DNA of 64,000 bases from a candidate division WOR-3 bacterium. Lineage in GTDB: Bacteria > Hydrothermota > Tepidihabitantia > Tepidihabitantales > Tepidihabitantaceae. A program made the position numbers and the translations under genes. Positions within the stretch are counted from its first letter, which is position 1; each line of letters opens with the position of its first letter. Below are positions 1-64,000 of this stretch, piece by piece. The stretch is from contig JABLXZ010000001.1 in the NCBI GenBank assembly GCA_013177935.1, positions 35,794 to 99,793 of the forward strand. The letters run 5' to 3'. Below the pieces are notes generated by a model, which worked only from the letters and a program-made list of their open reading frames with translations, was not told the DNA's origin and ran no database searches.

Positions 1-741
1 GGCAATGGGAGAAGTTTGACCGATAATCATCAATCCGGCAGCGCACCCGGCAAAATAGGTAAGCCAGATAAGCCAGAACTGGCCTGTTTTCATCATCTGA
101 CCGGCAGAGAAGTCGGTAATTTGCTGAGTTCGGGTTGCGGTTTGAGGATTCCAGCCCGCAGGACGATAACCAGCAGGCGGATTTCTCAAAATCAGGGCAC
201 CGATAAAGATTAATACAAAATAGGCGATGCCCAGATAGCGAAAGGTTAGAAATGGTCCGATGTTGTCAATCATTGCCCGGGCAAGTGGTCCGACAATCAG
301 TGCTCCGGCACCAAAGCCAGCAACCGCCAGACCGGTTATTAACCCTCTTTTGTCCGGAAACCATTTGACACCGGCAGAAATGGGACAGACATAGGCAAAA
401 CCGATACCGATACCAGAAACGACGCCGTAGGCAATGATGAGCATTAAGATGTTCTGGGCAAAACTTGCCAGAATCATACCGGCGGCGAGCAAAACGCCAC
501 CAATGATAGCAACAATCATTGGACCAAACTTGTCCTGAAGGCGGCCACCGATAACCGTTGCCAGAGCAAAGAAGATAAGAACAAACGAAAAGGGAAGGGA
601 AGCCTGGGTTGCGGTAATGTTTAAACCGGTTTCAAGCGGTTTGCGAAAAACACTCCAGGCGTAGATTGCACCAAGGCAGAGTTGAATCAGGATTGCACCA
701 ACCACGATAAACCAGCGATTGAAAGGCTTACTTTCACTCAC
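1..741 (-). CDS. MFS transporter, oxalate/formate antiporter (OFA)-like; C-terminal part lies outside the window
   Basis: Not in the ORF track because it runs off the window edge. Reverse-strand reading from GTG 741 (AGGAGG just upstream) gives VSESKPFNRWFIVVGAILIQLCLGAIYAWSVFRKPLE...GGRLQDKFGP...KWFPDKRGLITGLAVAGFGAGA, with continuous hydrophobic helices typical of OFA-type MFS permeases. Confidence 0.75.
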   Translation of the reverse strand, partial: MSESKPFNRWFIVVGAILIQLCLGAIYAWSVFRKPLETGLNITATQASLPFSFVLIFFALATVIGGRLQDKFGPMIVAIIGGVLLAAGMILASFAQNILMLIIAYGVVSGIGIGFAYVCPISAGVKWFPDKRGLITGLAVAGFGAGALIVGPLARAMIDNIGPFLTFRYLGIAYFVLIFIGALILRNPPAGYRPAGWNPQTATRTQQITDFSAGQMMKTGQFWLIWLTYFAGCAAGLMIIGQTSPIA

Positions 742-776
742 GAACAACCTCCTTTTGAATTTTGGTTGAAATCGGA

Positions 777-805
777 CCGGGGCGTCTGGTTCTCAGACGC
801 CCCGG
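777..805 (-). terminator. Stem-loop between acs and the MFS gene (possible intrinsic terminator or attenuator)
   Basis: CCGGGGCGTCT (777-787) pairs perfectly with AGACGCCCCGG (795-805), with a 7-nt loop. It starts 9 nt after the acs stop. The downstream tail on the minus strand (TCCGATTTCAACC) is only moderately U-rich. Confidence 0.5.
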
Positions 806-813
806 TTTCGGTG

Positions 814-2715
814 TTACTCATCTAAGGTTGAGATATCGCCAATCGGCTTGCCCAGAGCCTCGGCTTTAAGCAGTCGGCGCATTATTTTACCCGAACGGGT
901 CTTGGGCAGTTTGTCCCGGAATTCAATAGATTCGGGCCGGGCGATTGGTCCGATTTCCTGCGCAACCCACTTTTTCAGTTCTTCAACAAGGGCATCGCTG
1001 GGCTGGAACCCAACCTTGAGGGTTACATATGCTTTCGGAACATCGCCTTTGATTTCGTCCGGGATACCGATGACCGCGGCTTCGGCAACCGCAGGATGGG
1101 CAACGAGTGCCGACTCAATTTCAGCGGTGCCGAGTCGGTGTCCGGCAACATTGAGCACCTCATCGGCGCGGCCCCGGAACCAGAAGTACCCATTTTCATC
1201 CCTGGTACAGGAGTCACCGGTGAGGTATTTGCCTTTGAACCGTGACCAGTAGGATTGGACATAACGGTCCGGGTCTTTGTAAAGGGTGCGAAGCATTGAG
1301 GGCCAGGGTCGAAGGATGACCGCAAAGCCATTTTCGTTAGGTTTAACCGGATTGCCATCCTGGTCCACAACATCCGCGGAATATCCTGGCAACGGTTTTG
1401 TTGCTGAACCGGGTTTCAACGGAGTAATGGGTAGAGGTGAAATCACAAATGCGCCGGTTTCGGTTTGCCACCAGGTGTCCATAATCTGCAGTCTGTCACC
1501 GCCGATGTTTTTGCGGTACCAGCGCCACGCTTCGGGGTTGATTGGTTCGCCGACCGAACCGAGCAGCCGTAAGGAGGAGAGGTTATGTTTTGCCGGGTAC
1601 TCTTCACCAAAGCGCATAAACATTCGGATGGCGGTTGGTGATGTGTAAAGAATTGTCACCTTTTCCTTCTCAATGATTGACCACCAGCGGTCCGGTGCCG
1701 GATAATCGGGCGCGCCTTCGTAGAGAACAGAGGTGGCTCCCAACATCAGCGGTGCATACACGATGTAAGAGTGGCCCGTGACCCAGCCGATGTCAGCGGC
1801 ACACCAGTAGATGTCATTGGGTTTAATGTCAAATACAAATTTCAATGTGGTGTAGGTGCCAACCGCATAACCGCCATGGACATGAACAACACCTTTGGGT
1901 TTACCGGTTGTACCTGAGGTGTACAGGATATAAAGCATATCCTCGGCATCGAGTGGTTCGGTTGCACACTCGTCCGACTCCTTTTCGGTGATTTCGTGCC
2001 ACCAGAGGTCGCGGCCCGGTTTCATATCAACCGGATTGCCGGCGCGCTTAAATACGATGCAGTGTTCAATGGAAGGCGATTCCGCGAGTGCCGGGTCAGC
2101 GTTTGCCTTCAGGGTGACAAGTTTGCCCCGGCGATAACCACCATCGGCAGTTATCAAAATCTTCGCCTCAGCGTCTTGAATCCGGTCGCGCAGCGATGCC
2201 GACGAAAATCCGGAGAAAACTACGGAGTGAATTGCGCCGATTTTAGCACAGGCGAGCATTGCCACGGGTAACTGGGGAATCATCGGCATAAATATTGTGA
2301 CCCGGTCACCTTTTTTCACGCCAAGACGCTTCAGGGCGTTTGCCAGTTTGTTAACCTCTTTATAAAGCTGGGCATAAGTCCACTTTTCCACCTCCCCGGG
2401 TTCGGTGTGATAGATGTAGGCGATTTTGTCTTTGACCGCGGTCTTCATATGCCGGTCAATACAGTTACTGGCGATGTTGAATTTGCCACCGATAAACCAC
2501 TTATAGAAAGGTGCTTGAGACTCATCGAGAACCTTTTCCCAGGGTTTAAACCATTCCAGTTCCTTTGCCATTTCGCCCCAGTACCATTCAAGGTCGCGCG
2601 CCCGTTCCAGGAGTTCGTCGAGCGTTTTGATACCGTGCTTCTTCATAAACGCCATCACATTGGAGTTCTCCACCAACTCCTTTGGTGGTTCATAAAAGTT
2701 CGGTTCAGCTGCCAT
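814..2715 (-). CDS. acs: Acetyl-CoA synthetase (AMP-forming)
   Basis: 633 aa. N-terminus ...[16 protein letters not shown]..., AMP-binding motif [13 protein letters not shown]-terminal [14 protein letters not shown]. Length and motifs match Acs. Confidence 0.95.
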
Positions 2716-2765
2716 TTATCCTCCTTTGATTTTTTTAATTAAATTCTTCTTATAAACGGATTTGT

Positions 2766-2794
2766 AGTATAGGGTGTAATTAAGTCAGTGTCAA
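2766..2794 (-). promoter_or_regulatory. Sigma70-like promoter for acs
   Basis: Minus strand reads TTGACA (2794-2789), 17 nt, TATACT (2771-2766). About 45 nt of leader with AAAGGAGG precedes ATG 2715. Confidence 0.6.
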
Positions 2795-2880
2795 GCGAAG
2801 ATGCTGGAAAGGGCAAGATATCTTTATCAGGGTGTGACAAGGGTAGCGCTGGAACAATGATTTAAAACCGGCGCTCTTCT

Positions 2881-5058
2881 TTATCTAACTATCATCACCC
2901 GCTTTGTTTCGGATGACCCGGCAGTGTGGATAAAATAGACGCCGGGTGCGAGGTGCCGGACATCGTTCGTACCCGGTACAAGTTCAAGTACCCTGCGGCC
3001 CGACACATTTACGAGAACCCAGGACGCATCGCGCCTGCTATTCGGTGCTTCAGGCACGGTCAGGACACCGTCCACAATCGTTGCCCGGGCTGGAGAGCGT
3101 CCCAATTCTCCACCGGTCTCTTCTTTTATCCCGGCGAGTAAACTTTTGTAAATTTGCAGTCCGCAGGTGCCAGCCGCGAAGTAGACATAAGGCGGTGAAA
3201 GAACAAGTTCATAAGGACAGTTGGGGGACAAATAGTTGTAACCCGCCAGCACCGGATTTGCCGGCTCGGTTATATCAAGGATTATAAAACCGCACAGGTC
3301 GGTAAAATAAACAAAATGCCGTTCAACCGCTACTCCCCAGGAACAGCCGCGAAAACCCGGATGACGGGCAAGTTCTCGCGGTGCGGCAGGGTTTGCCGCA
3401 TTGACAATCAACAGCCCACCTTCCCGATAACTGGTCAAAAACACCAGCGAATCTTTTAATGCTACTTGAACCGGGTGGTTGGCAGGAGAAAGTGCACCAA
3501 CCTGATAAGGCTGGGACGGGTTTTTGATATTGATGATGCGCAATCCAAAGCCCTCATCCGCAACATAGGCGAGTGACTCCTGAACTGCGACAGCCCGGGC
3601 ATAATTGCTCGGGCAGAAGCCAACTTCATAAGGGTTGCTGGGGTCAGAAATGCTGATAATTCTCACTCCAAAGTTTCCAGCAGCAACATAGGCATAGCTA
3701 TCACGAACCGCAATTCCCGCCATCGAACCCGATAACAACTGCCAGAAACCAACCTGCCGCGGGTTTGCCGGGTCTTTGATATTCAAAACGATTAATCCGG
3801 CTGTATAGTCACCAAGATAAGCGAAGGTATCCTGAACGGCAATGGCACCTATCCCATCAGCGATAGCAGGAAAGAAAGCAAGTTCATCGGGGTTTGCCGG
3901 GTTAGAAACATCAAGGATACGCAGCCCTAAGTCCCAGTCACCAAGAAATGCATAATTGTTCTGAATTGCTAAACTCGTTGCCCAGCCCGACAACTGGTAA
4001 CAGCCGATTTCATACGGCGCCACGCGGTTTTTAATATTGACAATCCATAAGCCGGGATTGGCATTTCCCCGGGCGATAAAGGCAACAGTATCAAGGAGGC
4101 TGATGTCTCCAGTTAAAAGTACCGGAAGTCCTGGTGCGCGGAGCCGGGTAACGAAAAAAGGGTTGCGTGGATTTGACACATTTATCACAATCAATCCGGC
4201 GGTGTCGTGGACGATATAAGCAAATGAATCGGCAACCGCCAGTGCACCTTCAAGCACGCTGGGGCAGAATCCAATTTCCCGGGGTTGGCTTGGTTCAGAA
4301 ATGTCAACGATTCTCAGACCGCGGGTTGTGGAACAGTAGACGAGATCGTCTTTAACCACCATCCCATAGATGTACAAACTGTCCCAGGAGCCCACCTCAA
4401 ACGGGTTTGCCGGATTTCGGATATTAAGAATGCGGAAACCGGTATCCGGTTCATTAACCTTGACGATGGCGAATGAATCAACCGTCTCAATTTGCACTAT
4501 GTCCGCACCGCTCCAGGAACCGATTTCGACCGGGTTTGCTGGGTTCTGGATGTCGTAGATTTTGAGGGTGCTGGGTGTGGGCCAGGGCTGAACACCCAGA
4601 TAGAGATAATGGTCCTGGACTTTTAGTGCTGAAGGCCGAGAAGGAATGGCACACAGTTTTAGCGGTTGGCGCAAGTTGCTAACATCCCAGACCTCTGTTC
4701 CATAACAAACACCGCCGTAGATAAGAAATAAAATATTGTTATGGAAGTCAACAGTAACACCACCACCCCTTGTTCTTATATCACTCAGTTTTATCGGTCT
4801 TGCCGGGTTGCTTACATCAAGCAGTAAAACCCCGCCCCCGGAGGTAACATAGGCTATACGCCGCGCCGGGTCAACCGTAATTGCAGTTCCATAACCAAAG
4901 GGCCAGTTGCCGACAAACCGCGTATTAAAAGAGTCGGGTGGGTAAAATGATAGAGGTTGCTGCCGGTCATAATAACGGTTATTCCACCAACTGGGCGACG
5001 ATAAGCTGCCGGTACCCCCAAAAGTGGTGAGCAAAATTAAGAAGATTAATTCGCTCAT
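2881..5058 (-). CDS. Secreted LVIVD-repeat beta-propeller protein with T9SS/FlgD-type C-terminal sorting domain
   Basis: 725 aa with signal peptide MSELIFLILLTTFGG. More than 10 repeats of the LVIVD-type motif (GLRIVDISEPSQP, GLIVINVSNPRNP, GLRILDVSNPANP, GVRIISISDPSNP). The C-terminal ~70 aa (..VLVNVSGRRVLELVPG..LAPGVYFIHTAG..) resembles a T9SS sorting domain. Confidence 0.75.
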   Translation of the reverse strand: MSELIFLILLTTFGGTGSLSSPSWWNNRYYDRQQPLSFYPPDSFNTRFVGNWPFGYGTAITVDPARRIAYVTSGGGVLLLDVSNPARPIKLSDIRTRGGGVTVDFHNNILFLIYGGVCYGTEVWDVSNLRQPLKLCAIPSRPSALKVQDHYLYLGVQPWPTPSTLKIYDIQNPANPVEIGSWSGADIVQIETVDSFAIVKVNEPDTGFRILNIRNPANPFEVGSWDSLYIYGMVVKDDLVYCSTTRGLRIVDISEPSQPREIGFCPSVLEGALAVADSFAYIVHDTAGLIVINVSNPRNPFFVTRLRAPGLPVLLTGDISLLDTVAFIARGNANPGLWIVNIKNRVAPYEIGCYQLSGWATSLAIQNNYAFLGDWDLGLRILDVSNPANPDELAFFPAIADGIGAIAVQDTFAYLGDYTAGLIVLNIKDPANPRQVGFWQLLSGSMAGIAVRDSYAYVAAGNFGVRIISISDPSNPYEVGFCPSNYARAVAVQESLAYVADEGFGLRIINIKNPSQPYQVGALSPANHPVQVALKDSLVFLTSYREGGLLIVNAANPAAPRELARHPGFRGCSWGVAVERHFVYFTDLCGFIILDITEPANPVLAGYNYLSPNCPYELVLSPPYVYFAAGTCGLQIYKSLLAGIKEETGGELGRSPARATIVDGVLTVPEAPNSRRDASWVLVNVSGRRVLELVPGTNDVRHLAPGVYFIHTAGSSETKRVMIVR

Positions 5059-5076
5059 CCAGTAATTCGGAATCTT

Positions 5077-5697
5077 TTAGAACCTAATCTGACAGCCGCT
5101 ATTTGTACTATCGTAAGGAGGCGACCATTTGTGACGACTGAGTTGTGTCCATTTATAACTCTCATCCAAAGGGTAACAGAAATTCGCGGTACATATCACA
5201 TAATGATAAGGCAGCTGGGGAACGTGCATTTTAACCCAGGGTCGCACCGCAACTTCAACATTATTACGCAGTGTCCGTCCCATTACCATTATTATTGTAT
5301 CGGTAGAAACAGAGCGTGTCCAGCCGCCACAAACTACAATCTTACCGATTTGCTCACCTCTATCTATTGCTCCTTGTAGTGGTCCTCTCAGAGTATCTAT
5401 AAATGAGCCAAAGCGTTCGCCGCCAGGTGGGTCAGTTACATCGGCGTTTGCCTTTGCTTCGGTTGGAGTTGGATAACCTAAGGAGTGAAGCTCTTCTATT
5501 GTCGTGGGTGAAAAACCTGCTAACGGTTCATCCAACGAGACGGAGGTTTCAACAATCAACGCCGCTTGAACAAAAGCCGAATCATCGAGAGTTGCGATGT
5601 AAAGATATCCGTTGGTCCCAAACGAAAAGTTAAGAAATGCCGCACAAAGTATCATCCAGCACATATTTGCTTTTTTGGTTTGGGTGTCTACACGCAT
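5077..5697 (-). CDS. Hypothetical secreted protein
   Basis: ORF 5077-5712. ATG 5697 (MRVDTQTKKANMCWMILCAAF...) is preceded by AAAGGAG, whereas the GTG at 5712 would contain that SD. Hydrophobic N-terminus; no recognisable motifs. The region is more AT-rich than its neighbours. Confidence 0.55.
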   Translation of the reverse strand: MRVDTQTKKANMCWMILCAAFLNFSFGTNGYLYIATLDDSAFVQAALIVETSVSLDEPLAGFSPTTIEELHSLGYPTPTEAKANADVTDPPGGERFGSFIDTLRGPLQGAIDRGEQIGKIVVCGGWTRSVSTDTIIMVMGRTLRNNVEVAVRPWVKMHVPQLPYHYVICTANFCYPLDESYKWTQLSRHKWSPPYDSTNSGCQIRF

Positions 5698-5740
5698 CTT
5701 TACTCCTTTCACCGCCGGGTTGCTATTCCGGCTGCGGGCT

Positions 5741-5768
5741 AATTATAATAAACTCTCTCTCTTGTCAA
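5741..5768 (-). promoter_or_regulatory. Sigma70-like promoter for the 5077-5697 gene
   Basis: Minus strand reads TTGACA (5768-5763), 15-16 nt, TATAAT/ATAATT (5747-5741). Confidence 0.5.
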
Positions 5769-5987
5769 GCAGAAATGTTGTATTGTGCCATTGGGCGCTT
5801 TTTAATGTGATTTCAGGATAATGTCCCCTAACTAACCAAATTACCGTATCTTAATGGCGGTATAGGGTCATAAGTGTGATAACTCAGGGTAGTAATCAAA
5901 AATGGTTCTATTTACCGTAAGTTATGTTAACCCATTTTAAATTAACAAATTAGCATTGCAGGTGGTTGTTAATATCCATCTGGAAAC

Positions 5988-6190
5988 TGTCTGAGATAGG
6001 CGGGGATAAGGGTTCAGGGCTTCACTCTCGAAACCGGTCTGTATCTGAGTCGGGGAACGGTTCTGGGAGCGGTTCCCGGAGTGGTTTCGGAGGCTCCTGT
6101 GAGACGAGTTTATGAACTCTTTGCTAAGTGAGTCCTGAAATAGTTTGCCCTATCAGTAACCGAATCCTTTTAAGGGTAAAATTCCCGGAT
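5988..6190. other. Conserved intergenic element, copy A (structured RNA or protein-binding site; strand unknown)
   Basis: Lies in a ~430-nt gap between two divergent promoters. It shares colinear blocks with 51609-51780: GAGTC-GGGGAACGGTTCTGGGAGCGGTTCCC (6047-6077) and TTTAAGGGTAAAATT (6169-6183), 122 nt apart. Confidence 0.45.
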
Positions 6191-6205
6191 GGTAGTTACA
6201 ATGTG

Positions 6206-6234
6206 TTGACAAGGCGACCGCTTTTGGATAATAC
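6206..6234 (+). promoter_or_regulatory. Sigma70-like promoter for the zinc-ribbon/B12 gene block
   Basis: TTGACA (6206-6211), 17 nt, TAATAC (6229-6234). AAGGAGG lies 7 nt before ATG 6271. Confidence 0.6.
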
Positions 6235-6270
6235 AAATATATACACACTAAATAGATAAGGAGGCGTTAT

Positions 6271-6570
6271 ATGCCGGTTTACGAGTACAGTTGTGATGAT
6301 TGCGGTCATAAGTTTGACATTGTCGCCACGCTGGCAGAGAAGGAGGCAGGTCTGACACCGGTTTGCCCTAATTGTGGGGGAAGAAAGGTGCACCAGGTTT
6401 TTGGCCGGTTTACCGTTGTTGGGGGTTCAAAAGGTGAAGTGGATTTTGATGAAGGGATTGATGAGGATATCGGGGATAATGAAGAGTTGGGCGAGGATAT
6501 GGGCGGTCTGGATGAGGATTTTGGTGATGAGGATAATCTGGATGAGAATGATGAGTTTAATATCGATTAG
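6271..6570 (+). CDS. FmdB-family zinc-ribbon protein with poly-acidic C-terminal tail
   Basis: MPVYEYSCDDCGHKFD...CPNCGG is the FmdB/CxxC-x-CxxC signature. The last ~45 aa are more than 50% Asp/Glu. Confidence 0.8.
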   Translation: MPVYEYSCDDCGHKFDIVATLAEKEAGLTPVCPNCGGRKVHQVFGRFTVVGGSKGEVDFDEGIDEDIGDNEELGEDMGGLDEDFGDEDNLDENDEFNID

Positions 6571-6588
6571 TCCCTAAAAGGAGGAAAG

Positions 6589-7095
6589 ATGTTCTGGTAT
6601 GACTGGATGGCGTTAGGGATTGTTTTAGGAGTGGCGATAATCCAGACAATACGGACAAGTAAAGCCGGGGGAATGGGTTTGACTCTTTTTGAGTTAGGAG
6701 GGTTGGTTGTGGCGGCGGTTGGCGCGGTTAATCTTTCGGGTTCGCTTGCCGAAATAGTCGGGATTCAGCGCCTTGTGATGCTGGTAATTCTTTTTATTGT
6801 GTTTGCGGTAATTGGATTTGTTGTTGCCCGGTGGCTTTTCGGTTTGACCGGCTGGAGTTTTGAGTCGTTAGACGGTTTCTTCGGATTTGTCTGGGGTTTT
6901 GGCGCCGGTGTTGTAATCGCCCATATGGTACTGAGATTGATTATTGAATCCCAGGGTCCTAATGGTGCGGTGGCAGAGAATCTGGTCAACGCGCCGATTG
7001 CCCGGGAGGTGTATTATTTCAAAACCTGGAATGCGCTGTTGAACTTACTATTTAAGGCGAAATTGGGTCCTGATTTTAATCCGGATGTTAACTGA
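6589..7095 (+). CDS. CvpA-like integral membrane protein
   Basis: 168 aa with 4 predicted TM helices. The N-terminus (WYDWMALGIVLGVAIIQTIR) and size resemble the colicin V production protein family. Call made by eye only. Confidence 0.5.
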   Translation: MFWYDWMALGIVLGVAIIQTIRTSKAGGMGLTLFELGGLVVAAVGAVNLSGSLAEIVGIQRLVMLVILFIVFAVIGFVVARWLFGLTGWSFESLDGFFGFVWGFGAGVVIAHMVLRLIIESQGPNGAVAENLVNAPIAREVYYFKTWNALLNLLFKAKLGPDFNPDVN

Positions 7096-7117
7096 AGGGT
7101 ATTCCGACAATTCAGGG

Positions 7118-7146
7118 TTGACTGAAAATCGCACTTTTCATAGAAT
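7118..7146 (+). promoter_or_regulatory. Promoter-like motif abutting the cobO start
   Basis: TTGACT (7118-7123), 17 nt, TAGAAT (7141-7146). The GTG start at 7153 is only 6 nt downstream. Confidence 0.4.
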
Positions 7147-7152
7147 CAGAAT

Positions 7153-7662
7153 GTGATAGAAATTTATACCGGCGATGGAAAAGGGAAAACGACCGCGGCG
7201 TTTGGGCTGGCTTTGCGAGCCGCCGGTCATAACTGGCGGGTTTTAATTGTCCAGTTTATGAAGGGTGACCCGGAATATGGTGAAGTTAAGGCGGTAAAGT
7301 TTGTTCCCGGGATTGAACTGCACCAGTTTGGGTTGAAGACTTTTGTTAAAAGGGGAAGTCCGGATGAGGAGGATGTCCGGCTGGCGCAAAAGGGGCTGGA
7401 GTTTGCCAAGGAGGCGATAAAGGGAAAAAAGTACCAGATGGTGATTCTGGATGAGGTCAATGTGGCGATTGATTATGGTTTGCTTTCTTTGAGCGATGTG
7501 TTACAGCTAATCAAGGATTGCCCCCGGGAGGTGGAGCTGGTTTTGACCGGCAGGAATGCCCAGCCCGAGTTAATTGCGGTCGCCGATCTGGTAAGTGAGG
7601 TGCGCGAAATTAAGCATCCGTTTCAAAAAGGGGTTGTAAATCGTGTCGGTATCGACCATTGA
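7153..7662 (+). CDS. cobO: Cob(I)alamin/cob(I)yrinic acid a,c-diamide adenosyltransferase (CobO/BtuR type)
   Basis: (V)IEIYTGDGKGKTTAAFGLALRAAGHNWRVLIVQFMKG is the P-loop and QF.KG signature of CobA/CobO/BtuR. 169 aa. Confidence 0.9.
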   Translation: MIEIYTGDGKGKTTAAFGLALRAAGHNWRVLIVQFMKGDPEYGEVKAVKFVPGIELHQFGLKTFVKRGSPDEEDVRLAQKGLEFAKEAIKGKKYQMVILDEVNVAIDYGLLSLSDVLQLIKDCPREVELVLTGRNAQPELIAVADLVSEVREIKHPFQKGVVNRVGIDH

Positions 7663-8602
7663 TGAGTTGTTAACCCGTTTTCGCAATGGCGACCGCCGTG
7701 CCTGTGGCCAGATAATTTCGCTGGTGGAAAACAATTTTCCTGAAGGGACTTTGCTCCTCAATGAACTTTATCCTTTGATGGGCAAGGCGTATCGGATTGG
7801 TGTTACCGGTCCTCCTGGTGCGGGCAAGAGCACACTGGTGGAGAAACTGGCTCAGGCGTTTCGGAATGCCGGGAAAACTGTTGGTATCGTTGCCGTGGAC
7901 CCGAGTTCGCCTTTTTCGGGCGGTGCAGTGCTTGGGGACCGGGTGCGTATGAGCGGACTTTTTACCGACCCTGGAGTATACATTCGTTCGATGGCAACGC
8001 GGGGGAGTTTAGGCGGATTGGCGACCAAGACCAAAGAGGTGTGTGATGTGCTGGATGCGTTCGGGAAGAATTACATCATAATCGAGACCGTGGGTGTGGG
8101 ACAGATGGAGCTGGATATCGCTGAGGCGGCAGATTCGACGATTGTGGTGCTGGTGCCGGAGTCGGGTGATGCGATTCAGACTTTGAAGGCGGGTTTGATG
8201 GAGATTGGTGAAATTTACTGTGTGAATAAGGGTGACCGGGAAGGTGCGGACCGAATGGTTCTTGAGATAAGGGCGATGCTTGAGATGCGGGCGAAGAACG
8301 ATGGATGGTTTCCCCCGGTCATCAAAACGGTGGCGACAACCGGTGCGGGTGTTGATGAGCTTTTACAGCAGGTTGTCGCACACCGGCAACACCAGGAGAA
8401 GACGGCACAGCTTACTTTACGGCGCCGCCAGGCGCTGCGGCTGGAGATTGAACGAATCGTGGAAGAGAGGTTGCGCCAGGAGTTTTTCTCCAAGCCGGAA
8501 TTGGGTAGTTTTATTGAACAACTTCTGATTGAGGTTGAGAGCCGCAGGATTTCTCCTTATCAAGCCGCCGCGCTGATCTGGGAAAAGGTGATAAAGCGAT
8601 GA
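7643..8602 (+). CDS. meaB: MeaB/ArgK-type G-protein chaperone for B12-dependent acyl-CoA mutase
   Basis: 319 aa. GVTGPPGAGKSTLVEKL P-loop, AVDPSSPFSGGAVLGDR, ETVGVGQ and NKGD motifs. Overlaps cobO by 20 nt. Confidence 0.9.
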   Translation: MSVSTIDELLTRFRNGDRRACGQIISLVENNFPEGTLLLNELYPLMGKAYRIGVTGPPGAGKSTLVEKLAQAFRNAGKTVGIVAVDPSSPFSGGAVLGDRVRMSGLFTDPGVYIRSMATRGSLGGLATKTKEVCDVLDAFGKNYIIIETVGVGQMELDIAEAADSTIVVLVPESGDAIQTLKAGLMEIGEIYCVNKGDREGADRMVLEIRAMLEMRAKNDGWFPPVIKTVATTGAGVDELLQQVVAHRQHQEKTAQLTLRRRQALRLEIERIVEERLRQEFFSKPELGSFIEQLLIEVESRRISPYQAAALIWEKVIKR

Positions 8603-8712
8603 TTCGGGAGGGGGAGAAGTGGTAAACAGTTGCAGACTGAGCACTAATTTTTTATCCCGACCGGACAGTGAATGTTTAACGGCATTTTTAGCATCTGGAG
8701 AAGGGAGGTGTA

Positions 8713-10371
8713 ATGGCGCAGGATGATTTGGAAAAGATAAGAGAAGAAAAGGAGCGCTGGGAGAGTTGTGTTGATAAAGGTGACCCGAACCGGTTTTTGA
8801 CCGTATCGGGTTTGCCCGTTGATATCATTTATACACCGGCGGATATAAAGGAGCTGAATTATTTAGAGGACCTCGGTTTTCCAGGCGAATATCCGTTCAC
8901 GCGCGGTATCAGGCGGAATATGTACCGGGGCCGGTTATGGACGATGCGGCAGTTTTCCGGGTTTGGAACCGCGCGTCAGACCAATGCCCGATACAAGTTT
9001 CTTCTGGCACACGGTGAAACCGGGCTTTCGGTCGCGTTTGACTTTCCGACACTCTATGGCCGGGATTCTGATGACCCGATGGCACATGGCGAGGTGGGAA
9101 AATGCGGAGTTGCCATTTCTTCGCTCGAAGATATGGAGACGCTGTTTGACGGTATTCCGCTGGGTGAGGTTTCGACTTCGATGACGATTAACGGTCCGGC
9201 AGCGGTACTCTGGGCGTTTTATATCGTTGCAGCAGAAAAACAGGGGGTGCCGAGCGAGAAGCTGCGCGGGACAATTCAGAATGACATACTCAAGGAGTAC
9301 ATTGCCCAGAAATCCTGGCTTTTCCCGCCCGAGCCCAGTCTGCGCATCATCACCGATATCATGGCATTTGGCGCGGAGCGGGTACCGAAATGGAACACGA
9401 TTTCAATCTCCGGTTATCACATTCGGGAGGCGGGTTCCACCGCGGTGCAGGAACTGGCGTTTACCCTGAAAGACGGGATGACCTATGTGGAGGCGGGTAT
9501 CAAAGCCGGACTGGATGTTGATTCGTTTGCACCCCGGCTTTCCTTCTTCTTTAACTCCCATCTTGACTTCTTTGAGGAGATTGCGAAATTCCGTGCGGCG
9601 CGGCGCATCTGGGCAAGGGAGATGCGCGAGACCTTCAAAGCGAAAAAACCCGAATCGTGGCTTTTACGGTTCCACACCCAGACCGCCGGTTGCACCCTGA
9701 CGGCGCAGCAACCGGAGAACAACATTGTGCGCACCGCGTTTCAGGCGCTGGCAGCGGTGCTGGGCGGGACGCAGAGTTTGCATACCAATTCGATGGATGA
9801 AACCTGGGCGCTGCCAACCGAAAAGGCGGTTTTGATTGCCCTCCGGACCCAGCAGATTATTGCCGAGGAGACCGGGGTTGTGAATGTGATTGACCCGCTG
9901 GGTGGTTCTTACTATGTTGAGCACCTGACCAATGAAATGGAACGTCAGGCTTACGAGTATTTTGAGAAGATTGATGCGTTAGGTGGTATGGTTAAGGCGA
10001 TTGAGCACGGTTTTCCCCAGCGTGAGATTGCCGAAGCCGCTTACCGCTACCAGAAGGCGGTTGACGAAAAAATCAGAACGGTGGTTGGGGTCAACAAGTA
10101 TGTGCTGGAAGGAGAAAAACTGGAAATCCCAATTCTCAAGATTGAACCTGAGGTGGAAAAGGAGCAGTGCGAACGGTTAGCCCGGTTACGCCAGCGCCGG
10201 GATAACGCCCGGGTACAGAGGGCACTTAAGGACTTAAAGGACGCCTGCGCCGGTAAGGACAATGTGATGTACCCGATTCTGGAGGCGGTGCGGGCTTATG
10301 CAACATTAGGAGAAATCTGTGGAGCGATGAAGGAAATATTTGGTACTTATAAGGAACCGCCGATGTTTTAG
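8713..10371 (+). CDS. icmA: B12-dependent acyl-CoA mutase large (catalytic) subunit, methylmalonyl-CoA mutase family; active-site residues match isobutyryl-CoA mutase
   Basis: 552 aa. [22 protein letters not shown] and [17 protein letters not shown] motifs. Phe81 and Gln199 occupy the positions of Tyr89/Arg207 of P. shermanii MutB, with identical 118-residue spacing. Confidence 0.85.
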
Positions 10372-10379
10372 GAGGTGAA

Positions 10380-10781
10380 ATGGCAAAAAAACTGAGAATT
10401 CTTATTGCAAAACCCGGACTGGATGGTCATGACCGGGGTGCAAAGGTGGTGGCACGGGCACTCCGGGACGCCGGTTTTGAGGTCATATACACCGGTTTAC
10501 ACCAGACACCGGAAATGATTGCCGAAGCGGCGATTCAAGAGGATGTTGATGCGGTGGGGCTTTCGATTCTTTCCGGCGCCCATATGACGCTTTTTCCAGA
10601 GGTGATGCGGTTGTTAAAAGAGAAGGGTGGTGAGGACATACTGGTATTCGGCGGCGGGATAATACCGCAGGAGGATATGGAACAACTTTACCGGATGGGT
10701 TGTGGTAGGCTTTTTGGTCCGGGTACACCAACCCAGGAGATTGTTGATTACTTAAAAGAGAAATTTCCCGACCGGGTTTAG
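10380..10781 (+). CDS. icmB: Acyl-CoA mutase small subunit (B12-binding domain)
   Basis: 133 aa. [19 protein letters not shown] contains the DxHxxG cobalamin-binding motif, followed by SILSGAH and GGGIIP. Confidence 0.9.
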
Positions 10782-10869
10782 AAGGGGAACCGTACAAATT
10801 AAAGGGCTGGAAGCGGAAAAGCGCGCGGGACCGGAGAGACCCAAACCGGTTGTGCGCAGTTCAATTTTA

Positions 10870-10897
10870 TTGACAGTCCGACGCCGGTAGTTAGTCT
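10870..10897 (+). promoter_or_regulatory. Promoter-like motif 7 nt upstream of ATG 10905
   Basis: TTGACA (10870-10875), 16 nt, TAGTCT (10892-10897). The weak -10 lowers confidence. Confidence 0.35.
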
Positions 10898-10904
10898 TGA
10901 TGGT

Positions 10905-11534
10905 ATGAGGATACTAACACTGGTCATTACCGGGCTGGTTTTGTTTGTTGGCTGTCGCCGGCAGCGTTTAGATTTCTTTCCGCTGGTGCCGGGTGCGGTG
11001 CGCATTATGAAGGTTTATGAACATAAGGTTGTGGGCAAGGATACGACAATGAATAATGAGGTGCGGGTTACCGAGGTTGTGCGGGGAATCAAGGATGTGC
11101 CCCAATTGGGTAAAGTTTGGGTGGTGGAAGCGCCGCTTGATTCCGGCAAGAAAACGGTCTATTTTTATGACCGCCAGGGCGATACGATATTCAAAATTGT
11201 GCCGGGTCGCGGTGGAAAACCGGAGCGGATTTTATACCTGCGGCAGCCTTTAAAGGTGGGCGACCGCTGGTATGATAGTGAAGCCGAAAGGGAGTTGACT
11301 GAGGTCGTGGCGCTTGACTCCGTAGATGTTCCAGCCGGCAGGTTTCAGAACTGTTATAAACTGGAGACGAAAAGCAATAAGGTGGATTTTCGACAAACGC
11401 TCTGGCTTTTACCCGGATTGGGCACGGTGAAGCGGGAGAAGGTTCAGCGCTGGCGTCGGGGCGATACAATGTATGAGTTGTTTCAGCGTGAGGAGCTGGT
11501 TGAATACCAGATTTTGAAAAAGAACCGGCAGTGA
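10905..11534 (+). CDS. Hypothetical lipoprotein
   Basis: 209 aa. MRILTLVITGLVLFVGC is a lipobox-like signal. No other motifs recognised. Confidence 0.6.
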   Translation: MRILTLVITGLVLFVGCRRQRLDFFPLVPGAVRIMKVYEHKVVGKDTTMNNEVRVTEVVRGIKDVPQLGKVWVVEAPLDSGKKTVYFYDRQGDTIFKIVPGRGGKPERILYLRQPLKVGDRWYDSEAERELTEVVALDSVDVPAGRFQNCYKLETKSNKVDFRQTLWLLPGLGTVKREKVQRWRRGDTMYELFQREELVEYQILKKNRQ

Positions 11535-13174
11535 AGTGGTGCCCAAGGGAGTGGTGGTATTTAGTTGCTCCGGCGCTGCTGGCGGTGCTGGTGTACTTAC
11601 CAACAGTCCGATATCAATTTGTCTGGGATGATGTCAACTTAGTAGTCTATAGCAAAAGCGGTCTCTTTACATCGTTCGGTCAAAGTTTCTGGCACGACAG
11701 CAAAACCCATCTGGGCGAAGACCCTTATTACCGACCCTGGGTTAATTTCACCCTTAAATTAGAACGGCAACTTTTTGGTCTTAAGCCGGGATGGTTTCAT
11801 TTGAGTAATGTGTTGCTTCACGGTGCTGTTACTTTTCTGGTTGCGTTGCTCTTTTTCTGGCTGGTGAAGTCAAGTTTGCTTGCCGGCGTTGCCGGTTTTT
11901 TCTTCGGTCTTCATCCGCTATTTGTTGATAGCGTCGCCTATATCAGTGGCCGAACCGATTTGTGGGCGAGTTTCGGGGTGGTTATTGCTGCGCTTGCCGG
12001 ATATCGTTATTTAGAAAAAGTTGACGGGAAAGCGCTGTTGCTGGCAGCGGTTGGTTTTGCAATTGCGGTGTTTTCAAAAGAGAATGCGGTTTTGTTTATC
12101 GCGGTTGCCGGATTGGGAGTTGTGACTCACTCAGTTCGGAAAAGGGCACGGTGGTGGTTGTTGATAACGCTGGCAGGGGTACTGGTGATTTATTTTGGGG
12201 CAAGGTTTTTTGTTCTGAAAAGTTTTTTAGGGGTGCGTGCTCCGGCGAATTTGAGTTCAATAGGTTTGTTCACCCTGAACAGTTTTGGTCGTCAGTTGAC
12301 CTTTTTCCTATTTCCATTTCGCACGCCGCTGTTTTGGGGACAGTTTACGCCAGGCAACCGGCTCGTTGTGACCGGTATTTTGGGGCTGGGCTGGTTATTG
12401 GTGCCGCTCGTGGTAAGAAAAATAAAATTTTCCCGTTTGTTGTTTTTAGCATGGCTATGGGTGACCGTAACACTTCTGCCATTCGCCTGGAGCATTCAAT
12501 TTGGGCCCACCGGAAGGCTGCTCTATCTACCGGGAATCGGAATGGCATTGTTTCTAACAATTGTGCTGGAAAATTTTCGGGAAACAAAACCGAAACTGGG
12601 GCGAATTTTAACCGGGCTGGTGTTACTGTGGTGCGTTGCCGGATTGCCGGTGCTGTTCAAACGGTTGAGTTATTGGCGGGACGAATTTCCGTTGTTTTTT
12701 AGGATGGTTGAAGAGATGCCAGGGTATGCGCCCGGATATTACAATCTCGGGACCGCAATGCTTGCTAAAGGCGACACAAGCAGCGCAATTTCCTTTTTCA
12801 GTCGGGCGGTGGTACTTGATTCTGAAGCGGTGGGTGCGGCGCTAAATCTCGGGGCATTATTGCAAAAAGGGGGTCGATTTAATGAGGCGGAGGAGTTGTA
12901 CCGGCAAATTATCCGGCGCAGACCGGATTACGCTCCCGCTTATGTGAACCTCGGGCTACTACTTTACCGGGAAGGAAAAATCAGGCAGGCGATTGGCATG
13001 CTAAAAGATGCCTGTGCGCTGGCACCTGATGATGGGGTGGCATTTTACAACCTATCACAGCTTTACTGGATTAACAAACAGGCCGATTCCGCGCTTTGGG
13101 CAATTGAATCTGCCTGCCAATTAATGCCGGAGAACCAGCGATTTCGGGAATTCTGGCGGAAAATAAGCCGATGA
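11531..13174 (+). CDS. Polytopic membrane protein with C-terminal TPR repeats (TMTC/PMT-like putative glycosyltransferase)
   Basis: 547 aa. About 10 TM helices (WDDVNLV.. near the N-terminus) followed by 4-5 TPR units (YYNLGTAMLAKGD, ALNLGALLQKGGRFNEAEELY, YVNLGLLLYREGK, FYNLSQLY). Confidence 0.65.
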   Translation: MKWCPREWWYLVAPALLAVLVYLPTVRYQFVWDDVNLVVYSKSGLFTSFGQSFWHDSKTHLGEDPYYRPWVNFTLKLERQLFGLKPGWFHLSNVLLHGAVTFLVALLFFWLVKSSLLAGVAGFFFGLHPLFVDSVAYISGRTDLWASFGVVIAALAGYRYLEKVDGKALLLAAVGFAIAVFSKENAVLFIAVAGLGVVTHSVRKRARWWLLITLAGVLVIYFGARFFVLKSFLGVRAPANLSSIGLFTLNSFGRQLTFFLFPFRTPLFWGQFTPGNRLVVTGILGLGWLLVPLVVRKIKFSRLLFLAWLWVTVTLLPFAWSIQFGPTGRLLYLPGIGMALFLTIVLENFRETKPKLGRILTGLVLLWCVAGLPVLFKRLSYWRDEFPLFFRMVEEMPGYAPGYYNLGTAMLAKGDTSSAISFFSRAVVLDSEAVGAALNLGALLQKGGRFNEAEELYRQIIRRRPDYAPAYVNLGLLLYREGKIRQAIGMLKDACALAPDDGVAFYNLSQLYWINKQADSALWAIESACQLMPENQRFREFWRKISR

Positions 13175-13181
13175 TGTTTTC

Positions 13182-13209
13182 TTGACTTTGCCGGTATCGG
13201 GAATAGAAT
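13182..13209 (+). promoter_or_regulatory. Sigma70-like promoter
   Basis: TTGACT (13182-13187), 16 nt, TAGAAT (13204-13209), upstream of ATG 13258. Confidence 0.55.
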
Positions 13210-13257
13210 TTACTAAATTATAATGGTAGTGGTTTTCTTGAAGGGAATGGAAGAAAA

Positions 13258-14331
13258 ATGATTTCCAGCCGGAAAGCAAAAGCGATTGGACTTTTCTCCG
13301 GTAGCCTTGACTCAATCCTGGCAACAAAATTGATTACCGAGCAGGGGGTTAATGTTGTTGCCCTTCATTTTCAGGTGCCGTTTGCCGTGCCCGGTCGATT
13401 TCCAAATGCAGAGCAGTTACAATCACTGGCAGATTTGCTCGGGGTAAGTTTGGTTTCAGTTGAGGTCGGAGCAGATTATCTTGATATTGTACGCGCTCCC
13501 CAGTTTGGTTATACCCGAAATCTGGCGCCCTGTGTTGACTGCCGGGCTTATATGTTAAAAAAGGCAAAAGAGTTGATGGAGGAGATTAAAGCCGATTTTG
13601 TTTTTACCGGTGAGGTTCTGGGACAACAGCCCTTTTCGCAAAATAAAAGGTCGCTGAAGATTCTGGAGAAAACTACCGGGTTAAACGGGAGAGTTTTGCG
13701 TCCGCTTTCGGCAAAGATTCTTGACCCAACAATTCCGGAGTTGACCGGACTGGTGCGGCGCGAACGTTTTTTCGATTTTCACGGACAAAAAAGGCGAAGG
13801 CAGATAAGGCTGGCACGGGCGTTCGGCATTGTTGATTACCCGATTCCCGGGGGCGGCTGCCTTTTGACCGACAGTAATTTTGCCGCGCGCTGTCGGGATG
13901 CGATTGAACATAACGAGTTGACCTTACCGGAAGTCAAGTTGCTGCGTTACGGTCGACATTTCCGGTTGCCGAGCGGAGCGAAGGTGATTGTCGGGCGCAA
14001 TGAAAAAGAAAATGGTGTTTTAGAGCAGCTGGCATTGGAACAGGAGATGGTCGTTTGTAAAATGGTAGATGTGATGGGTCCAGTTGCTTTGTATCGGGCG
14101 AAGAAGAAAACTAAAAAGGATGCCGAAATAGTGGCACGAATTTGTGCTCGTTATTCAGACGCCACCAATGGGCAGACCGTAAAGATAAAATTCGGGGACC
14201 GGGAACTTGGCGTCAAGGCATTAAAGGATGAAGAACTGGGGGAGTGGCGAATTGTCTGGGACCATGACAGGGCACCGGTAGAAGAACCGCTGGTAAAAAG
14301 GAGTATAAATGAATCAAGAGACAAAGGATAA
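13258..14331 (+). CDS. PP-loop superfamily ATPase (ThiI/MnmA-like tRNA sulfurtransferase family)
   Basis: 357 aa. GLFSGSLDS is an SGGxDS-type PP-loop, with PCVDCRAYM and PGGGCLLTD Cys motifs. Overlaps the nifU-like gene by 23 nt. Confidence 0.6.
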   Translation: MISSRKAKAIGLFSGSLDSILATKLITEQGVNVVALHFQVPFAVPGRFPNAEQLQSLADLLGVSLVSVEVGADYLDIVRAPQFGYTRNLAPCVDCRAYMLKKAKELMEEIKADFVFTGEVLGQQPFSQNKRSLKILEKTTGLNGRVLRPLSAKILDPTIPELTGLVRRERFFDFHGQKRRRQIRLARAFGIVDYPIPGGGCLLTDSNFAARCRDAIEHNELTLPEVKLLRYGRHFRLPSGAKVIVGRNEKENGVLEQLALEQEMVVCKMVDVMGPVALYRAKKKTKKDAEIVARICARYSDATNGQTVKIKFGDRELGVKALKDEELGEWRIVWDHDRAPVEEPLVKRSINESRDKG

Positions 14332-14548
14332 AATTAAGAAAGTGATTGAGGAAAAGGTGCGACCCAACCTCAGAATGGACGGCGGCGATATTGAGTTGGT
14401 CGAGGTTACAGAAGATGGGGTGGTAAAAGTTCGTCTCAAGGGCGCCTGTGCGCACTGTCCTTTTTCCAGTATGACGGTTGCGGGGAGTGTTGAACAGACA
14501 ATTAAGGAGATTGTTCCCGAGGTTGTGCGAATCGAGCCGGTGATTTAA
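14309..14548 (+). CDS. NifU/Nfu C-terminal-domain Fe-S cluster carrier
   Basis: 79 aa. VRPNLRMDGGDIELVEV...VRLKGACAHCPFSSMT is the Nfu CxxC signature. Confidence 0.85.
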   Translation: MNQETKDKIKKVIEEKVRPNLRMDGGDIELVEVTEDGVVKVRLKGACAHCPFSSMTVAGSVEQTIKEIVPEVVRIEPVI

Positions 14549-14570
14549 GCCCGCGGCAAGGGGTAATTTT

Positions 14571-15806
14571 TTAGGGGTAAGGTAACCCTTCAAGAAAATT
14601 CTGCCGGTAGGCAAGGCTGTAAGGGATGAGATAAGCGGCGGTAGAGTAAAAGCCAACACGCCGGGGCCGACGGATAAATCGGTCAATCAGGGCGCTGAGG
14701 GCGTAGAATCGGTTTTTTACCCAGGCCGGGTCTTCTGGTTTAAGCAGCGGATGATAGGTTAAGGGAACGAGATGTTTTTTTCCATCGGGACCGTCGGTTG
14801 TAAATCTCACTTCGACAAAATCGAGGTCAATTCGCGAGAGTAAGGTGGCGATTGCGTTGAACTTCTTTTCATCGATTGTTAGAGTAAGTCTGACACCAAC
14901 GAGTATCCGTCGGGACTGCAGGAATTTTACACGATGATAAAGCTGTTTCGTCAATTTTGGGGAAACAAGGGCGGCTTTAAGACGGGCGGTAAGGAAGGTG
15001 TCATTTAAATATATTATTTTCGTCCCGGCTTTCGCGAGCAGGCGGATAAAATCGGGATACCGGAACAGGGTGTCACCGGCATTAACCGACCAATGGCGGC
15101 GATAGTTCCAGAGGATTTTAAACAGGTCATAGTAGTATTCAGGGAAACGGGTGATGTCTTCGTCCAGAAGGTGGATTTGTTTCCCGGGTAGTGATAGGAT
15201 TTCACCAATAACTTCATCTTTACGGCGCAATCGGGTGTTTTCCCGGTAATAGAGGTATTCAGGACAAAGGTGACGGAGCGATTCGGGACAGGCACAGCCC
15301 CGTACAAATTGGGCTGTCTGGTAGAGGGTGTTCATAACCGGCCTTTTGCCTAAGCCATATTTCGGGACGACATAATTGGGCTGAAAAGGGGCTTGATATA
15401 ATGGTTTTAGCTGGTGGTGTAGTGCATCAGTTCGAATTTCAGCGAATACCGAGGTGATATCGCCTATTACCCGGTTGGTTACCCAAGGAGGAGGATTTGT
15501 GCCCCAGGCGGTTACGGCGGGACCGAAAAGTATTACCGGCTGTTTGACACGGGCGAACTCTTCTACCATCCAGCGGGCAGTTTCTTCCTGCCCGAAGTTG
15601 CACCGGGCGAGAACAAGGTCAAAGTCAGGAGAGGCTTCAATTTTCTCTACCCGTTCATCAAGGTAGATAAACTGGTCTGAGACACACAGCGAGGCAAGAC
15701 GGCTGATTTCTATGTCCGGGCGGAGGAATAACCAGGCACCCTTAGGTGGATAACCCGGGACAAATCGTTGCGCTTCATCAGCCAGCGCAACTGCAAGGAT
15801 TTTCAC
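14571..15806 (-). CDS. B12-binding-domain/radical-SAM-like protein with non-canonical Cys motif
   Basis: 411 aa. The N-terminal Rossmann-like region and overall layout resemble class B radical SAM (DUF4070-type) enzymes. The expected RGCxxxCxFC site reads RGC171-A-C173-PESLRHL-C181. 4-nt overlap with rseP. Confidence 0.5.
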   Translation of the reverse strand: MKILAVALADEAQRFVPGYPPKGAWLFLRPDIEISRLASLCVSDQFIYLDERVEKIEASPDFDLVLARCNFGQEETARWMVEEFARVKQPVILFGPAVTAWGTNPPPWVTNRVIGDITSVFAEIRTDALHHQLKPLYQAPFQPNYVVPKYGLGKRPVMNTLYQTAQFVRGCACPESLRHLCPEYLYYRENTRLRRKDEVIGEILSLPGKQIHLLDEDITRFPEYYYDLFKILWNYRRHWSVNAGDTLFRYPDFIRLLAKAGTKIIYLNDTFLTARLKAALVSPKLTKQLYHRVKFLQSRRILVGVRLTLTIDEKKFNAIATLLSRIDLDFVEVRFTTDGPDGKKHLVPLTYHPLLKPEDPAWVKNRFYALSALIDRFIRRPRRVGFYSTAAYLIPYSLAYRQNFLEGLPYP

Positions 15807-17062
15807 TTTTTGATAATCCTCAGCAGGTCGTTAAAAATTGTGAATGCGATGAGGAGTCCGATGAGGAGCCAGCCGATATTTGATGCCCAGGTGAGTTCTC
15901 TGTCCGACAGACGGCGACGCCGAATGCCGCCGATGAGGTCAAGTACAATTCGACCGCCATCGAGCACCGGAATCGGTAGCATATTTACAACAAACAGGTT
16001 GATGGAAAGTAATGCCCAAAGGGCAAGAAAGTATTCTGAACCCCACGAGGCCCCTTCATAGGCGATTTTGGCAACCATAATCGGTCCGCCGATGGCACGG
16101 GTTGAAATTTTGCGGGTGATAACTTTATAGATTATCACAAAGGTCTGTACGGTGATGTAACCGGTGCGGCGCAATGCCTCCCAGACGGCACGGGGAACAG
16201 AAAGGGAAATGCGTGGTAACATTACCCAGACACCGATCTGGCCAAACTTTTCTTCAGACATCTGGTCTTTTTCAATCGCGGGCGTAATCGTATCAGAAAA
16301 AATCTTGTCACCGCGCTGAAAGATTATCGAGATGGGCTTGCCGCCGTTGTTACGAACAATTTCGACAAAGTCGTTCCAGCGCTGGACATTTACACCGGCA
16401 ACGGAGATTATTCGGTCACCGGGCTTCAACCCAATCTTCGCCGCCGGACTTCCAGACCGTACACGGTCGATTATTGGTGGCATAAACGGTTCGATATCAA
16501 GAGTTTCTGGAACCGGATAGGTGAATACCAATTGCTCGTTTTTCCGTCGTACCGTTAACGGTATTTCTTTGCCGGCGTTTGCCTGCAGGGTTTGTTCCAG
16601 TGCCTCAAAATTGGGAATCGTTTCGCCCGCGACCCTGACTATAGTATCACCGGGGAGTAGTCCAATCGCTTCAGCCCGAGAACCGGGAGTTGGGTCAATT
16701 ACTGGAGGCAGATACTTAACGCCAAAGATTAAGTACAACGCAACCATCATTACAAAGCCTAAAATGAGATTAAAAAGTGGACCAGCGGCAATGACCGCAA
16801 TGCGGATGCCGAGCGGTTTCTGGCTGAAACCGCCCTCCTCGGGGTTTTCTTCTCCAATCATTTTGATGTAACCGCCCAGGGGAATAAGAGAGAGGCGGTA
16901 TTCGGTTTCACCAAGTTTCTTTTTGAAAATAACCGGTCCGAACCCGACTGAGAATGACTCAACCGGGATGTGGGCAAGTTTGGCGACAATCAGATGGCCG
17001 AACTCGTGGAAGGTGATGAGGACACCAATAAATATGATGACCAGAATAATGGATGTTGCCAT
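15803..17062 (-). CDS. rseP: RIP metalloprotease RseP (site-2 protease)
   Basis: 419 aa. HEFGHLIVAKL (HExxH), PDZ-like regions (GLLPGDTIV, GLKPGDRII), NMLPIPVLDGG. Confidence 0.92.
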   Translation of the reverse strand: MATSIILVIIFIGVLITFHEFGHLIVAKLAHIPVESFSVGFGPVIFKKKLGETEYRLSLIPLGGYIKMIGEENPEEGGFSQKPLGIRIAVIAAGPLFNLILGFVMMVALYLIFGVKYLPPVIDPTPGSRAEAIGLLPGDTIVRVAGETIPNFEALEQTLQANAGKEIPLTVRRKNEQLVFTYPVPETLDIEPFMPPIIDRVRSGSPAAKIGLKPGDRIISVAGVNVQRWNDFVEIVRNNGGKPISIIFQRGDKIFSDTITPAIEKDQMSEEKFGQIGVWVMLPRISLSVPRAVWEALRRTGYITVQTFVIIYKVITRKISTRAIGGPIMVAKIAYEGASWGSEYFLALWALLSINLFVVNMLPIPVLDGGRIVLDLIGGIRRRRLSDRELTWASNIGWLLIGLLIAFTIFNDLLRIIKK

Positions 17063-17065
17063 TTA

Positions 17066-18232
17066 TTATCTGCTGCTCCTTTCGATTAGCGCCTGGCTGT
17101 AGTCAATAGCCCATTTTTCCGCTCGCCGTAGGGCAGCAAGCGTTAGACGGGTGTTTTGCTTTAATCGCATAAACTTTTTTAGAGTTTTCTTTATTATACC
17201 GGGAATTGAACCAAAGGCAATTTTATTAGCGAGAAAGGCATTGACCGCAATTTCGTTGGCGGCGTTGAGGACACAGGTTGCAGTCGGTCCGGCTGCCAGT
17301 GCCTCATAGGCAAGTTTAAGGCAGGGGAAACGACGAAAATCGGTGGGGAAGAAGTGGAGGCGCTGGATTTCTTCAAGTTGCAAGGGCTGGACCAGGGAAG
17401 GCAGCCGGTCTGGATAGGTGAGACAGTACTGAATCGGGAGTCGCATATCAGGATGGGAGAGCTGGGCAAGGAGCGAGCCGTCTTTAAATTCAACCAGTGA
17501 ATGGACAATTGATTCAGGATGGACAAGAGTGGTTACCTGCTCCGGTTTGATACCGAAAAGGCGAACGGTTTCAATCACCTCTAATCCTTTGTTCATCAAG
17601 GTTGCGGAGTCAACAGTGATTTTTTTGCCCATCTTCCAAACGGGATGGCGCAGGACCGTTTCCAGCCGGGCATCACGGGGCGGGCCCTTTTGCCAGAAAG
17701 GTCCGCCTGAGGCGGTGAGGATAAGTCTGCGAACCGTTCCTACATCACGACCATTAAGGCATTGATGTAATGCCGCGAGTTCGGAGTCAATGGGTAGGAT
17801 TTGAGCGTGGTATTTTCGTGCAATAGATGTGACCAGGTTGCCGTAACTGACAAGGATTTCTTTTGTTGCCAGGGCAACGGTTTTGCCCGCTTTCAGGGCG
17901 GTAATGACGGCATCGATTCCCGCCGTACCACTCATCGCCATCACGATGGTATCAACTTCATCCGAGCGGGCGATATGTGAAAGGGCATCGACGCCCGCCT
18001 GAATTTTACAACTTTTGCCTAATTTTAGCTGTGCCTGTTCTTTCGCTGCTGGGTCGGTGAGGACAACATATCGGGGCCGATAACGCTGGACCTGGTGGCA
18101 AATCTCCGGCACGGTCTGGTGGGCGGCGATGGCGACCAGTTGCAATTTATCAGGAAGATGCTCGATTACTTGCAGGGTGGCTTGGCCAATTGAACCGGTT
18201 GAACCAAACACAGCAACCCTTTTGGATTTCAT
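17066..18232 (-). CDS. dxr: 1-deoxy-D-xylulose 5-phosphate reductoisomerase
   Basis: VAVFGSTGSIGQATLQVI, LTASGGPF and NKGLEVIE motifs. ATG 18232 forms an ATGA overlap with the ispD stop; the ORF-track start at 18247 lies inside ispD. Confidence 0.92.
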   Translation of the reverse strand: MKSKRVAVFGSTGSIGQATLQVIEHLPDKLQLVAIAAHQTVPEICHQVQRYRPRYVVLTDPAAKEQAQLKLGKSCKIQAGVDALSHIARSDEVDTIVMAMSGTAGIDAVITALKAGKTVALATKEILVSYGNLVTSIARKYHAQILPIDSELAALHQCLNGRDVGTVRRLILTASGGPFWQKGPPRDARLETVLRHPVWKMGKKITVDSATLMNKGLEVIETVRLFGIKPEQVTTLVHPESIVHSLVEFKDGSLLAQLSHPDMRLPIQYCLTYPDRLPSLVQPLQLEEIQRLHFFPTDFRRFPCLKLAYEALAAGPTATCVLNAANEIAVNAFLANKIAFGSIPGIIKKTLKKFMRLKQNTRLTLAALRRAEKWAIDYSQALIERSSR

Positions 18233-18906
18233 AGCAGTGCCTGGCACAAGAACAGGTCTTCTTTCGTTGTGACCTTGATGTTCAAGGGCGAGCCAGGAAG
18301 CAGTCGGGGAGCGATGTTGAGATGTTCAACCAGCGCACAGTCATCGGTCGCAGTTAGATTTTTCGCCCGAGCATTAGCATAGGCACGGCGGATGATGTCC
18401 AGACGGAAAAACTGGGGTGTTTGAATCGCCACCAGCCCAGAACGGTCAATGGTCTGAATGATTTGATTGCTCGGGTTAACTTTCTTGATGGTGTCGTTTA
18501 TCGGTACGCCAAAGGCGACCGCCGGGTAGCGGCGGCAAGTCTGAAACCCCTGGATTAGCATTTCGGACTTGAGTAACGGGCGGGCACCATCATGAATCGC
18601 GACATAACCTTTTTCGGGCAGGTTTAACAGACCATGTTCAACTGAATCCATTCGTTCTTTGCCACCGGCGACGACCCCAAGCAGTTTTTTGAACCGATAA
18701 CGCTGCAGCAGGGTTTTTACCATCCCGAGTTTTGATTCGTTTGTTACAACAACATAACCGCTTACCGATGAGCAGAGTTCAAAAGGGCGGATACTGTAAA
18801 AAATCAGCGGTTTGTTTTTAATAAGAGCAAACTGCTTCAATCCACCGAATCGTTTTCCCTGACCGGCGGCAACGATGATACCCCAATTAGGTTGGTTGTT
18901 CGCCAT
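18229..18906 (-). CDS. ispD: 2-C-methyl-D-erythritol 4-phosphate cytidylyltransferase
   Basis: 225 aa. IIVAAGQGKRFGG, HDGARPL and QTPQFF motifs. Confidence 0.9.
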   Translation of the reverse strand: MANNQPNWGIIVAAGQGKRFGGLKQFALIKNKPLIFYSIRPFELCSSVSGYVVVTNESKLGMVKTLLQRYRFKKLLGVVAGGKERMDSVEHGLLNLPEKGYVAIHDGARPLLKSEMLIQGFQTCRRYPAVAFGVPINDTIKKVNPSNQIIQTIDRSGLVAIQTPQFFRLDIIRRAYANARAKNLTATDDCALVEHLNIAPRLLPGSPLNIKVTTKEDLFLCQALL

Positions 18907-18957
18907 TGTTAATGTAATCGGGCAGGTGACGCCGGGGCATTTGGCTAATGGTACAGA

Positions 18958-19944
18958 TTAGAAGTAATTGACCTTCATCGCTTCACGCACCAGCGCCATT
19001 GTTTTTTCACCTTCCTCCCGGGCACGCTGGGTTCCTTTTAACAGGATGTCCCAGACCGTGTCCGGATGTTCTTCCATTTCACGGCGCCGGTGCTGGATTG
19101 GTTCTAAAAATTTGATGAGAAGTTCGGCAAGGCGCTTTTTGCAGGGGACACAGCCGATTTTACCCTGCCGGCAGAGTTCTTCAATATCAGGTGCCTCTTG
19201 TTTGTTAAATGTACTGTGATAGGCAAATACGACACAAACCTCGGGGTGGCCTTTGTCCTGAGGGTGAATTCGTGCCGGGTCGGTTACGGCCCGATTGACT
19301 TTCCGGGTAATCTCTTCAGGAGGGTCGGAGAGGTAAATCGCATTGCCCAAACTCTTTGACATCTTGGCGTTACCGTCGAGTCCGACAAGGCGGGGGTTCA
19401 AGATTGGCTCGGGTTCGATGAGGACCGGAGCGTAGATTGCGTTGAACTTGCGGACGATTTTACGGGTTAGTTCGATATGGGGTGCCTGGTCTTCGCCCAC
19501 GGGGACAAGATGCGCACGACAGAAAGTAATGTCTGCCGCCTGACTTACCGGATAGCCCAAAAAGCCATAGGGCATGGATTCTTCAAAATTGTACTGGGTG
19601 GCTTCAGTTTTAATTGTCGGGTTGTGAAAAAGTTGCTGGACGGTAACAAGATTAGCATAGATAATTGTCAATTCGGCAATTGCTGGAACCATTGACTGAA
19701 CAAAGATGGTCGCTTTGTTCGGGTCAACACCGCAGGCGATATTGTCCATTGCGACATTAAGGACATCTTCGCGTAATTTTTCCGGACGGTCAAAGTTGGT
19801 CGTCAGTGCCTGGATGTCGGCAATGATGATAAAGGTTTCATACTCATCCTGCAATTTGACCCGGTGGGCAACAGAACCAACATAATGACCGAGATGAAGT
19901 GGACCGGTGGGCCGGTCGCCTGTGAGAATGCGTTTTTTTTCCAT
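18958..19944 (-). CDS. trpS: Tryptophan--tRNA ligase, with a C-terminal four-Cys (putative Fe-S) motif
   Basis: 328 aa. TGDRPTGPLHLGHYVG (HIGH) and KMSKSLGN (KMSKS). Cys237-x20-Cys258-x6-Cys265-x2-Cys268. Confidence 0.92.
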   Translation of the reverse strand: MEKKRILTGDRPTGPLHLGHYVGSVAHRVKLQDEYETFIIIADIQALTTNFDRPEKLREDVLNVAMDNIACGVDPNKATIFVQSMVPAIAELTIIYANLVTVQQLFHNPTIKTEATQYNFEESMPYGFLGYPVSQAADITFCRAHLVPVGEDQAPHIELTRKIVRKFNAIYAPVLIEPEPILNPRLVGLDGNAKMSKSLGNAIYLSDPPEEITRKVNRAVTDPARIHPQDKGHPEVCVVFAYHSTFNKQEAPDIEELCRQGKIGCVPCKKRLAELLIKFLEPIQHRRREMEEHPDTVWDILLKGTQRAREEGEKTMALVREAMKVNYF

Positions 19945-20003
19945 TAATCCGATTATAAGAAATTAGATGTACTGGTCAAGCAAACGGTTGCCGTTTCCTT
20001 GGC

Positions 20004-20031
20004 TTGACATTAGACGAGAAACCGGTATAAG
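20004..20031 (+). promoter_or_regulatory. Sigma70-like promoter for the glycan gene block
   Basis: TTGACA (20004-20009), 16 nt, TATAAG (20026-20031). The annotated TTG start at 20040 is 8 nt downstream. Confidence 0.5.
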
Positions 20032-20039
20032 ATTTACCA

Positions 20040-21374
20040 TTGGCTGGCAAACAAATTTCGCACACCCAACGATGGGTTGGGTTGATTGTCTTTGGGGCGC
20101 TGGTTTTAAGATTGGTCGTGGCGGGATTTTACAAAAATCGACTTTCTCCGGGCGAAGCAGTAAAATACCCGGCTTCAGAATCGGAATATCTCCGCAAGGC
20201 ATATATCGAAATCGGTGATTCCCAGCAGTATCAGGAGCTGGGAAGAAACCTGCGCAACAAACTTTTTTTCTCCTGGGATGGTAAAACCGCGGTGACTTTT
20301 CGGACGCCGGGTTATCCGATTTTTCTTGCCCTGATAAACAACAACTCGATTTTGCTCTTCGTGTTTCAGTCGTTGTTAGGTGCACTGACGGTCCTTTTTC
20401 TTTTCTTGTTGGGCGATTTCTGGTTTAGCAGGCGGGTTGGTATGCTCGCAGCAATGTTAATGGCTTTTGACCTGCCGGCGATTGCTCACACCGGGATGGT
20501 GATGAGTGAAACGCTGTTTGTGTTTCTTGTGGTTCTTTCCTGCTGGCTTTTTTCGGTCGCCCAGCGCAGACCAGTGGCGGTTTTATTGACGATTAGTGGT
20601 GTTGTTTTTGGACTGGCGGCACTCACCCGACCGGTTGCGCTTTTTGCCTGGGTGCCTTTTATGGCGGTACTGGCATTAAAAGGTCGCTGGAAGGGTGGGT
20701 TACTCTTTTTTCTTGGTTTTGTCGTAATTTGTGGCGGATGGATGGTCAGGAACTACTGTCATTACCAGCGGCTGGGCTTTAGCTCCATTGGCGGTTACAA
20801 TTTGCTTTTCTACAATGCGGCAGCACTGGTTGCGGACCGCGAGGGGATACCATTTCAACAGGCGCGCGAAAAACTGGAGCGGGATTACGCGGTTAAACTT
20901 ACCGGTGACAATCCGCTTGATCTGTCGGCACAACTCGGGGCAATAGCGACCCGGATAATAATTTCCGACCCGCTACGTTATGCAAAGGTTTATCTGCAAG
21001 GGCTATTTAAAATCATCACGGGTGTTAAATCGGACGAAATCGTTTTCCGGATAACAGGGAGTGAGATAAGGTTGGCAACTTTTAAAAATATTTTGAAGGC
21101 GAGCGACCTGCCATTAACAAATAGAATCGTAACGGTCATCCTGGCGATTCTTGAGATGATATTTACCTTCGGCGCGGTACTTTTTTCACTTCTTGGAATA
21201 GTAAGACGTCGCGATTTACCGGTGATACTTTTTGCTGTTCTGGGCTGGTACTTTCTTCTTGCCGCAGCGCCCTTGCCCGACGGCAGGTTTAAAATCCCTG
21301 CCCTGCCATTTTTTTATCTGGTAGGTGGAGGTTTGATTTTCGCCCAAAGGGCGAGTGAAGGTGCTGGGAAATGA
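20040..21374 (+). CDS. GT39/GT83-like (ArnT/PMT family) polytopic membrane glycosyltransferase
   Basis: 444 aa, about 11 TM helices. N-terminal loop with RTPGYPIFLAL and the overall topology resemble ArnT/PMT_2 proteins. Start codon uncertain. Confidence 0.55.
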   Translation: MAGKQISHTQRWVGLIVFGALVLRLVVAGFYKNRLSPGEAVKYPASESEYLRKAYIEIGDSQQYQELGRNLRNKLFFSWDGKTAVTFRTPGYPIFLALINNNSILLFVFQSLLGALTVLFLFLLGDFWFSRRVGMLAAMLMAFDLPAIAHTGMVMSETLFVFLVVLSCWLFSVAQRRPVAVLLTISGVVFGLAALTRPVALFAWVPFMAVLALKGRWKGGLLFFLGFVVICGGWMVRNYCHYQRLGFSSIGGYNLLFYNAAALVADREGIPFQQAREKLERDYAVKLTGDNPLDLSAQLGAIATRIIISDPLRYAKVYLQGLFKIITGVKSDEIVFRITGSEIRLATFKNILKASDLPLTNRIVTVILAILEMIFTFGAVLFSLLGIVRRRDLPVILFAVLGWYFLLAAAPLPDGRFKIPALPFFYLVGGGLIFAQRASEGAGK

Positions 21375-21384
21375 GTGGTAAGAG

Positions 21385-22287
21385 ATGAAGGAAAAACCGC
21401 ACATTTCGCTGGTTTTCGTAAACTACAATTCAACCGCTTTTCTGGAAAGGGCGTTGTTGAGTCTGAAACAAGCCGAGCCTGAACTGGACAGAGAGGTCAT
21501 TGTGGTCGATAATTGCTCTTATGATAAAGAAGAGGTCAAGATTCTTTGCCGACGCTACTCCTGTCGGCTGGTGCTTTTAAGAAAGAACCGCGGTTATGGA
21601 GCAGCAGCAAATCGGGGGTTTTTTCATGCCCGCGGTGATTTTGTTGCGGTTGTCAATCCAGATATTGAGTTCACAACACAGGCGGTAAGTAAACTGGTGG
21701 CATTTATGACTGAGAATGAGCGTGCTGGTGTGGTTGGACCACAACTTTTATATCCGGACAGAACACCACAACCGTCTTCCCGGCGTTTGCCAAAATTACG
21801 TTATATTTTTGCCGGTCGCCGTTCACCGCTGGTGCGGTTATTTCCTCGCTATGCCCCAGCGCGGGAGTTTCTCTACACCGATGTCTGGCAGGAGACATCG
21901 CCGGTGGAGGTAGAAGCGGTTATCGGAACATTTATGCTATTTCGGCGCGCGGCCTATATTTCGGTGGGTGGTTTTGATGAATCTTATTTTATGTTTGCCG
22001 AGGACCTTGATATCTGTCAACGGATTAGAGAAAGGGGATGGAAGGTTTACTTAGACCCCAGAGTGAGGATAATCCATTACTACGGAGGTGTGCGGCGGCG
22101 CTGGCGTAGATTTACCGAATACCACCGGATTAAAGCCCTTTACCGGTTTTTTACCAAAAGGAAAGGTTGTTTGCCACGTATGGGTTACGCCGTGGCATTT
22201 GCGGGCTATCTATTTATTACAGAGGGGGCAGGAGTGGTGGGATTGGGTGAGTATGAGTACTCCTGGCGGCTTAAGGATAAACGATGA
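21385..22287 (+). CDS. Family 2 glycosyltransferase
   Basis: 300 aa. ISLVFVNYNS, VVDNCSYD, GYGAAANRG and FAEDLDICQR (GT2 DxD/ED motifs). Confidence 0.85.
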   Translation: MKEKPHISLVFVNYNSTAFLERALLSLKQAEPELDREVIVVDNCSYDKEEVKILCRRYSCRLVLLRKNRGYGAAANRGFFHARGDFVAVVNPDIEFTTQAVSKLVAFMTENERAGVVGPQLLYPDRTPQPSSRRLPKLRYIFAGRRSPLVRLFPRYAPAREFLYTDVWQETSPVEVEAVIGTFMLFRRAAYISVGGFDESYFMFAEDLDICQRIRERGWKVYLDPRVRIIHYYGGVRRRWRRFTEYHRIKALYRFFTKRKGCLPRMGYAVAFAGYLFITEGAGVVGLGEYEYSWRLKDKR

Positions 22288-23663
22288 GAAGGGTTAGAGG
22301 CATTCTTACCATTGCGGTACTAATCGTCGGTGATTTAGTTGCGATGCTGGTGAGCTTTGTTCTGGGTTACCTGATCAGGGCGTTGTTTTCCGGGAGCGGA
22401 CTATCAGGCGGAGTGGCGGCGGAGGCACTTTTCAGCCGGTTGTATTTTTTGTTGGTTTATCCGTTTGTTTTTGTTTACGAGGGTCTTTACACCAAGCGAT
22501 TGGCGGTCTGGGAAGAGAGAAGGCGTTGTTTCCGCGGTGTAATTGTCGCAAGCGCCCTGCTGACCATTCTATTGTTCATGGTACGGCTGTGGATTGTTTC
22601 GCGGTTTGTGGTACTGCTGGCAATGATACTGGGCATCGTGCTCGTTCCTTTAATCCGCACCGTGTTGAAACGGCTTCTGGTGCGGATAGGTTTTTTAAGC
22701 CAGCCACTGATAATTGTCGGGGACCGGCTTGCCGAAGAGATGTTTAAGCGTGAATTACAGGGTCATCAAACACTGGGTTATTCAATTGTGCAGCGGATTG
22801 GACGGGAAAATCAAAATGAGACGGTTGAGATGTTGCTGGAACGAATCAACCTTCCGAATGATGGATTGATGGTTGTTATGAGCCAATCTTTCTCACCCGA
22901 GGAACTTAAGGCGATTTTCCGCTACGCCGAAGAACATTGCGCGGAGTTAATGGTGGTGCCTGATGCCAGTTTACTTGCGACATCTGTCGCCGAGCTCGAA
23001 CAGGTTGGCAGTCTTTTGGTTTTGAAGTACCGTTACAATTTACTCCGGCCCTTGAACATCTGGACAAAACGGTTTTTTGAATTTGTCCTCGGGCTGGTAT
23101 TGGTCATTTTATTTTTCCCGCTCTTTCTGATTCTGGCACTTCTGGTTAAAGTTTCTTCACCCGGACCAGTACTTTTCCGTCAGAAACGCATCGGCAAGGA
23201 TGGAAAAGTTTTCGCCTGTTTTAAGTTTCGCACGATGTATCAGGATGCCGAAGTCAGACTTAAGGAGTTGCTGGAGAAAAATCCGGATAAGCGAGCAGAA
23301 TGGGAGCGGTATCTCAAAATCGTAAACGACCCCAGAATTACGCCCATCGGTAAGTTTCTGCGCCGGTTCAGCCTTGATGAACTGCCGCAACTGATAAATG
23401 TTTTGCGCGGGGAAATGGCAATTGTCGGTCCGCGGCCTTATCTTCCTGAAGAACTGAACCGGGTCGGTGATTACATCAAGACCATTGTGCGGGTTCGACC
23501 CGGGCTGACCGGTTTATGGCAGGTTTCAGGACGAGCAGAACTGCCACTTCAGGACCGGGTTTTGCTTGATGAGTTTTACATCCGCAACTGGTCGCTCTGG
23601 CTTGATTTTTCAATAATCATTCGGACAATCAAAGCGGTCATAACCGGTCGAGGGGCTTATTAA
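22284..23663 (+). CDS. Polyprenyl glycosylphosphotransferase (WbaP/EpsB-type initiating sugar transferase)
   Basis: 459 aa. N-terminal TM helices and C-terminal bacterial sugar transferase domain (PGPVLFRQKRIG, DELPQLINVLRGEMAIVGPRP, PGLTGLWQVSGR). Confidence 0.9.
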   Translation: MRRVRGILTIAVLIVGDLVAMLVSFVLGYLIRALFSGSGLSGGVAAEALFSRLYFLLVYPFVFVYEGLYTKRLAVWEERRRCFRGVIVASALLTILLFMVRLWIVSRFVVLLAMILGIVLVPLIRTVLKRLLVRIGFLSQPLIIVGDRLAEEMFKRELQGHQTLGYSIVQRIGRENQNETVEMLLERINLPNDGLMVVMSQSFSPEELKAIFRYAEEHCAELMVVPDASLLATSVAELEQVGSLLVLKYRYNLLRPLNIWTKRFFEFVLGLVLVILFFPLFLILALLVKVSSPGPVLFRQKRIGKDGKVFACFKFRTMYQDAEVRLKELLEKNPDKRAEWERYLKIVNDPRITPIGKFLRRFSLDELPQLINVLRGEMAIVGPRPYLPEELNRVGDYIKTIVRVRPGLTGLWQVSGRAELPLQDRVLLDEFYIRNWSLWLDFSIIIRTIKAVITGRGAY

Positions 23664-23763
23664 TCTCAAATAGTCAACCCAATACAGTTCTACCGGTTCC
23701 AATCGGCGGGTGGTTTTGAGCATTATTTGTTTCAGGATTTGGTCGGCTGGGCGATTTAATGTA

Positions 23764-23791
23764 TTGACTTAACCTGATGGTAAGATATTAT
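23764..23791 (+). promoter_or_regulatory. Sigma70-like promoter
   Basis: TTGACT (23764-23769), 16 nt, TATTAT (23786-23791). ATG 23806 is only 14 nt downstream. Confidence 0.5.
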
Positions 23792-23805
23792 CAACCTACC
23801 TTTCT

Positions 23806-25935
23806 ATGATATTGGCACTTGCGCTGCTTATTTTTAGTAACATTAGCGGCTGGCAGACCTTTACTCATCCTGATTATATTTTTGATATCTGGGGCGACGA
23901 TTCGACAGTTAATCTTGCTACAGCCGGTGGGGTGGTGGTGTTAGAAACACGGGTCGAGCCCCCGTTTGTTAAACGACGGTTTGTTCACACCGATGGGCTG
24001 GGGGTAAACCGTTGTCTTGCTATTACTAAAGACGATGCCGGTAATCTCTGGGTTGGGACCGATGGGGCGGGGTTAGTGGTGATTCCACTGGACTCCAGCC
24101 GGGCGTTGCCGTATCGAACCGCAGAACTGCCAATAAGAGTTCGTACGGTTACGGTTGAAAGCAAAAAAGTTTTAGTGGGTACTGAAGATGGGCTTTTTGT
24201 TATCGACACCAAAGGCACACCGCTTGATTTCACTGACGATGTAATCTGCCATTATCGCGTCAGTACGATTCGCGAATTGTTGAGTGACCGGGTCCTTGCC
24301 TTATTTGCTTTTGATGGAAAATACTGGGTTGGCACCAATCGCGGGGTTACCAGTGTTGATACCGGTTTAAGCAACTGGCGAGCCTATCCGCAACCATTGG
24401 GCGATTCGGTGCTGGCAATTGGAAATTTCCCGGATGGCAGAATAGTTCTGGGAACAGAAGCGGGTGTGGCGGTAGGTGATACGGGCGGGTTTAATCCGTT
24501 GTTACAATTTCCTTCGGCACGGACCGTAACCGATATCGCAGTTTATGGCTGGGATATATATCTGGCAGCGGGTGATACCCTGTTCAAGGTCGACACCGCC
24601 GGGGGTGCGCTATCGGTTCTCGTCAGTAAGCCAAGGGTGCTGTGGATTGGAGAAAAGTTGTGGGTCGGGTTAGGTGGTTCTGAGGATGCGGGCTGGGGGC
24701 TATGGTATCTCAAGAGCGGTTCATCGTGGCAGGGCGTTTATCTGGGCGGGCTTGCTTCAGGCTTTATCAGCGACTGTACATTCGGTAAGGATGGTAGTGT
24801 GTATTTAGGACACAATTCCAGCTGGTTTTCCCGGATTCTACCGGATGGTGGGATTCAGATTACCAGTTCTCCTTTGCCCTGGGTGGTGCAAATTCGGTGT
24901 GACAGTCGGGGAAGATTGTGGTTTTCGCACTTTTCTTATCAGGGCGGAGTGAGTGTTTATGACCCGGAGGCAGACACCTGGGGAGTTGTTCAATGGGGTA
25001 GTTCCAGTGCTCGCAATGTCATTCAGGCGTTTGGTCTTGACCGCCAGGACACGAAGTGGGTTTACAATATGGGAGGACTGGTTGTGGCAATCGATTCAAC
25101 CGGACGCCAGCAGGAGTTCAGTTTGCCCGAGTTAACACCGCCGCCCGACGGTTCTTACGAGTTTGCCTTTGACTCTCGGAATCGGGTCTGGCTGGGGTTA
25201 ACCAATGGGCTTGAAGAGCTCGATTACAATGGAACACTTTTTAACCCGGAAGACGATTTTCACACCCTTCATACTTCGGGTTTGCCTTCGCTCCAGGTGC
25301 GTTCAATTGCCGTGGACAATCAGGACCGGGTCTGGGTTGCGACACCGCAGGGTGGCGCGGTCTGGGACGGTAGCGGATTTAAGGTTTTTAACACCAGTAA
25401 TAGTCCGTTACTTTCGAACAACCTTTTCCGGGTCCGGGTTGATGGTGCGGGCCGGATATGGTTTCTATCGGACCAGGGTCTTTCGATTTTTGATGTTGCT
25501 TCAAGCCGCTGGACAAACTATACTGCCCAGAACAGTGGAATGATTCCTAATCCGCAGGGGCTGGCAAACTTTTACACCGCCCTTGACCTTGATGACAGTC
25601 GTGGTATCGCCGGCGTGGGTAGTGCCCGGGGTTTTTCGCTTTTCAGTTATGCCCCAGAGTTAGAGACGACGCTGGTCGGATTGAAAATTTACCCCAACCC
25701 CTGTATCCTCGGAGTCCATCAAGGAGTGGTTGTTGACGGTTTGCCGGCTGATGCGCGCGTTCAGGTTTTTTCCATTAGCGGCAATCCGGTGGCTGATTTG
25801 ACAATCAGTCCGGGGATGGGAAGGGCGGTATGGTATCCAAGGCGTGTTGCCAGCGGGCTTTACCTTTTGGTCGCGACCGCAGGAGGCAAAGTTCGGGTGG
25901 AAAAGGTGGCGTTGGTTGTTCCCGGCGGGAATTAG
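23806..25935 (+). CDS. Secreted two-component-regulator-propeller (Reg_prop)-like repeat protein with T9SS/FlgD-type C-terminal sorting domain
   Basis: 709 aa. Repeated G..W.GT..G blades (LWVGTDGAGLVV, YWVGTNRGV, VWLGLTNGL, VWVATPQGG, IWFLSDQGL). C-terminus LKIYPNPC...VQVFSISGNPVADL...SGLYLLV. Confidence 0.7.
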   Translation: MILALALLIFSNISGWQTFTHPDYIFDIWGDDSTVNLATAGGVVVLETRVEPPFVKRRFVHTDGLGVNRCLAITKDDAGNLWVGTDGAGLVVIPLDSSRALPYRTAELPIRVRTVTVESKKVLVGTEDGLFVIDTKGTPLDFTDDVICHYRVSTIRELLSDRVLALFAFDGKYWVGTNRGVTSVDTGLSNWRAYPQPLGDSVLAIGNFPDGRIVLGTEAGVAVGDTGGFNPLLQFPSARTVTDIAVYGWDIYLAAGDTLFKVDTAGGALSVLVSKPRVLWIGEKLWVGLGGSEDAGWGLWYLKSGSSWQGVYLGGLASGFISDCTFGKDGSVYLGHNSSWFSRILPDGGIQITSSPLPWVVQIRCDSRGRLWFSHFSYQGGVSVYDPEADTWGVVQWGSSSARNVIQAFGLDRQDTKWVYNMGGLVVAIDSTGRQQEFSLPELTPPPDGSYEFAFDSRNRVWLGLTNGLEELDYNGTLFNPEDDFHTLHTSGLPSLQVRSIAVDNQDRVWVATPQGGAVWDGSGFKVFNTSNSPLLSNNLFRVRVDGAGRIWFLSDQGLSIFDVASSRWTNYTAQNSGMIPNPQGLANFYTALDLDDSRGIAGVGSARGFSLFSYAPELETTLVGLKIYPNPCILGVHQGVVVDGLPADARVQVFSISGNPVADLTISPGMGRAVWYPRRVASGLYLLVATAGGKVRVEKVALVVPGGN

Positions 25936-25938
25936 AAA

Positions 25939-26106
25939 TTATCCTTTTGTTGTTCGGCGGGAAGCCGGGCGACGCGACTTGTTCTCCTGGACTCCGGAAT
26001 CTTCCATACAGGAGTCAAAATAGGGGCACTGGGTGCAGCAGTCGTCGTCGCTCGTTTTGCCTTTATTCCGGCAAATTTCATAACCGGGACAGGCACGACA
26101 ACACAT
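25939..26106 (-). CDS. Unannotated Cys-rich miniprotein (55 aa, 8 Cys)
   Basis: Below the ORF-track length cutoff. AGGAGG lies 8 nt before ATG 26106, directly after the speB stop. Translation: MCCRACPGYEICRNKGKTSDDDCCTQCPYFDSCMEDSGVQENKSRRPASRRTTKG. Confidence 0.55.
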   Translation of the reverse strand: MCCRACPGYEICRNKGKTSDDDCCTQCPYFDSCMEDSGVQENKSRRPASRRTTKG

Positions 26107-26121
26107 ACCGTCAATCCTCCT

Positions 26122-26949
26122 TTAATAAGAGAGTAACAGGATAAGTTCTCGGATAAGTTCGGCAACAACCGGTGCGGTTGCCGGTACCGCACTACTGCGC
26201 GGGCAATACTCAACGATGTCAGCGCCGATGATACGCATACCGACGAAACTGGCAAGGGACTGTGCCAGTTCGCGGTAAGAACAACCGCCGGGTTGGGGGG
26301 TTTGAACATCGGGCATAATACTCGGGTCTAGGACATCGATGTCAAGGGTGATGTAAACCGGTTTGTGCCCGATGGTGCGGCGAACTTCTTGACTCGGGCT
26401 CAAGGTTTCAAACGGGAACATATTGGGGAGCGTCATCTCTTCTGGTAAAACGAACGAGCGGATGCCGAGCTGAAATAAGTTGGCACGGGGCAGGAAGTCT
26501 AAAACCCGACGCATTGCGGTAGCGTGACAGAGGTGTTCGCCCAGAAACTCTTCGCGCAGGTCGGCGTGGGCGTCAAACTGAATTACACACAGGTCCGGAT
26601 AAATCTTTACCAGTTCGGAGATGATGACCGGTGTGATGGTGTGTTCGCCGCCCACTGCGAGCTGAACTTTTTTCTCCTGGTAACATTTCTGGGTGGTTGA
26701 CTTTATGAGGACAAATGGGGCATCCGGTGTTTCGTAGGTCAGGAAAATGTCGCCAGCATCGTAAACCCGGCACTGAGACAGGTCCCGTTTTTGATAGGGG
26801 CTGAACGATTCGATATTGGCGGTGCCAAGCCTTCCAATTTCGGGACCAAATCTGGTACCCGGGATAAAGGAACTCGTGCGGTCCAGCGGAATGCCGGTGA
26901 CGACCACCTGGGCTTCGGCAAATTCAGAATTGGCAAAGTATGACGCCAT
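26122..26949 (-). CDS. speB: Agmatinase (arginase/ureohydrolase family)
   Basis: 275 aa. GIPLDRTSSFIPGTRFGP, GGEHTIT, FDAHADLR and LDIDVLDPS are the Mn-binding motifs. Confidence 0.88.
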   Translation of the reverse strand: MASYFANSEFAEAQVVVTGIPLDRTSSFIPGTRFGPEIGRLGTANIESFSPYQKRDLSQCRVYDAGDIFLTYETPDAPFVLIKSTTQKCYQEKKVQLAVGGEHTITPVIISELVKIYPDLCVIQFDAHADLREEFLGEHLCHATAMRRVLDFLPRANLFQLGIRSFVLPEEMTLPNMFPFETLSPSQEVRRTIGHKPVYITLDIDVLDPSIMPDVQTPQPGGCSYRELAQSLASFVGMRIIGADIVEYCPRSSAVPATAPVVAELIRELILLLSY

Positions 26950-26981
26950 AAAGGCAAATTAGCATAAAGGAGTAAAAGGCG

Positions 26982-28106
26982 ATGTCAACAAAACCGTTTT
27001 GTGAAGCCGGGAGGAATTTGACAAAATTAAGCCCAGGGGTAACCTTGCTGACGGTGAAAGTTCTGATTGCCGCGGGTGAAAAATCGGGTTTTATCCTTGC
27101 CGGGTTGCTGCAGGCGGAATTCAAAAGGTTGGACCCGCAAACACAAGTTACGATATTTGACATCGCCCGCACGCTGGGCAGTACAATGGGGTTCTGGGAG
27201 GGGATGACAAAAATAAGCCGGCTGGCAAAAGTTTTGACGACGGCGTCAAGGACAATAAAACAGTTCGGTCCTGATGTGTTCGTTCCCATCTCATTTCCCG
27301 GGGTTAATATCATTTTGAGCCGAATCGTGCGAAAGCAGGGCATAAGGGTGGTCTATCTGGCACCACCTCAGTTCTGGGCCTGGGGCAAGTTTCGGGTAAA
27401 GATGCTGCCCCGCTGTGCGGATAGGTTTATATGCCTTTTTGCCTTTGAAGAGGAGATTTTGCGGCGTTTAAAGTTGAATGCCCATTACTTCGGCTATCCA
27501 TTGCTTGACGCCGTGGTGGCACGGCGGTCTGAATCCGAAACCATGGCGCTGCTGGGTTTTGCCGAAAAAACAAAGTACCTTGCCTTTTTACCCGGGTCCC
27601 GGATTAAAGAAATCAGGTTTCATCAGCCCCTGTTTATAAAACTATTTTGCCAGTTACAACACGACTACCCGGCATTAAAGGGTGTGATTATCGGTGGGGA
27701 GGAAATGCCATTGCCTGAGGGAATGGTGCGGGTTACGCCCGAAAACCGGTATGAGATAATACGCTATGCCCGAGCCGCGGTCGTGGTTTCGGGTACAGCA
27801 ACAGCGGAGACCGCGATTCTCGGAACACCGATGGTGGTCTGCTACCATTTTGACCAGCCCAGCCGTTTTTTTGCCCGAATGTTCGTGCGGCTTGAATACT
27901 TTTCAATTCCTAATCTCGTGTTAAAAGAGCGGGCGGTGCCCGAACTGTTTGAACCGGATTGGGCAAGCCTCAATAAGGTTGTAAGACGACTCTTAGAAGA
28001 TGAGGAGTATCGTGCAAAAATGATGCTCAAATTGGCACTGGTAAAGAAGTTATTGGGTCCACCCGGGGCAATGGCGCAGATTGCGCGCACTGTGTTGAAC
28101 TGTTGA
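26982..28106 (+). CDS. lpxB: Lipid-A-disaccharide synthase
   Basis: KVLIAAGEKSG, APPQFWAWGKFR, LPGSRIKEI and VSGTATAETAILGTPMVVCY motifs. The probable true start is GTG 27054 (VKVLIAAGE); the ORF-track start is 26982. Confidence 0.85.
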   Translation: MSTKPFCEAGRNLTKLSPGVTLLTVKVLIAAGEKSGFILAGLLQAEFKRLDPQTQVTIFDIARTLGSTMGFWEGMTKISRLAKVLTTASRTIKQFGPDVFVPISFPGVNIILSRIVRKQGIRVVYLAPPQFWAWGKFRVKMLPRCADRFICLFAFEEEILRRLKLNAHYFGYPLLDAVVARRSESETMALLGFAEKTKYLAFLPGSRIKEIRFHQPLFIKLFCQLQHDYPALKGVIIGGEEMPLPEGMVRVTPENRYEIIRYARAAVVVSGTATAETAILGTPMVVCYHFDQPSRFFARMFVRLEYFSIPNLVLKERAVPELFEPDWASLNKVVRRLLEDEEYRAKMMLKLALVKKLLGPPGAMAQIARTVLNC

Positions 28107-28128
28107 GTTTGCGTTTCCCCTGTTTATC

Positions 28129-28156
28129 TTGACCATTAAGGGCAATGAATTATAAT
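28129..28156 (+). promoter_or_regulatory. Sigma70-like promoter for fbp
   Basis: TTGACC (28129-28134), 16 nt, TATAAT (28151-28156). AAGGAGG lies before GTG 28231. Confidence 0.6.
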
Positions 28157-28230
28157 TTAACTTAAATGGTGTTAATCAGTAGAGTTGTTCACCGGAAGAG
28201 ACAATGGCAAAATTTTAAAAGGAGGAAAAT

Positions 28231-29328
28231 GTGGGTAAAAACGATAGGGTAACAGTATCGGTAATCAAAGCGGATATCGGCGGTTATGTTGGTCATTCGG
28301 CAAGTCATCCAGACATCATTGCCCTTGCCCGGGAGATGCTCAACCGTGCCAAAAGCAATGGACTTTTGATTGATTTTTATGTGACGAGCTGTGGCGATGA
28401 CCTCGAACTGATTATGACCCATACCAGAGGCAATGACTGTGCCGATGTTCATAAACTGGCGTGGGATACATTTATGGAGTGCACCCGCCGGGCGCAGGAG
28501 TTAAAGCTTTACGGCGCCGGTCAGGATATGCTGGCGGATGCATTTTCCGGCAATGTCAAAGGGATGGGTCCGGGCGTTGCCGAGATGAGTTTTGTTGAGC
28601 GCAAGTCCGAACCGCTGATTGTGTTCTGCGGCGACAAGTGTGCGCCCGGTGCCTGGAATCTGCCACTGTTCAAGATTTTTGCCGACCCGTTCAACACCAT
28701 CGGTCTGGTTATTGACCCCTCAATGCACGATGGGTTTGTCTTTGAGGTCCACGATGTTTTTGAGGGGAAGGATATGAAACTTTCCTGCCCCGAGGAGATG
28801 TACGACCTTCTGGTATTGATTGGGTCACCAGAGAACTATTGTGTGAAGAATGTTTACCGGAAGGATGGCGAGATTGCCGCGACCAGTTCGACCCAGAAGC
28901 TGGCGTTAATTGCGGGCAAATATGTAGGCAAAGACGACCCGGTGATGATGGTGCGCTGTCAGTCGGGCTTTCCGGCGGTGGGTGAAGTACTGGAGGCGTT
29001 TGTCTTTCCCCATCTGGTATCAGGCTGGATGCGGGGTTCGCATTACGGTCCCTTGATGCCGGTGGCACAACATCAGGCAACACCGTCAAGGTTTGACGGT
29101 CCGCCGCGCGTAATCGCCCTCGGTTTTCAGCTTGACAATGGACGGTTGGTTGGACCGCGGGATATGTTTGATGATCCGGGGTTTGACCGGGCAAGACAGG
29201 AAGCAAACGAACTGGCAGACTATATGCGCCGGCACGGACCATTTGAACCGCACCGGCTGGGTCTGAAGGAGATGGAGTATACAACCCTGCCTCAGGTGTT
29301 GAATAAACTCCTGAAGCGAGAAAAGTAG
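28231..29328 (+). CDS. fbp: Bifunctional fructose-1,6-bisphosphate aldolase/phosphatase (class V FBPase)
   Basis: 365 aa. [20 protein letters not shown] at the N-terminus and the overall length are characteristic of the archaeal-type FBP aldolase/phosphatase. Confidence 0.9.
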
Positions 29329-29372
29329 CATCGGGTTATAAAAAAGAGGTCTTTTCACAAGGACGGTCAATT

Positions 29373-30377
29373 GTGGCAATAAATCAAGAGGGCGGGAGTG
29401 ATGTTGCGGCGGTAGCCCGGCTTGGTGAGGCGCGGCGGCGCATCGAAGCCGAGGTTGCGAAGGTCATCGTCGGCCAGAAAGAGGTGGTGGAGCAGGTGCT
29501 GATTTGTTTGCTTGCCCATGGCCATGCCCTTTTAATCGGGGTTCCGGGTCTGGCAAAGACGCTTCTCGTAAACACCCTGGCGCAGGTTTTAGACCTTTCT
29601 TTTAACCGGGTTCAGTTCACGCCCGATTTGATGCCATCGGACATCACCGGTACCGAGATTATTGAGGATGACCCCGAGACCAAAATGAGGCGGTTTCGAT
29701 TTGTGCCCGGTCCGATATTTGCCAATGTTGTGCTGGCGGATGAGATTAACCGAACCCCGCCCAAAACCCAGGCGGCGCTGCTGCAAGCGATGCAGGAGTA
29801 CCGGGTCACAGTAGCAGGGCAGACTTACCAGTTACCGGCGCCATTTTTCGTTCTGGCAACGCAGAACCCAATTGAACTTGAAGGTACCTATCCTTTGCCT
29901 GAGGCACAACTGGACCGATTTATGTTTTCGGTGGTGGTTGATTATCCCAGTGCCGAAGAGGAGAAGGAGATTGTGAAGAGTACGACTTCAGCATACACAC
30001 CGACGCTGACGCGGGTACTTTCCGCAGCAGAAATCACGGCCCTGCAAGAACTGGTGCGCCGGGTACCGGTTGCGGATGAGGTGGTGGAGTATGCGGTGCG
30101 CCTGGTGGCGTTGAGTCGGCCTAAACATCCCCAGGCACCCAAGTTTGTGCGGGAATGGGTGAGCTGGGGTGCTGGACCAAGGGCATCACAGTATCTGGTT
30201 CTGGCGGCAAAGACCCGCGCGATGCTTGCCGGGCGATATACCCCTACGATTGACGATGTCAAGGCGTGCGCTTTACCGGTATTGCGACACCGCATTGTTA
30301 CCAGTTTTGCGGCAGAGGCAGAAAGTGTCCGGTCCGAGGATGTGATTGAGCGGTTACTGGCAGAATGTCCGAGGTAA
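29373..30377 (+). CDS. MoxR-family AAA+ ATPase
   Basis: 334 aa. [13 protein letters not shown] (Walker A), VLADEINR (Walker B), [23 protein letters not shown]. Confidence 0.9.
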
Positions 30378-30907
30378 AAACGATGCGGAAGTTAGGGGTG
30401 ATTGCGCTTGCGACCCTGAGACCGGGGGACAATAAGTTTGAACTGGAAGGAGAACCGCGCGATTTTGGCTGTGAGTTACAGGAAGTAAAGGAGAACCCTT
30501 CGTTTCAGAAACTTACCGGCAGAATCAAGGTCGCGGTAAACATAACCCGGAGCGGTCAGCGGTTTTTGGTGCGGGGCTGGATGCAGTTCCGGGCGCAATT
30601 GGAGTGTGCCATCTGCTGGCAGGAGTACGAGCAGGAGTTTACCGAGGAGATAACTGCGGAGTTTACCAGTCTGGAACGCAGTCGGTCCGGGAGTTATGCC
30701 CGGGAACTGGAGCCGGTGGAACTTGACCGGGTGCCAATCGATGCCGATTTTATTGATTTGAGCAGTTTAATCCGGGACACTATTCATCTGGCGATACCGA
30801 TTGCACCGCGGTGCCGAACTGACTGTCGGGGTATCTGCCCGGAATGCGGCGCCAATTTGAATTTTGAAGCGTGTCGGTGTAACCAAAAGACATCGGGGAA
30901 GAGATAA
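30365..30907 (+). CDS. DUF177 (YceD-like) protein
   Basis: 180 aa. C-terminal [28 protein letters not shown] is the YceD/DUF177 signature. Overlaps moxR by 13 nt. Confidence 0.8.
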
Positions 30908-30980
30908 CTGGTGGTTATTTTCTTGACAGCGGCAATGAGTTCGCAATACTTTAACACGAAATTTAATTTTGGGAGGAATA

Positions 30981-31340
30981 ATGCACGAGAAAGTGGTTTT
31001 TAATCGTTTCGGTAAAGCGGTTTATCGAATTTGTGGCACGGTTGTCTATGACTTTTTAGGCAAGCCCCGGGGATTTCTTATTGGCAAGACGCTTTACGAT
31101 ACGCAGGGGCGCCATCGCGGTTTCTTCTTTGATAATGTCGTCTGGGACCGGATGGGGCGAGTGGTTGGATTTCTTTCGGGTGCGATGGTCGAAGGGATTA
31201 ATTTTCCACCGGTTGAAGTGCCACCGGTTCCTTATAAAGATTTGCCCGCGCCCGAACCGCCGCCTGAATGCAAGGACCTTGATTGTCCCAATAAGGTTCC
31301 GCTCTGGTCAATAATGCGGCTGGAAAACCTGCTCGTTTGA
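30981..31340 (+). CDS. Hypothetical small repeat protein (4-fold beta-flower-like)
   Basis: Four repeats of the G+.VG.L.G pattern (FGKAVYRICGTVVYDFLGKPRGFLIGKTLYDTQGRHRGFFFDNVVWDRMGRVVGFLSG). GGGAGG lies before ATG 30981. Confidence 0.45.
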   Translation: MHEKVVFNRFGKAVYRICGTVVYDFLGKPRGFLIGKTLYDTQGRHRGFFFDNVVWDRMGRVVGFLSGAMVEGINFPPVEVPPVPYKDLPAPEPPPECKDLDCPNKVPLWSIMRLENLLV

Positions 31341-31389
31341 GCCCGCCTGTTTTTATTAGGTTTGTAAATTAGGACTTCATAGTATAACT

Positions 31390-31902
31390 GTGGCAATTGC
31401 GGTGGCAATCGGGCGGTTCCTTTTTCGCTGGCGGGGCGTTATCGGGTTTTTAGCATTCGCCATAGTCTACTTTTTCGGAAAGCCCACGATACGGTCGTGT
31501 CTTGCCGGGTTACCTCTCATTTTTGCCGGTTTGCTATTGCGGTTCTGGGCGATGGGTCATATCGGTGCGGCAGCACGAGCCCGAACTGTCGGCGTCGAGA
31601 AGGTGGTGAAAAGTGGGCCCTATCGCATCTTTCCCCACCCGATTTATGCGGGCAACTTTCTTCTGGTTCTGGCGGTGCTTGTCTGCCTTAAACCGGACTT
31701 GAGATTGGCGCTGGGCGTGGTCCTGGGGTTTCTGATTGAGTACGGGCTTATTGCTTATGCGGAAAAACAGGCACTGGGGCAAAGCGGTCTTGAGCCCAAA
31801 TCGGTCAAGTTTGACCTGCACCGGGCGTTAAGTGATTTGCCCACCTGGGTTGTGATGGCAGTAATTTATCTTTTATGTTTAGTGCGTCCGGTCTGGTTTT
31901 AG
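31390..31902 (+). CDS. ICMT/PEMT-family membrane methyltransferase
   Basis: 170 aa, 4-5 TM helices. V.SGPYRIFPHPIYAGNFLLVL motif of isoprenylcysteine carboxyl methyltransferase-like proteins. Confidence 0.7.
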   Translation: MAIAVAIGRFLFRWRGVIGFLAFAIVYFFGKPTIRSCLAGLPLIFAGLLLRFWAMGHIGAAARARTVGVEKVVKSGPYRIFPHPIYAGNFLLVLAVLVCLKPDLRLALGVVLGFLIEYGLIAYAEKQALGQSGLEPKSVKFDLHRALSDLPTWVVMAVIYLLCLVRPVWF

Positions 31903-33207
31903 CCGGATACGGGCGGTAAGGGATACGGTTTTACCGCTGTTTAAGTCCCGAACCCGGGCGATGATGAGATACTCACCGGGCTTCAAGTCCATCGTGTGCA
32001 GCCGTTCGACCGCGGTGCCAGTTGTGCCGGTACCAGCAATAAAACGGGTTGGTGTCGGGATGACCACCGCCTGTTTTGTAGCGAGGTCCATAATTTCATA
32101 GGTTGCCTCAATCCGATGCTGGTTCAGCGAATCTACGGTTAGGTGGTAAATTTCGTAAAGCAGGTAGCAGGTGCTGCCGGTCTTGATTTCCAGTGGTAAC
32201 AAGGGGACAACCCGGCGCCAGTCACCGCGTTCAAACTGAGGGCTCTGAAAGGTTGAGTCAACCAGGGTGTAAAAGATGATGTCAGAACAGGGTTGGGTGC
32301 GTCGGAGATAGTCGATGAGGTTGAGTTCCTTATTGATTTCTGCCCGGTTTTTACCGTCAAGGGTTGTGGCGGTGGCGGTTACCGAGTAGATGTCAACGGG
32401 TAAGATGAGTGTCTGGCGGCCCACGACAGAGGATACTTGCGAGTCCGGAGTACAGCCAAACCAGCCTTTGCTGACGGTAGAGTAACGCCGCGAGTTCAGT
32501 TTCAATTCAATGTAGAACAGGTTTTGTTTACCCCAAACCAAAGCCGGATCGTTACTGGCAATCCCGTAATGGATTTCAACCACAACCGAATCGTTGTGCT
32601 GACTGAGCCGGTAAAGCGCGAGGGCAAAATCAAGGGGACGATAGTCGGGCGGTGGTGGTGGCGGTGGTTTGCCGTAATCAACCGGTTCCAGCGCGGGGGG
32701 AAACCAGTTTCTACCAAAGCGGGACTGTCCAACCTGACGGAAACCGGTGCCGGTTTTCACGAAGTCAATTTGAATGCCCAGTGAATCGTAAGTCCAGATT
32801 TCTGCCGGATTGACAAAAATCGTACCGGAATCGGTGGTTAAAGGCTTTGGCGTGTACTCTTCGCGCCGGGGCGCACCGTAGCGGATATAGGTGATAACCC
32901 GTTCGTCGTTGAGCAGGTCAATTGAACCAAACAGTTCTTTAGCCTTGTTTGCCCGGGCGAGGTAAATTGCGTGCTCGGTTCCGGAGCGGTTTTGCCAGAA
33001 CCAGTTCCGGTAATCAGCCCGGTCCGAAGAAGAGGCAAGGGTCAGGTACTGTTTTGCCGCATCCGGGTCAAGGGCTTTGAGAATCAAATATTCCAGTTTT
33101 TCTTCGGGGTTGAGCAGGTCGGCACGGGATAGGGTTTTGAACTGGCCACAGAACGAGCCAAGGAAGATGGTAAAGAACAGCGGTGCCCGGTAATGGAAAC
33201 GGTGCAC
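31879..33207 (-). CDS. GWxTD-like domain protein (secreted)
   Basis: 442 aa with a signal-like N-terminus. DRADYRNWFWQNR ... NDERVITYIRYGAPRREE resembles the FW..RDP / TDRG.iYI.YG.P core of GWxTD proteins. Call made by eye only. Confidence 0.45.
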   Translation of the reverse strand: MHRFHYRAPLFFTIFLGSFCGQFKTLSRADLLNPEEKLEYLILKALDPDAAKQYLTLASSSDRADYRNWFWQNRSGTEHAIYLARANKAKELFGSIDLLNDERVITYIRYGAPRREEYTPKPLTTDSGTIFVNPAEIWTYDSLGIQIDFVKTGTGFRQVGQSRFGRNWFPPALEPVDYGKPPPPPPPDYRPLDFALALYRLSQHNDSVVVEIHYGIASNDPALVWGKQNLFYIELKLNSRRYSTVSKGWFGCTPDSQVSSVVGRQTLILPVDIYSVTATATTLDGKNRAEINKELNLIDYLRRTQPCSDIIFYTLVDSTFQSPQFERGDWRRVVPLLPLEIKTGSTCYLLYEIYHLTVDSLNQHRIEATYEIMDLATKQAVVIPTPTRFIAGTGTTGTAVERLHTMDLKPGEYLIIARVRDLNSGKTVSLTARIRLKPDRTH

Positions 33208-33210
33208 GCT

Positions 33211-34935
33211 TTACTCTTGTTCAAGCATCGGGATTTTGATACCACGGGCGCGGGCAACCGCCTTTGCCTCTTCGTAGCCGGCGTCGGCATGGCGACAGAC
33301 GCCAATTCCCGGGTCGTTGGTCAGGACGCGCTTGATGCGCTCATCCATTTCCGGTGAGCCATCACATACCGTAACCTGACCGGCGTGGATTGAATAACCG
33401 ATGCCAACACCACCGCCGGAGTGAATCGACACCCAGGAGGCGCCGGAAGCGACATTAAGCAAGGCGTTGAGCAGGGGCCAGTCGGCAATCGCATCGGAGC
33501 CGTCAAGCATCGCTTCGGTTTCCCGGTTCGGAGAAGCCACAGAACCGGTGTCAAGATGGTCACGGCCGATGACAATTGGACCGCGTAACTTACCGGTTCG
33601 AACCGCCTGATTGAACGCTAAGCCGACCCTGTCCCGTTCGCCGTAGCCGAGCCAGCAGATGCGGGCGGGTAGCCCCTGGAAAGGTACCATTGATTCGGCT
33701 TTTTTGAGCCAGTTGAGCAGGGGCTGGTTTTCCGGAAAGAGGTCAGCGACGATGCGGTCAGTTTCAAAGATGTCCTCTGGTTCGCCACTCAACGCCACCC
33801 AGCGGAAAGGTCCCATCCCGTGACAGAAAAGCGGCCGGATGTATGCCGGAACAAAACCGGGGTACTTCCAGGAACCGATTTTACCCGGGGTGCGTATCTC
33901 TTCTTCGGCTAAAAATCCGCCCTCAATCGCCTTGCCGCGCAGATTGTTGCCGTAGTCAAAGGTTACCGCGCCCCGCGCTTGGAGGAGAAGCATCAGCCGG
34001 ACATGTTCTGCCATCGTTTGATAGGCACGCTTCCGATATTCCGCTGGGTCGGTGCGGCGCAACTTTAGCGCCTCAGCAAAGGTAATGCCCGCAGGCACAT
34101 AGCCGTTCAGTTCGTCGTGTGCCGAGGTCTGGTCGGTCAATAGGTCTGGAGTGATGTTGCGTTCAACCAGACGGCGCAAAAGGTCAACGATGTTACCACA
34201 CCAGGCGATGCTTTTGGCGATGCGGTGGGCTTTTGCCTCAAGCGCGGCATCAATCGCTTTGTCCAGGTCGTCGATGCGTTCGTCAAGATAGCGGGGCTTT
34301 TGGGAAGCGATTCGGCGCTCAATTCGTGCCGGGTCAACCTCGGCACCAAGATAGGTGGCATTTGCCATCGTCGCGGCAAGGGGCTGAGCGCCACTCATTC
34401 CACCCAAGCCACCGGAGACGACCAGTTTGCCGCTTAAATCGCCACTGCCGAAGTGCTTGATTCCAGCGCTGACAAATGTCTGGTAAGTTCCCTGTAAAAT
34501 TCCTTGGGTGCCGATGTAAATCCAGGAACCGGCGGTCATCTGGCCATACATAATCAAACCTGCCGCCTCCAGTTCGTCAAAGTACGGCTTGGTTGCCCAG
34601 TGCGGGACTAAATTGGAGTTGGCGATTAAAACCCGTGGCGCATAGGTAAATGTTTTAAAGACCCCGACCGGTTTGCCCGACTGGACAAGCAGGGTTTCGT
34701 CATTTTCCAGTTCTTTTAAGCACCGGACTATCGCCTCAAAACATTGCCAGTTTCTTGCTGCCCGGCCGGTGCCGCCATAAACGATTAGCTCCTCAGGCTT
34801 TTCCGCAACTTCCGGGTCAAGGTTGTTCATTAACATCCGGAGCGCTGCCTCCTGTTGCCAGCCTTTGCAGGAGAGATTTTTACCTCGTGGCGCCCGGATT
34901 AGTTGATATTCAAAACCTTCTTTCATAAGTGTCAC
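33211..34935 (-). CDS. hutU: Urocanate hydratase
   Basis: 574 aa. [36 protein letters not shown] and HDELNGY match urocanase. Confidence 0.93.
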
Positions 34936-34943
34936 CTCTCAAA

Positions 34944-34972
34944 ATGATAGATGCGGATTGGGGTAATGTCAA
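34944..34972 (-). promoter_or_regulatory. Sigma70-like promoter for hutU
   Basis: Minus strand reads TTGACA (34972-34967), 17 nt, TATCAT (34949-34944), then GAGAGGTGA and ATG 34935. Confidence 0.6.
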
Positions 34973-35217
34973 CACAATTTCCATTACTATCCCTGAAACT
35001 ACTCCCGGGTTGGGTAGGGAAAATTGGTTAATTACAAGTTAACTTGCTAAATTACAATTGGTTATAGATAAAAGCTGCTCTAAGTCCGTTATACTTTAAA
35101 GTATAACTTTGTTTTGAGCGTTAGTGATTGAGTGTCGGGCTTGGTTGGTAATAAGGTTGAGACGAAAAGTGGTCAGTAAACTTAAAGGTTTGTGGTCTGG
35201 TTGACTATAATATTCCA

Positions 35218-35829
35218 TCAGGGTTGCGGTTTATAGAGTAAGCCAAACAGGGTGATTCGTGGTTCTGAAAGTGGCAGGGATTTTACCAGTTCGAATCCGA
35301 ACCGCTCGTAAAAGGGAATGTTGCGTTCGTTTGTCGTGTCGATATAAATGGACTGGTTGTGTTTAAGCGCTTCTTCAATACCCACCTGGAGCAATGCGGT
35401 GCCGAACCCTTTGCCCTGATGCTCCGGAGCAACCCCAAGGAGGGCAAGGTAACGGTGCGGATTGACGATGACCTGTCTGTGAAGTTGATTTTGAAAACGG
35501 TCAAATTTGAGCATCAGACGGAGCGGTTTGAATCCCAGGCGGAAAGGAAGGATTAGCGCCTCTGAGGAAAAGGAGTTGAGGAGATGGGGACGGGTTCGGT
35601 CTGAAGGAAGCCAGAGCGCGACCGCGGTGATTTCCGGATTGGTATTTACCCAGCCGTAGTTAAGTCCATAGCGAATAAGAAGATGTAGAACAGAAGAAAG
35701 AGCGTTGAAGCGCTTCTGGTTTTGCGGGAAAAGGTTTTTCCAGAGCGGGTCAACCATAAAGGCACCGGCAAGGACTGAGACCGCCTTTTCCACTGCCGGG
35801 GCATGGTTCGGTAACCGGATTGGGTTCAT
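35218..35829 (-). CDS. GNAT-family N-acetyltransferase
   Basis: 203 aa. LLGVAPEHQGKGFGTALLQ is the acetyl-CoA binding motif A; YERFGFE follows. Confidence 0.85.
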   Translation of the reverse strand: MNPIRLPNHAPAVEKAVSVLAGAFMVDPLWKNLFPQNQKRFNALSSVLHLLIRYGLNYGWVNTNPEITAVALWLPSDRTRPHLLNSFSSEALILPFRLGFKPLRLMLKFDRFQNQLHRQVIVNPHRYLALLGVAPEHQGKGFGTALLQVGIEEALKHNQSIYIDTTNERNIPFYERFGFELVKSLPLSEPRITLFGLLYKPQP

Positions 35830-35861
35830 CTCAATTCAATCAAATCTAAGCGATGGCTGCG

Positions 35862-36416
35862 TCAGGTGGTAGATAATGGCGTGGTGGTTTTTTCGGCGAG
35901 GTTCCAGCCCAGTTCAATCGCTTTCGCATTGATGTCAATAAACTGTTTCGGCACACGGCTGGCAACGGTCTTTTTCAGGGATTCGAGTGTAACGAGGCCG
36001 GTGATGCGTGCCACAGCGCCAACGGTAACGATGTTGGTAAAAAGCTCTCTACCCAGTTCCTGACGGGCGGTTTCGGAAAGAGGCAGGCAGACCGTTTTCG
36101 GGTGAGGACACTCGTGCACATAAAAGCGGTCGATGATTGCCATTCCCCGGACCTTTAAGTCGCTCAGGTACTTTTCCACCGCCGGCTGACTCAAACAGAC
36201 AAGAAAGTCCAGTTTTCGACATTTTGGGAAAAGGATTGGCCCATCCGAGATGATGACATCGGCTTTGGAAGCACCGCCGCGTGCCTCAGGTCCGTAACTC
36301 TGCGTCTGGACAACCTGCCAGCCTTCGTGTACGCCAGCGGCTTCGGCAAAGACCACGCTGGCAAGAATTACACCCTGGCCTCCGGTTCCGGCAAAACGAA
36401 TTTCAATCTTCTTCAT
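35862..36416 (-). CDS. 2-oxoacid:ferredoxin oxidoreductase, gamma subunit (operon 1)
   Basis: 184 aa. RFAGTGGQGVILAS...QSYGPEARGGAS is the OFOR gamma signature. Confidence 0.88.
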   Translation of the reverse strand: MKKIEIRFAGTGGQGVILASVVFAEAAGVHEGWQVVQTQSYGPEARGGASKADVIISDGPILFPKCRKLDFLVCLSQPAVEKYLSDLKVRGMAIIDRFYVHECPHPKTVCLPLSETARQELGRELFTNIVTVGAVARITGLVTLESLKKTVASRVPKQFIDINAKAIELGWNLAEKTTTPLSTT

Positions 36417-37240
36417 TTTCCTTTGGAGCGTTCCCGAACCTCTTCGTAAAGTTGCGTATAGGGCGCAATTTCTTGCTGGTCGTGCAGGACACCGATAACG
36501 AATTTGTCTTTCTGATGCCAGGGGTCGGTAACTTTACTGACATCAACAGCGCGAGTCCGCAGCCACTCCAGCATCTGCACCGCATCACCGATACCCTGAT
36601 ACCGGCCATAGAAAGTCGGGCACTGGCTGATAACTTCAACGACGCTGAACCCGGTTTTTTTGAGCGCCAGTTCGAGCATCTTCTTTAAGTGAGCAACATG
36701 GAAGGTGGTGCTGCGGGCGACAAACATTGCACCTGCTGCCCGGGCAAGAAAACAGACATCAAAACTGCGCTCGACATTGCCAAAGGGTGCGGTTGCAGCC
36801 CGTTCGTGTGTTGGGGTAGTGGGTGAGTACTGACCCCCGGTCATCGCATAGGTGAAGTTGTTGACGACAATTACGGTAATGTCAAGATTGCGCCGGGCGG
36901 CATGGATGAAGTGATTGCCGCCGATTGCCATAATGTCGCCGTCGCCGCCAATCACGACCACCTTCAGTTCGGGTTTTGCCAGTTTTACGCCGGTTGCTGC
37001 AGGCAGGGCTCTGCCGTGCAGGGTATGAAAGGTGTCGCAGTCCAGATAGCCCGGCACGCGGGAAGAGCAACCGATTCCCGAGACAACGCACAGTTCATCC
37101 TGTTTTATACCCAGTTCGAGAAAAGCCCGCACCATCGTTGCCATCGTAGTACCGATGCCGCAGCCCGGACAGAGGATATGGGGAAACCTTTCATCAAGCC
37201 GAAAGTATTCAAGGAATCGGTCGTCTTTCAGTTCAATCAT
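36413..37240 (-). CDS. 2-oxoacid:ferredoxin oxidoreductase, beta (TPP-binding) subunit (operon 1)
   Basis: 275 aa. CPGCG, SGIGCSSR, GGDGD..AIGGNH and NNFTYAMTGGQ motifs. Confidence 0.9.
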   Translation of the reverse strand: MIELKDDRFLEYFRLDERFPHILCPGCGIGTTMATMVRAFLELGIKQDELCVVSGIGCSSRVPGYLDCDTFHTLHGRALPAATGVKLAKPELKVVVIGGDGDIMAIGGNHFIHAARRNLDITVIVVNNFTYAMTGGQYSPTTPTHERAATAPFGNVERSFDVCFLARAAGAMFVARSTTFHVAHLKKMLELALKKTGFSVVEVISQCPTFYGRYQGIGDAVQMLEWLRTRAVDVSKVTDPWHQKDKFVIGVLHDQQEIAPYTQLYEEVRERSKGK

Positions 37241-38343
37241 AAGTGGGCAATAATCTCCTCCGGGGTGAGCATCTCACCATCGTAGCGCTGGACCGAAACC
37301 ACCGGGACCTGCAGACTTACGGTGCGTTCCACTTCCCGGTAAAGTTGTCCCTGATTCATTTCCGGAACAATCACCCGGCGCGCACTGCGCAAAAGGGCGA
37401 TGAGTCTTTCGTTCGGAAAGGGCCAGACCATCCGGAGCCGAACAATGCCAACCCGGCGGCCCGTCTTAAGTTCGAACTGGCGTTTTGCCTCCATTCCGGC
37501 ACGGGCAGCACTGCCGTAACAGACGATTACCGTTTCCGAGCCGATGTCTTCGTAATAGATGTCCCAGAGCCAGGAGCGGTTCTGCTCAATTTTGTTGCGG
37601 AGCCGGTCCAGGTTCCATTTGATAATCTCCGGGTCATCAGTGGGAAATCCGTCTTTACGATGGGTTAAGCCGGTGAGATGAATGCGGTAACCTTCCCCGA
37701 AACTGGCAATGGGCGCATCGTAATTGTTGCTGTCATCGTAATGGTAGTACTGGTTGGGCGCCGGTTTAGGTTTGTCCGGCTGCCAGATTTTAACCGTTTC
37801 GGGTAATTCAACCACCTCCCGCATATGACCCACGATTTCGTCCATCAACACGATAACCGGAATCCGTAACCTTTCGGAGATGTTGACCGCCTCAACCGTT
37901 AAGTCAAAACATTCCCTAACACTCCAGGGACAGAGGGCGACAATCGGATGGTCGCCGTGGGTACCAAAGCGCGCCTGCATCACATCCGCCTGGGAGGTGC
38001 GGGTTGGTGTGCCGGTTGCCGGTCCGCCCCGCATCACATTGACAATGATACAGGGCAGTTCTGCCATTATTGAATAGCCGATTCCTTCCTGCATTAAAGA
38101 AAATCCCGGTCCGGAGGTGGCGGTCATCGCCTTGACACCAGCCGCGGTGGCACCATTCATACAGCAGATAGAACCGATTTCGTCTTCCATCTGGATAAAA
38201 GTCCCACCGACCCGCGGTAGTTCCCGGGAAAGGTATTCGGCGATTTCGGTGGAAGGGGTAATGGGATAGCCGGCAAAGAAGCGCACGCCGGCGCGGATGG
38301 CACCGATGGCACAGGCTTCGTTACCGGATAGTAACTGCTTCAT
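37237..38343 (-). CDS. 2-oxoacid:ferredoxin oxidoreductase, alpha subunit (operon 1)
   Basis: MKQLLSGNEACAIGAIRAGVRFFAGYPITPSTEI...ATSGPGFSLMQE. ATG 38343 forms an ATGA overlap with the delta stop; the ORF-track start at 38421 lies inside the delta gene. Confidence 0.88.
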   Translation of the reverse strand: MKQLLSGNEACAIGAIRAGVRFFAGYPITPSTEIAEYLSRELPRVGGTFIQMEDEIGSICCMNGATAAGVKAMTATSGPGFSLMQEGIGYSIMAELPCIIVNVMRGGPATGTPTRTSQADVMQARFGTHGDHPIVALCPWSVRECFDLTVEAVNISERLRIPVIVLMDEIVGHMREVVELPETVKIWQPDKPKPAPNQYYHYDDSNNYDAPIASFGEGYRIHLTGLTHRKDGFPTDDPEIIKWNLDRLRNKIEQNRSWLWDIYYEDIGSETVIVCYGSAARAGMEAKRQFELKTGRRVGIVRLRMVWPFPNERLIALLRSARRVIVPEMNQGQLYREVERTVSLQVPVVSVQRYDGEMLTPEEIIAHL

Positions 38344-38591
38344 TCTTGCTTTCTTTTTGCCGGGGTGACAAAAATCGCCAAATCCGGGCAGCGCAGTTCG
38401 CACAACCGGCAACCGATGCACCGTTCCGGATGGGCAACCGTTACTTTGAATCGTTCGTCAAGGTCAAGGGTTTGCGTCGGGCAGAAGGCGACGCAGATGC
38501 GGCAGCCTTTACAGAAGTGCTTTAGCAATCGGTGGCGATGTCCTTTAGGTCCGACAACCTCAACCGGTTCTTCAAGGAGAAACTTCTTCAT
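38340..38591 (-). CDS. 2-oxoacid:ferredoxin oxidoreductase, delta (2x[4Fe-4S] ferredoxin) subunit (operon 1)
   Basis: 83 aa from ATG 38591. CKGCRICVAFCP and CIGCRLCELRCP motifs. Confidence 0.8.
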   Translation of the reverse strand: MKKFLLEEPVEVVGPKGHRHRLLKHFCKGCRICVAFCPTQTLDLDERFKVTVAHPERCIGCRLCELRCPDLAIFVTPAKRKQE

Positions 38592-38595
38592 TGGT

Positions 38596-39078
38596 TCAAT
38601 AGGGTTTGCCGATGCCCTGCTGGCGCCACAGTTCAAAAATCGCGCGGCATTTTTCGGCTAAAAAGTCCGGGACGATTTCAATTTTGTCCTGGCCGATGGT
38701 TTTCATCTGCTGGGCGGAGATTTCCAGTTCGTTGAAGCCGGCAGCCCGGGCATCGCTAATCCGCGCCCCGAAGACAATTTTGCCGATTCGTGCCCAGTGG
38801 GCAATTGAGTAGCACATTGGACAGGGTTCGCAGGTGCAGAACATAACAGCATCGGTCAAATGAATCGTTTTCAACCGGCGACAAGCCTGACGGATGGCAT
38901 TGACCTCGGCATGGGCGGATGGGTCGTTGTCCTGCCACACGGTGTTGTGCGCAGCGGCGATAATCTGACCGTCTTTAACAATGACGCAGCCAAAAGGTGC
39001 CTGACCGGAGTTGATTCCGATGCGGGCTTGTTCAATCGCCCTTTCCATCGCCTCGTAGTCCGATACCCTTTCGCTCAT
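38596..39078 (-). CDS. guaD: CDA-fold guanine deaminase (GuaD-like nucleoside/nucleobase deaminase)
   Basis: 160 aa. PFGCVIVKDGQIIA..NDPSAHAEVNAIR..CTCEPCPMCYSIAHWARIGKIVFGA..AAGF closely follows the B. subtilis GuaD pattern. Stop lies 4 nt before the OFOR delta start. Confidence 0.7.
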   Translation of the reverse strand: MSERVSDYEAMERAIEQARIGINSGQAPFGCVIVKDGQIIAAAHNTVWQDNDPSAHAEVNAIRQACRRLKTIHLTDAVMFCTCEPCPMCYSIAHWARIGKIVFGARISDARAAGFNELEISAQQMKTIGQDKIEIVPDFLAEKCRAIFELWRQQGIGKPY

Positions 39079-39131
39079 ATCACAATTTTCCCGTTACCGG
39101 TGGTGGCTATCAATTGTGCAGTTTTCTTTCC

Positions 39132-39590
39132 TTATTTTTTCGTATAGGTGATTTGCAGTGCTGTCCCTTTATCCTGAGTTGTGACATTTATTGCGACAAA
39201 CTCCTTTTCATCCGGGCTGGCATACATCAGCATCGTCAGCTCCTGCGTTTCACTGGTGAGCGAAGACTTCCAGCTGGCGAGGGCGTTCTTGTAGAACTGC
39301 ACAACCTGCGGACGCGGGTCCTGGGTTTCAAATGCCCACATCGTTCCGGCACCATCCTCGGTGTTTGCCTGCCACTTTGCTTTGGCAACGGCATTCGGAT
39401 AGCGGAGATGCTGGGGCAGGTCCGAGATGTCAACAGTCCCGACATCGGCTTTGACCTTACCACCGCTTGCCTGCTCAATCATCCTTTCGGCAACCTGCTC
39501 GGGTGCCTTTTCGCCACATTTCATACATCCGGTATTCGACACCAAAATAAGTGCGAACACCACTGTAGTCAGAACAACTGCATAACGCAT
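39132..39590 (-). CDS. Hypothetical lipoprotein (paralog of 48612-49067)
   Basis: 152 aa. Lipobox LILVSNTGC. Shares L+YPNA...F.T.D....V..FY with the lipoprotein at 48612. Confidence 0.6.
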   Translation of the reverse strand: MRYAVVLTTVVFALILVSNTGCMKCGEKAPEQVAERMIEQASGGKVKADVGTVDISDLPQHLRYPNAVAKAKWQANTEDGAGTMWAFETQDPRPQVVQFYKNALASWKSSLTSETQELTMLMYASPDEKEFVAINVTTQDKGTALQITYTKK

Positions 39591-39667
39591 GCAACGCCTC
39601 CTTATTGTTTGAATTATGTTACTCGATAGATATCACAAGTCAATTTAACCAGACCGCGGACTTTTTC

Positions 39668-39695
39668 TTGACCGATGGATTTTAGCTTTTATAAT
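39668..39695 (+). promoter_or_regulatory. Sigma70-like promoter of the OFOR-GltD-Hdr operon
   Basis: TTGACC (39668-39673), 16 nt, TATAAT (39690-39695). The ORF-track ATG 39675 lies inside this promoter, so the real start is ATG 39711. Confidence 0.6.
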
Positions 39696-39710
39696 CACAT
39701 TCTTATTTCA

Positions 39711-40007
39711 ATGAAACTCTGGCGCAAACCATTAGATGCGGACCAAAAGAAACCGCCCCGGGGCGTAGTTCACATTTTGGTTGAGCGGTGTAAGGGGTGC
39801 GGATTCTGTATTACCTATTGTCCAAAACAGGTGCTTGAAGCATCAACCGATTTCAATCGTCGGGGTTATCACCCACCGGTTGTTAAATACCCGGAGCGCT
39901 GTGTTAACTGTGGACTCTGCACCGCAATCTGTGCCGAGTTTGCCATCTGGACAACACCGGCACCGGAAGACGAAAACACCATTTCAGGAGGAAAGGTTGA
40001 AAAATAA
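39711..40007 (+). CDS. 2-oxoacid:ferredoxin oxidoreductase, delta (ferredoxin) subunit (operon 2)
   Basis: MKLWRKPLD...CKGCGFCITYCP ... CVNCGLCTAICAEFAI (2x[4Fe-4S]). Confidence 0.8.
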   Translation: MKLWRKPLDADQKKPPRGVVHILVERCKGCGFCITYCPKQVLEASTDFNRRGYHPPVVKYPERCVNCGLCTAICAEFAIWTTPAPEDENTISGGKVEK

Positions 40008-41151
40008 CGGTGTTGTGCTGACCGGCGTGCACTTTCTTGATGGCGACCATGCCTGTGCTGAGGGCGCAATTGCTGCCGGGTGTCGGTTTTTTGCCGGGTA
40101 TCCAATAACCCCTTCCACTGAAATCGCCGAACGCATCGCCCAGCGTTTTCCTCTGGTGGGCGGTACTTTTATCCAGATGGAGGATGAACTGGCATCAATC
40201 GCAGCGGTTTTAGGGGCAGCCTGGGCCGGTACCAAGGCGATGACTGTTACTTCGGGTCCGGGGTTTTCGTTGATGCAGGAGAATATCGGACTCGGGGTGA
40301 TGACCGAAACGCCTTGCGTGGTGGTTGATGTCCAGCGGGGCGGTCCTTCAACCGGGCTACCTACCTTAACCGGGCAACAGGATATGATGCAAGCCCGCTG
40401 GGGTTCGCATGGCGATTATGAGATAATCGCCCTTTCACCCGCCTCACCCCAGGAGTGTTTTGATTTGACGATTACCTGTTTCAATCTTGCCGAGCAGTTT
40501 CGGGTGCCGGTCCTGTTTATGATGGACGAATGCGTGGGTCATATGACCGAAAAGGTGGTGATTCCTGAGCCGGAAAAGATAAAGACGGTGCCCAGGCGGT
40601 GGTATCGCGGTCCCAAAGAGCAGTATCGACCCTTTAAGCCAGCAGATGATGGGGTACCGATGATGGTACGGGCAGGAAAGGATTATCGGATTCACATTAC
40701 CGGATTGACGCACGATGAAAGGGGTTATCCGGTGATTAATGCCGAATGCCAGAACTGGTGCGTGACTCATCTGGTTGACAAAATCCGCAAAAACAGTGAA
40801 AAGATTATTATGGTTGATGAGTACCAGCTGGAAGATGCCGAGGTGGTGGTGGTCGCTTACGGGATAAGCGCCCGGGTTGCGTTCAAGGCGATTGAAGACG
40901 CCCGTGCCCGCGGTGTGAAGGTTGGGATGTTACGGCTGATAACCGTCTGGCCCTTTCCCGAACGCCGGATTAAACAACTGGCGGAGCAAGTAAAGGCGTT
41001 TATTATGCCCGAGATAAATCTGGGTCAGGTGTATCTCGAGTTGCAGCGGGTGGTTGCCGACCGCGCCCGGACAAGACATGTTCCCCATTGTGGCGGTTGG
41101 GTTCATGACCCGAAAGCCATCTTTGAGGCGATAATGGAGAGTGCCCGATGA
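39997..41151 (+). CDS. 2-oxoacid:ferredoxin oxidoreductase, alpha subunit (operon 2)
   Basis: TTG 39997 after GGAGGA. (M)KNNGVVLTGVHFLDGDHACAEGAIAAGCRFFAGYPITPSTEI...VTSGPGFSLMQE. The ORF-track start at 39781 overlaps the delta gene. Confidence 0.85.
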   Translation: MKNNGVVLTGVHFLDGDHACAEGAIAAGCRFFAGYPITPSTEIAERIAQRFPLVGGTFIQMEDELASIAAVLGAAWAGTKAMTVTSGPGFSLMQENIGLGVMTETPCVVVDVQRGGPSTGLPTLTGQQDMMQARWGSHGDYEIIALSPASPQECFDLTITCFNLAEQFRVPVLFMMDECVGHMTEKVVIPEPEKIKTVPRRWYRGPKEQYRPFKPADDGVPMMVRAGKDYRIHITGLTHDERGYPVINAECQNWCVTHLVDKIRKNSEKIIMVDEYQLEDAEVVVVAYGISARVAFKAIEDARARGVKVGMLRLITVWPFPERRIKQLAEQVKAFIMPEINLGQVYLELQRVVADRARTRHVPHCGGWVHDPKAIFEAIMESAR

Positions 41152-42038
41152 GCGAAGCAACTGCCAATATCTTTGGTCTTAACCAGCATCCGCTTGACGA
41201 CCTGTTGCGGGTGGACCGGATTCCCCATATCTGGTGTCCGACCTGTGGTCTGGGTATTGTTTTGAACTCTTTTTTGACCGCGGTACGGGAAAGTGCTATT
41301 CCCCGCGAGGACCTGGTTGTGGTGTCGGGTATCGGTTGCACAGGCCGTGCTGCCGGATATGTGAATCTGGACTCGTTTCATACCACCCATGGCCGGGCGA
41401 TACCGTTTGCGATTGGCTTAAAACTGGGTAATCCGAAATTAAAAGTGGTGATTATCTCCGGCGATGGCGATTTGGTATCGATTGGTGGTAATCACCTGAT
41501 TCATGCGGCACGCCGTAATATGGATTTGACGGTCATCTGTGTGAACAACTTCAACTATGCGATGACCGGCGGTCAGTTTGGACCAACCACGCCCCAGGGC
41601 GCTAAGTTGACCACGGCACCTTATGGCAGTTTTGAGCACCCGTTTAACATCCCGTTTCTTGTTGACTCCTGCGGCGCAACCTATGTCGCACGCTGGACCG
41701 TGCTCCATGTCCGGCAGATGACTCAGGCTTTCAAAGAGGCGCTGATGCACGCCGGGTTCAGTTTTGTTGAGGTGATTTCGCCCTGTCCGACCGTTTATGG
41801 CCGGCGCAATCAGTTAGGTTCCGGGCTGGAGATTGTAAAATACTATCAGGAAAAGTCGGTGGTTAAGAACGATATCGACACCCGGGAGTGCGAAATAAAC
41901 TATCAGGGCCCAATTGTTGTTGGAAGGTTTGTCCAGAAGCGAAAACCCACCTATCTTGAGGCAATGAACGATTTTTTGCGTTCCAGTGTCGGCGAGAAGT
42001 TCGTTCCCTATCAAGGACCAATGGAAGATGGAGATTAA
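41148..42038 (+). CDS. 2-oxoacid:ferredoxin oxidoreductase, beta (TPP-binding) subunit (operon 2)
   Basis: 296 aa. CPTCG, SGIGCTGR, SGDGDLVSIGGNH and NNFNYAMTGGQ motifs. ATGA overlap with alpha. Confidence 0.9.
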   Translation: MSEATANIFGLNQHPLDDLLRVDRIPHIWCPTCGLGIVLNSFLTAVRESAIPREDLVVVSGIGCTGRAAGYVNLDSFHTTHGRAIPFAIGLKLGNPKLKVVIISGDGDLVSIGGNHLIHAARRNMDLTVICVNNFNYAMTGGQFGPTTPQGAKLTTAPYGSFEHPFNIPFLVDSCGATYVARWTVLHVRQMTQAFKEALMHAGFSFVEVISPCPTVYGRRNQLGSGLEIVKYYQEKSVVKNDIDTRECEINYQGPIVVGRFVQKRKPTYLEAMNDFLRSSVGEKFVPYQGPMEDGD

Positions 42039-42570
42039 ACTTTCCGGGTTTGGCGGTCAGGGTATCATAATGATGGGGATGGTTTTAGGCCGGGCTGCTA
42101 CCCTGTATGATAACAAATATGCGACCCTGACCCAGAGTTTCGGGCCCGAAGCGAGAGGCGGTGCCTGCTCAGCGCAGTTGATTATCTCTGAAGAGCGGGT
42201 GCTTTATCCTTATTTAACTGCGCCCGATATTTTAGTGGCGATGTCCCAGGAGGCGTATGAGAAGTTTGAGCCGACATTAAAGGATGGGGGGATTCTCATC
42301 TGGGAGGAAAACCTGGTACGCCCTCATAACCATTTTGGTCGGGTTAAAGAGTTTACCATCCCGGCAACGAGGATTGCGGAAGGTCTGGGGAATCGGATGT
42401 TTGCCAATATGGTGATGCTCGGGTTTGTGGTCGCGGTGACCGGTGTTGTTCCCAAAGAGGCGCTAATCAAGGCGGTTCAGGACACACTGCCCGCGCGACT
42501 GCTTGAGAAAAACCTCGTGGCGCTGGAAAAGGGGTATGAGCTTGGGCAGGAAAAGAAGAAGTCGGTATGA
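42028..42570 (+). CDS. 2-oxoacid:ferredoxin oxidoreductase, gamma subunit (operon 2)
   Basis: MEIKLSGFGGQGIIMMG...QSFGPEARGGAC. ATG 42028 overlaps the end of beta. Confidence 0.85.
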   Translation: MEIKLSGFGGQGIIMMGMVLGRAATLYDNKYATLTQSFGPEARGGACSAQLIISEERVLYPYLTAPDILVAMSQEAYEKFEPTLKDGGILIWEENLVRPHNHFGRVKEFTIPATRIAEGLGNRMFANMVMLGFVVAVTGVVPKEALIKAVQDTLPARLLEKNLVALEKGYELGQEKKKSV

Positions 42571-44423
42571 AGGCTAAGGATGGTTTGACTCTTAAAGAGG
42601 CGTTGCGCTCAAAAGTGGCGAGCCTGAAAATCAGGGACCGGGAGTTTCAAATCGTATTGGCGCCCGAATCACCCTGTCGAGTTGCCTGTCCGGCTGGTGT
42701 TAATGTCAAGGCTTATGTCGGTTTGATTGCCGCGGGCAAGTTTGAGCAGGCGCTGGAGGTGGTACGGCAAACCAATCCTTTACCTGGAATTTGTGGCAGG
42801 GTGTGTACCCATCCCTGTGAGCAGGAGTGCCGCCGCGCCGAACTTGATGAACCGGTGGCAATTCGCGCCCTGAAACGATTTATTGCCGATTATGCGGTCA
42901 ATCAACCCCGGGCGGTATTACCCGCAGATACAGTTAAAAGACCGCAGCGGGTTGCGATAGTTGGTGCCGGTCCCGCCGGTTTGACCGCAGCAAATGACCT
43001 AATCCGCTTGGGGTATCAGGTGACGATTTTTGAGGCGCAGGAAAAACCGGGCGGGATGCTCATCTGGGGGATTCCGCCTTTCCGTTTGCCCCGACCAGTG
43101 ATTGAGCAGGAGATTGATTCGGTTCTTGGTTTAGGGGTGGAACTGTTTACCCGAACCAAAATCGATGAACCGGCACGGCTTCTCAAAGACGGTTTTGCCG
43201 CGGTATTTTATGCTCCGGGTTGCCAGAAAAGTTTGACGCTTGGTCGGCCGCTGGAGGATGAACTGTTCGGGGTGATAGATGCCCTTTCCTTTTTGAGAAA
43301 GGCGTTTACCGGTGAGATGAAAACTCTGTCCGGTCGGGTTCTGGTGATTGGGGGTGGAAATTCGGCGATTGATGCGGCACGGGTCGCAAAGAGGCTCGGT
43401 GCCGAAGAGGTCTGGATTGTTTATCGCCGGACCCGAAGGGAAATGCCGGCTGGTGAAGAGGAACTGTCTGAAGCAGAAGCCGAGAATATCCGCATCGAAT
43501 ATCTTACCCAGCCGGTCGAGTTTATTCATAAAGAAGGAAAGGTTACCGGATTGCGTTGTGTGCGTAATACACTGGGCGCGGCTGATGAGTCGGGCAGAAG
43601 AAAACCGGTGCCGATTCCGGGTTCGGAATTTGTAATTAATGCTGATTGGGTTATTACCGCACTGGGTCAGAAGGTGGAGAAGGATATTGACCATTTGCCA
43701 TCTGGTGTTTTTGTTGGTGGCGATGCCGCAGGCGGTCCGGCAACGGTGATTGACGCCATTGCCAGTGGCCATCGGGGCGCAAGTGCGATTCACAAGTTCA
43801 TCAGCGGCGCCGAACCAATGACAAAAGTTTCCGAGGTACAACTGGAGATTCAAATGCCGGTGCTAACTGCGGTGCCCAGGAGCCGGGTGCGACCGCGGCA
43901 ACTGGTACCGGAAAAGCGCAACATTTTTGCCGAGGTGGAGGAACCCTTGACACCAGCAGAGGCGATACAGGAGGCAGAGCGCTGTTTGCGCTGCGGCTTT
44001 TGTGGTGAATGTGTTCGGTGCCATCGGACCTGCCCGAAACACCAGGTGGCAATTCGGACTGATGACTTTACTGAAACAACATTTCTCCGAATCCACTCGC
44101 TCGAAACAGTTTTTCCTGACGGAGTGGAAGAGCTACCGGTGACGATAAAATTTAATGATGAAAAAGGGGAGCGGTACATCCCGGGCGTAATACAACCTTT
44201 GATTGTCAGGGTAGAAAAGGAGTTGTGCCGGGGTTGTGGAAGGTGCGTTGATGCTTGCCCGCACGAGGCGATTACGCGCGAGGAGTGGTATTCTGGTATT
44301 CAGGTGGCGGTAGTTGATAGCCGGCGCTGTCGGGGATGTGGCAACTGTTTGACCGTTTGTCCGAGCGGTGCATTGCAGAGTTATCTCAAATTTGTGCCGG
44401 TAGGTTATTATAACCAGCGATGA
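42567..44423 (+). CDS. GltD/NfnB/SudA-like NAD(P)H-binding FAD iron-sulfur oxidoreductase with C-terminal 2x[4Fe-4S] ferredoxin domains
   Basis: 618 aa. NPLPGICGRVCTHPCEQECRR (GltD N-terminal cluster motif), VAIVGAGPAGLTAA, VIGGGNSAIDAAR, then CRGCGRCVDACP and CRGCGNCLTVCP. ATGA overlaps on both sides. Confidence 0.8.
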   Translation: MKAKDGLTLKEALRSKVASLKIRDREFQIVLAPESPCRVACPAGVNVKAYVGLIAAGKFEQALEVVRQTNPLPGICGRVCTHPCEQECRRAELDEPVAIRALKRFIADYAVNQPRAVLPADTVKRPQRVAIVGAGPAGLTAANDLIRLGYQVTIFEAQEKPGGMLIWGIPPFRLPRPVIEQEIDSVLGLGVELFTRTKIDEPARLLKDGFAAVFYAPGCQKSLTLGRPLEDELFGVIDALSFLRKAFTGEMKTLSGRVLVIGGGNSAIDAARVAKRLGAEEVWIVYRRTRREMPAGEEELSEAEAENIRIEYLTQPVEFIHKEGKVTGLRCVRNTLGAADESGRRKPVPIPGSEFVINADWVITALGQKVEKDIDHLPSGVFVGGDAAGGPATVIDAIASGHRGASAIHKFISGAEPMTKVSEVQLEIQMPVLTAVPRSRVRPRQLVPEKRNIFAEVEEPLTPAEAIQEAERCLRCGFCGECVRCHRTCPKHQVAIRTDDFTETTFLRIHSLETVFPDGVEELPVTIKFNDEKGERYIPGVIQPLIVRVEKELCRGCGRCVDACPHEAITREEWYSGIQVAVVDSRRCRGCGNCLTVCPSGALQSYLKFVPVGYYNQR

Positions 44424-45961
44424 GCCGAAGTTTACCTCCAATCAGAAATTTTGCCTTTGTCTGTGAACGGGTGTCTGTACTGGTGCCGGAAGAGGTTTTG
44501 GTAAAAAACGGATTTGGATATCGCACGGTAAACTGCATTGGCCAGGTCGGGACCGGTTCGATTTTACAGGCGTTTGAGTACGGCGCTGACCAGGTTGTTC
44601 TATTGGGTTGCCCGGAACAGGAGTGCCGGCATGGGATTGGGGCACAAAATGCCCGAAAACAGGTAGAAACCAGCCGGCAATTACTAAACCTTATGGGGTT
44701 TAATCCTGAAGCGGTGCGTTTTGTCCCGGTGTCAGAGCGAAGTGAGCACGATGATTTGTTTAGCGTCCGGTTAGCGAGCAACAGGTCAAGCGGGCAGAAA
44801 GTAGCAGTTGGTATCGAACCGGAAAATGATGACAATTTTGCGCCCGCCGGAACAAAGAGACAAACCGATTTTGTCTGTATTGAGTGCGGCAGGTGTAGCG
44901 GTGTGTGTCCGGTTGCCCGCACCGGGCTCGGTTTTTCACCCCGGCGGTTGATGCAGAAGGCGGGGACCGAAGATGCACCATTAAAGACCAGGGCTCTTTA
45001 CGCCTGTCTGGGATGCGATTTGTGTAAAACGGTTTGTCCTTCAGGAAAGAGCATCGCCGAAGAGATATTGCGGTTGCGGGTGATTGCCTTTCAGCAGGGT
45101 ACGCAGCCTGTAATGGCACACGATGGGGTTGTGCAAACGCTTATCCGGATGATGGCAAAAACAACTTTGCCCCAGAACCGAAGGGAATGGATTAGTTCAG
45201 ACCTGCGGGTTGCTGATAGAGGGGAAATTGCCCTCTGGACCGGATGCGCGCCTTACTTTGATGTCCTGTTTAAGGAGATGGAAGTGAATCAGGTGGGCAC
45301 ATTGCGCAATGCGGTGCGGATTATGAACCGGCTCGGGATTGAGCCGGTAATTCTGGCGGATGAGCGGTGCTGTGGCCACGATTTGCTATGGCTGGGCGAT
45401 GTCCGCACCGTAAAGAAACTTGCGCGGCACAATTTAACTCAATTGCAGGATGCCGGGGTAAAAGAGGTTGTTTTTCTGTGTCCGGAATGTTTGCGGACAT
45501 TCAAACTGGACTACCCGCGACTTGCCGGAACACAGGGTGCGGAGTTGAAATTAAAGCATATCAGTGAGTTTCTTTTTGAACACGGGTTTAAGCCTGCTGG
45601 TAATGGAACGCAGATACGGGTAACCTATCATGACCCGTGCCGGTTGAGCCGACATCTTGGGGTCGAAGATGCTCCGCGCCAGTTGATTGGTCAGGTCAAT
45701 GGGGTTGAGTTGGTTGAGATGGCGCACAATCGCAGCGAGGGTTTGTGTTGTGGTGGGACATCGTGGCTGGAGTGCGGGGCGGCAGTGAAATTGCTGCAAG
45801 ACCGACGCCTGCAGGAGTGGCAGGCGGTAAAGGCGGAAACTCTCATTACCGGCTGCGGCAAGTGTGAAATTCATCTGCGCTGCGCCCAGATGAGTCGGGG
45901 AAATAATAATAAGGCGCAAAAGATTGTTAATCTGATTGATTTTTTTGCAGATAAGGAGTAG
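44420..45961 (+). CDS. Fusion protein: MvhD/FlpD-like domain + HdrC-like 2x[4Fe-4S] + HdrB-like double CCG domain
   Basis: 513 aa. N-terminal ..VNCIGQVGTGSILQAFEYGADQVVLLGCPEQECRH (MvhD-like). CIECGRCSGVCP and CLGCDLCKTVCP (HdrC-like). CCGHD..CPEC and DPCRLSRHLG..CCGG..CGKC (two CCG domains). Confidence 0.8.
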   Translation: MSRSLPPIRNFAFVCERVSVLVPEEVLVKNGFGYRTVNCIGQVGTGSILQAFEYGADQVVLLGCPEQECRHGIGAQNARKQVETSRQLLNLMGFNPEAVRFVPVSERSEHDDLFSVRLASNRSSGQKVAVGIEPENDDNFAPAGTKRQTDFVCIECGRCSGVCPVARTGLGFSPRRLMQKAGTEDAPLKTRALYACLGCDLCKTVCPSGKSIAEEILRLRVIAFQQGTQPVMAHDGVVQTLIRMMAKTTLPQNRREWISSDLRVADRGEIALWTGCAPYFDVLFKEMEVNQVGTLRNAVRIMNRLGIEPVILADERCCGHDLLWLGDVRTVKKLARHNLTQLQDAGVKEVVFLCPECLRTFKLDYPRLAGTQGAELKLKHISEFLFEHGFKPAGNGTQIRVTYHDPCRLSRHLGVEDAPRQLIGQVNGVELVEMAHNRSEGLCCGGTSWLECGAAVKLLQDRRLQEWQAVKAETLITGCGKCEIHLRCAQMSRGNNNKAQKIVNLIDFFADKE

Positions 45962-45970
45962 AATAGCACG

Positions 45971-48523
45971 ATGAGCCAAGAGACGCGAATCGGCGTGTTT
46001 GTCTGCCGCTGCGGCACCAACATCGCCGGCACCGTCAATGTCGAAGCGGTTGCAGATTACGCCCGAACCTTACCCGATGTGGTTTATGCGGTAACCAGCC
46101 TTTACAACTGCTCGGAACCAGGACAGAAGGAGATTCAAAAGGCGATTACCGAGTATAAACTCAACCGGGTGGTGGTGGCGGCATGTACACCACGGATGCA
46201 CGAACCCACTTTTCGTGCCTGTGTGGCACAGGCGGGATTGAACCCCTTTCTGATGGAGATGGTGAACATCCGCGAGGGGTGTTCCTGGGTTCACGCCCTG
46301 GAGCCGAAGCGGGCAACGAAAAAGGCGTGCCATCTTGTCCGGATGGCGGTGGCAAAAGCCCGGGCGCTGAAACCGCTCAACCCGCGCCGTTTTCCCTTAA
46401 AGGATGCGGTGCTGGTGATTGGCGGCGGTGTTGCCGGTATTCAGGCGAGCCTTGACCTGGCAGATGCGGGTCATCAGGTGTATCTGGTGGAGCGTCAGCC
46501 TTCGCTCGGGGGGTTGATGGCGCAGTTGCACAAAACCTATCCGACGATGGACTGTGCGATATGAATACTGGCGCCCAAGATGGCGGATGTCGGTCGGCAT
46601 CCGAAAATCAAACTCCTGACCCTTGCCGAGGTTAAGGAAGTTGCGGGTCATGTTGGTGACTTTAAGGTAACAGTTCGGCAGAAAGCACGATTTGTTGATG
46701 AGCGGGAGTGCACCGCGTGTGGTGATTGCGCCAAGGTTTGCCCGCAACTGGTGCCGGACGAGTTTAACTTAGGGCTGGCGCTAAGGAAGGCGATTTATCA
46801 GCCGTTCCCGCAGGCGATTCCGGCGGCATATGTACTTAATCCTGCTGACTGTCTGGGCTTAAATCCAATTGCCTGCGGCAAATGTGCGCAGGCGTGCGAA
46901 AAGAAGTGCATCGATTTGAACGCTCAGGATAAAGAGTTGACCTTTGAGGTGGGTGCAATCATCGTTGCCACCGGTATGGAGCCGTTTGACCCATTGTCTC
47001 GTACCGAGTTTGGCTATGGCAGGGCAACAAATGTGATTACGGCAATGGAGTTTGAGCGGCTGGCATCGTCTGGCGGACCAACAGGCGGTGAACTCATCCG
47101 GTTCAGTGACCGCCGGCGCCCGAACAGTATTGCCTTTATTCAGTGTGTCGGCTCGCGCTGTGCGCAACAGGGCACGCCCTACTGCAGTAACATCTGCTGT
47201 ATGAACACGATTAAAGACAGTCTGGTGCTCAAGGAGCATTACCCGGATATGGATATCAAGGTTTTCTACATTGACCTGCGTGCCTTCAGCAAAGGGTTTG
47301 AGGAGATGCTGTGGCGTTCCAAGCGGCTTGGCGTCAAGTACATCCGCGGGATTCCAGGGGAAGTGGTTGAGGACAAGGAGACCGGGAATTTAAAACTTTA
47401 TGTGGAAAACACCGAAACCGGCAAGGTTGAGGAACATATTGCAGAAATGGTAGTCCTGGCGACCGGAGTCAAACCCAGGGTTGAGACCAAACCGATTCAG
47501 CAACTGATGTCGTTACAACTTCACCCTGAAGGTTTCCTGCTTGAGGCACATCCCAAACTGCAACCGGTTGATTCGCCCGTGCGCGGGGTTTTTTATGCCG
47601 GTTGTGCGGAAGGACCAAAGGATGTCAAGGATTCGGTGACACAGGCAAGTGCCGCAGCAGGGCGGGCAGCGCGGCTTCTGGCACAGGGGTCCCTCGCAGC
47701 AGAACCAAATACGGTTGAGGTCATTACTGACAGGTGCCGTGCCTGCGGTATGTGCGCGCCGGTCTGTACATTCAAGGCGGTGGAGTGGCAGCGCGGTGCG
47801 CCGGCAAAGGCGATTGATGCGGTCTGTGCCGGTTGTGGCAACTGTGCTGCCGAGTGCCGGTTTGAGGCGATTGAGGCGCATCAGTTCACGGACGAACAGA
47901 TTTTCGCCCAGATTGAGGCGGCGCTGGCAGAAGAGCCCGAGTCGAAAGCGATTGTGTTTGCCTGCCACTGGTGCTCCTATGCGGCAGCGGATACGGTTGG
48001 ACTGGGCCGGTCTCAATACCCACCAACTCAGGTTTTAATTCGGACGATGTGCAGCGCCCGGGTTGCCGAAAAGTTTGTGCTCAAGGCGTTTGAGCTCGGG
48101 GCACCGGTTGTTCTTGTCTCCGGCTGTCACTATGCGGACTGTCACTACCTCAATGCCAATCGGCAAACCCAGCGCCGGGTTGAAAAACTGTGGGACAAAC
48201 TTGAGGCATGGGGAATCAGACCGGAAAGGTTGCAACTGGAATGGATTTCCGCGGCACAGGCGCCCCGGTTTGTCAAGACTATGGAGGAATTGGAACGGCT
48301 CCGGGCAACGGTGACACGAGAAGAGATTGAACAGACAAAGCAGATTCTTGCCAACCCGCCCAAGGTAGCCTTACGGGTTGAGCCCAAGACCGCGGGCGAA
48401 ATGCCGTTTGTCTGCCTGCGCTGTGGCAAAGAGTCAAAACATCACTGGATACCAAATCAGCCGCAAGAGCGCTCCTGTCCCCATTGCGAAAGCAACAGCC
48501 TTCGGTTGCTGTTAATCCATTAA
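45971..48523 (+). CDS. hdrA: Heterodisulfide reductase subunit A-like flavoprotein, selenocysteine-containing (TGA 46562-46564 = Sec198), with C-terminal MvhD-like domain and zinc ribbon
   Basis: Track ORFs 45971-46564 and 46580-48523 are in the same frame, separated by a single TGA. Read-through gives [22 protein letters not shown], where HdrA proteins have DC..C.L.PKM. Also [15 protein letters not shown], inserted and C-terminal ferredoxin CxxCxxCxxxC motifs, an MvhD-like [22 protein letters not shown], and a terminal CLRCG..CPHC. Confidence 0.85.
46584..46603 (+). promoter_or_regulatory. Candidate bacterial SECIS stem-loop
   Basis: CGGATG (46584-46589) pairs with CATCCG (46598-46603), with an 8-nt loop TCGGTCGG. 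It begins about 20 nt after the in-frame UGA. Confidence 0.5.
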
Positions 48524-48544
48524 CCGCGTCGTTTCATCCTGCTT

Positions 48545-48573
48545 TTGACAATTTAGAAAACCCATCTTATATT
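48545..48573 (+). promoter_or_regulatory. Sigma70-like promoter
   Basis: TTGACA (48545-48550), 17 nt, TATATT (48568-48573). Confidence 0.6.
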
Positions 48574-48611
48574 TTCTTGCTTGCGGGCAGCTTAAAATGA
48601 AAGGAGTTAAT

Positions 48612-49067
48612 ATGAAGGGCAATAAGATAGCCGCAGTCTTTTTGGCGCTCCTTATCCTTGGTTGTAGCAAAGCACCGCATAAGGTGGAAAATAAGGTGGT
48701 GGTCACCAAAACCCAAACAACCGAATCCTTACCTGATATCCCCCCAGAACTTAAATATCCTAATGCCAGTGTACTTAACTTTTCCGCCTCAGAAGACGAA
48801 AACGGATTTAGCCAGTTTTATATCTTCCGGACAACAGATTCCTTGCCCGTTGTCAAGAAATTTTATGATGAGCGTGTAGAAAACCTGTTTCAGGATGTTG
48901 AGTGCAGCAGTTCATTTTCTGACCAGGTAATAGTGAACAGTTATCGGAAAATGAAAGAAGATGAAAAGGTGACTGAAGGGTTGCAATGCATCCTGGTCAA
49001 AGAGAAAGATGGTACCCTCGGCACCTTGATATACTGGCAGCGGCAGGACAAAAAGGCTGAACTGTAA
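48612..49067 (+). CDS. Hypothetical lipoprotein (paralog of 39132-39590)
   Basis: AAGGAG lies 7 nt before ATG 48612 (ORF-track start 48597). Lipobox LLILGC. Contains the LKYPNAS...FRTTD...VKKFY block. Confidence 0.6.
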   Translation: MKGNKIAAVFLALLILGCSKAPHKVENKVVVTKTQTTESLPDIPPELKYPNASVLNFSASEDENGFSQFYIFRTTDSLPVVKKFYDERVENLFQDVECSSSFSDQVIVNSYRKMKEDEKVTEGLQCILVKEKDGTLGTLIYWQRQDKKAEL

Positions 49068-49363
49068 AGTAAGAAAGTACTATCTTAACGGGAATAATAT
49101 AGTAACGACAACGCCCTATAGTAATTTTGCTATCCGTTTTCGGTAACTGTCGGCGAATGCTACCAGGCAAAGATTTTCGTTTATTTGTCAAGCCGCAGGG
49201 GGGATTACTCCCTATCTCGCTACCCTTGTTTTGCCTTTCGGTTTGAGCGACACGGTAAACTGTCAGGGTTTAAATGATAGATTCAGGGATATTCAGGCAG
49301 CGTTTTTCTTTAGGATTCCTAATGATGACATTATCGCCTTTCTTTTCCATATTTCAATTTTCC

Positions 49364-49391
49364 TTGACATTAGGATAAGTTTTTGTAATAT
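49364..49391 (+). promoter_or_regulatory. Sigma70-like promoter with a ~230-nt leader
   Basis: TTGACA (49364-49369), 16 nt, TAATAT (49386-49391). The next credible start is ATG 49628. Confidence 0.55.
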
Positions 49392-49627
49392 GCGGCAAAT
49401 TTTGTGGTATGATACCTACCATAGCCGTTAAATGTCGTCTATCAGCAAGGCGTAGTCAGATAGAAAATTTTGCGTTAGTCAATTTAGAGTTCTGCCCGAA
49501 TGGGCAGGCACTTGTTCTGATATACGCAGGGTATCGGACAGGGCGTTACAGAGAAGAGCCTGCACGGCAGCATATACCGGCAAGTTTTAGCCTCGTGATT
49601 GAGGCTATTTAAAAAGGAGGAGTGGTT

Positions 49628-51496
49628 ATGAGGAAATGGCATAGTCATTTCCCGGTCGGTGTGATTGTGTTTGCCACACTACTGTCGCTAACCTGCCAGC
49701 CACCAGCCAACAATCCGCCTACCACACCAGCAACCCCTTCTGGACCAACAACCGGTCAGGTTGGAGTTGCTTACGATTTTAGCAGTTCAAGCACTGACCC
49801 GGATGAAGATGGTGTGGCAATCAGGTTTGACTGGGGTAACGGTGTTGTCTCAAACTGGAGTTCGTTTGTTACATCAGGTCAACAGGTGACGATTAGTTAT
49901 TCATATCAAACCGCTGGTACCTTTAATGTTAGGGCGCAGGCAATGGATGATGACGGCGATACTTCTGACTGGTCAGCCGCACATCAAATTACAATCTCCG
50001 CTGGTAGTACCAACAATCCGCCCAACACACCAGCAACCCCTTCAGGACCGGCAACCGGTGAGGTCGGGGTTTCTTACGATTTTGTCAGTTCCAGCACCGA
50101 CCCGGATGGAGATAGTGTTTCAATCAGGTTTGACTGGGGTGATGGCAATATTTCTAATTGGAGTTCCTATGTCGCAAGTGGGGCTAATGTAACAGCGTCT
50201 CATTCCTACTTATCTGTAGGTACTTATAATGTGAAGGCACAGGCAAAGGATATTCACGGCGACACATCCGCCTGGTCTGGTGGACACCAGATAACAATCC
50301 AGGCACCGGTTAACAATCCGCCCAATACACCGGCGATTCCTTCAGGACCGGCAACCGGTGAGGTCGGGGTTTCTTACGATTTTGTCAGTTCCAGTACCGA
50401 CCCGGATGGAGATAGTGTTTCCATCAGGTTTGACTGGGGTAATGGTGTTGTCTCAAACTGGAGTTCGTTTGTTACATCAGGTCAACAGGTGACGATGAGT
50501 TACTCCTATCAGACTGCCGGCACCTATTATGTGAAGGCACAGGCAAAGGATGTGCACGGCGACACATCCGCCTGGTCGGGTGGACACCAGATTACCATTT
50601 CCAGTGGTGGATATCCGAATCAGATTGTAGCAACAGTTTCGGTTGACCCGAGCCCGGAGGGCTTGGACGCACTGCCCAGTGGCGAATATGTGTATGTAGC
50701 AAATTTATACAGTGACGAAGTGTCGGTGATTCGGACTTCGGACAATACGGTTGTTGCAACGGTTGCAGTGGGAGACGGTCCGTACGATGTGGCGGCACTA
50801 CCCAACGGCGAGTATGTTTATGTGGCGAACTACAACAGCGACAATGTTTCGGTGATTCGGACATCGGACAATACGGTTGTCGCAACGGTTTCGGTCGGTA
50901 ATGAGCCATACAGTTTAGCAGCATCACCCAATAGCAACTATGTGTATGTGACAAATTTGGGTAGCGACAATGTTTCGGTGATTCGGACATCAGACAATAC
51001 AGTTGTCGCAACAGTTGGCGCTGGTAGCGACCCGTACGATGTGGCGGTATTGCCCAATGGTGCGTATGTTTATGTGGCAAATTACACAAGCAACAATGTT
51101 TCGGTGATTCGTACTTCGGACCATACCGTCGTGGCAACAGTTGCAGTTGGCGGCGGTCCCCGCGGCTTGGCAGCACTGCCCAATGGTGAGTATGTATATG
51201 TGGCAAATAACAACCTCGCTCGCGTTTCGGTGATTCGGACTTCGGACAACACAGTTGTCGCAACCGTTTCGGTTGGAACTCGGCCCCTCGGTGTAGCCGT
51301 ACTACCGAATGGTCAATATGTGTATGTGGCAAATCGGGATGATGATGCTGTTTCGGTGATTCGTACCTCAACTAATACGGTTGTGGAAACCGTTACTGTC
51401 GGAGACCAACCGGTAGGTGTGGCGGTGTTGCCCAATGGCAACTTTGTGTATGTGAGTAATTACGGTACCAACGATGTAACTGTACTCGGGCAGTAG
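49628..51496 (+). CDS. Surface lipoprotein with three PKD-like domains and a seven-bladed YVTN-family beta-propeller
   Basis: AAGGAGG lies 7 nt before ATG 49628. Signal/lipobox ..FATLLSLTC. 3 x ~100 aa (PSGP.TG.VGV.YDF.SSSTDPD.D...IRFDWG.G) then 7 x 42 aa (YVYVAN...D.VSVIRTSDNTVVATV.VG..P.G.A). Confidence 0.85.
   Translation: MRKWHSHFPVGVIVFATLLSLTCQPPANNPPTTPATPSGPTTGQVGVAYDFSSSSTDPDEDGVAIRFDWGNGVVSNWSSFVTSGQQVTISYSYQTAGTFNVRAQAMDDDGDTSDWSAAHQITISAGSTNNPPNTPATPSGPATGEVGVSYDFVSSSTDPDGDSVSIRFDWGDGNISNWSSYVASGANVTASHSYLSVGTYNVKAQAKDIHGDTSAWSGGHQITIQAPVNNPPNTPAIPSGPATGEVGVSYDFVSSSTDPDGDSVSIRFDWGNGVVSNWSSFVTSGQQVTMSYSYQTAGTYYVKAQAKDVHGDTSAWSGGHQITISSGGYPNQIVATVSVDPSPEGLDALPSGEYVYVANLYSDEVSVIRTSDNTVVATVAVGDGPYDVAALPNGEYVYVANYNSDNVSVIRTSDNTVVATVSVGNEPYSLAASPNSNYVYVTNLGSDNVSVIRTSDNTVVATVGAGSDPYDVAVLPNGAYVYVANYTSNNVSVIRTSDHTVVATVAVGGGPRGLAALPNGEYVYVANNNLARVSVIRTSDNTVVATVSVGTRPLGVAVLPNGQYVYVANRDDDAVSVIRTSTNTVVETVTVGDQPVGVAVLPNGNFVYVSNYGTNDVTVLGQ
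49709..50611 (+). repeat. Three tandem ~300-nt coding repeats (PKD-like units) with mosaic identity
   Basis: Units start at 49709, 50012 and 50312. A ~100-nt run starting at 50039 is near-identical to the run starting at 50339. 49841-49893 is identical to 50444-50496. Confidence 0.85.
50620..51493 (+). repeat. Seven tandem 126-nt coding repeats (YVTN propeller blades)
   Basis: TCGGTGATTCGKACWTCRGAC recurs at 50723, 50849, 50975, 51101, 51227 and 51353, an exact 126-nt period. Confidence 0.85.
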
Positions 51497-51515
51497 TGAT
51501 ATGTTTTCAGCATCT

Positions 51516-51548
51516 GGGGCGGGGAAAATCCCCGCCCTTATTTTATTT
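51516..51548 (+). terminator. Rho-independent terminator
   Basis: GGGCGGGG (51517-51524) pairs with CCCCGCCC (51530-51537), with loop AAAAT, followed by TTATTTTATTTT. Lies 20 nt after the stop at 51496. Confidence 0.85.
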
Positions 51549-51608
51549 TCATTTCAGGGGCATAAGAGTCGCTAATATCGTCATTAAGACAGCAGTAGAT
51601 ATTGCACT

Positions 51609-51780
51609 TGATAGGGCTTGGGAAGGGAGTCTGGGGACGGTTCCGGGAGCGGTTCCCAGAACGAATTGGTGACTGGTTAGCCGGTTGAATTAAGGAGTGA
51701 AATGGAGGTTGCTTTCCCAAGGGCTAATCCATGGTACCGAATAGCGGATAACCGGCATTGTTTAAGGGTGAAATTGAGGG
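51609..51780. other. Conserved intergenic element, copy B
   Basis: GAGTCTGGGGACGGTTCCGGGAGCGGTTCCC (51627-51657) and TTTAAGGGTGAAATT (51761-51775), 134 nt apart, colinear with copy A. Internal pairing CTTGGGAA (51617-51624) with TTCCCAAG (51714-51721). Confidence 0.45.
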
Positions 51781-51871
51781 TTTGTCTGTTAGTTTGTCTA
51801 TCTCAGGCAGTGTAGCAGGGTTGCTGGACCGGCTTCAGGGTTTATAAGTTAAGCCCCTTATTCCAGTAAAG

Positions 51872-52735
51872 TTAGGTTAACTTTGCCTTAAGTTTTTCTG
51901 CCAGTTGTTCGGGTTCGTAGATGACCTCAATGCCAGCGGACTGAAACGCCTGAATCTTCTCGGCTGCGGTACCGGAACCGGCAGATATGATGGCGCCGGC
52001 ATGTCCCATCCTTTTATCCGGGGGTGCGGTTTGGCCCGCGATGAAGCCGAACACCGGTTTTGTCACATACTGCCGGACAAACTGTGCCGCCTTTTCTTCA
52101 TCACTGCCACCAATCTCGCCGACGATGACTATCGCTCTGGTTTCAGGGTCGTCCTGAAACATCTTTAAACAGTCAATAAAGTTGGTGCCGATTACCGGGT
52201 CGCCACCGATGCCGATTACGGTTGATTGACCGAATTCGCCGGTGTTGGCGGCGATCTCATAGGTCAGGGTTCCAGAACGGGAAACGATGCCGACCGGTCC
52301 AGGCCGAAATGCGGCAGCGGGCATTATTCCGACTTTTGCCTTTCCGGGCGAGATTGCACCGGGGCAGTTTGGACCAACAATCCGGACGCCACGGGTTTTT
52401 GCGACCGCAATCGCCTTGATTGCATCGAGTACCGGTACCCCTTCGGTCACACAGACGATTAGTTTTACGCCGGAGAAGACCGCTTCGAGTAGCGCATCGC
52501 CGGCAAAGTTGGCAGGTACAAAGATGATTGATGCATCGGCACCGGTTGCCCGGACCGCTTCGGCAACCGAGTTGAAAACCGGTATGCCGTCAATCTCCTG
52601 ACCGCCTTTGCCCGGGGTTACACCGCCGACCACCTGGGTGCCGTACTCTTTCATCAATCGGGCGTGAAAGGCGCCGTCTCTGCCGGTTATGCCCTGAACA
52701 ATCAGCCGGGTGTTCTGGTCAATCAGGATGCTCAT
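51872..52735 (-). CDS. sucD: Succinyl-CoA synthetase (ADP-forming), alpha subunit
   Basis: 287 aa. [29 protein letters not shown] and GHAGAII motifs. Confidence 0.93.
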
Positions 52736-53871
52736 CTTGCCTCCTTTGCCTTGGCAACTGCCAGTTTGACCGCTTCACTCATCCCGGTGGCACTATAGAC
52801 CGGGCTATCAGCGAGCAGGGCACACGCCTTTTCGGCGTTGGTGCCAACAAGACGGGCAACAATCGGCACTTTGATGTCGGCTTTCTTTATTGCAGCGATG
52901 AGCCCCTGAGCGATGTCGTCACAGCGGGTGATGCCGCCGAAGATGTTGACGAGAATCGCTTTGACATTGGGGTCGGAGAGGATGATGCGCATTGCGGTTA
53001 TCATCTTTTCGGGCGATGAGGAGCCACCGACATCAAGGAAGTTTGCCGGTTCACCACCATACCGTTTGATTAAGTCCATCGTCGCCATTGCCAGGCCCGC
53101 ACCGTTGACAATGCAGCCAACATTGCCGGAGAGTTTGATGTAAGAAAGACCCGCGGCTTTGGCTTCAATCTCTTTGGGCTCTTCACCTTCCGGGTCGCGC
53201 AACGCCTCATTTTCGGGATGGCGGAAAAGGGCGTTGTCGTCAAAGTTGATTTTCGCATCCAGGGCGAGCAGTTTGCCATCATCGGTTAACACCAGCGGGT
53301 TGATTTCAACAAGCGAGCAGTCGCGCTCGACAAATATCTGGTAAAGTTTCTGGCAGATGGTGGTGAAGGCGCTGGTCAGTTTCAGGTCACCGAACAAAGA
53401 AAAACCGATGGTGCGGGTTTGGAAGGGCAGGATGCCGAGCAAGGGGTCGATTTCTGCCTTGAGAATTTTTTCCGGGCTGGTTTTCGCAACCTCTTCAATC
53501 TCAACGCCACCCGCGGCAGAGGCGATGAGAACCGGTTGCCGGGCAGAACGGTCAACCGTAATACCGAGGTAGAATTCGGATTTGATTGGGACGCATTCGG
53601 AGACGAGGAGTTTTGTGACCTTCAAGCCTTTGATTGTCATACCGAGGATTTTTTCGGCGGTGGGCAGAACATCTTCAAACCGGTCAACCCGTTTGACACC
53701 ACCGGCTTTACCGCGACCACCAACCAGGACCTGGGCTTTGAGTACCGCCGGAACACCAACCGCAATTGATGCCTGTTTTGCTTCGTTTGGTGATTTTACC
53801 ATCTGCTCGCGCGGTGTGGGAATTCCCGCCCGGGCAAAAATCTGTTTAGCCTGATATTCATGGATTTTCAT
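52732..53871 (-). CDS. sucC: Succinyl-CoA synthetase, beta subunit
   Basis: [18 protein letters not shown] from ATG 53871 (ORF-track start 53907). ..[10 protein letters not shown].., [14 protein letters not shown]-type overlap with sucD. Confidence 0.92.
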
Positions 53872-53928
53872 ACAGGTTAAATCTAACGAAAACCGGCGCA
53901 GGGTCAAGCGGGTGTTTTGGGCTTTGCG

Positions 53929-55494
53929 CTAATTGTTGCCCGGTGTGGGGTTGAATAGCTGGTAGAGGGTTGTGCCGGTTGCGGTGTCGTGCCATACGGG
54001 CTGGATAAACGGGCGCTGGTTTTCCAGCCAGATGAGGAGGTAGGGAAATTTGAGACGGTTAACCGATAACTTTTCTAACTGCTGTTGGGTGCGGTTGAAG
54101 GTGTTGACAAAGTAGATATTGCCGGCGGGAGAACGCTGTTTTAGGGAGTCAGTTGTGGTATAAAATCGGCTGGAGTCGCGTTTGGTTTCAAGGATGAGGT
54201 CGGGTATTGAGATAAGCCAGGTGTCGGGCAGAAAGGCGCTGAGGTAGTCAAATTCCGGTTCCCAGTTGCCGAAAACGGTTTTCGCTTTACCGGGCTCGTG
54301 TTCAAGAAGGACAAAATCAGCCAGTTTTTGCGCGGTTTGCCATTTAAGGTAAGGCTGGTGGTTTTTGATAAGGGCGTTGAGGTTAAACGGGATTAAGATA
54401 AGGGTGATGAGAAAAAGGGGCAGGCGCGAGTGCCGAACGGTGCCAAGAACAAGCGAGAAGCCGATAACCGCATAGAGCCAGATTTTCTGGTGGTACGGAT
54501 CCCAGAAAAGGGCGGTGACCAGACTGGTGATGAGCAGGGCGGTGCCAGGTTTGTTGCGGGCGGCAAGCAGGGTGAGGGTCAGAATTAGGATACCGGCAAT
54601 GATTAGTGTAATAAGTAAGAAGGGGTGCGGGTTTCGGGTGGCAAGCGCGGTTTTAATACCGGCGAAGTTGTCAGGAAGTACCGGGAACAGGCTTGATATA
54701 AAGCCGAGCGGGGTTGAGATGAGGTTGGACAGTTTGAATCCGCCAAATGTGCCCTGTTCGGGTAGAAAGAAAATTGCGGTCAGGATGTTTTGCAGGTTTT
54801 TGGCGCCGGCAGGGATAAGAACGGTGAGGTAGATAATAAGGGTTGTGATGGGTGGGGTGATAAGAAGGGAGAGCAGAATCCGGCGCGGGGTTTGCCGGAG
54901 CGATAATAAAATGAGAAAGGGTAAAACAAGCAGGGACAAGAGGTAAAAACCGGCGCTGATGCCGAGACAAAACGCGGCGCTAAGCGGTTTTCTTTTTTCC
55001 AAGAAGAGGAGCGAGAAGAGGAGCCACGGTGTTGCAGGAATTACTTCGGCGATGTTGGTGGCTTGTGCGGAAAATGCGAAGGAGAAGCCCAAGCCCAGGG
55101 TGGCGGTGATTACCGTGGGGAGCGGGTGGGATTGTGTTAAGAGGAGCAGGGCAAATAGAAAAAGGGTTAAAGCAGCACAAAGGGCGTTAGCGAGCTGCAG
55201 GGGTTTTACACCGTTGCCTTGATAGTTGAACAGCCGGAAGATGCGGTAGGCGGTATGAGCGTAAATGGGAAATAAAAAATGTTTCTGGACATTCTGGCGG
55301 AAGTAGTGGGGTTGCTGATAGGCGGTTTGCCAGTTAAGGGGAATGTACTGTGTTGTGCCTGAGGGGGTGATTGCCACCCGGTGCAAGGTGGAGAGGACGC
55401 GAAAGCCGTCGGTGTTGTAATGGGTGGAGGGCAAAAGTAAAAACAGGGTGAGAAATGTCAGGGCAAGGACAAGCGGGGTTAATAACTTCTTCAT
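53929..55494 (-). CDS. Large polytopic membrane protein (possible ArnT/PMT-like glycosyltransferase)
   Basis: 521 aa. About 12 TM helices followed by a ~130-aa soluble C-terminal domain. No diagnostic motif recognised. Confidence 0.4.
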   Translation of the reverse strand: MKKLLTPLVLALTFLTLFLLLPSTHYNTDGFRVLSTLHRVAITPSGTTQYIPLNWQTAYQQPHYFRQNVQKHFLFPIYAHTAYRIFRLFNYQGNGVKPLQLANALCAALTLFLFALLLLTQSHPLPTVITATLGLGFSFAFSAQATNIAEVIPATPWLLFSLLFLEKRKPLSAAFCLGISAGFYLLSLLVLPFLILLSLRQTPRRILLSLLITPPITTLIIYLTVLIPAGAKNLQNILTAIFFLPEQGTFGGFKLSNLISTPLGFISSLFPVLPDNFAGIKTALATRNPHPFLLITLIIAGILILTLTLLAARNKPGTALLITSLVTALFWDPYHQKIWLYAVIGFSLVLGTVRHSRLPLFLITLILIPFNLNALIKNHQPYLKWQTAQKLADFVLLEHEPGKAKTVFGNWEPEFDYLSAFLPDTWLISIPDLILETKRDSSRFYTTTDSLKQRSPAGNIYFVNTFNRTQQQLEKLSVNRLKFPYLLIWLENQRPFIQPVWHDTATGTTLYQLFNPTPGNN

Positions 55495-55675
55495 TAATTG
55501 AACTCCTGGAACGGGTTCAGAATAGAGAAGATATTGATTTCTGTCAAGTTGAAGTGCGGGGAGGCATTGAAGAGGATGTTTTAATTGACTCAGAACAATT
55601 TGGGTGTATAATCGGACTCGTGCATCGTAAATTGATAGTAAATTGTCTGAGAAGGTCTATTTTCCAGGAGGCACA

Positions 55676-56836
55676 ATGACAAATAAAGTAGCGATTATCG
55701 GCATCGGCGCAACCCAGTTTCGTTCCATCTCGCCTGATGTTTCTTATAAGGAACTGATGTATGAGGCGGCGGTAAAGGCTTATGAGGATGCGGGCATTGA
55801 CCCGAGGCGGGATGTGGACACCTTCGTGACCTGCGCCGAGGACTATATTGAAGGGACGAGCATCTTTGATGAGTATGTGCCGGACCAGCTTGGGGCAGCG
55901 TTAAAGCAGATGCATACGATTACAGGCGATGGCTTGCACGGCATTGCGGCGGCGTGGTTGCAGATAATGACGGGTAAATTTGATGTGGCGGTGGTGGAGG
56001 CGCATTCTAAGGCATCAAACATCCTGACACCGGATGGGGTTGAGGTTTGCGCCCAGGACCCAGTTTTCACCCGACCGTTGCAACTGAACAACCTTTTCAT
56101 CGCCGGATTGGAGATGAATCGGTTTCTCAAGCGGTTTGGATTGACAACTGAGCACTGCGCGGCGGTGGTGAAGAAGAATCGGTATAATGCGCTTGATAAT
56201 CCGATTGCCGGCAGAGCGGCAAAACTCGCGGACGAAGATTTCAGAACTGCACCGATGGTTGCCTTTCCCCTTACTGAACTGGACATTGCGCATCCGGTTG
56301 ATGGTGCGGTGGTCGTGGTATTGGCTTCGGAGCGGTGGTTGCAGAAGAAACAAGTTAACTGTTCAAAGCCGGTGTTTTTGACCGGTATGGGCTGGTGTAA
56401 CGGCTCTTACAATCTGGAGTCCCGCGATTGGGAAAGGCAGGATTTTGTTACCAGAGCAGCGGATATGGCTTATCGGTACGCCGGGATTAAGTGTCCGGCA
56501 GAGGAGATAGACTTCGCTGAGATTGACGACACTTACTCTTATAAGGAGTTGCAAAACCTCCTTGATTTGCGGCTTGTGGGTGATGCGGAGTTGAAACACT
56601 GGGTTGAGTCGGGTAGAACCGGATTAAAGGGCAGTTTGCCGGTAAACTCATCAGGCGGCGCCCTGGGAATGGGGTATCTTTACGAAGGAACAGGTCTTGC
56701 CCGGCTTTATTGGGCGGTGCAGGAGTTGCGCGGGGAAGCGGGTAAGAATCAACTGCCCAAATCCCGGACCGCGCTGGTGCAATCCTGGCGTGGTCTGCCC
56801 ACGGCAAGCGCCGCAGTGGCGATTTTAACTGTTTAA
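55676..56836 (+). CDS. SCP-x/thiolase-like protein 1 (canonical catalytic Cys and His apparently absent)
   Basis: GGAGG lies before ATG 55676. MTNKVAIIGIGATQF... has the thiolase N-terminal pattern. The expected nucleophile region reads HTITGDGLHGIAAAW, and the C-terminal NSSGGALGMGYLYEGTG replaces GHP.GATG. Confidence 0.7.
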   Translation: MTNKVAIIGIGATQFRSISPDVSYKELMYEAAVKAYEDAGIDPRRDVDTFVTCAEDYIEGTSIFDEYVPDQLGAALKQMHTITGDGLHGIAAAWLQIMTGKFDVAVVEAHSKASNILTPDGVEVCAQDPVFTRPLQLNNLFIAGLEMNRFLKRFGLTTEHCAAVVKKNRYNALDNPIAGRAAKLADEDFRTAPMVAFPLTELDIAHPVDGAVVVVLASERWLQKKQVNCSKPVFLTGMGWCNGSYNLESRDWERQDFVTRAADMAYRYAGIKCPAEEIDFAEIDDTYSYKELQNLLDLRLVGDAELKHWVESGRTGLKGSLPVNSSGGALGMGYLYEGTGLARLYWAVQELRGEAGKNQLPKSRTALVQSWRGLPTASAAVAILTV

Positions 56837-56845
56837 GGAGGAGTG

Positions 56846-58006
56846 ATGGGTAACAGAGTAGCAATCGTTGGTGCGGGAATGACAAAGTTTGTGCGCCGGG
56901 CGCAGGAGACCGGCCAGGAACTTGCCTTTTATGCAACAAAGGCGGCGCTGGACAGTTGCGGAATGAAACTTGACCAGATTGATGGTGTTGTACTGGGCAG
57001 CGCGCCGGACACATTTGACGGTGTGCATATGAAGGGTGAGTATCTGTCACCGGGCGCTGGTGCCTGGGGCAAGCCTTATATGCGCTGTTATGTGGGCGGC
57101 GGTACCGGGGTATTTTCAGTTGCTCATGGCTGGTATCATGTTGCATCAGGGGTGTTTGACACCTGTCTCGTGGTGTGTGAGGAGAAGATGTCTTCTTTTC
57201 AGCCGCATCCTCAGGGTGCATTCCTGACGATATTTGACCATACGACCGAACGGCCTTTAAAGCCCAATCTGCTCTGGATATTTGCGCTGGAGATGAATCG
57301 GTATATGAACACCTATGGTTTACGGAAAGAGGATATTGCCCGGGTTGCGGTCAAGAATAAAAATAACGCTATTGACCATCCGGCAGCGCAACTCGGTGGC
57401 AAAGTTACCCTGGACGATATTCTTAACTCCGAGGTTCTTGCCTGGCCCGTACAAAGGCTTGATGTCAGTCCGGTTTCTGATGGTGCGGTGGCATTGGTTC
57501 TGGCAAATGAGAGTATTGCGCGCCGGGTGACTGATAAACCGGTATGGATTGAAGGTGTGGGCTGGGCGCTTGATACCGCCTACTGGACAAATCGCGACCT
57601 GTGTTATCCCCGTTATGTGGAAGAAGCGGCAAGGATGGCGTATAAGATGGCGGGAATCACCGACCCGCGTCATCAGATTCATATCGCCGAACCCTATGAC
57701 CCGTTTGATTACAAAGAGCTGCACCATATGGAAGGACTTCTGCTGTGCGGAAGAGGAGAGGCACCGCAACTAACTCTGGACGGCGTGACACAGCGGGATG
57801 GTGAGTTGCCAGTTTGTCCTTCAGGTGGTTTGCTCGGGGTTGGTAACCCAATCGCTGCTGCCGGTTTGATGAAGGTCGCCGAACTCTTCTGGCAGTTGCG
57901 GGGCGAGGCAGGAAAGCGTCAGGTGGCGCGCAAGGCAAAGCGCGGTGTTGCCCAAGCCTGGGGCGATTTGATGCAGGTTGGTGCTGTTGTGGTGGTAGGA
58001 ATATAG
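56846..58006 (+). CDS. SCP-x/thiolase-like protein 2 (divergent active site)
   Basis: AAGGAGG lies before ATG 56846. MGNRVAIVGAGMTKF... The nucleophile region reads RCYVGGGTGVFSVAHG, and the C-terminal SGGLLGVGNPIAAAG has Asn in place of the GHP His. Confidence 0.7.
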   Translation: MGNRVAIVGAGMTKFVRRAQETGQELAFYATKAALDSCGMKLDQIDGVVLGSAPDTFDGVHMKGEYLSPGAGAWGKPYMRCYVGGGTGVFSVAHGWYHVASGVFDTCLVVCEEKMSSFQPHPQGAFLTIFDHTTERPLKPNLLWIFALEMNRYMNTYGLRKEDIARVAVKNKNNAIDHPAAQLGGKVTLDDILNSEVLAWPVQRLDVSPVSDGAVALVLANESIARRVTDKPVWIEGVGWALDTAYWTNRDLCYPRYVEEAARMAYKMAGITDPRHQIHIAEPYDPFDYKELHHMEGLLLCGRGEAPQLTLDGVTQRDGELPVCPSGGLLGVGNPIAAAGLMKVAELFWQLRGEAGKRQVARKAKRGVAQAWGDLMQVGAVVVVGI

Positions 58007-58014
58007 GAGGAGAG

Positions 58015-58614
58015 ATGGCACAGGTTAAAAAACTGAAAGTAAAGAAGCAAAACCGCCAGCCGAATATGCCCATACGCGGCAGTGGTGGAGGGTTAGCGGC
58101 AAGCGAGAAGCCGAAATTAGATGGTGGTTTTCCTGGTACGGGTTTAAGCGATGAAGATATTAAGGAAGGAAAAGTTCTTACCACAAGATGGAAGGCGGAT
58201 GCGAAATACGGCTGGGATGCCGGTGTGGCAATAAGCAGGTATCTTGCCGGATTGAAAGAGGGAAAGATTCTGGGCGTGCGGTGCCACAAATGTGGCAGGA
58301 CGATGGTGCCCCCGCGGATTTTCTGCGAATGGTGTTTCCGCAATATCGATGAATGGGTGGAACTGAAAGATACGGGCACGGTTAACACCTTTTCGCTGTG
58401 TTATGTAACCTGGGATGTGAAGAGGATAAAAGAACCCCAGATTCCAGCGGTGATTGAGATTGACGGCGCTTCCAAGGGGATGGGAATAATGCACCTTTTA
58501 GGTGAGGTTGACCCGAAAAAGGTTTACATCGGTATGAGGGTGAAGGCGGTCTGGAAAGAGCCGGCAGAGCGAGAAGGTGCAATCACCGATATCCGCTACT
58601 GGAAGCCACTGTAA
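58015..58614 (+). CDS. DUF35 (Zn-ribbon + OB-fold) protein A, with a ~60-aa basic/Gly-rich N-terminal extension
   Basis: 199 aa. CHKCGRTMVPPRIFCEWC rubredoxin-like ribbon followed by an OB-fold (..VIEIDGA...MHLLGEVDP..V.IGMRVKAVW). Confidence 0.8.
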   Translation: MAQVKKLKVKKQNRQPNMPIRGSGGGLAASEKPKLDGGFPGTGLSDEDIKEGKVLTTRWKADAKYGWDAGVAISRYLAGLKEGKILGVRCHKCGRTMVPPRIFCEWCFRNIDEWVELKDTGTVNTFSLCYVTWDVKRIKEPQIPAVIEIDGASKGMGIMHLLGEVDPKKVYIGMRVKAVWKEPAEREGAITDIRYWKPL

Positions 58615-58627
58615 GGGGAGGAGTAAG

Positions 58628-59104
58628 ATGGCACTGAAACAAAGAAATGAACAGGTTAGCCAGACCAAGGTCTGGTTCGGTGAGTTGCCGGTAGAAAGCC
58701 TCTATACCGTGGGGATTGCTGGCGAGCGCTTTTACCGGACGCTCCAGGAAAAGGGGCAGTTAACCGGCACAAAGTGTGAGCGGTGTGGCATAGTGTTCGT
58801 TCCGGGAAGGATTTTCTGTGAGCGGTGTCTGGAAAGGCTTGACAACTGGGTAACGGTTGGTCCGACTGGCACGCTGGAGTCCTGGACAGTGGTTTATGTT
58901 GGGCTTGATGGTAAGAGGCTAAAACAGCCGGTACTGGTCGGACTGATTAAACTTGATGGTGCTTCAACCTGTCTTGTGCATTATCTGGGTAATGTGAAGC
59001 CGGAAGAGATTTGTTTCGGGATGAGAGTTGCCCCGGTGTTGAAACCGAAGGCAAAACGAGAGGGTGCGATAACCGATATCCTCTACTTTCAACCTGCCCC
59101 ATAG
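58628..59104 (+). CDS. DUF35 (Zn-ribbon + OB-fold) protein B
   Basis: GGGGAGGAG lies before ATG 58628. CERCGIVFVPGRIFCERC followed by an OB-fold (LIKLDGA..LVHYLGNVKPEEICFGMRVAPV). Confidence 0.8.
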   Translation: MALKQRNEQVSQTKVWFGELPVESLYTVGIAGERFYRTLQEKGQLTGTKCERCGIVFVPGRIFCERCLERLDNWVTVGPTGTLESWTVVYVGLDGKRLKQPVLVGLIKLDGASTCLVHYLGNVKPEEICFGMRVAPVLKPKAKREGAITDILYFQPAP

Positions 59105-59292
59105 CGCAGATATAGCGCAAGGTCGAATAACCGGGCAGGCACTATAGTATAGTAAGAGAACCGCGGTTGCTTTGTGTAGCCCCTGGTGTAAGTTTGTAAT
59201 TGGAGTTTACGGCTGGCAGGCAACTGAAAAGAGGGAGGGTTGTAACAAAAAGGCTGAAATAACAGGGGGTAGGAAAATCTTTAACGAATTAG

Positions 59293-59320
59293 TTGACAAG
59301 CGGTTTTTAATTAGTATATT
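59293..59320 (+). promoter_or_regulatory. Sigma70-like promoter of the S10 operon
   Basis: TTGACA (59293-59298), 16 nt, TATATT (59315-59320). About 115 nt of leader before ATG 59442. Confidence 0.6.
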
Positions 59321-59441
59321 TGCTAATTAGTGCGATAAGAAATCGGGTCAAAGTGCCATAAGGCACAGTTAAGTTAGTAAAGACCCCGGTAAAGTAAAGG
59401 TCGGAAAGCAGAAAAGGAAAGAAGTGTAGTTTTTATTTAAA

Positions 59442-59765
59442 ATGAGCGTATTAAGAAGTTCGAAAAAGATAAGGATAAAGTTAAAAGCCTATGACCACCG
59501 GCTGCTTGACCAGTCGGCGCGAGACATTGTGGATGTGGCGAAGCGGACCGGTGCGCAGGTGGCAGGTCCGATTCCGTTGCCAACCAAGCGCACGCTTTTT
59601 ACGGTGCTGCGTTCGCCCCATGTTGACAAAAAGTCACGGGAGCAGTTTGAGTTGCGGGTGCATAAGAGGTTGATTGAGATTTCTAATGCCACGGCCGATA
59701 TGGTGGACGCGCTGATGAAACTTGAAGTGCCAGCCGGGGTAGAAGTGGAGATTAAGTCGGCATGA
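59442..59765 (+). CDS. rpsJ: 30S ribosomal protein S10
   Basis: [17 protein letters not shown]...[14 protein letters not shown]. Confidence 0.95.
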
Positions 59766-60382
59766 TTGGGTTGGTTGGCATAAAGGGTGAGATGACCCAG
59801 ATTTATGATGATGCGGGTAAAGTGGTACCGGTGACTGAGATTAAGGTGGGAAAATGTGTGGTTGTTGGTTTACGGACCCGGGAGAAGCATGGCTATTTTG
59901 CGGTTCAGATTGGCCAGGGTGAACCGAGTAAGCGCCAGTTGACCAAGCCTTATGAGGGGCAGTTTAAAAAGGCGGGCGTGCCGGTGCTGGGCAAAGTGTG
60001 CGAATTTCGGGTTGATAGTGTGGAGGGTTATCAGATCGGGCAGGAGTTGAAGGTGGACATTTTCCAGCCGGGTGAGTTTGTAAATGTTACCGGCTGGACA
60101 AAAGGTCGCGGATTTGCCGGAGGAATGAAGCGCTGGGGCTGGCATGGTGGTCCTGCTTCACACGGGTCGATGTCACACCGGCGTATTGGTTCACTGGGCG
60201 CTGGTTCTTCACCGGGAAGGGCATTGCCCGGTCGCACTTTACCGGGACATTACGGTTGTGAGCGCGTGACAATCAAGAACCTTAAAGTGGTTAAGGTTGA
60301 CCCGGAACAGGGTGTGATTTATGTGCGCGGTGCGGTTCCGGGTTATCGCGGTGCCCGGGTTTTAATCCGGAAGGGGGCGTGA
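59762..60382 (+). CDS. rplC: 50S ribosomal protein L3
   Basis: [16 protein letters not shown]...[14 protein letters not shown]. Confidence 0.95.
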
Positions 60383-60383
60383 G

Positions 60384-61016
60384 GTGGAGGTATTGACCAT
60401 TTCCGGTGAGGTGAAGCGGCAGGTGGAGTTGCCTTCGGAATGGTTTAACCGTTCTGGTCCCAAGAGTTTGCTCTGGGATGCGGTGCGCTGTTATCTCGCA
60501 AATCAGCGTCAGGGAACCGCGAAAACCAAGACGCGCGGTGAAGTCTCGGGTACCGGTAAAAAGCCCTGGCCCCAGAAGCACACCGGACGGGCACGACACG
60601 GTTCAAGGCGTTCGCCCATCTGGCGCGGCGGTGGTATCGCCTGGGGTCCCAAGCCAAGAGATTACAGTTATGAGTTGCCAAAAAAGGTACGGCGTCAGGC
60701 GCTGGCACTGGCGCTGACATCACGGGCAAAGGAAAATGGTATTAAGATTGTTGAAGATTTTGAGCTTAATGAGCCGAAGACCAGAGAGTTGGTGAATATA
60801 GTTGAGAAGATAGCCTCACCATTGGCAAAGGGTGATAAGGTGCTTTTGCTTGTGGAGCGGGCTTCAGAAAATTTAGTGCGAGCGAGTCAAAATGTCTCCT
60901 GGTTAGATGTTATGCCCGCGGCGCAGTTGAACTCCTATCAGGTGTTGACACATCAGAAGTTGATTTTCACCGAGAAGGGGCTTGAGAGTTTTCTTACGGC
61001 GATGGGGGTTAAATGA
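60384..61016 (+). CDS. rplD: 50S ribosomal protein L4
   Basis: GTG start. ..GTAKTKTRGEVSGTGKKPWPQKHTGRARHGS.RSPIWRGGG. Confidence 0.95.
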   Translation: MEVLTISGEVKRQVELPSEWFNRSGPKSLLWDAVRCYLANQRQGTAKTKTRGEVSGTGKKPWPQKHTGRARHGSRRSPIWRGGGIAWGPKPRDYSYELPKKVRRQALALALTSRAKENGIKIVEDFELNEPKTRELVNIVEKIASPLAKGDKVLLLVERASENLVRASQNVSWLDVMPAAQLNSYQVLTHQKLIFTEKGLESFLTAMGVK

Positions 61017-61303
61017 TGATTGACCCGACTAAGATTATTTTAGGGGTAGTTGTTACCGAAAAGTCGGAACGGGTAAAAGGTGCGGAGGGGAGTTATACCC
61101 TGCGTGTGAACCGCGATGCTAATAAACATCAGATTCGTCAGGCGGTCGAGCAGATGTTTAAGGTTCATGTGACCGATGTGCGGGTGATGAATTTTAAAGG
61201 GAAGAAGCGACGGATGGGGATGTTTCAAGGATATCGGCCCGACTGGAAGAAAGCGGTAGTAAAGTTAAAAGAAGGCGAAAGAATTGAGGCTCTGGAGCAT
61301 TAA
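61013..61303 (+). CDS. rplW: 50S ribosomal protein L23
   Basis: 96 aa. ..VVTEKS.......[26 protein letters not shown]. Confidence 0.93.
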
Positions 61304-61305
61304 TT

Positions 61306-62130
61306 ATGGGTATTAAGCAGTATCGACCGATTACACCCGGTAGAAGGCATTACACCGTTTCCGATTTCAGTGAGATTACCCGGGAGGAGCCGTATAAGCC
61401 TTTGACGGTTCCATTGCGTAAGACCGGCGGGAGGAACAATCAGGGCAGAATTACCGCCAAGTATCGCGGTGGTGGCGAAAAACGGCACTACCGGATAATT
61501 GACTTTTTAAGAGATAAGGTGGGCATTCCCGCCAAGGTGGTTTCGATTGAATACGACCCGAACCGTTCAGCCCGGATTGCGCTGGTTTGTTACGCCGATG
61601 GTGAGTATCGCTATATTCTTTGCCCTGAAGGGTTGAAGGTGGGCGACCAGGTTGCTTCGGGTAACAACCTGCCGATAAGGTTTGGCAATGCGATGCCGTT
61701 GTCAGACATACCGGTCGGAGTCGAAATTCACAATCTTCAACTTTATCCGTCAAGCCGGTCGTTTTTGGTACGTTCGGCTGGAACCGCGGCTCAGATTCTT
61801 GCCAAAGAGGAAGGCTGGGCGGTGGTGAAGTTGCCATCGGGTGAGATTCGTAAGTTCGATTTACGGTGCTGGGCGACGATTGGCCGGGTGTCAAATGCCG
61901 AGCATAAAGACATTTCAATCGGCAAGGCGGGCCGGAGCCGTCATATGGGTCGCAGACCAAGGACAAGGGCGGTGGCGATGAATCCGGTTGACCATCCGAT
62001 GGGTGGCGGCGAAGGCAAAAGTTCTGGTGGCAGACATCCCTGTTCGGAGAAGGGGATGATTGCCAAAGGTTATAAGACCCGCAATCCGAAGAAGAAGTCG
62101 AGCAAACTTATCATTCGCAGGAGGGCATAA
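61306..62130 (+). CDS. rplB: 50S ribosomal protein L2
   Basis: [15 protein letters not shown]...[22 protein letters not shown]...[16 protein letters not shown]. Confidence 0.96.
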
Positions 62131-62131
62131 G

Positions 62132-62428
62132 ATGGGGCGTTCGCTGAAGAAGGGTCCTTATATCGATGAGAAGTTGTTCCGGCGGATAAAGGAGCTGGTG
62201 GAGAAGGGTGAGCGGCGAGTGATAAAAACATATGCCCGGCGCAGTATTATCCCCCCTGAGTTTGTTGGTCAGACGATTGCGATTCACAACGGCAACAGAT
62301 TTATACCGGTTTATATCACCGAACGGATGGTCGGACACCGATTAGGTGAGTTCGCACCGACCCGTACTTTCCGGGCACATTCTGGGCAGCGTAAGGAAAA
62401 GTCGGTTGAGGAGAAACGGGAGCATTAA
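62132..62428 (+). CDS. rpsS: 30S ribosomal protein S19
   Basis: GGAGGG lies before ATG 62132. [15 protein letters not shown]...[29 protein letters not shown]. Confidence 0.95.
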
Positions 62429-62431
62429 GCG

Positions 62432-62788
62432 ATGGAGGCATTTGCGCGCAGTAGGTTTCAGCGTGGTTCAGCAAGAAAGATGAATCGGATTGCAGAGTTA
62501 ATCCGGAATAAGGATGTACCGACCGCTTTGGCAACGCTCACATTTTTAGCCAAGCCTTCCAAACAGGCGCTTTTGAAGACTCTGCGTTCTGCGGTTGCCA
62601 ATGCAATCAATAAGGCGGGTAAGGCACGGTTGCAGGAGAAGGATTTGTTTGTGAAAGAGGTAAGAGTAGACCCGGGTCCCAATGTGATGAAACGACTGAT
62701 GCCCGGTCCCAGAGGCACCGCTTCGGTTTTTGTGCGCCGGATGTGCCATATTTATGTGAAGGTGGCAACAAAGGAGGAAAAGTCTTAG
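62432..62788 (+). CDS. rplV: 50S ribosomal protein L22
   Basis: 118 aa. ..[20 protein letters not shown].....K.L.SA.ANA. Confidence 0.93.
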
Positions 62789-62789
62789 T

Positions 62790-63428
62790 ATGGGTCAGAA
62801 GACACACCCACTGGGTTTTCGACTTGGGATAACGAAAGACTGGAAGTCGGCATGGTTTGAGAAGAAACGATACCGCGACTTTTTGCTGGAGGATTATAAA
62901 ATTCGGCGGTACATTGAGGCGAAGTTGGCTGAGGCGATGGTTTCCAACATTGAAATTAGACGGGTCGCGGACCGAACAACGATTACAATTCATACCGCGC
63001 GGCCCGGAATGGTTTTTGGTGCGAAGCGACAGGCACTGGAGGCGCTCCGCGAGGAGATTAAGCGACTGGTGGGTAGGGATGTCCATATTCTTGTTGAGGT
63101 GGTTCGGGTTCCGGAGCTGGAGGCGAAACTTGTTGCCCAGAATATTGCACGCCAGCTTGAAGAACGGGTTGCCCATCGCCGGGCGATGAAACGAGCGGTA
63201 ACCCAGGCGATGCGACTCGGGGCATTGGGCATTAAGGTGATGGTGGGAGGAAGGTTAGGTGGTGCGGAGATTGCTCGCAGTGAGTGGTACCGGGAAGGGC
63301 GGGTGCCGTTACAGACATTGAATGCCGATGTTGACTATTCGGTGGATGTTGCCAAAACGATTGCCGGAACCTGCGGCGTGAAGGTCTGGATTTATAAAGG
63401 TGATATTCAGCCCAGAGCAGGGAGTTAA
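62790..63428 (+). CDS. rpsC: 30S ribosomal protein S3
   Basis: [21 protein letters not shown]...[24 protein letters not shown]. Confidence 0.96.
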
Positions 63429-63431
63429 ACT

Positions 63432-63860
63432 ATGTTGATGCCAAAACGGGTTAAGTATCGGAAAGCGATGCGCGGTCGGATGAAGGGTAAGGCGACAAGT
63501 GCCAATCGGATAGATTTTGGCGAGTACGGGCTTATTGCGCTGGAACCGTCGTGGATAACCGCCCGTCAGATTGAAGCGGCACGATTGTGTCTGACGAAGT
63601 TTCTCAAGCGAGCCGGAAAGATGTGGATTAGGATATTCCCTGACAAACCGGTTACTAAAAAGCCGGCGGAGTCAAGAATGGGTAAAGGAAAAGGAACGCC
63701 CGAAGAGTGGGTTTGTGTTGTAAAACCGGGGCGGGTTCTCTTTGAATTAGGCGGCCTCCCAAAGGCAGAGGCACTGGAGGCTTTGAAACTGGCGGCGAGT
63801 AAGATGCCCTGCCGGACGAAATTGGTTGAGCGTGAGGAGTTTAGTTATGAAGGCTTCTGA
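63432..63860 (+). CDS. rplP: 50S ribosomal protein L16
   Basis: [18 protein letters not shown]......FGEYGL.ALE...IT.RQIEAAR. Confidence 0.96.
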
Positions 63861-64000
63861 GTTGCGCGAGTTGTCTAAGGAAGAGTTGACCCGAAAGATT
63901 GCCGAGTTACGGGATGAACTTTTTAAGTTGAAACTACGGCGAGCAACCGAGCAGTTGCCCAATCCAGTCCGTTTGCGGATTCTCCGACGGGAAATCGCCC
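63847..64000 (+). CDS. rpmC: 50S ribosomal protein L29 (3' end outside the window)
   Basis: Not in the ORF track because it runs off the window edge. ATG 63847 gives [40 protein letters not shown], in the expected position after rplP. Confidence 0.88.

Follow-up and report, generated by a model that had tools for sequence, protein, structure and literature searches.

The seven genes at positions 39711-48523 (+ strand) of the window, the 64,000-nt stretch of DNA from an uncultured WOR-3 bacterium to which all coordinates refer, place a four-subunit 2-oxoacid:ferredoxin oxidoreductase (OFOR) directly ahead of a flavoprotein and two Hdr proteins. Our reading, held with slightly more belief than doubt, is that the operon constitutes one functional unit, a reversible NADPH-linked bifurcating/confurcating system of the HdrA type whose low-potential partner is a dedicated OFOR, most likely acting on 2-oxoglutarate, and not the free ferredoxin pool. 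The gene content, the cofactor motifs, the selenocysteine codon and the linkage across phyla were seen directly.

The genes lie on the same strand and overlap or almost abut. The open reading frames and their junctions were rechecked and match those of a previous description made from the DNA letters only (the sequence-only reading), except at the start of the delta gene, which had been placed 36 nt too far upstream, at 39675. ATG 39675 falls within the promoter and is missing in the relative L001, whereas ATG 39711 is conserved, and delta is therefore a 98-residue protein starting at 39711. This codon lies about 15 nt 3' of the -10 hexamer and has no Shine-Dalgarno sequence. The sigma-70-like promoter already proposed, TTGACC-N16-TATAAT, was located at 39668-39695 (+) with 11 of 12 matches. 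Sites of this kind are about as frequent in the region as chance predicts (12 versus 8.6 ± 2.8 expected), and this one is the best of them. Its two hexamers are kept in L009 and also in L001, a more distant relative that differs in the remainder of the spacer. Downstream, the alpha TTG (39997), preceded by GGAGG, overlaps the end of delta (stop at 40007), and the tetranucleotide ATGA is common to the alpha end and beta start (41148-41151), to the gamma and GltD-like genes (42567-42570) and to the GltD-like and HdrCB genes (44420-44423). The gamma ATG (42028), in frame and preceded by AAGGA, lies within beta (stop at 42038). The HdrCB stop codon TAG (45959-45961), with AAGGAG at 45953-45958, precedes the hdrA ATG at 45971, and hdrA ends at 48523 with one in-frame TGA (46562-46564) read through. 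No convincing terminator was found after hdrA, terminator-like matches being at chance level (16 versus 15.2 expected). No separate ferredoxin gene is present in the operon. Both this and the tight overlap behind one conserved promoter are counted in favour of a single unit.

All domain calls of the sequence-only reading were reproduced with Pfam and NCBIfam, and the motifs that it quoted are present in the translations. OFOR delta (39711-40007, +) is a ferredoxin-like protein with 2x[4Fe-4S] (CKGCGFCITYCP, CVNCGLCTAICA; Pfam Fer4_7/Fer4) whose homologs have 93-103 residues and whose top NCBIfam matches, OGOR_delta and OorD, both fall under the cutoff. OFOR alpha (39997-41151, +; 384 aa, TTG start) comprises POR_N and PFOR_II and matches NF006412 (2-oxoacid:acceptor oxidoreductase alpha) with 580 bits (cutoff 411); one homolog, also of 384 residues, is 96% identical, and the closest PDB entries are 1yd7, 8ys5 (2-oxoglutarate synthase alpha) and 6n2n. 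The TPP-binding beta subunit (41148-42038, +; 296 aa, TPP_enzyme_C) contains the GDGD...NN motif, and its top NCBIfam match is 2-oxoglutarate:ferredoxin oxidoreductase beta (250 bits, under the cutoff of 364). Gamma (42028-42570, +; 180 aa, homologs 177-184 aa) carries the Pfam POR domain. Judged only from nearest neighbours and context, the substrate is probably 2-oxoglutarate. The scores of beta, gamma and delta, all under NCBIfam cutoffs, are counted against the unit.

The NfnB/GltD-like iron-sulfur flavoprotein (42567-44423, +; 618 aa), identified by motifs and profile matches, has an N-terminal 2x[4Fe-4S] domain (Fer4_20), an extra four-cysteine motif and a C-terminal 2x[4Fe-4S] domain. 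It contains the FAD site GAGPAG and an NADPH-type site (GGGNSA and VYRRTRREMPA). The top PDB sequence matches are 9bov_A and 8oh5_C, with residues 35-598 aligned, followed by 9n5u (named NfnA), 4ylf_B and 5jca_L (named NfnI alpha). These cofactor motifs and solved relatives, NfnA and NfnI alpha included, speak for the unit. The next protein (44420-45961, +; 513 aa; FlpD, Fer4_8, 2x CCG) fuses an MvhD-like [2Fe-2S] domain to an HdrC-like 2x[4Fe-4S] domain and two CCG domains of HdrB type. Comparison of 19 HdrCB homologs shows full conservation of the MvhD cysteines (four), of the two CxxCxxCxxxC motifs and of the two complete C...CC...CxxC motifs. The placement of MvhD varies, being fused to HdrCB here and to the GltD-like protein in one locus (L089) and encoded by a separate gene in other phyla, which argues that the GltD-like, MvhD and HdrCB parts touch.

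HdrA (45971-48523, +; 850 aa) is of the HdrA2/type Ia class (NCBIfam HdrA2, 1126 bits versus a cutoff of 1100). An end-to-end alignment pairs residues 3-651 with PDB 5odc_A (737 bits), a bifurcating HdrA of known structure, all of whose domains are kept, including the inserted ferredoxin domain, which is the low-potential exit. The protein also has an MvhD domain fused to it (residues 655-774, aligned with MvhD 5odc_D), as well as a ferredoxin domain and a zinc ribbon (CxxC...CxxC), both C-terminal. The complete set of HdrA domains and the retention of both CCG motifs in HdrCB, like the variable MvhD fusions, are counted for the unit. The in-frame TGA (46562-46564, +) encodes Sec198, aligned to Cys197 of 5odc_A; this column is TGA in the hdrA genes of many phyla and TGC or TGT in Chloroflexota and archaea. 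Twenty nucleotides 3' of the UGA, a SECIS-like hairpin (GGAUGUC-GGUC-GGCAUCC; 46585-46602, +) is part of the minimum free energy fold. Its nucleotides are kept in 16 loci of several phyla, codon third positions included, with one compensatory pair change (U-A to C-G).

The sequence-only reading would have been refuted had the hdr and gltD-like genes not been syntenic with OFOR genes in other genomes, and on this point it was strongly upheld. The survey covered 52 GTDB species-representative genomes that encode a close relative of HdrCB with sufficient DNA upstream of it; in 39-40 of them the OFOR genes, delta-alpha-beta-gamma, immediately precede the Hdr genes on the same strand. The linked loci bear about ten phylum-level labels (WOR-3, Ignavibacteria, Zixibacteriota, Planctomycetota, Acidobacteria, Calditrichota, Eisenbacteria, Gemmatimonadota, Chloroflexota and Deltaproteobacteria), and a Marinimicrobia locus also has the linkage. 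The gene order is kept in relatives whose HdrCB identity ranges from 92% down to 43% and whose flanks are unrelated, and in most linked loci the alignment to the following gene begins -24 to +170 nt from the gamma stop codon. The flavoprotein between OFOR and Hdr differs by lineage, being NfnB-like, HdrL-like or a second HdrA. The OFOR phylogeny that had been proposed places the Hdr-linked alphas in a clade of their own (100/100 bootstrap), apart from neighbouring unlinked paralogs; they share 60-68% identity across phyla versus 46% with the paralog of the same genome. A beta C-terminal tail (...GEKFVPYQGP...) is common to the Hdr-linked betas of other phyla and absent in unlinked paralogs. 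The persistent order and the separate alpha clade are counted for the unit.

The three-branch logic suggested earlier fits these parts, with the GltD/NfnB-like protein as NAD(P)H entry, HdrA as carrier of the bifurcating FAD, HdrCB as disulfide site and OFOR as low-potential partner. We infer from them which substrate is used, how the electrons travel, that the proteins are in contact and that bifurcation takes place at all. The FAD of the GltD-like protein would take electrons from NADPH and pass them, by way of the [4Fe-4S] clusters and the C-terminal ferredoxin domain of the same protein, to an MvhD [2Fe-2S] domain, and from there through the HdrA C-terminal ferredoxin domain to the HdrA FAD, where the pair would be split. 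The high-potential electron would travel over the HdrC-like clusters to two non-cubane clusters in the HdrB-like CCG domains and on to a putative disulfide, and the low-potential electron over the inserted ferredoxin domain to OFOR delta, the beta [4Fe-4S] cluster and TPP. The net reaction would be 2 NADPH + succinyl-CoA + CO2 + R-S-S-R' <-> 2 NADP+ + 2-oxoglutarate + CoA + 2 thiols. In reverse, the oxidation of 2-oxoglutarate (about -500 mV) and of thiols would be confurcated onto NADP+, and we lean slightly towards this oxidative direction in this organism because of the catabolic neighbours (urocanase, methylmalonyl-CoA mutase and succinyl-CoA synthetase). Bifurcation could instead take place at the NfnB-type FAD, and the wiring would then differ, a possibility that weighs against the scheme. 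As previously reported, the window holds no DsrC-type partner, nor any other obvious thiol-carrier gene, which is counted against the unit. Precedents in its favour are the Hdr-Fmd/Fwd supercomplexes, which link Hdr directly to an enzyme that fixes CO2 at low potential (PMC13580544, PMC13518236), and the Bam complex, in which benzoyl-CoA reductase is fed by HdrA (PMC9304861).

An unlikely but serious alternative is that OFOR and Hdr are co-regulated and physically separate, an ordinary ferredoxin-dependent OFOR and a stand-alone NADPH:ferredoxin/disulfide bifurcating enzyme (flavoprotein-MvhD-HdrCB-HdrA) with the pool of soluble ferredoxin as their sole connection, the operon merely matching their expression. 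Consistent with this, no fusion of an OFOR subunit with any Hdr or flavoprotein part occurs in 53 loci, and OFOR is missing beside the flavoprotein/MvhD/HdrCB/HdrA set of Dehalococcoidales, Thermoplasmata, Methanocellales and some Desulfobacteraceae (in Dehalococcoidales and archaea as the GltD-like/MvhD-HdrCB/HdrA trio), so that OFOR is not obligatory for that module; both points also weigh against the unit. Furthermore, delta resembles a standard OorD-type subunit, and HdrA retains the ferredoxin-reducing inserted domain, which works with free ferredoxin in methanogens. However, direct adjacency persists over about ten phylum-level labels although the flanks change, the linked OFORs are a separate clade with their own beta tail, the operon lacks a ferredoxin gene, and a second, unlinked OFOR is retained next door, which suggests specialisation.

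Decidedly less probable is a linear, non-bifurcating 2-oxoacid:disulfide oxidoreductase, in which electrons from 2-oxoglutarate would run downhill from HdrA through HdrCB to the disulfide, with the GltD-like protein as a side entry or exit for NADP(H). The HdrA is of the HdrA2 type, the neighbouring genes are catabolic, and the model for such a route, Methanosarcina HdrA2B2C2, has ferredoxin:CoMS-SCoB oxidoreductase activity when supplied by an enzyme that reduces ferredoxin (PMC5296606). Yet that complex bifurcates too, a drop of roughly 350 mV would be wasted, and the flavoprotein always found between OFOR and Hdr would be left unexplained. Fortuitous adjacency or an assembly artefact, for which nothing speaks beyond both gene families being common in anaerobes, has a negligible probability and is ruled out by the same order in independent JGI, ENA and NCBI assemblies of dozens of species, one of them a 3.26-Mb complete chromosome. 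Every carrier found is a metagenome-assembled genome, which is counted against the unit.

The sequence-only reading knew of no characterised OFOR-Hdr assembly, and likewise no description of an OFOR-Hdr cluster was found in the full-text literature that could be searched. Together with the linkage in about ten phyla, this indicates that the operon, read as one unit, may represent an unstudied kind of coupling between NADPH and a carbon reaction of very low potential.

Two neighbouring loci had gone unmentioned before, a second OFOR next door and succinyl-CoA synthetase downstream. The former, a four-subunit paralog in a separate clade from the linked OFOR, occupies 35862-38636 (-), with delta2 at 38340-38636, alpha2 at 37237-38421, beta2 at 36413-37240 and gamma2 at 35862-36416. 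Its alpha2 is 46% identical to alpha, and in several other phyla, too, such a paralog sits close to the cluster. The synthetase genes (Pfam; sucC 52732-53907, sucD 51872-52735, both -) also lie near the cluster in WOR-3 loci L001, L003, L007, L013-L015, L018 and L019 and in Zixibacteriota L086, and this repeated proximity is counted in favour of the unit.

The operon comprises seven genes on the + strand (39711-48523) that encode the delta, alpha, beta and gamma subunits of a 2-oxoacid:ferredoxin oxidoreductase (OFOR), a 618-aa NfnB/GltD-type flavoprotein (GltD-like), a 513-aa MvhD-HdrC-HdrB fusion (HdrCB) and HdrA. The ORF map and junctions described in the sequence-only reading were recovered: all seven ORFs overlap or nearly abut. 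The delta gene ends at 40007, past the TTG start of alpha at 39997, which is preceded by GGAGG; alpha and beta have the ATGA at 41148-41151 in common, and beta ends at 42038, downstream of an in-frame gamma ATG at 42028 with AAGGA before it. Common ATGA sequences also join gamma to the GltD-like gene (42567-42570) and the latter to HdrCB (44420-44423). The HdrCB stop codon (TAG, 45959-45961) directly follows an AAGGAG (45953-45958) that precedes the hdrA ATG at 45971. The hdrA gene runs to 48523 and contains one in-frame TGA only (46562-46564).

The best promoter-like match of the region is TTGACC-N16-TATAAT at 39668-39695; the number of such matches in the region is at about chance level. In an alignment with two relatives, both hexamers and the ATG at 39711 are kept. 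The ATG at 39675, formerly proposed as the delta start, had to be abandoned. Because it is lost in the more distant of the two relatives and ATG 39711 is conserved, delta is assigned 98 aa from 39711, a length that fits its homologs (93-103 aa). Only 15 nt separate the end of the conserved -10 hexamer from the delta start codon, itself conserved, and this stretch (39696-39713) lacks a Shine-Dalgarno sequence, unlike the internal genes of the operon, which have GGAGG/AAGGAG sites. Translation of the first gene probably starts on an mRNA with no leader or almost none. Terminator-like matches were at chance level, with none 3' of hdrA, and neither Rfam at the gathering threshold nor ARAGORN gave a match anywhere in the window. 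A small lipoprotein gene after hdrA (48613-49067) was considered as an operon member and rejected; it is kept only in the close relatives L009 and L001 (L numbers denote fetched loci of other genomes carrying HdrCB relatives).

With 580 bits against a cutoff of 411, the alpha subunit passes NF006412, the curated model for 2-oxoacid:acceptor oxidoreductase alpha; its Pfam domains are POR_N (239 bits) and PFOR_II (77 bits). Beta carries a TPP_enzyme_C domain (Pfam) and the motif ISGDGD...NNFNY, gamma a POR domain (Pfam), and delta is a 2x[4Fe-4S] subunit whose two CxxCxxCxxxC motifs are CKGCGFCITYCP and CVNCGLCTAICA. By these domains and motifs, and for alpha by the curated model, the enzyme is of the four-subunit OorDABC/KorDABC type. 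The best NCBIfam match of beta is the 2-oxoglutarate:ferredoxin oxidoreductase beta subunit (250 bits, under the cutoff of 364) and that of delta is also a 2-oxoglutarate enzyme (57 bits, under the cutoff of 125), and the nearest PDB entries include 8ys5 (2-oxoglutarate synthase) and 6n2n. The putative assignment to 2-oxoglutarate rests on these nearest relatives and on the succinyl-CoA synthetase genes sucCD (51872-53907, by Pfam), which recur near the cluster in other loci. The NCBIfam equivalog models of the Pad enzyme were not passed (PadG 85 vs 700, PadI 45 vs 700, PadE 60 vs 300). In an Anaerolineales MAG (L083, 1802-3376), the OFOR beta and gamma matches share one stop-to-stop frame, which could reflect a beta-gamma fusion or a sequencing artefact.

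The GltD-like protein combines an N-terminal two-cluster Fer4_20 domain with Pyr_redox_2 (Pfam). It displays the FAD-site motif GAGPAG, a second site of the NADPH type (GGGNSA, then VYRRTRREMPA), one more motif of four cysteines and, at the C-terminus, a 2x[4Fe-4S] domain. Among solved structures 9bov_A and 8oh5_C are closest, with alignments that extend to residue 598; next come 9n5u (deposited as NfnA), 4ylf_B (275 bits) and 5jca_L (deposited as NfnI alpha, 243 bits). We take 8oh5 to be the Stn transhydrogenase of Sporomusa, with 8oh5_C as StnC, and 4ylf to be Thermotoga NfnAB, with 4ylf_B as NfnB; the names in the PDB differ for both chains. With two predicted [4Fe-4S] clusters, an FAD site and an NADPH site, the protein has the expected features of an NfnB-type subunit. 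A gene for the NfnA partner (PyrK-like, FAD + [2Fe-2S]) was found neither in the operon nor in the syntenic loci and, because none is encoded alongside, the system is not an Nfn.

HdrCB consists of MvhD, HdrC and HdrB parts, with Fer4_8 and two CCG domains (Pfam). In an alignment of 19 homologs, the four MvhD cysteines, the HdrC cluster motifs C153/156/159/163 and C196/199/202/206, and the complete CCG motifs C276/317/318/354/357 and C407/443/444/479/482 are invariant. The fusion is thus predicted to hold an HdrC-type domain and, in its two complete CCG motifs (C...CC...CxxC), non-cubane clusters. It reaches the cutoff of no curated Hdr equivalog in NCBIfam, where the best match is TfrB (157 vs 385 bits) and the HdrC models give no more than 33-47 bits (cutoffs 160-350). 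The protein would be HdrCB-like in its working, but belongs to no named equivalog.

HdrA (850 aa) passes the NCBIfam HdrA2 model NF040770 (1126 bits, cutoff 1100), and its residues 3-651 align with residues 2-649 of the crystallised bifurcating HdrA (5odc_A) with 737 bits and every domain present. The architecture is complete: an N-terminal cluster, a TrxR-like FAD domain, an inserted 2x[4Fe-4S] ferredoxin and C-terminal 2x[4Fe-4S] domains. An MvhD part is fused to it (FlpD domain 661-775; residues 655-774 match MvhD, 5odc_D), followed by a CxxC...CxxC ribbon. The in-frame TGA aligns with Cys197 of 5odc_A. Among the fetched loci, TGA occupies this column in WOR-3, Zixibacteriota, Planctomycetota, Acidobacteria, Calditrichota, Deltaproteobacteria and others, and TGC or TGT does so in most Chloroflexota and in archaea. 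A SECIS-like hairpin (GGAUGUC-GGUC-GGCAUCC, 46585-46602, + strand) was located 20 nt 3' of the UGA by our own folding. Its nucleotides, including codon third positions, are kept in 16 loci of several phyla, and one base pair shows a compensatory change. On the basis of this fold and alignment, the hairpin is taken as a bacterial SECIS element, with no Rfam match at the gathering threshold.

The arrangement of the seven genes recurs widely. Contigs with HdrCB homologs at 75%, 55%, 52%, 51% and 43% identity have all seven genes in unchanged order; their flanks differ, and their HdrA gene is split at the same TGA. A scan of GTDB, in which each species was represented by a single genome and the query was a HdrCB fusion alignment, gave 549 relatives. 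We retained the best 80, which are the closest relatives of a WOR-3 query and not a random sample. These loci were compared by tblastn of the seven window proteins, and 52 of them had at least 6.5 kb upstream of HdrCB. The synteny between hdr/gltD-like homologs and OFOR genes that the single assembly proposed in the sequence-only reading calls for is found in most of these 52 closest relatives: OFOR delta-alpha-beta-gamma lies directly upstream on the same strand in 39, or in 40 if L077, which has an insertion between OFOR and Hdr, is counted. Nine further, truncated loci have the linkage as well, as do one Marinimicrobia contig and one complete 3.26-Mb WOR-3 chromosome. In most linked loci, the next gene begins to align between -24 and +170 nt from the gamma stop.

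By record titles, the linked loci belong to WOR-3, Ignavibacteria, Zixibacteriota, Phycisphaerae/Planctomycetales, Acidobacteria, Calditrichota, Eisenbacteria, Gemmatimonadota, Dehalococcoidia/Anaerolineae and Deltaproteobacteria, which amounts to some ten bacterial labels at phylum level. OFOR is missing from the remaining 13 loci, which come from Dehalococcoidales, Thermoplasmata, Methanocellales and some Desulfobacteraceae, and an unlabelled ENA metagenome contig, taken as archaeal, has only the flavoprotein/MvhD-HdrCB/HdrA trio. All carriers found are MAGs, the closest being the WOR-3 MAG L009 (87-97% amino-acid identity over the operon); the best 120 matches in a search for cultured carriers with the alpha subunit were all from uncultured organisms.

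A second four-subunit OFOR of the same family (delta2, alpha2, beta2, gamma2; 35862-38636, - strand) lies divergently about 1 kb upstream of the operon, with a tadA-like deaminase gene and a lipoprotein gene in between. Unlinked paralogs also occur near the linked OFOR in L009, L090, L020, L025, L041, L051, L086 and several Zixibacteriota loci, and the pairing of the two enzymes may itself be conserved. The window alpha is 60-68% identical to linked alphas of other phyla and 46% identical to alpha2 of its own genome. In a neighbor-joining tree of 58 alpha sequences, which holds no biochemically characterised reference OFOR, all linked copies form one clade, together with one extra acidobacterial copy (L025_18798), and six unlinked neighboring OFORs fall outside, with a bootstrap of 100/100 for the split. 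Linked betas end in a common tail, ...G-E/D-K-F/Y-V/K-P-Y... (GEKFVPYQGP in the window, 41990-42035; loci L003-L090), that the unlinked paralogs lack. This tail could be a docking element, which we regard as a lead only.

Lineages differ in the slot between OFOR and Hdr, which is occupied by a flavoprotein in every case, albeit of differing kinds. Of the 39 linked loci, 14 have a separate GltD-like match. In WOR-3, Marinimicrobia and some Zixibacteriota it is a stand-alone NfnB/GltD-like protein; in Chloroflexota and deltaproteobacteria it belongs to an HdrL-like protein made of ferredoxin, GltD and the N-terminal part of HdrA. In most FCB/PVC genomes the occupant is a second, large HdrA (about 1000 aa, two TrxR-like domains), a selenoprotein with TGA at the same Cys/Sec position (L020, L024-L028, L035-L045, L051, L053, L059, L073 and L080, at about 6.6-9.9 kb and 14.2-16 kb). 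An extra hdrC follows hdrA in four scanned loci (L035, L041, L059, L080), accompanied by hdrB in three; these versions, from PVC, Calditrichota and Gemmatimonadota, therefore encode two HdrA and two HdrBC-type modules. MvhD is fused to HdrCB in the clade of the window, to the C-terminus of the GltD-like protein in Marinimicrobia, and is a separate gene elsewhere, as confirmed by real stop codons. This alternation of fusion partners argues for contact between flavoprotein, MvhD and HdrCB.

An HdrA bifurcation has three arms, and the operon offers a class of partner that suits each of them; we infer physical contact, electron path and bifurcation from genomic data, which constitute all support for the OFOR-Hdr coupling. 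NADPH would act, through the NfnB-like flavoprotein, as the mid-potential two-electron donor or acceptor, and the disulfide site of HdrCB would form the high-potential arm. Along the low-potential arm, electrons would exit by the ferredoxin domain inserted in HdrA, and OFOR delta, rather than free ferredoxin, could receive them; OFORs operate at about -500 mV. The net reaction, which would be reversible, reads 2 NADPH + succinyl-CoA + CO2 + disulfide <-> 2 NADP+ + 2-oxoglutarate + CoA + 2 thiols. Textbook potentials are about -500 mV and -140 mV for the two arms and about -320 mV for NADPH; because the mean of the arms is close to NADPH, the reaction is plausible in both directions. We lean slightly to oxidation with confurcation in this organism, since the neighboring genes are catabolic. 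We tentatively suggest, as one possibility, that the seven proteins form a single soluble supercomplex in which HdrA hands bifurcated electrons straight to OFOR delta, without free ferredoxin. The conserved synteny and the clade-specific beta tail may point to such a complex, as leads and not as tests.

The same genes could also encode separate enzymes that have ferredoxin in common and are merely co-expressed, a reading that we consider rather doubtful. No ORF fusing OFOR gamma to the next gene was found in 53 loci, nor any fusion of an OFOR subunit to Hdr or flavoprotein parts, and the trio also exists in the OFOR-free versions; both observations speak for separate enzymes, and the synteny and the beta tail lead towards one assembly. 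A linear flow of electrons from 2-oxoglutarate to the disulfide appears quite improbable; it would have a parallel in HdrA2B2C2 of Methanosarcina acetivorans, which both bifurcates and moves electrons from ferredoxin to heterodisulfide (PMC5296606). Chance adjacency of OFOR and Hdr is excluded by the synteny data.

PadEFGHI (phenylglyoxylate:NAD+) and KorABC (2-oxoglutarate:NADP+) of Aromatoleum/Azoarcus are OFORs encoded with an extra FAD/NAD(P)-binding subunit; they tie the 2-oxoacid couple to pyridine nucleotides, as proposed here for the operon, and have no Hdr module. Among the known partners of HdrA modules is APS reductase. Others are hydrogenase, formate dehydrogenase, F420, methylene-THF reductase and benzoyl-CoA reductase, and Fmd/Fwd is wired directly (PMC13580544, PMC13518236, PMC9304861). 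Compared with MvhADG-HdrABC and FdhAB-HdrABC (PDB 5odc, 7bkb), the operon has in common all HdrA cluster domains, Sec/Cys197, the MvhD domain and an HdrC/HdrB-type disulfide site, but its HdrC and HdrB are fused with MvhD. The donor in the methanogen complexes is a hydrogenase or formate dehydrogenase, whereas in the operon the mid-potential donor would be the NADPH flavoprotein; none of the window ORFs scanned encodes a hydrogenase, a formate dehydrogenase, Flx, MetFV or a DsrC-like protein, in agreement with the sequence-only reading. CoM-S-S-CoB is unlikely in this bacterial host.

The Hdr-Fmd/Fwd supercomplexes (PMC13580544, PMC13518236) offer the common concept of bifurcated low-potential electrons passing directly to a ferredoxin-dependent CO2-fixing enzyme, and the class II benzoyl-CoA reductase BamBCDEFGHI (PMC9304861) the combination of HdrA, HdrBC-like subunits, a very-low-potential enzyme and an NAD(P)H-linked input. 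The low-potential partner is formylmethanofuran dehydrogenase in the former, whereas it would be OFOR here, with no polyferredoxin; Bam has a tungsten catalytic partner and a BfuABC input in place of a TPP-dependent OFOR and an NfnB-like input. HdrA2B2C2 (PMC5296606) also has an HdrA-MvhD fusion and a soluble HdrBC partner, but it uses F420H2 as the donor and CoMS-SCoB as the substrate, lacks a GltD-like subunit and is not encoded with an OFOR. HdrL of Desulfobacterium autotrophicum and the type III HdrA, which also occurs in archaea (PMC2702500, PMC12054007), likewise combine a GltD-type NAD(P)H module with HdrA and MvhD; there GltD is inserted in or fused to HdrA, and in the window it is the separate 618-aa protein. 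The papers on these three systems (PMC2702500, PMC12054007, PMC5296606) do not mention OFOR linkage. The NfnAB and Stn/Nfn-Bfu transhydrogenases (4ylf, 5jca, 8oh5, 9bov, 9n5u) have in common with the GltD-like protein the pair of [4Fe-4S] clusters and both the FAD and the NADPH-type site. By contrast, the operon has neither an NfnA/PyrK-like partner nor a BfuBC core, and its GltD-like protein bears additional Fe-S domains at the C-terminus, similar to the ferredoxin domain in which HdrA ends before its MvhD part.

All parts are thus of known kinds, and OFOR as a conserved partner of an Hdr module was not found described in the literature searched. A full-text search returned no description of the OFOR-Hdr cluster, though a review of bacterial HdrA modules may mention it. 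A 2025 survey of 181 WOR-3 genomes gives korABCD and hdrABC separately (PMC12542636), and a Zixibacteria genome paper reports a large cluster of ferredoxin-dependent enzymes, including Mvh/Hdr, PFOR and OGOR, without proposing direct coupling (PMC3903129).

The cluster matters because the low-potential reductant supply for the reverse TCA cycle, and with it the reductant source of 2-oxoglutarate synthase, 'is still unresolved' according to a 2023 study of Aquifex (PMC10052474), and because its uncultured carriers are many and abundant: WOR-3, Zixibacteriota, Marinimicrobia, Phycisphaerae and Dehalococcoidia are abundant in anoxic sediments. If the supercomplex exists, NADPH (about -320 mV) could power 2-oxoglutarate formation by reductive carboxylation of succinyl-CoA (about -500 mV), paid for by disulfide reduction. 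Bacteria would then possess an NADPH-fed equivalent of the CO2-fixing Hdr-Fmd supercomplex of methanogens, and the reductant question would have a widespread answer. The coupling, if real, would change how carbon and electron flow are modelled in many uncultured anaerobes; it would also make the seven genes a defined target for heterologous expression and add one more to the bacterial Hdr systems with a thiol/disulfide substrate to identify.

With genes for corrinoid adenosyltransferase, MeaB and methylmalonyl-CoA mutase (7153-10371) in addition to sucCD and the OFORs, the window is rich in succinyl-CoA metabolism; an acetyl-CoA synthetase gene is also present. In L003, methylmalonyl-CoA mutase, an epimerase-like glyoxalase and a carboxyltransferase are encoded just upstream of the OFOR-Hdr cluster. 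A 521-aa ORF with no Pfam match (53929-55494, - strand) lies directly upstream of sucC and is kept beside sucCD in L001 (75% identity) and in L003 and L013 (47%). Directly downstream of a urocanase gene, where a hut gene is expected, is a 442-aa ORF with no Pfam or NCBIfam match (31879-33207, - strand). Two thiolase-like genes followed by two genes for DUF35/ChsH2-type OB-fold and zinc-ribbon proteins occupy 55643-59104, just before a ribosomal protein cluster, in an order reminiscent of the archaeal thiolase/HMG-CoA synthase/DUF35 complex. Nearly every 2-kb bin of 6001-64000 has a positive GC skew and the cumulative skew climbs steadily, with genes on both strands; this would fit a + strand that is the leading strand over the whole region.
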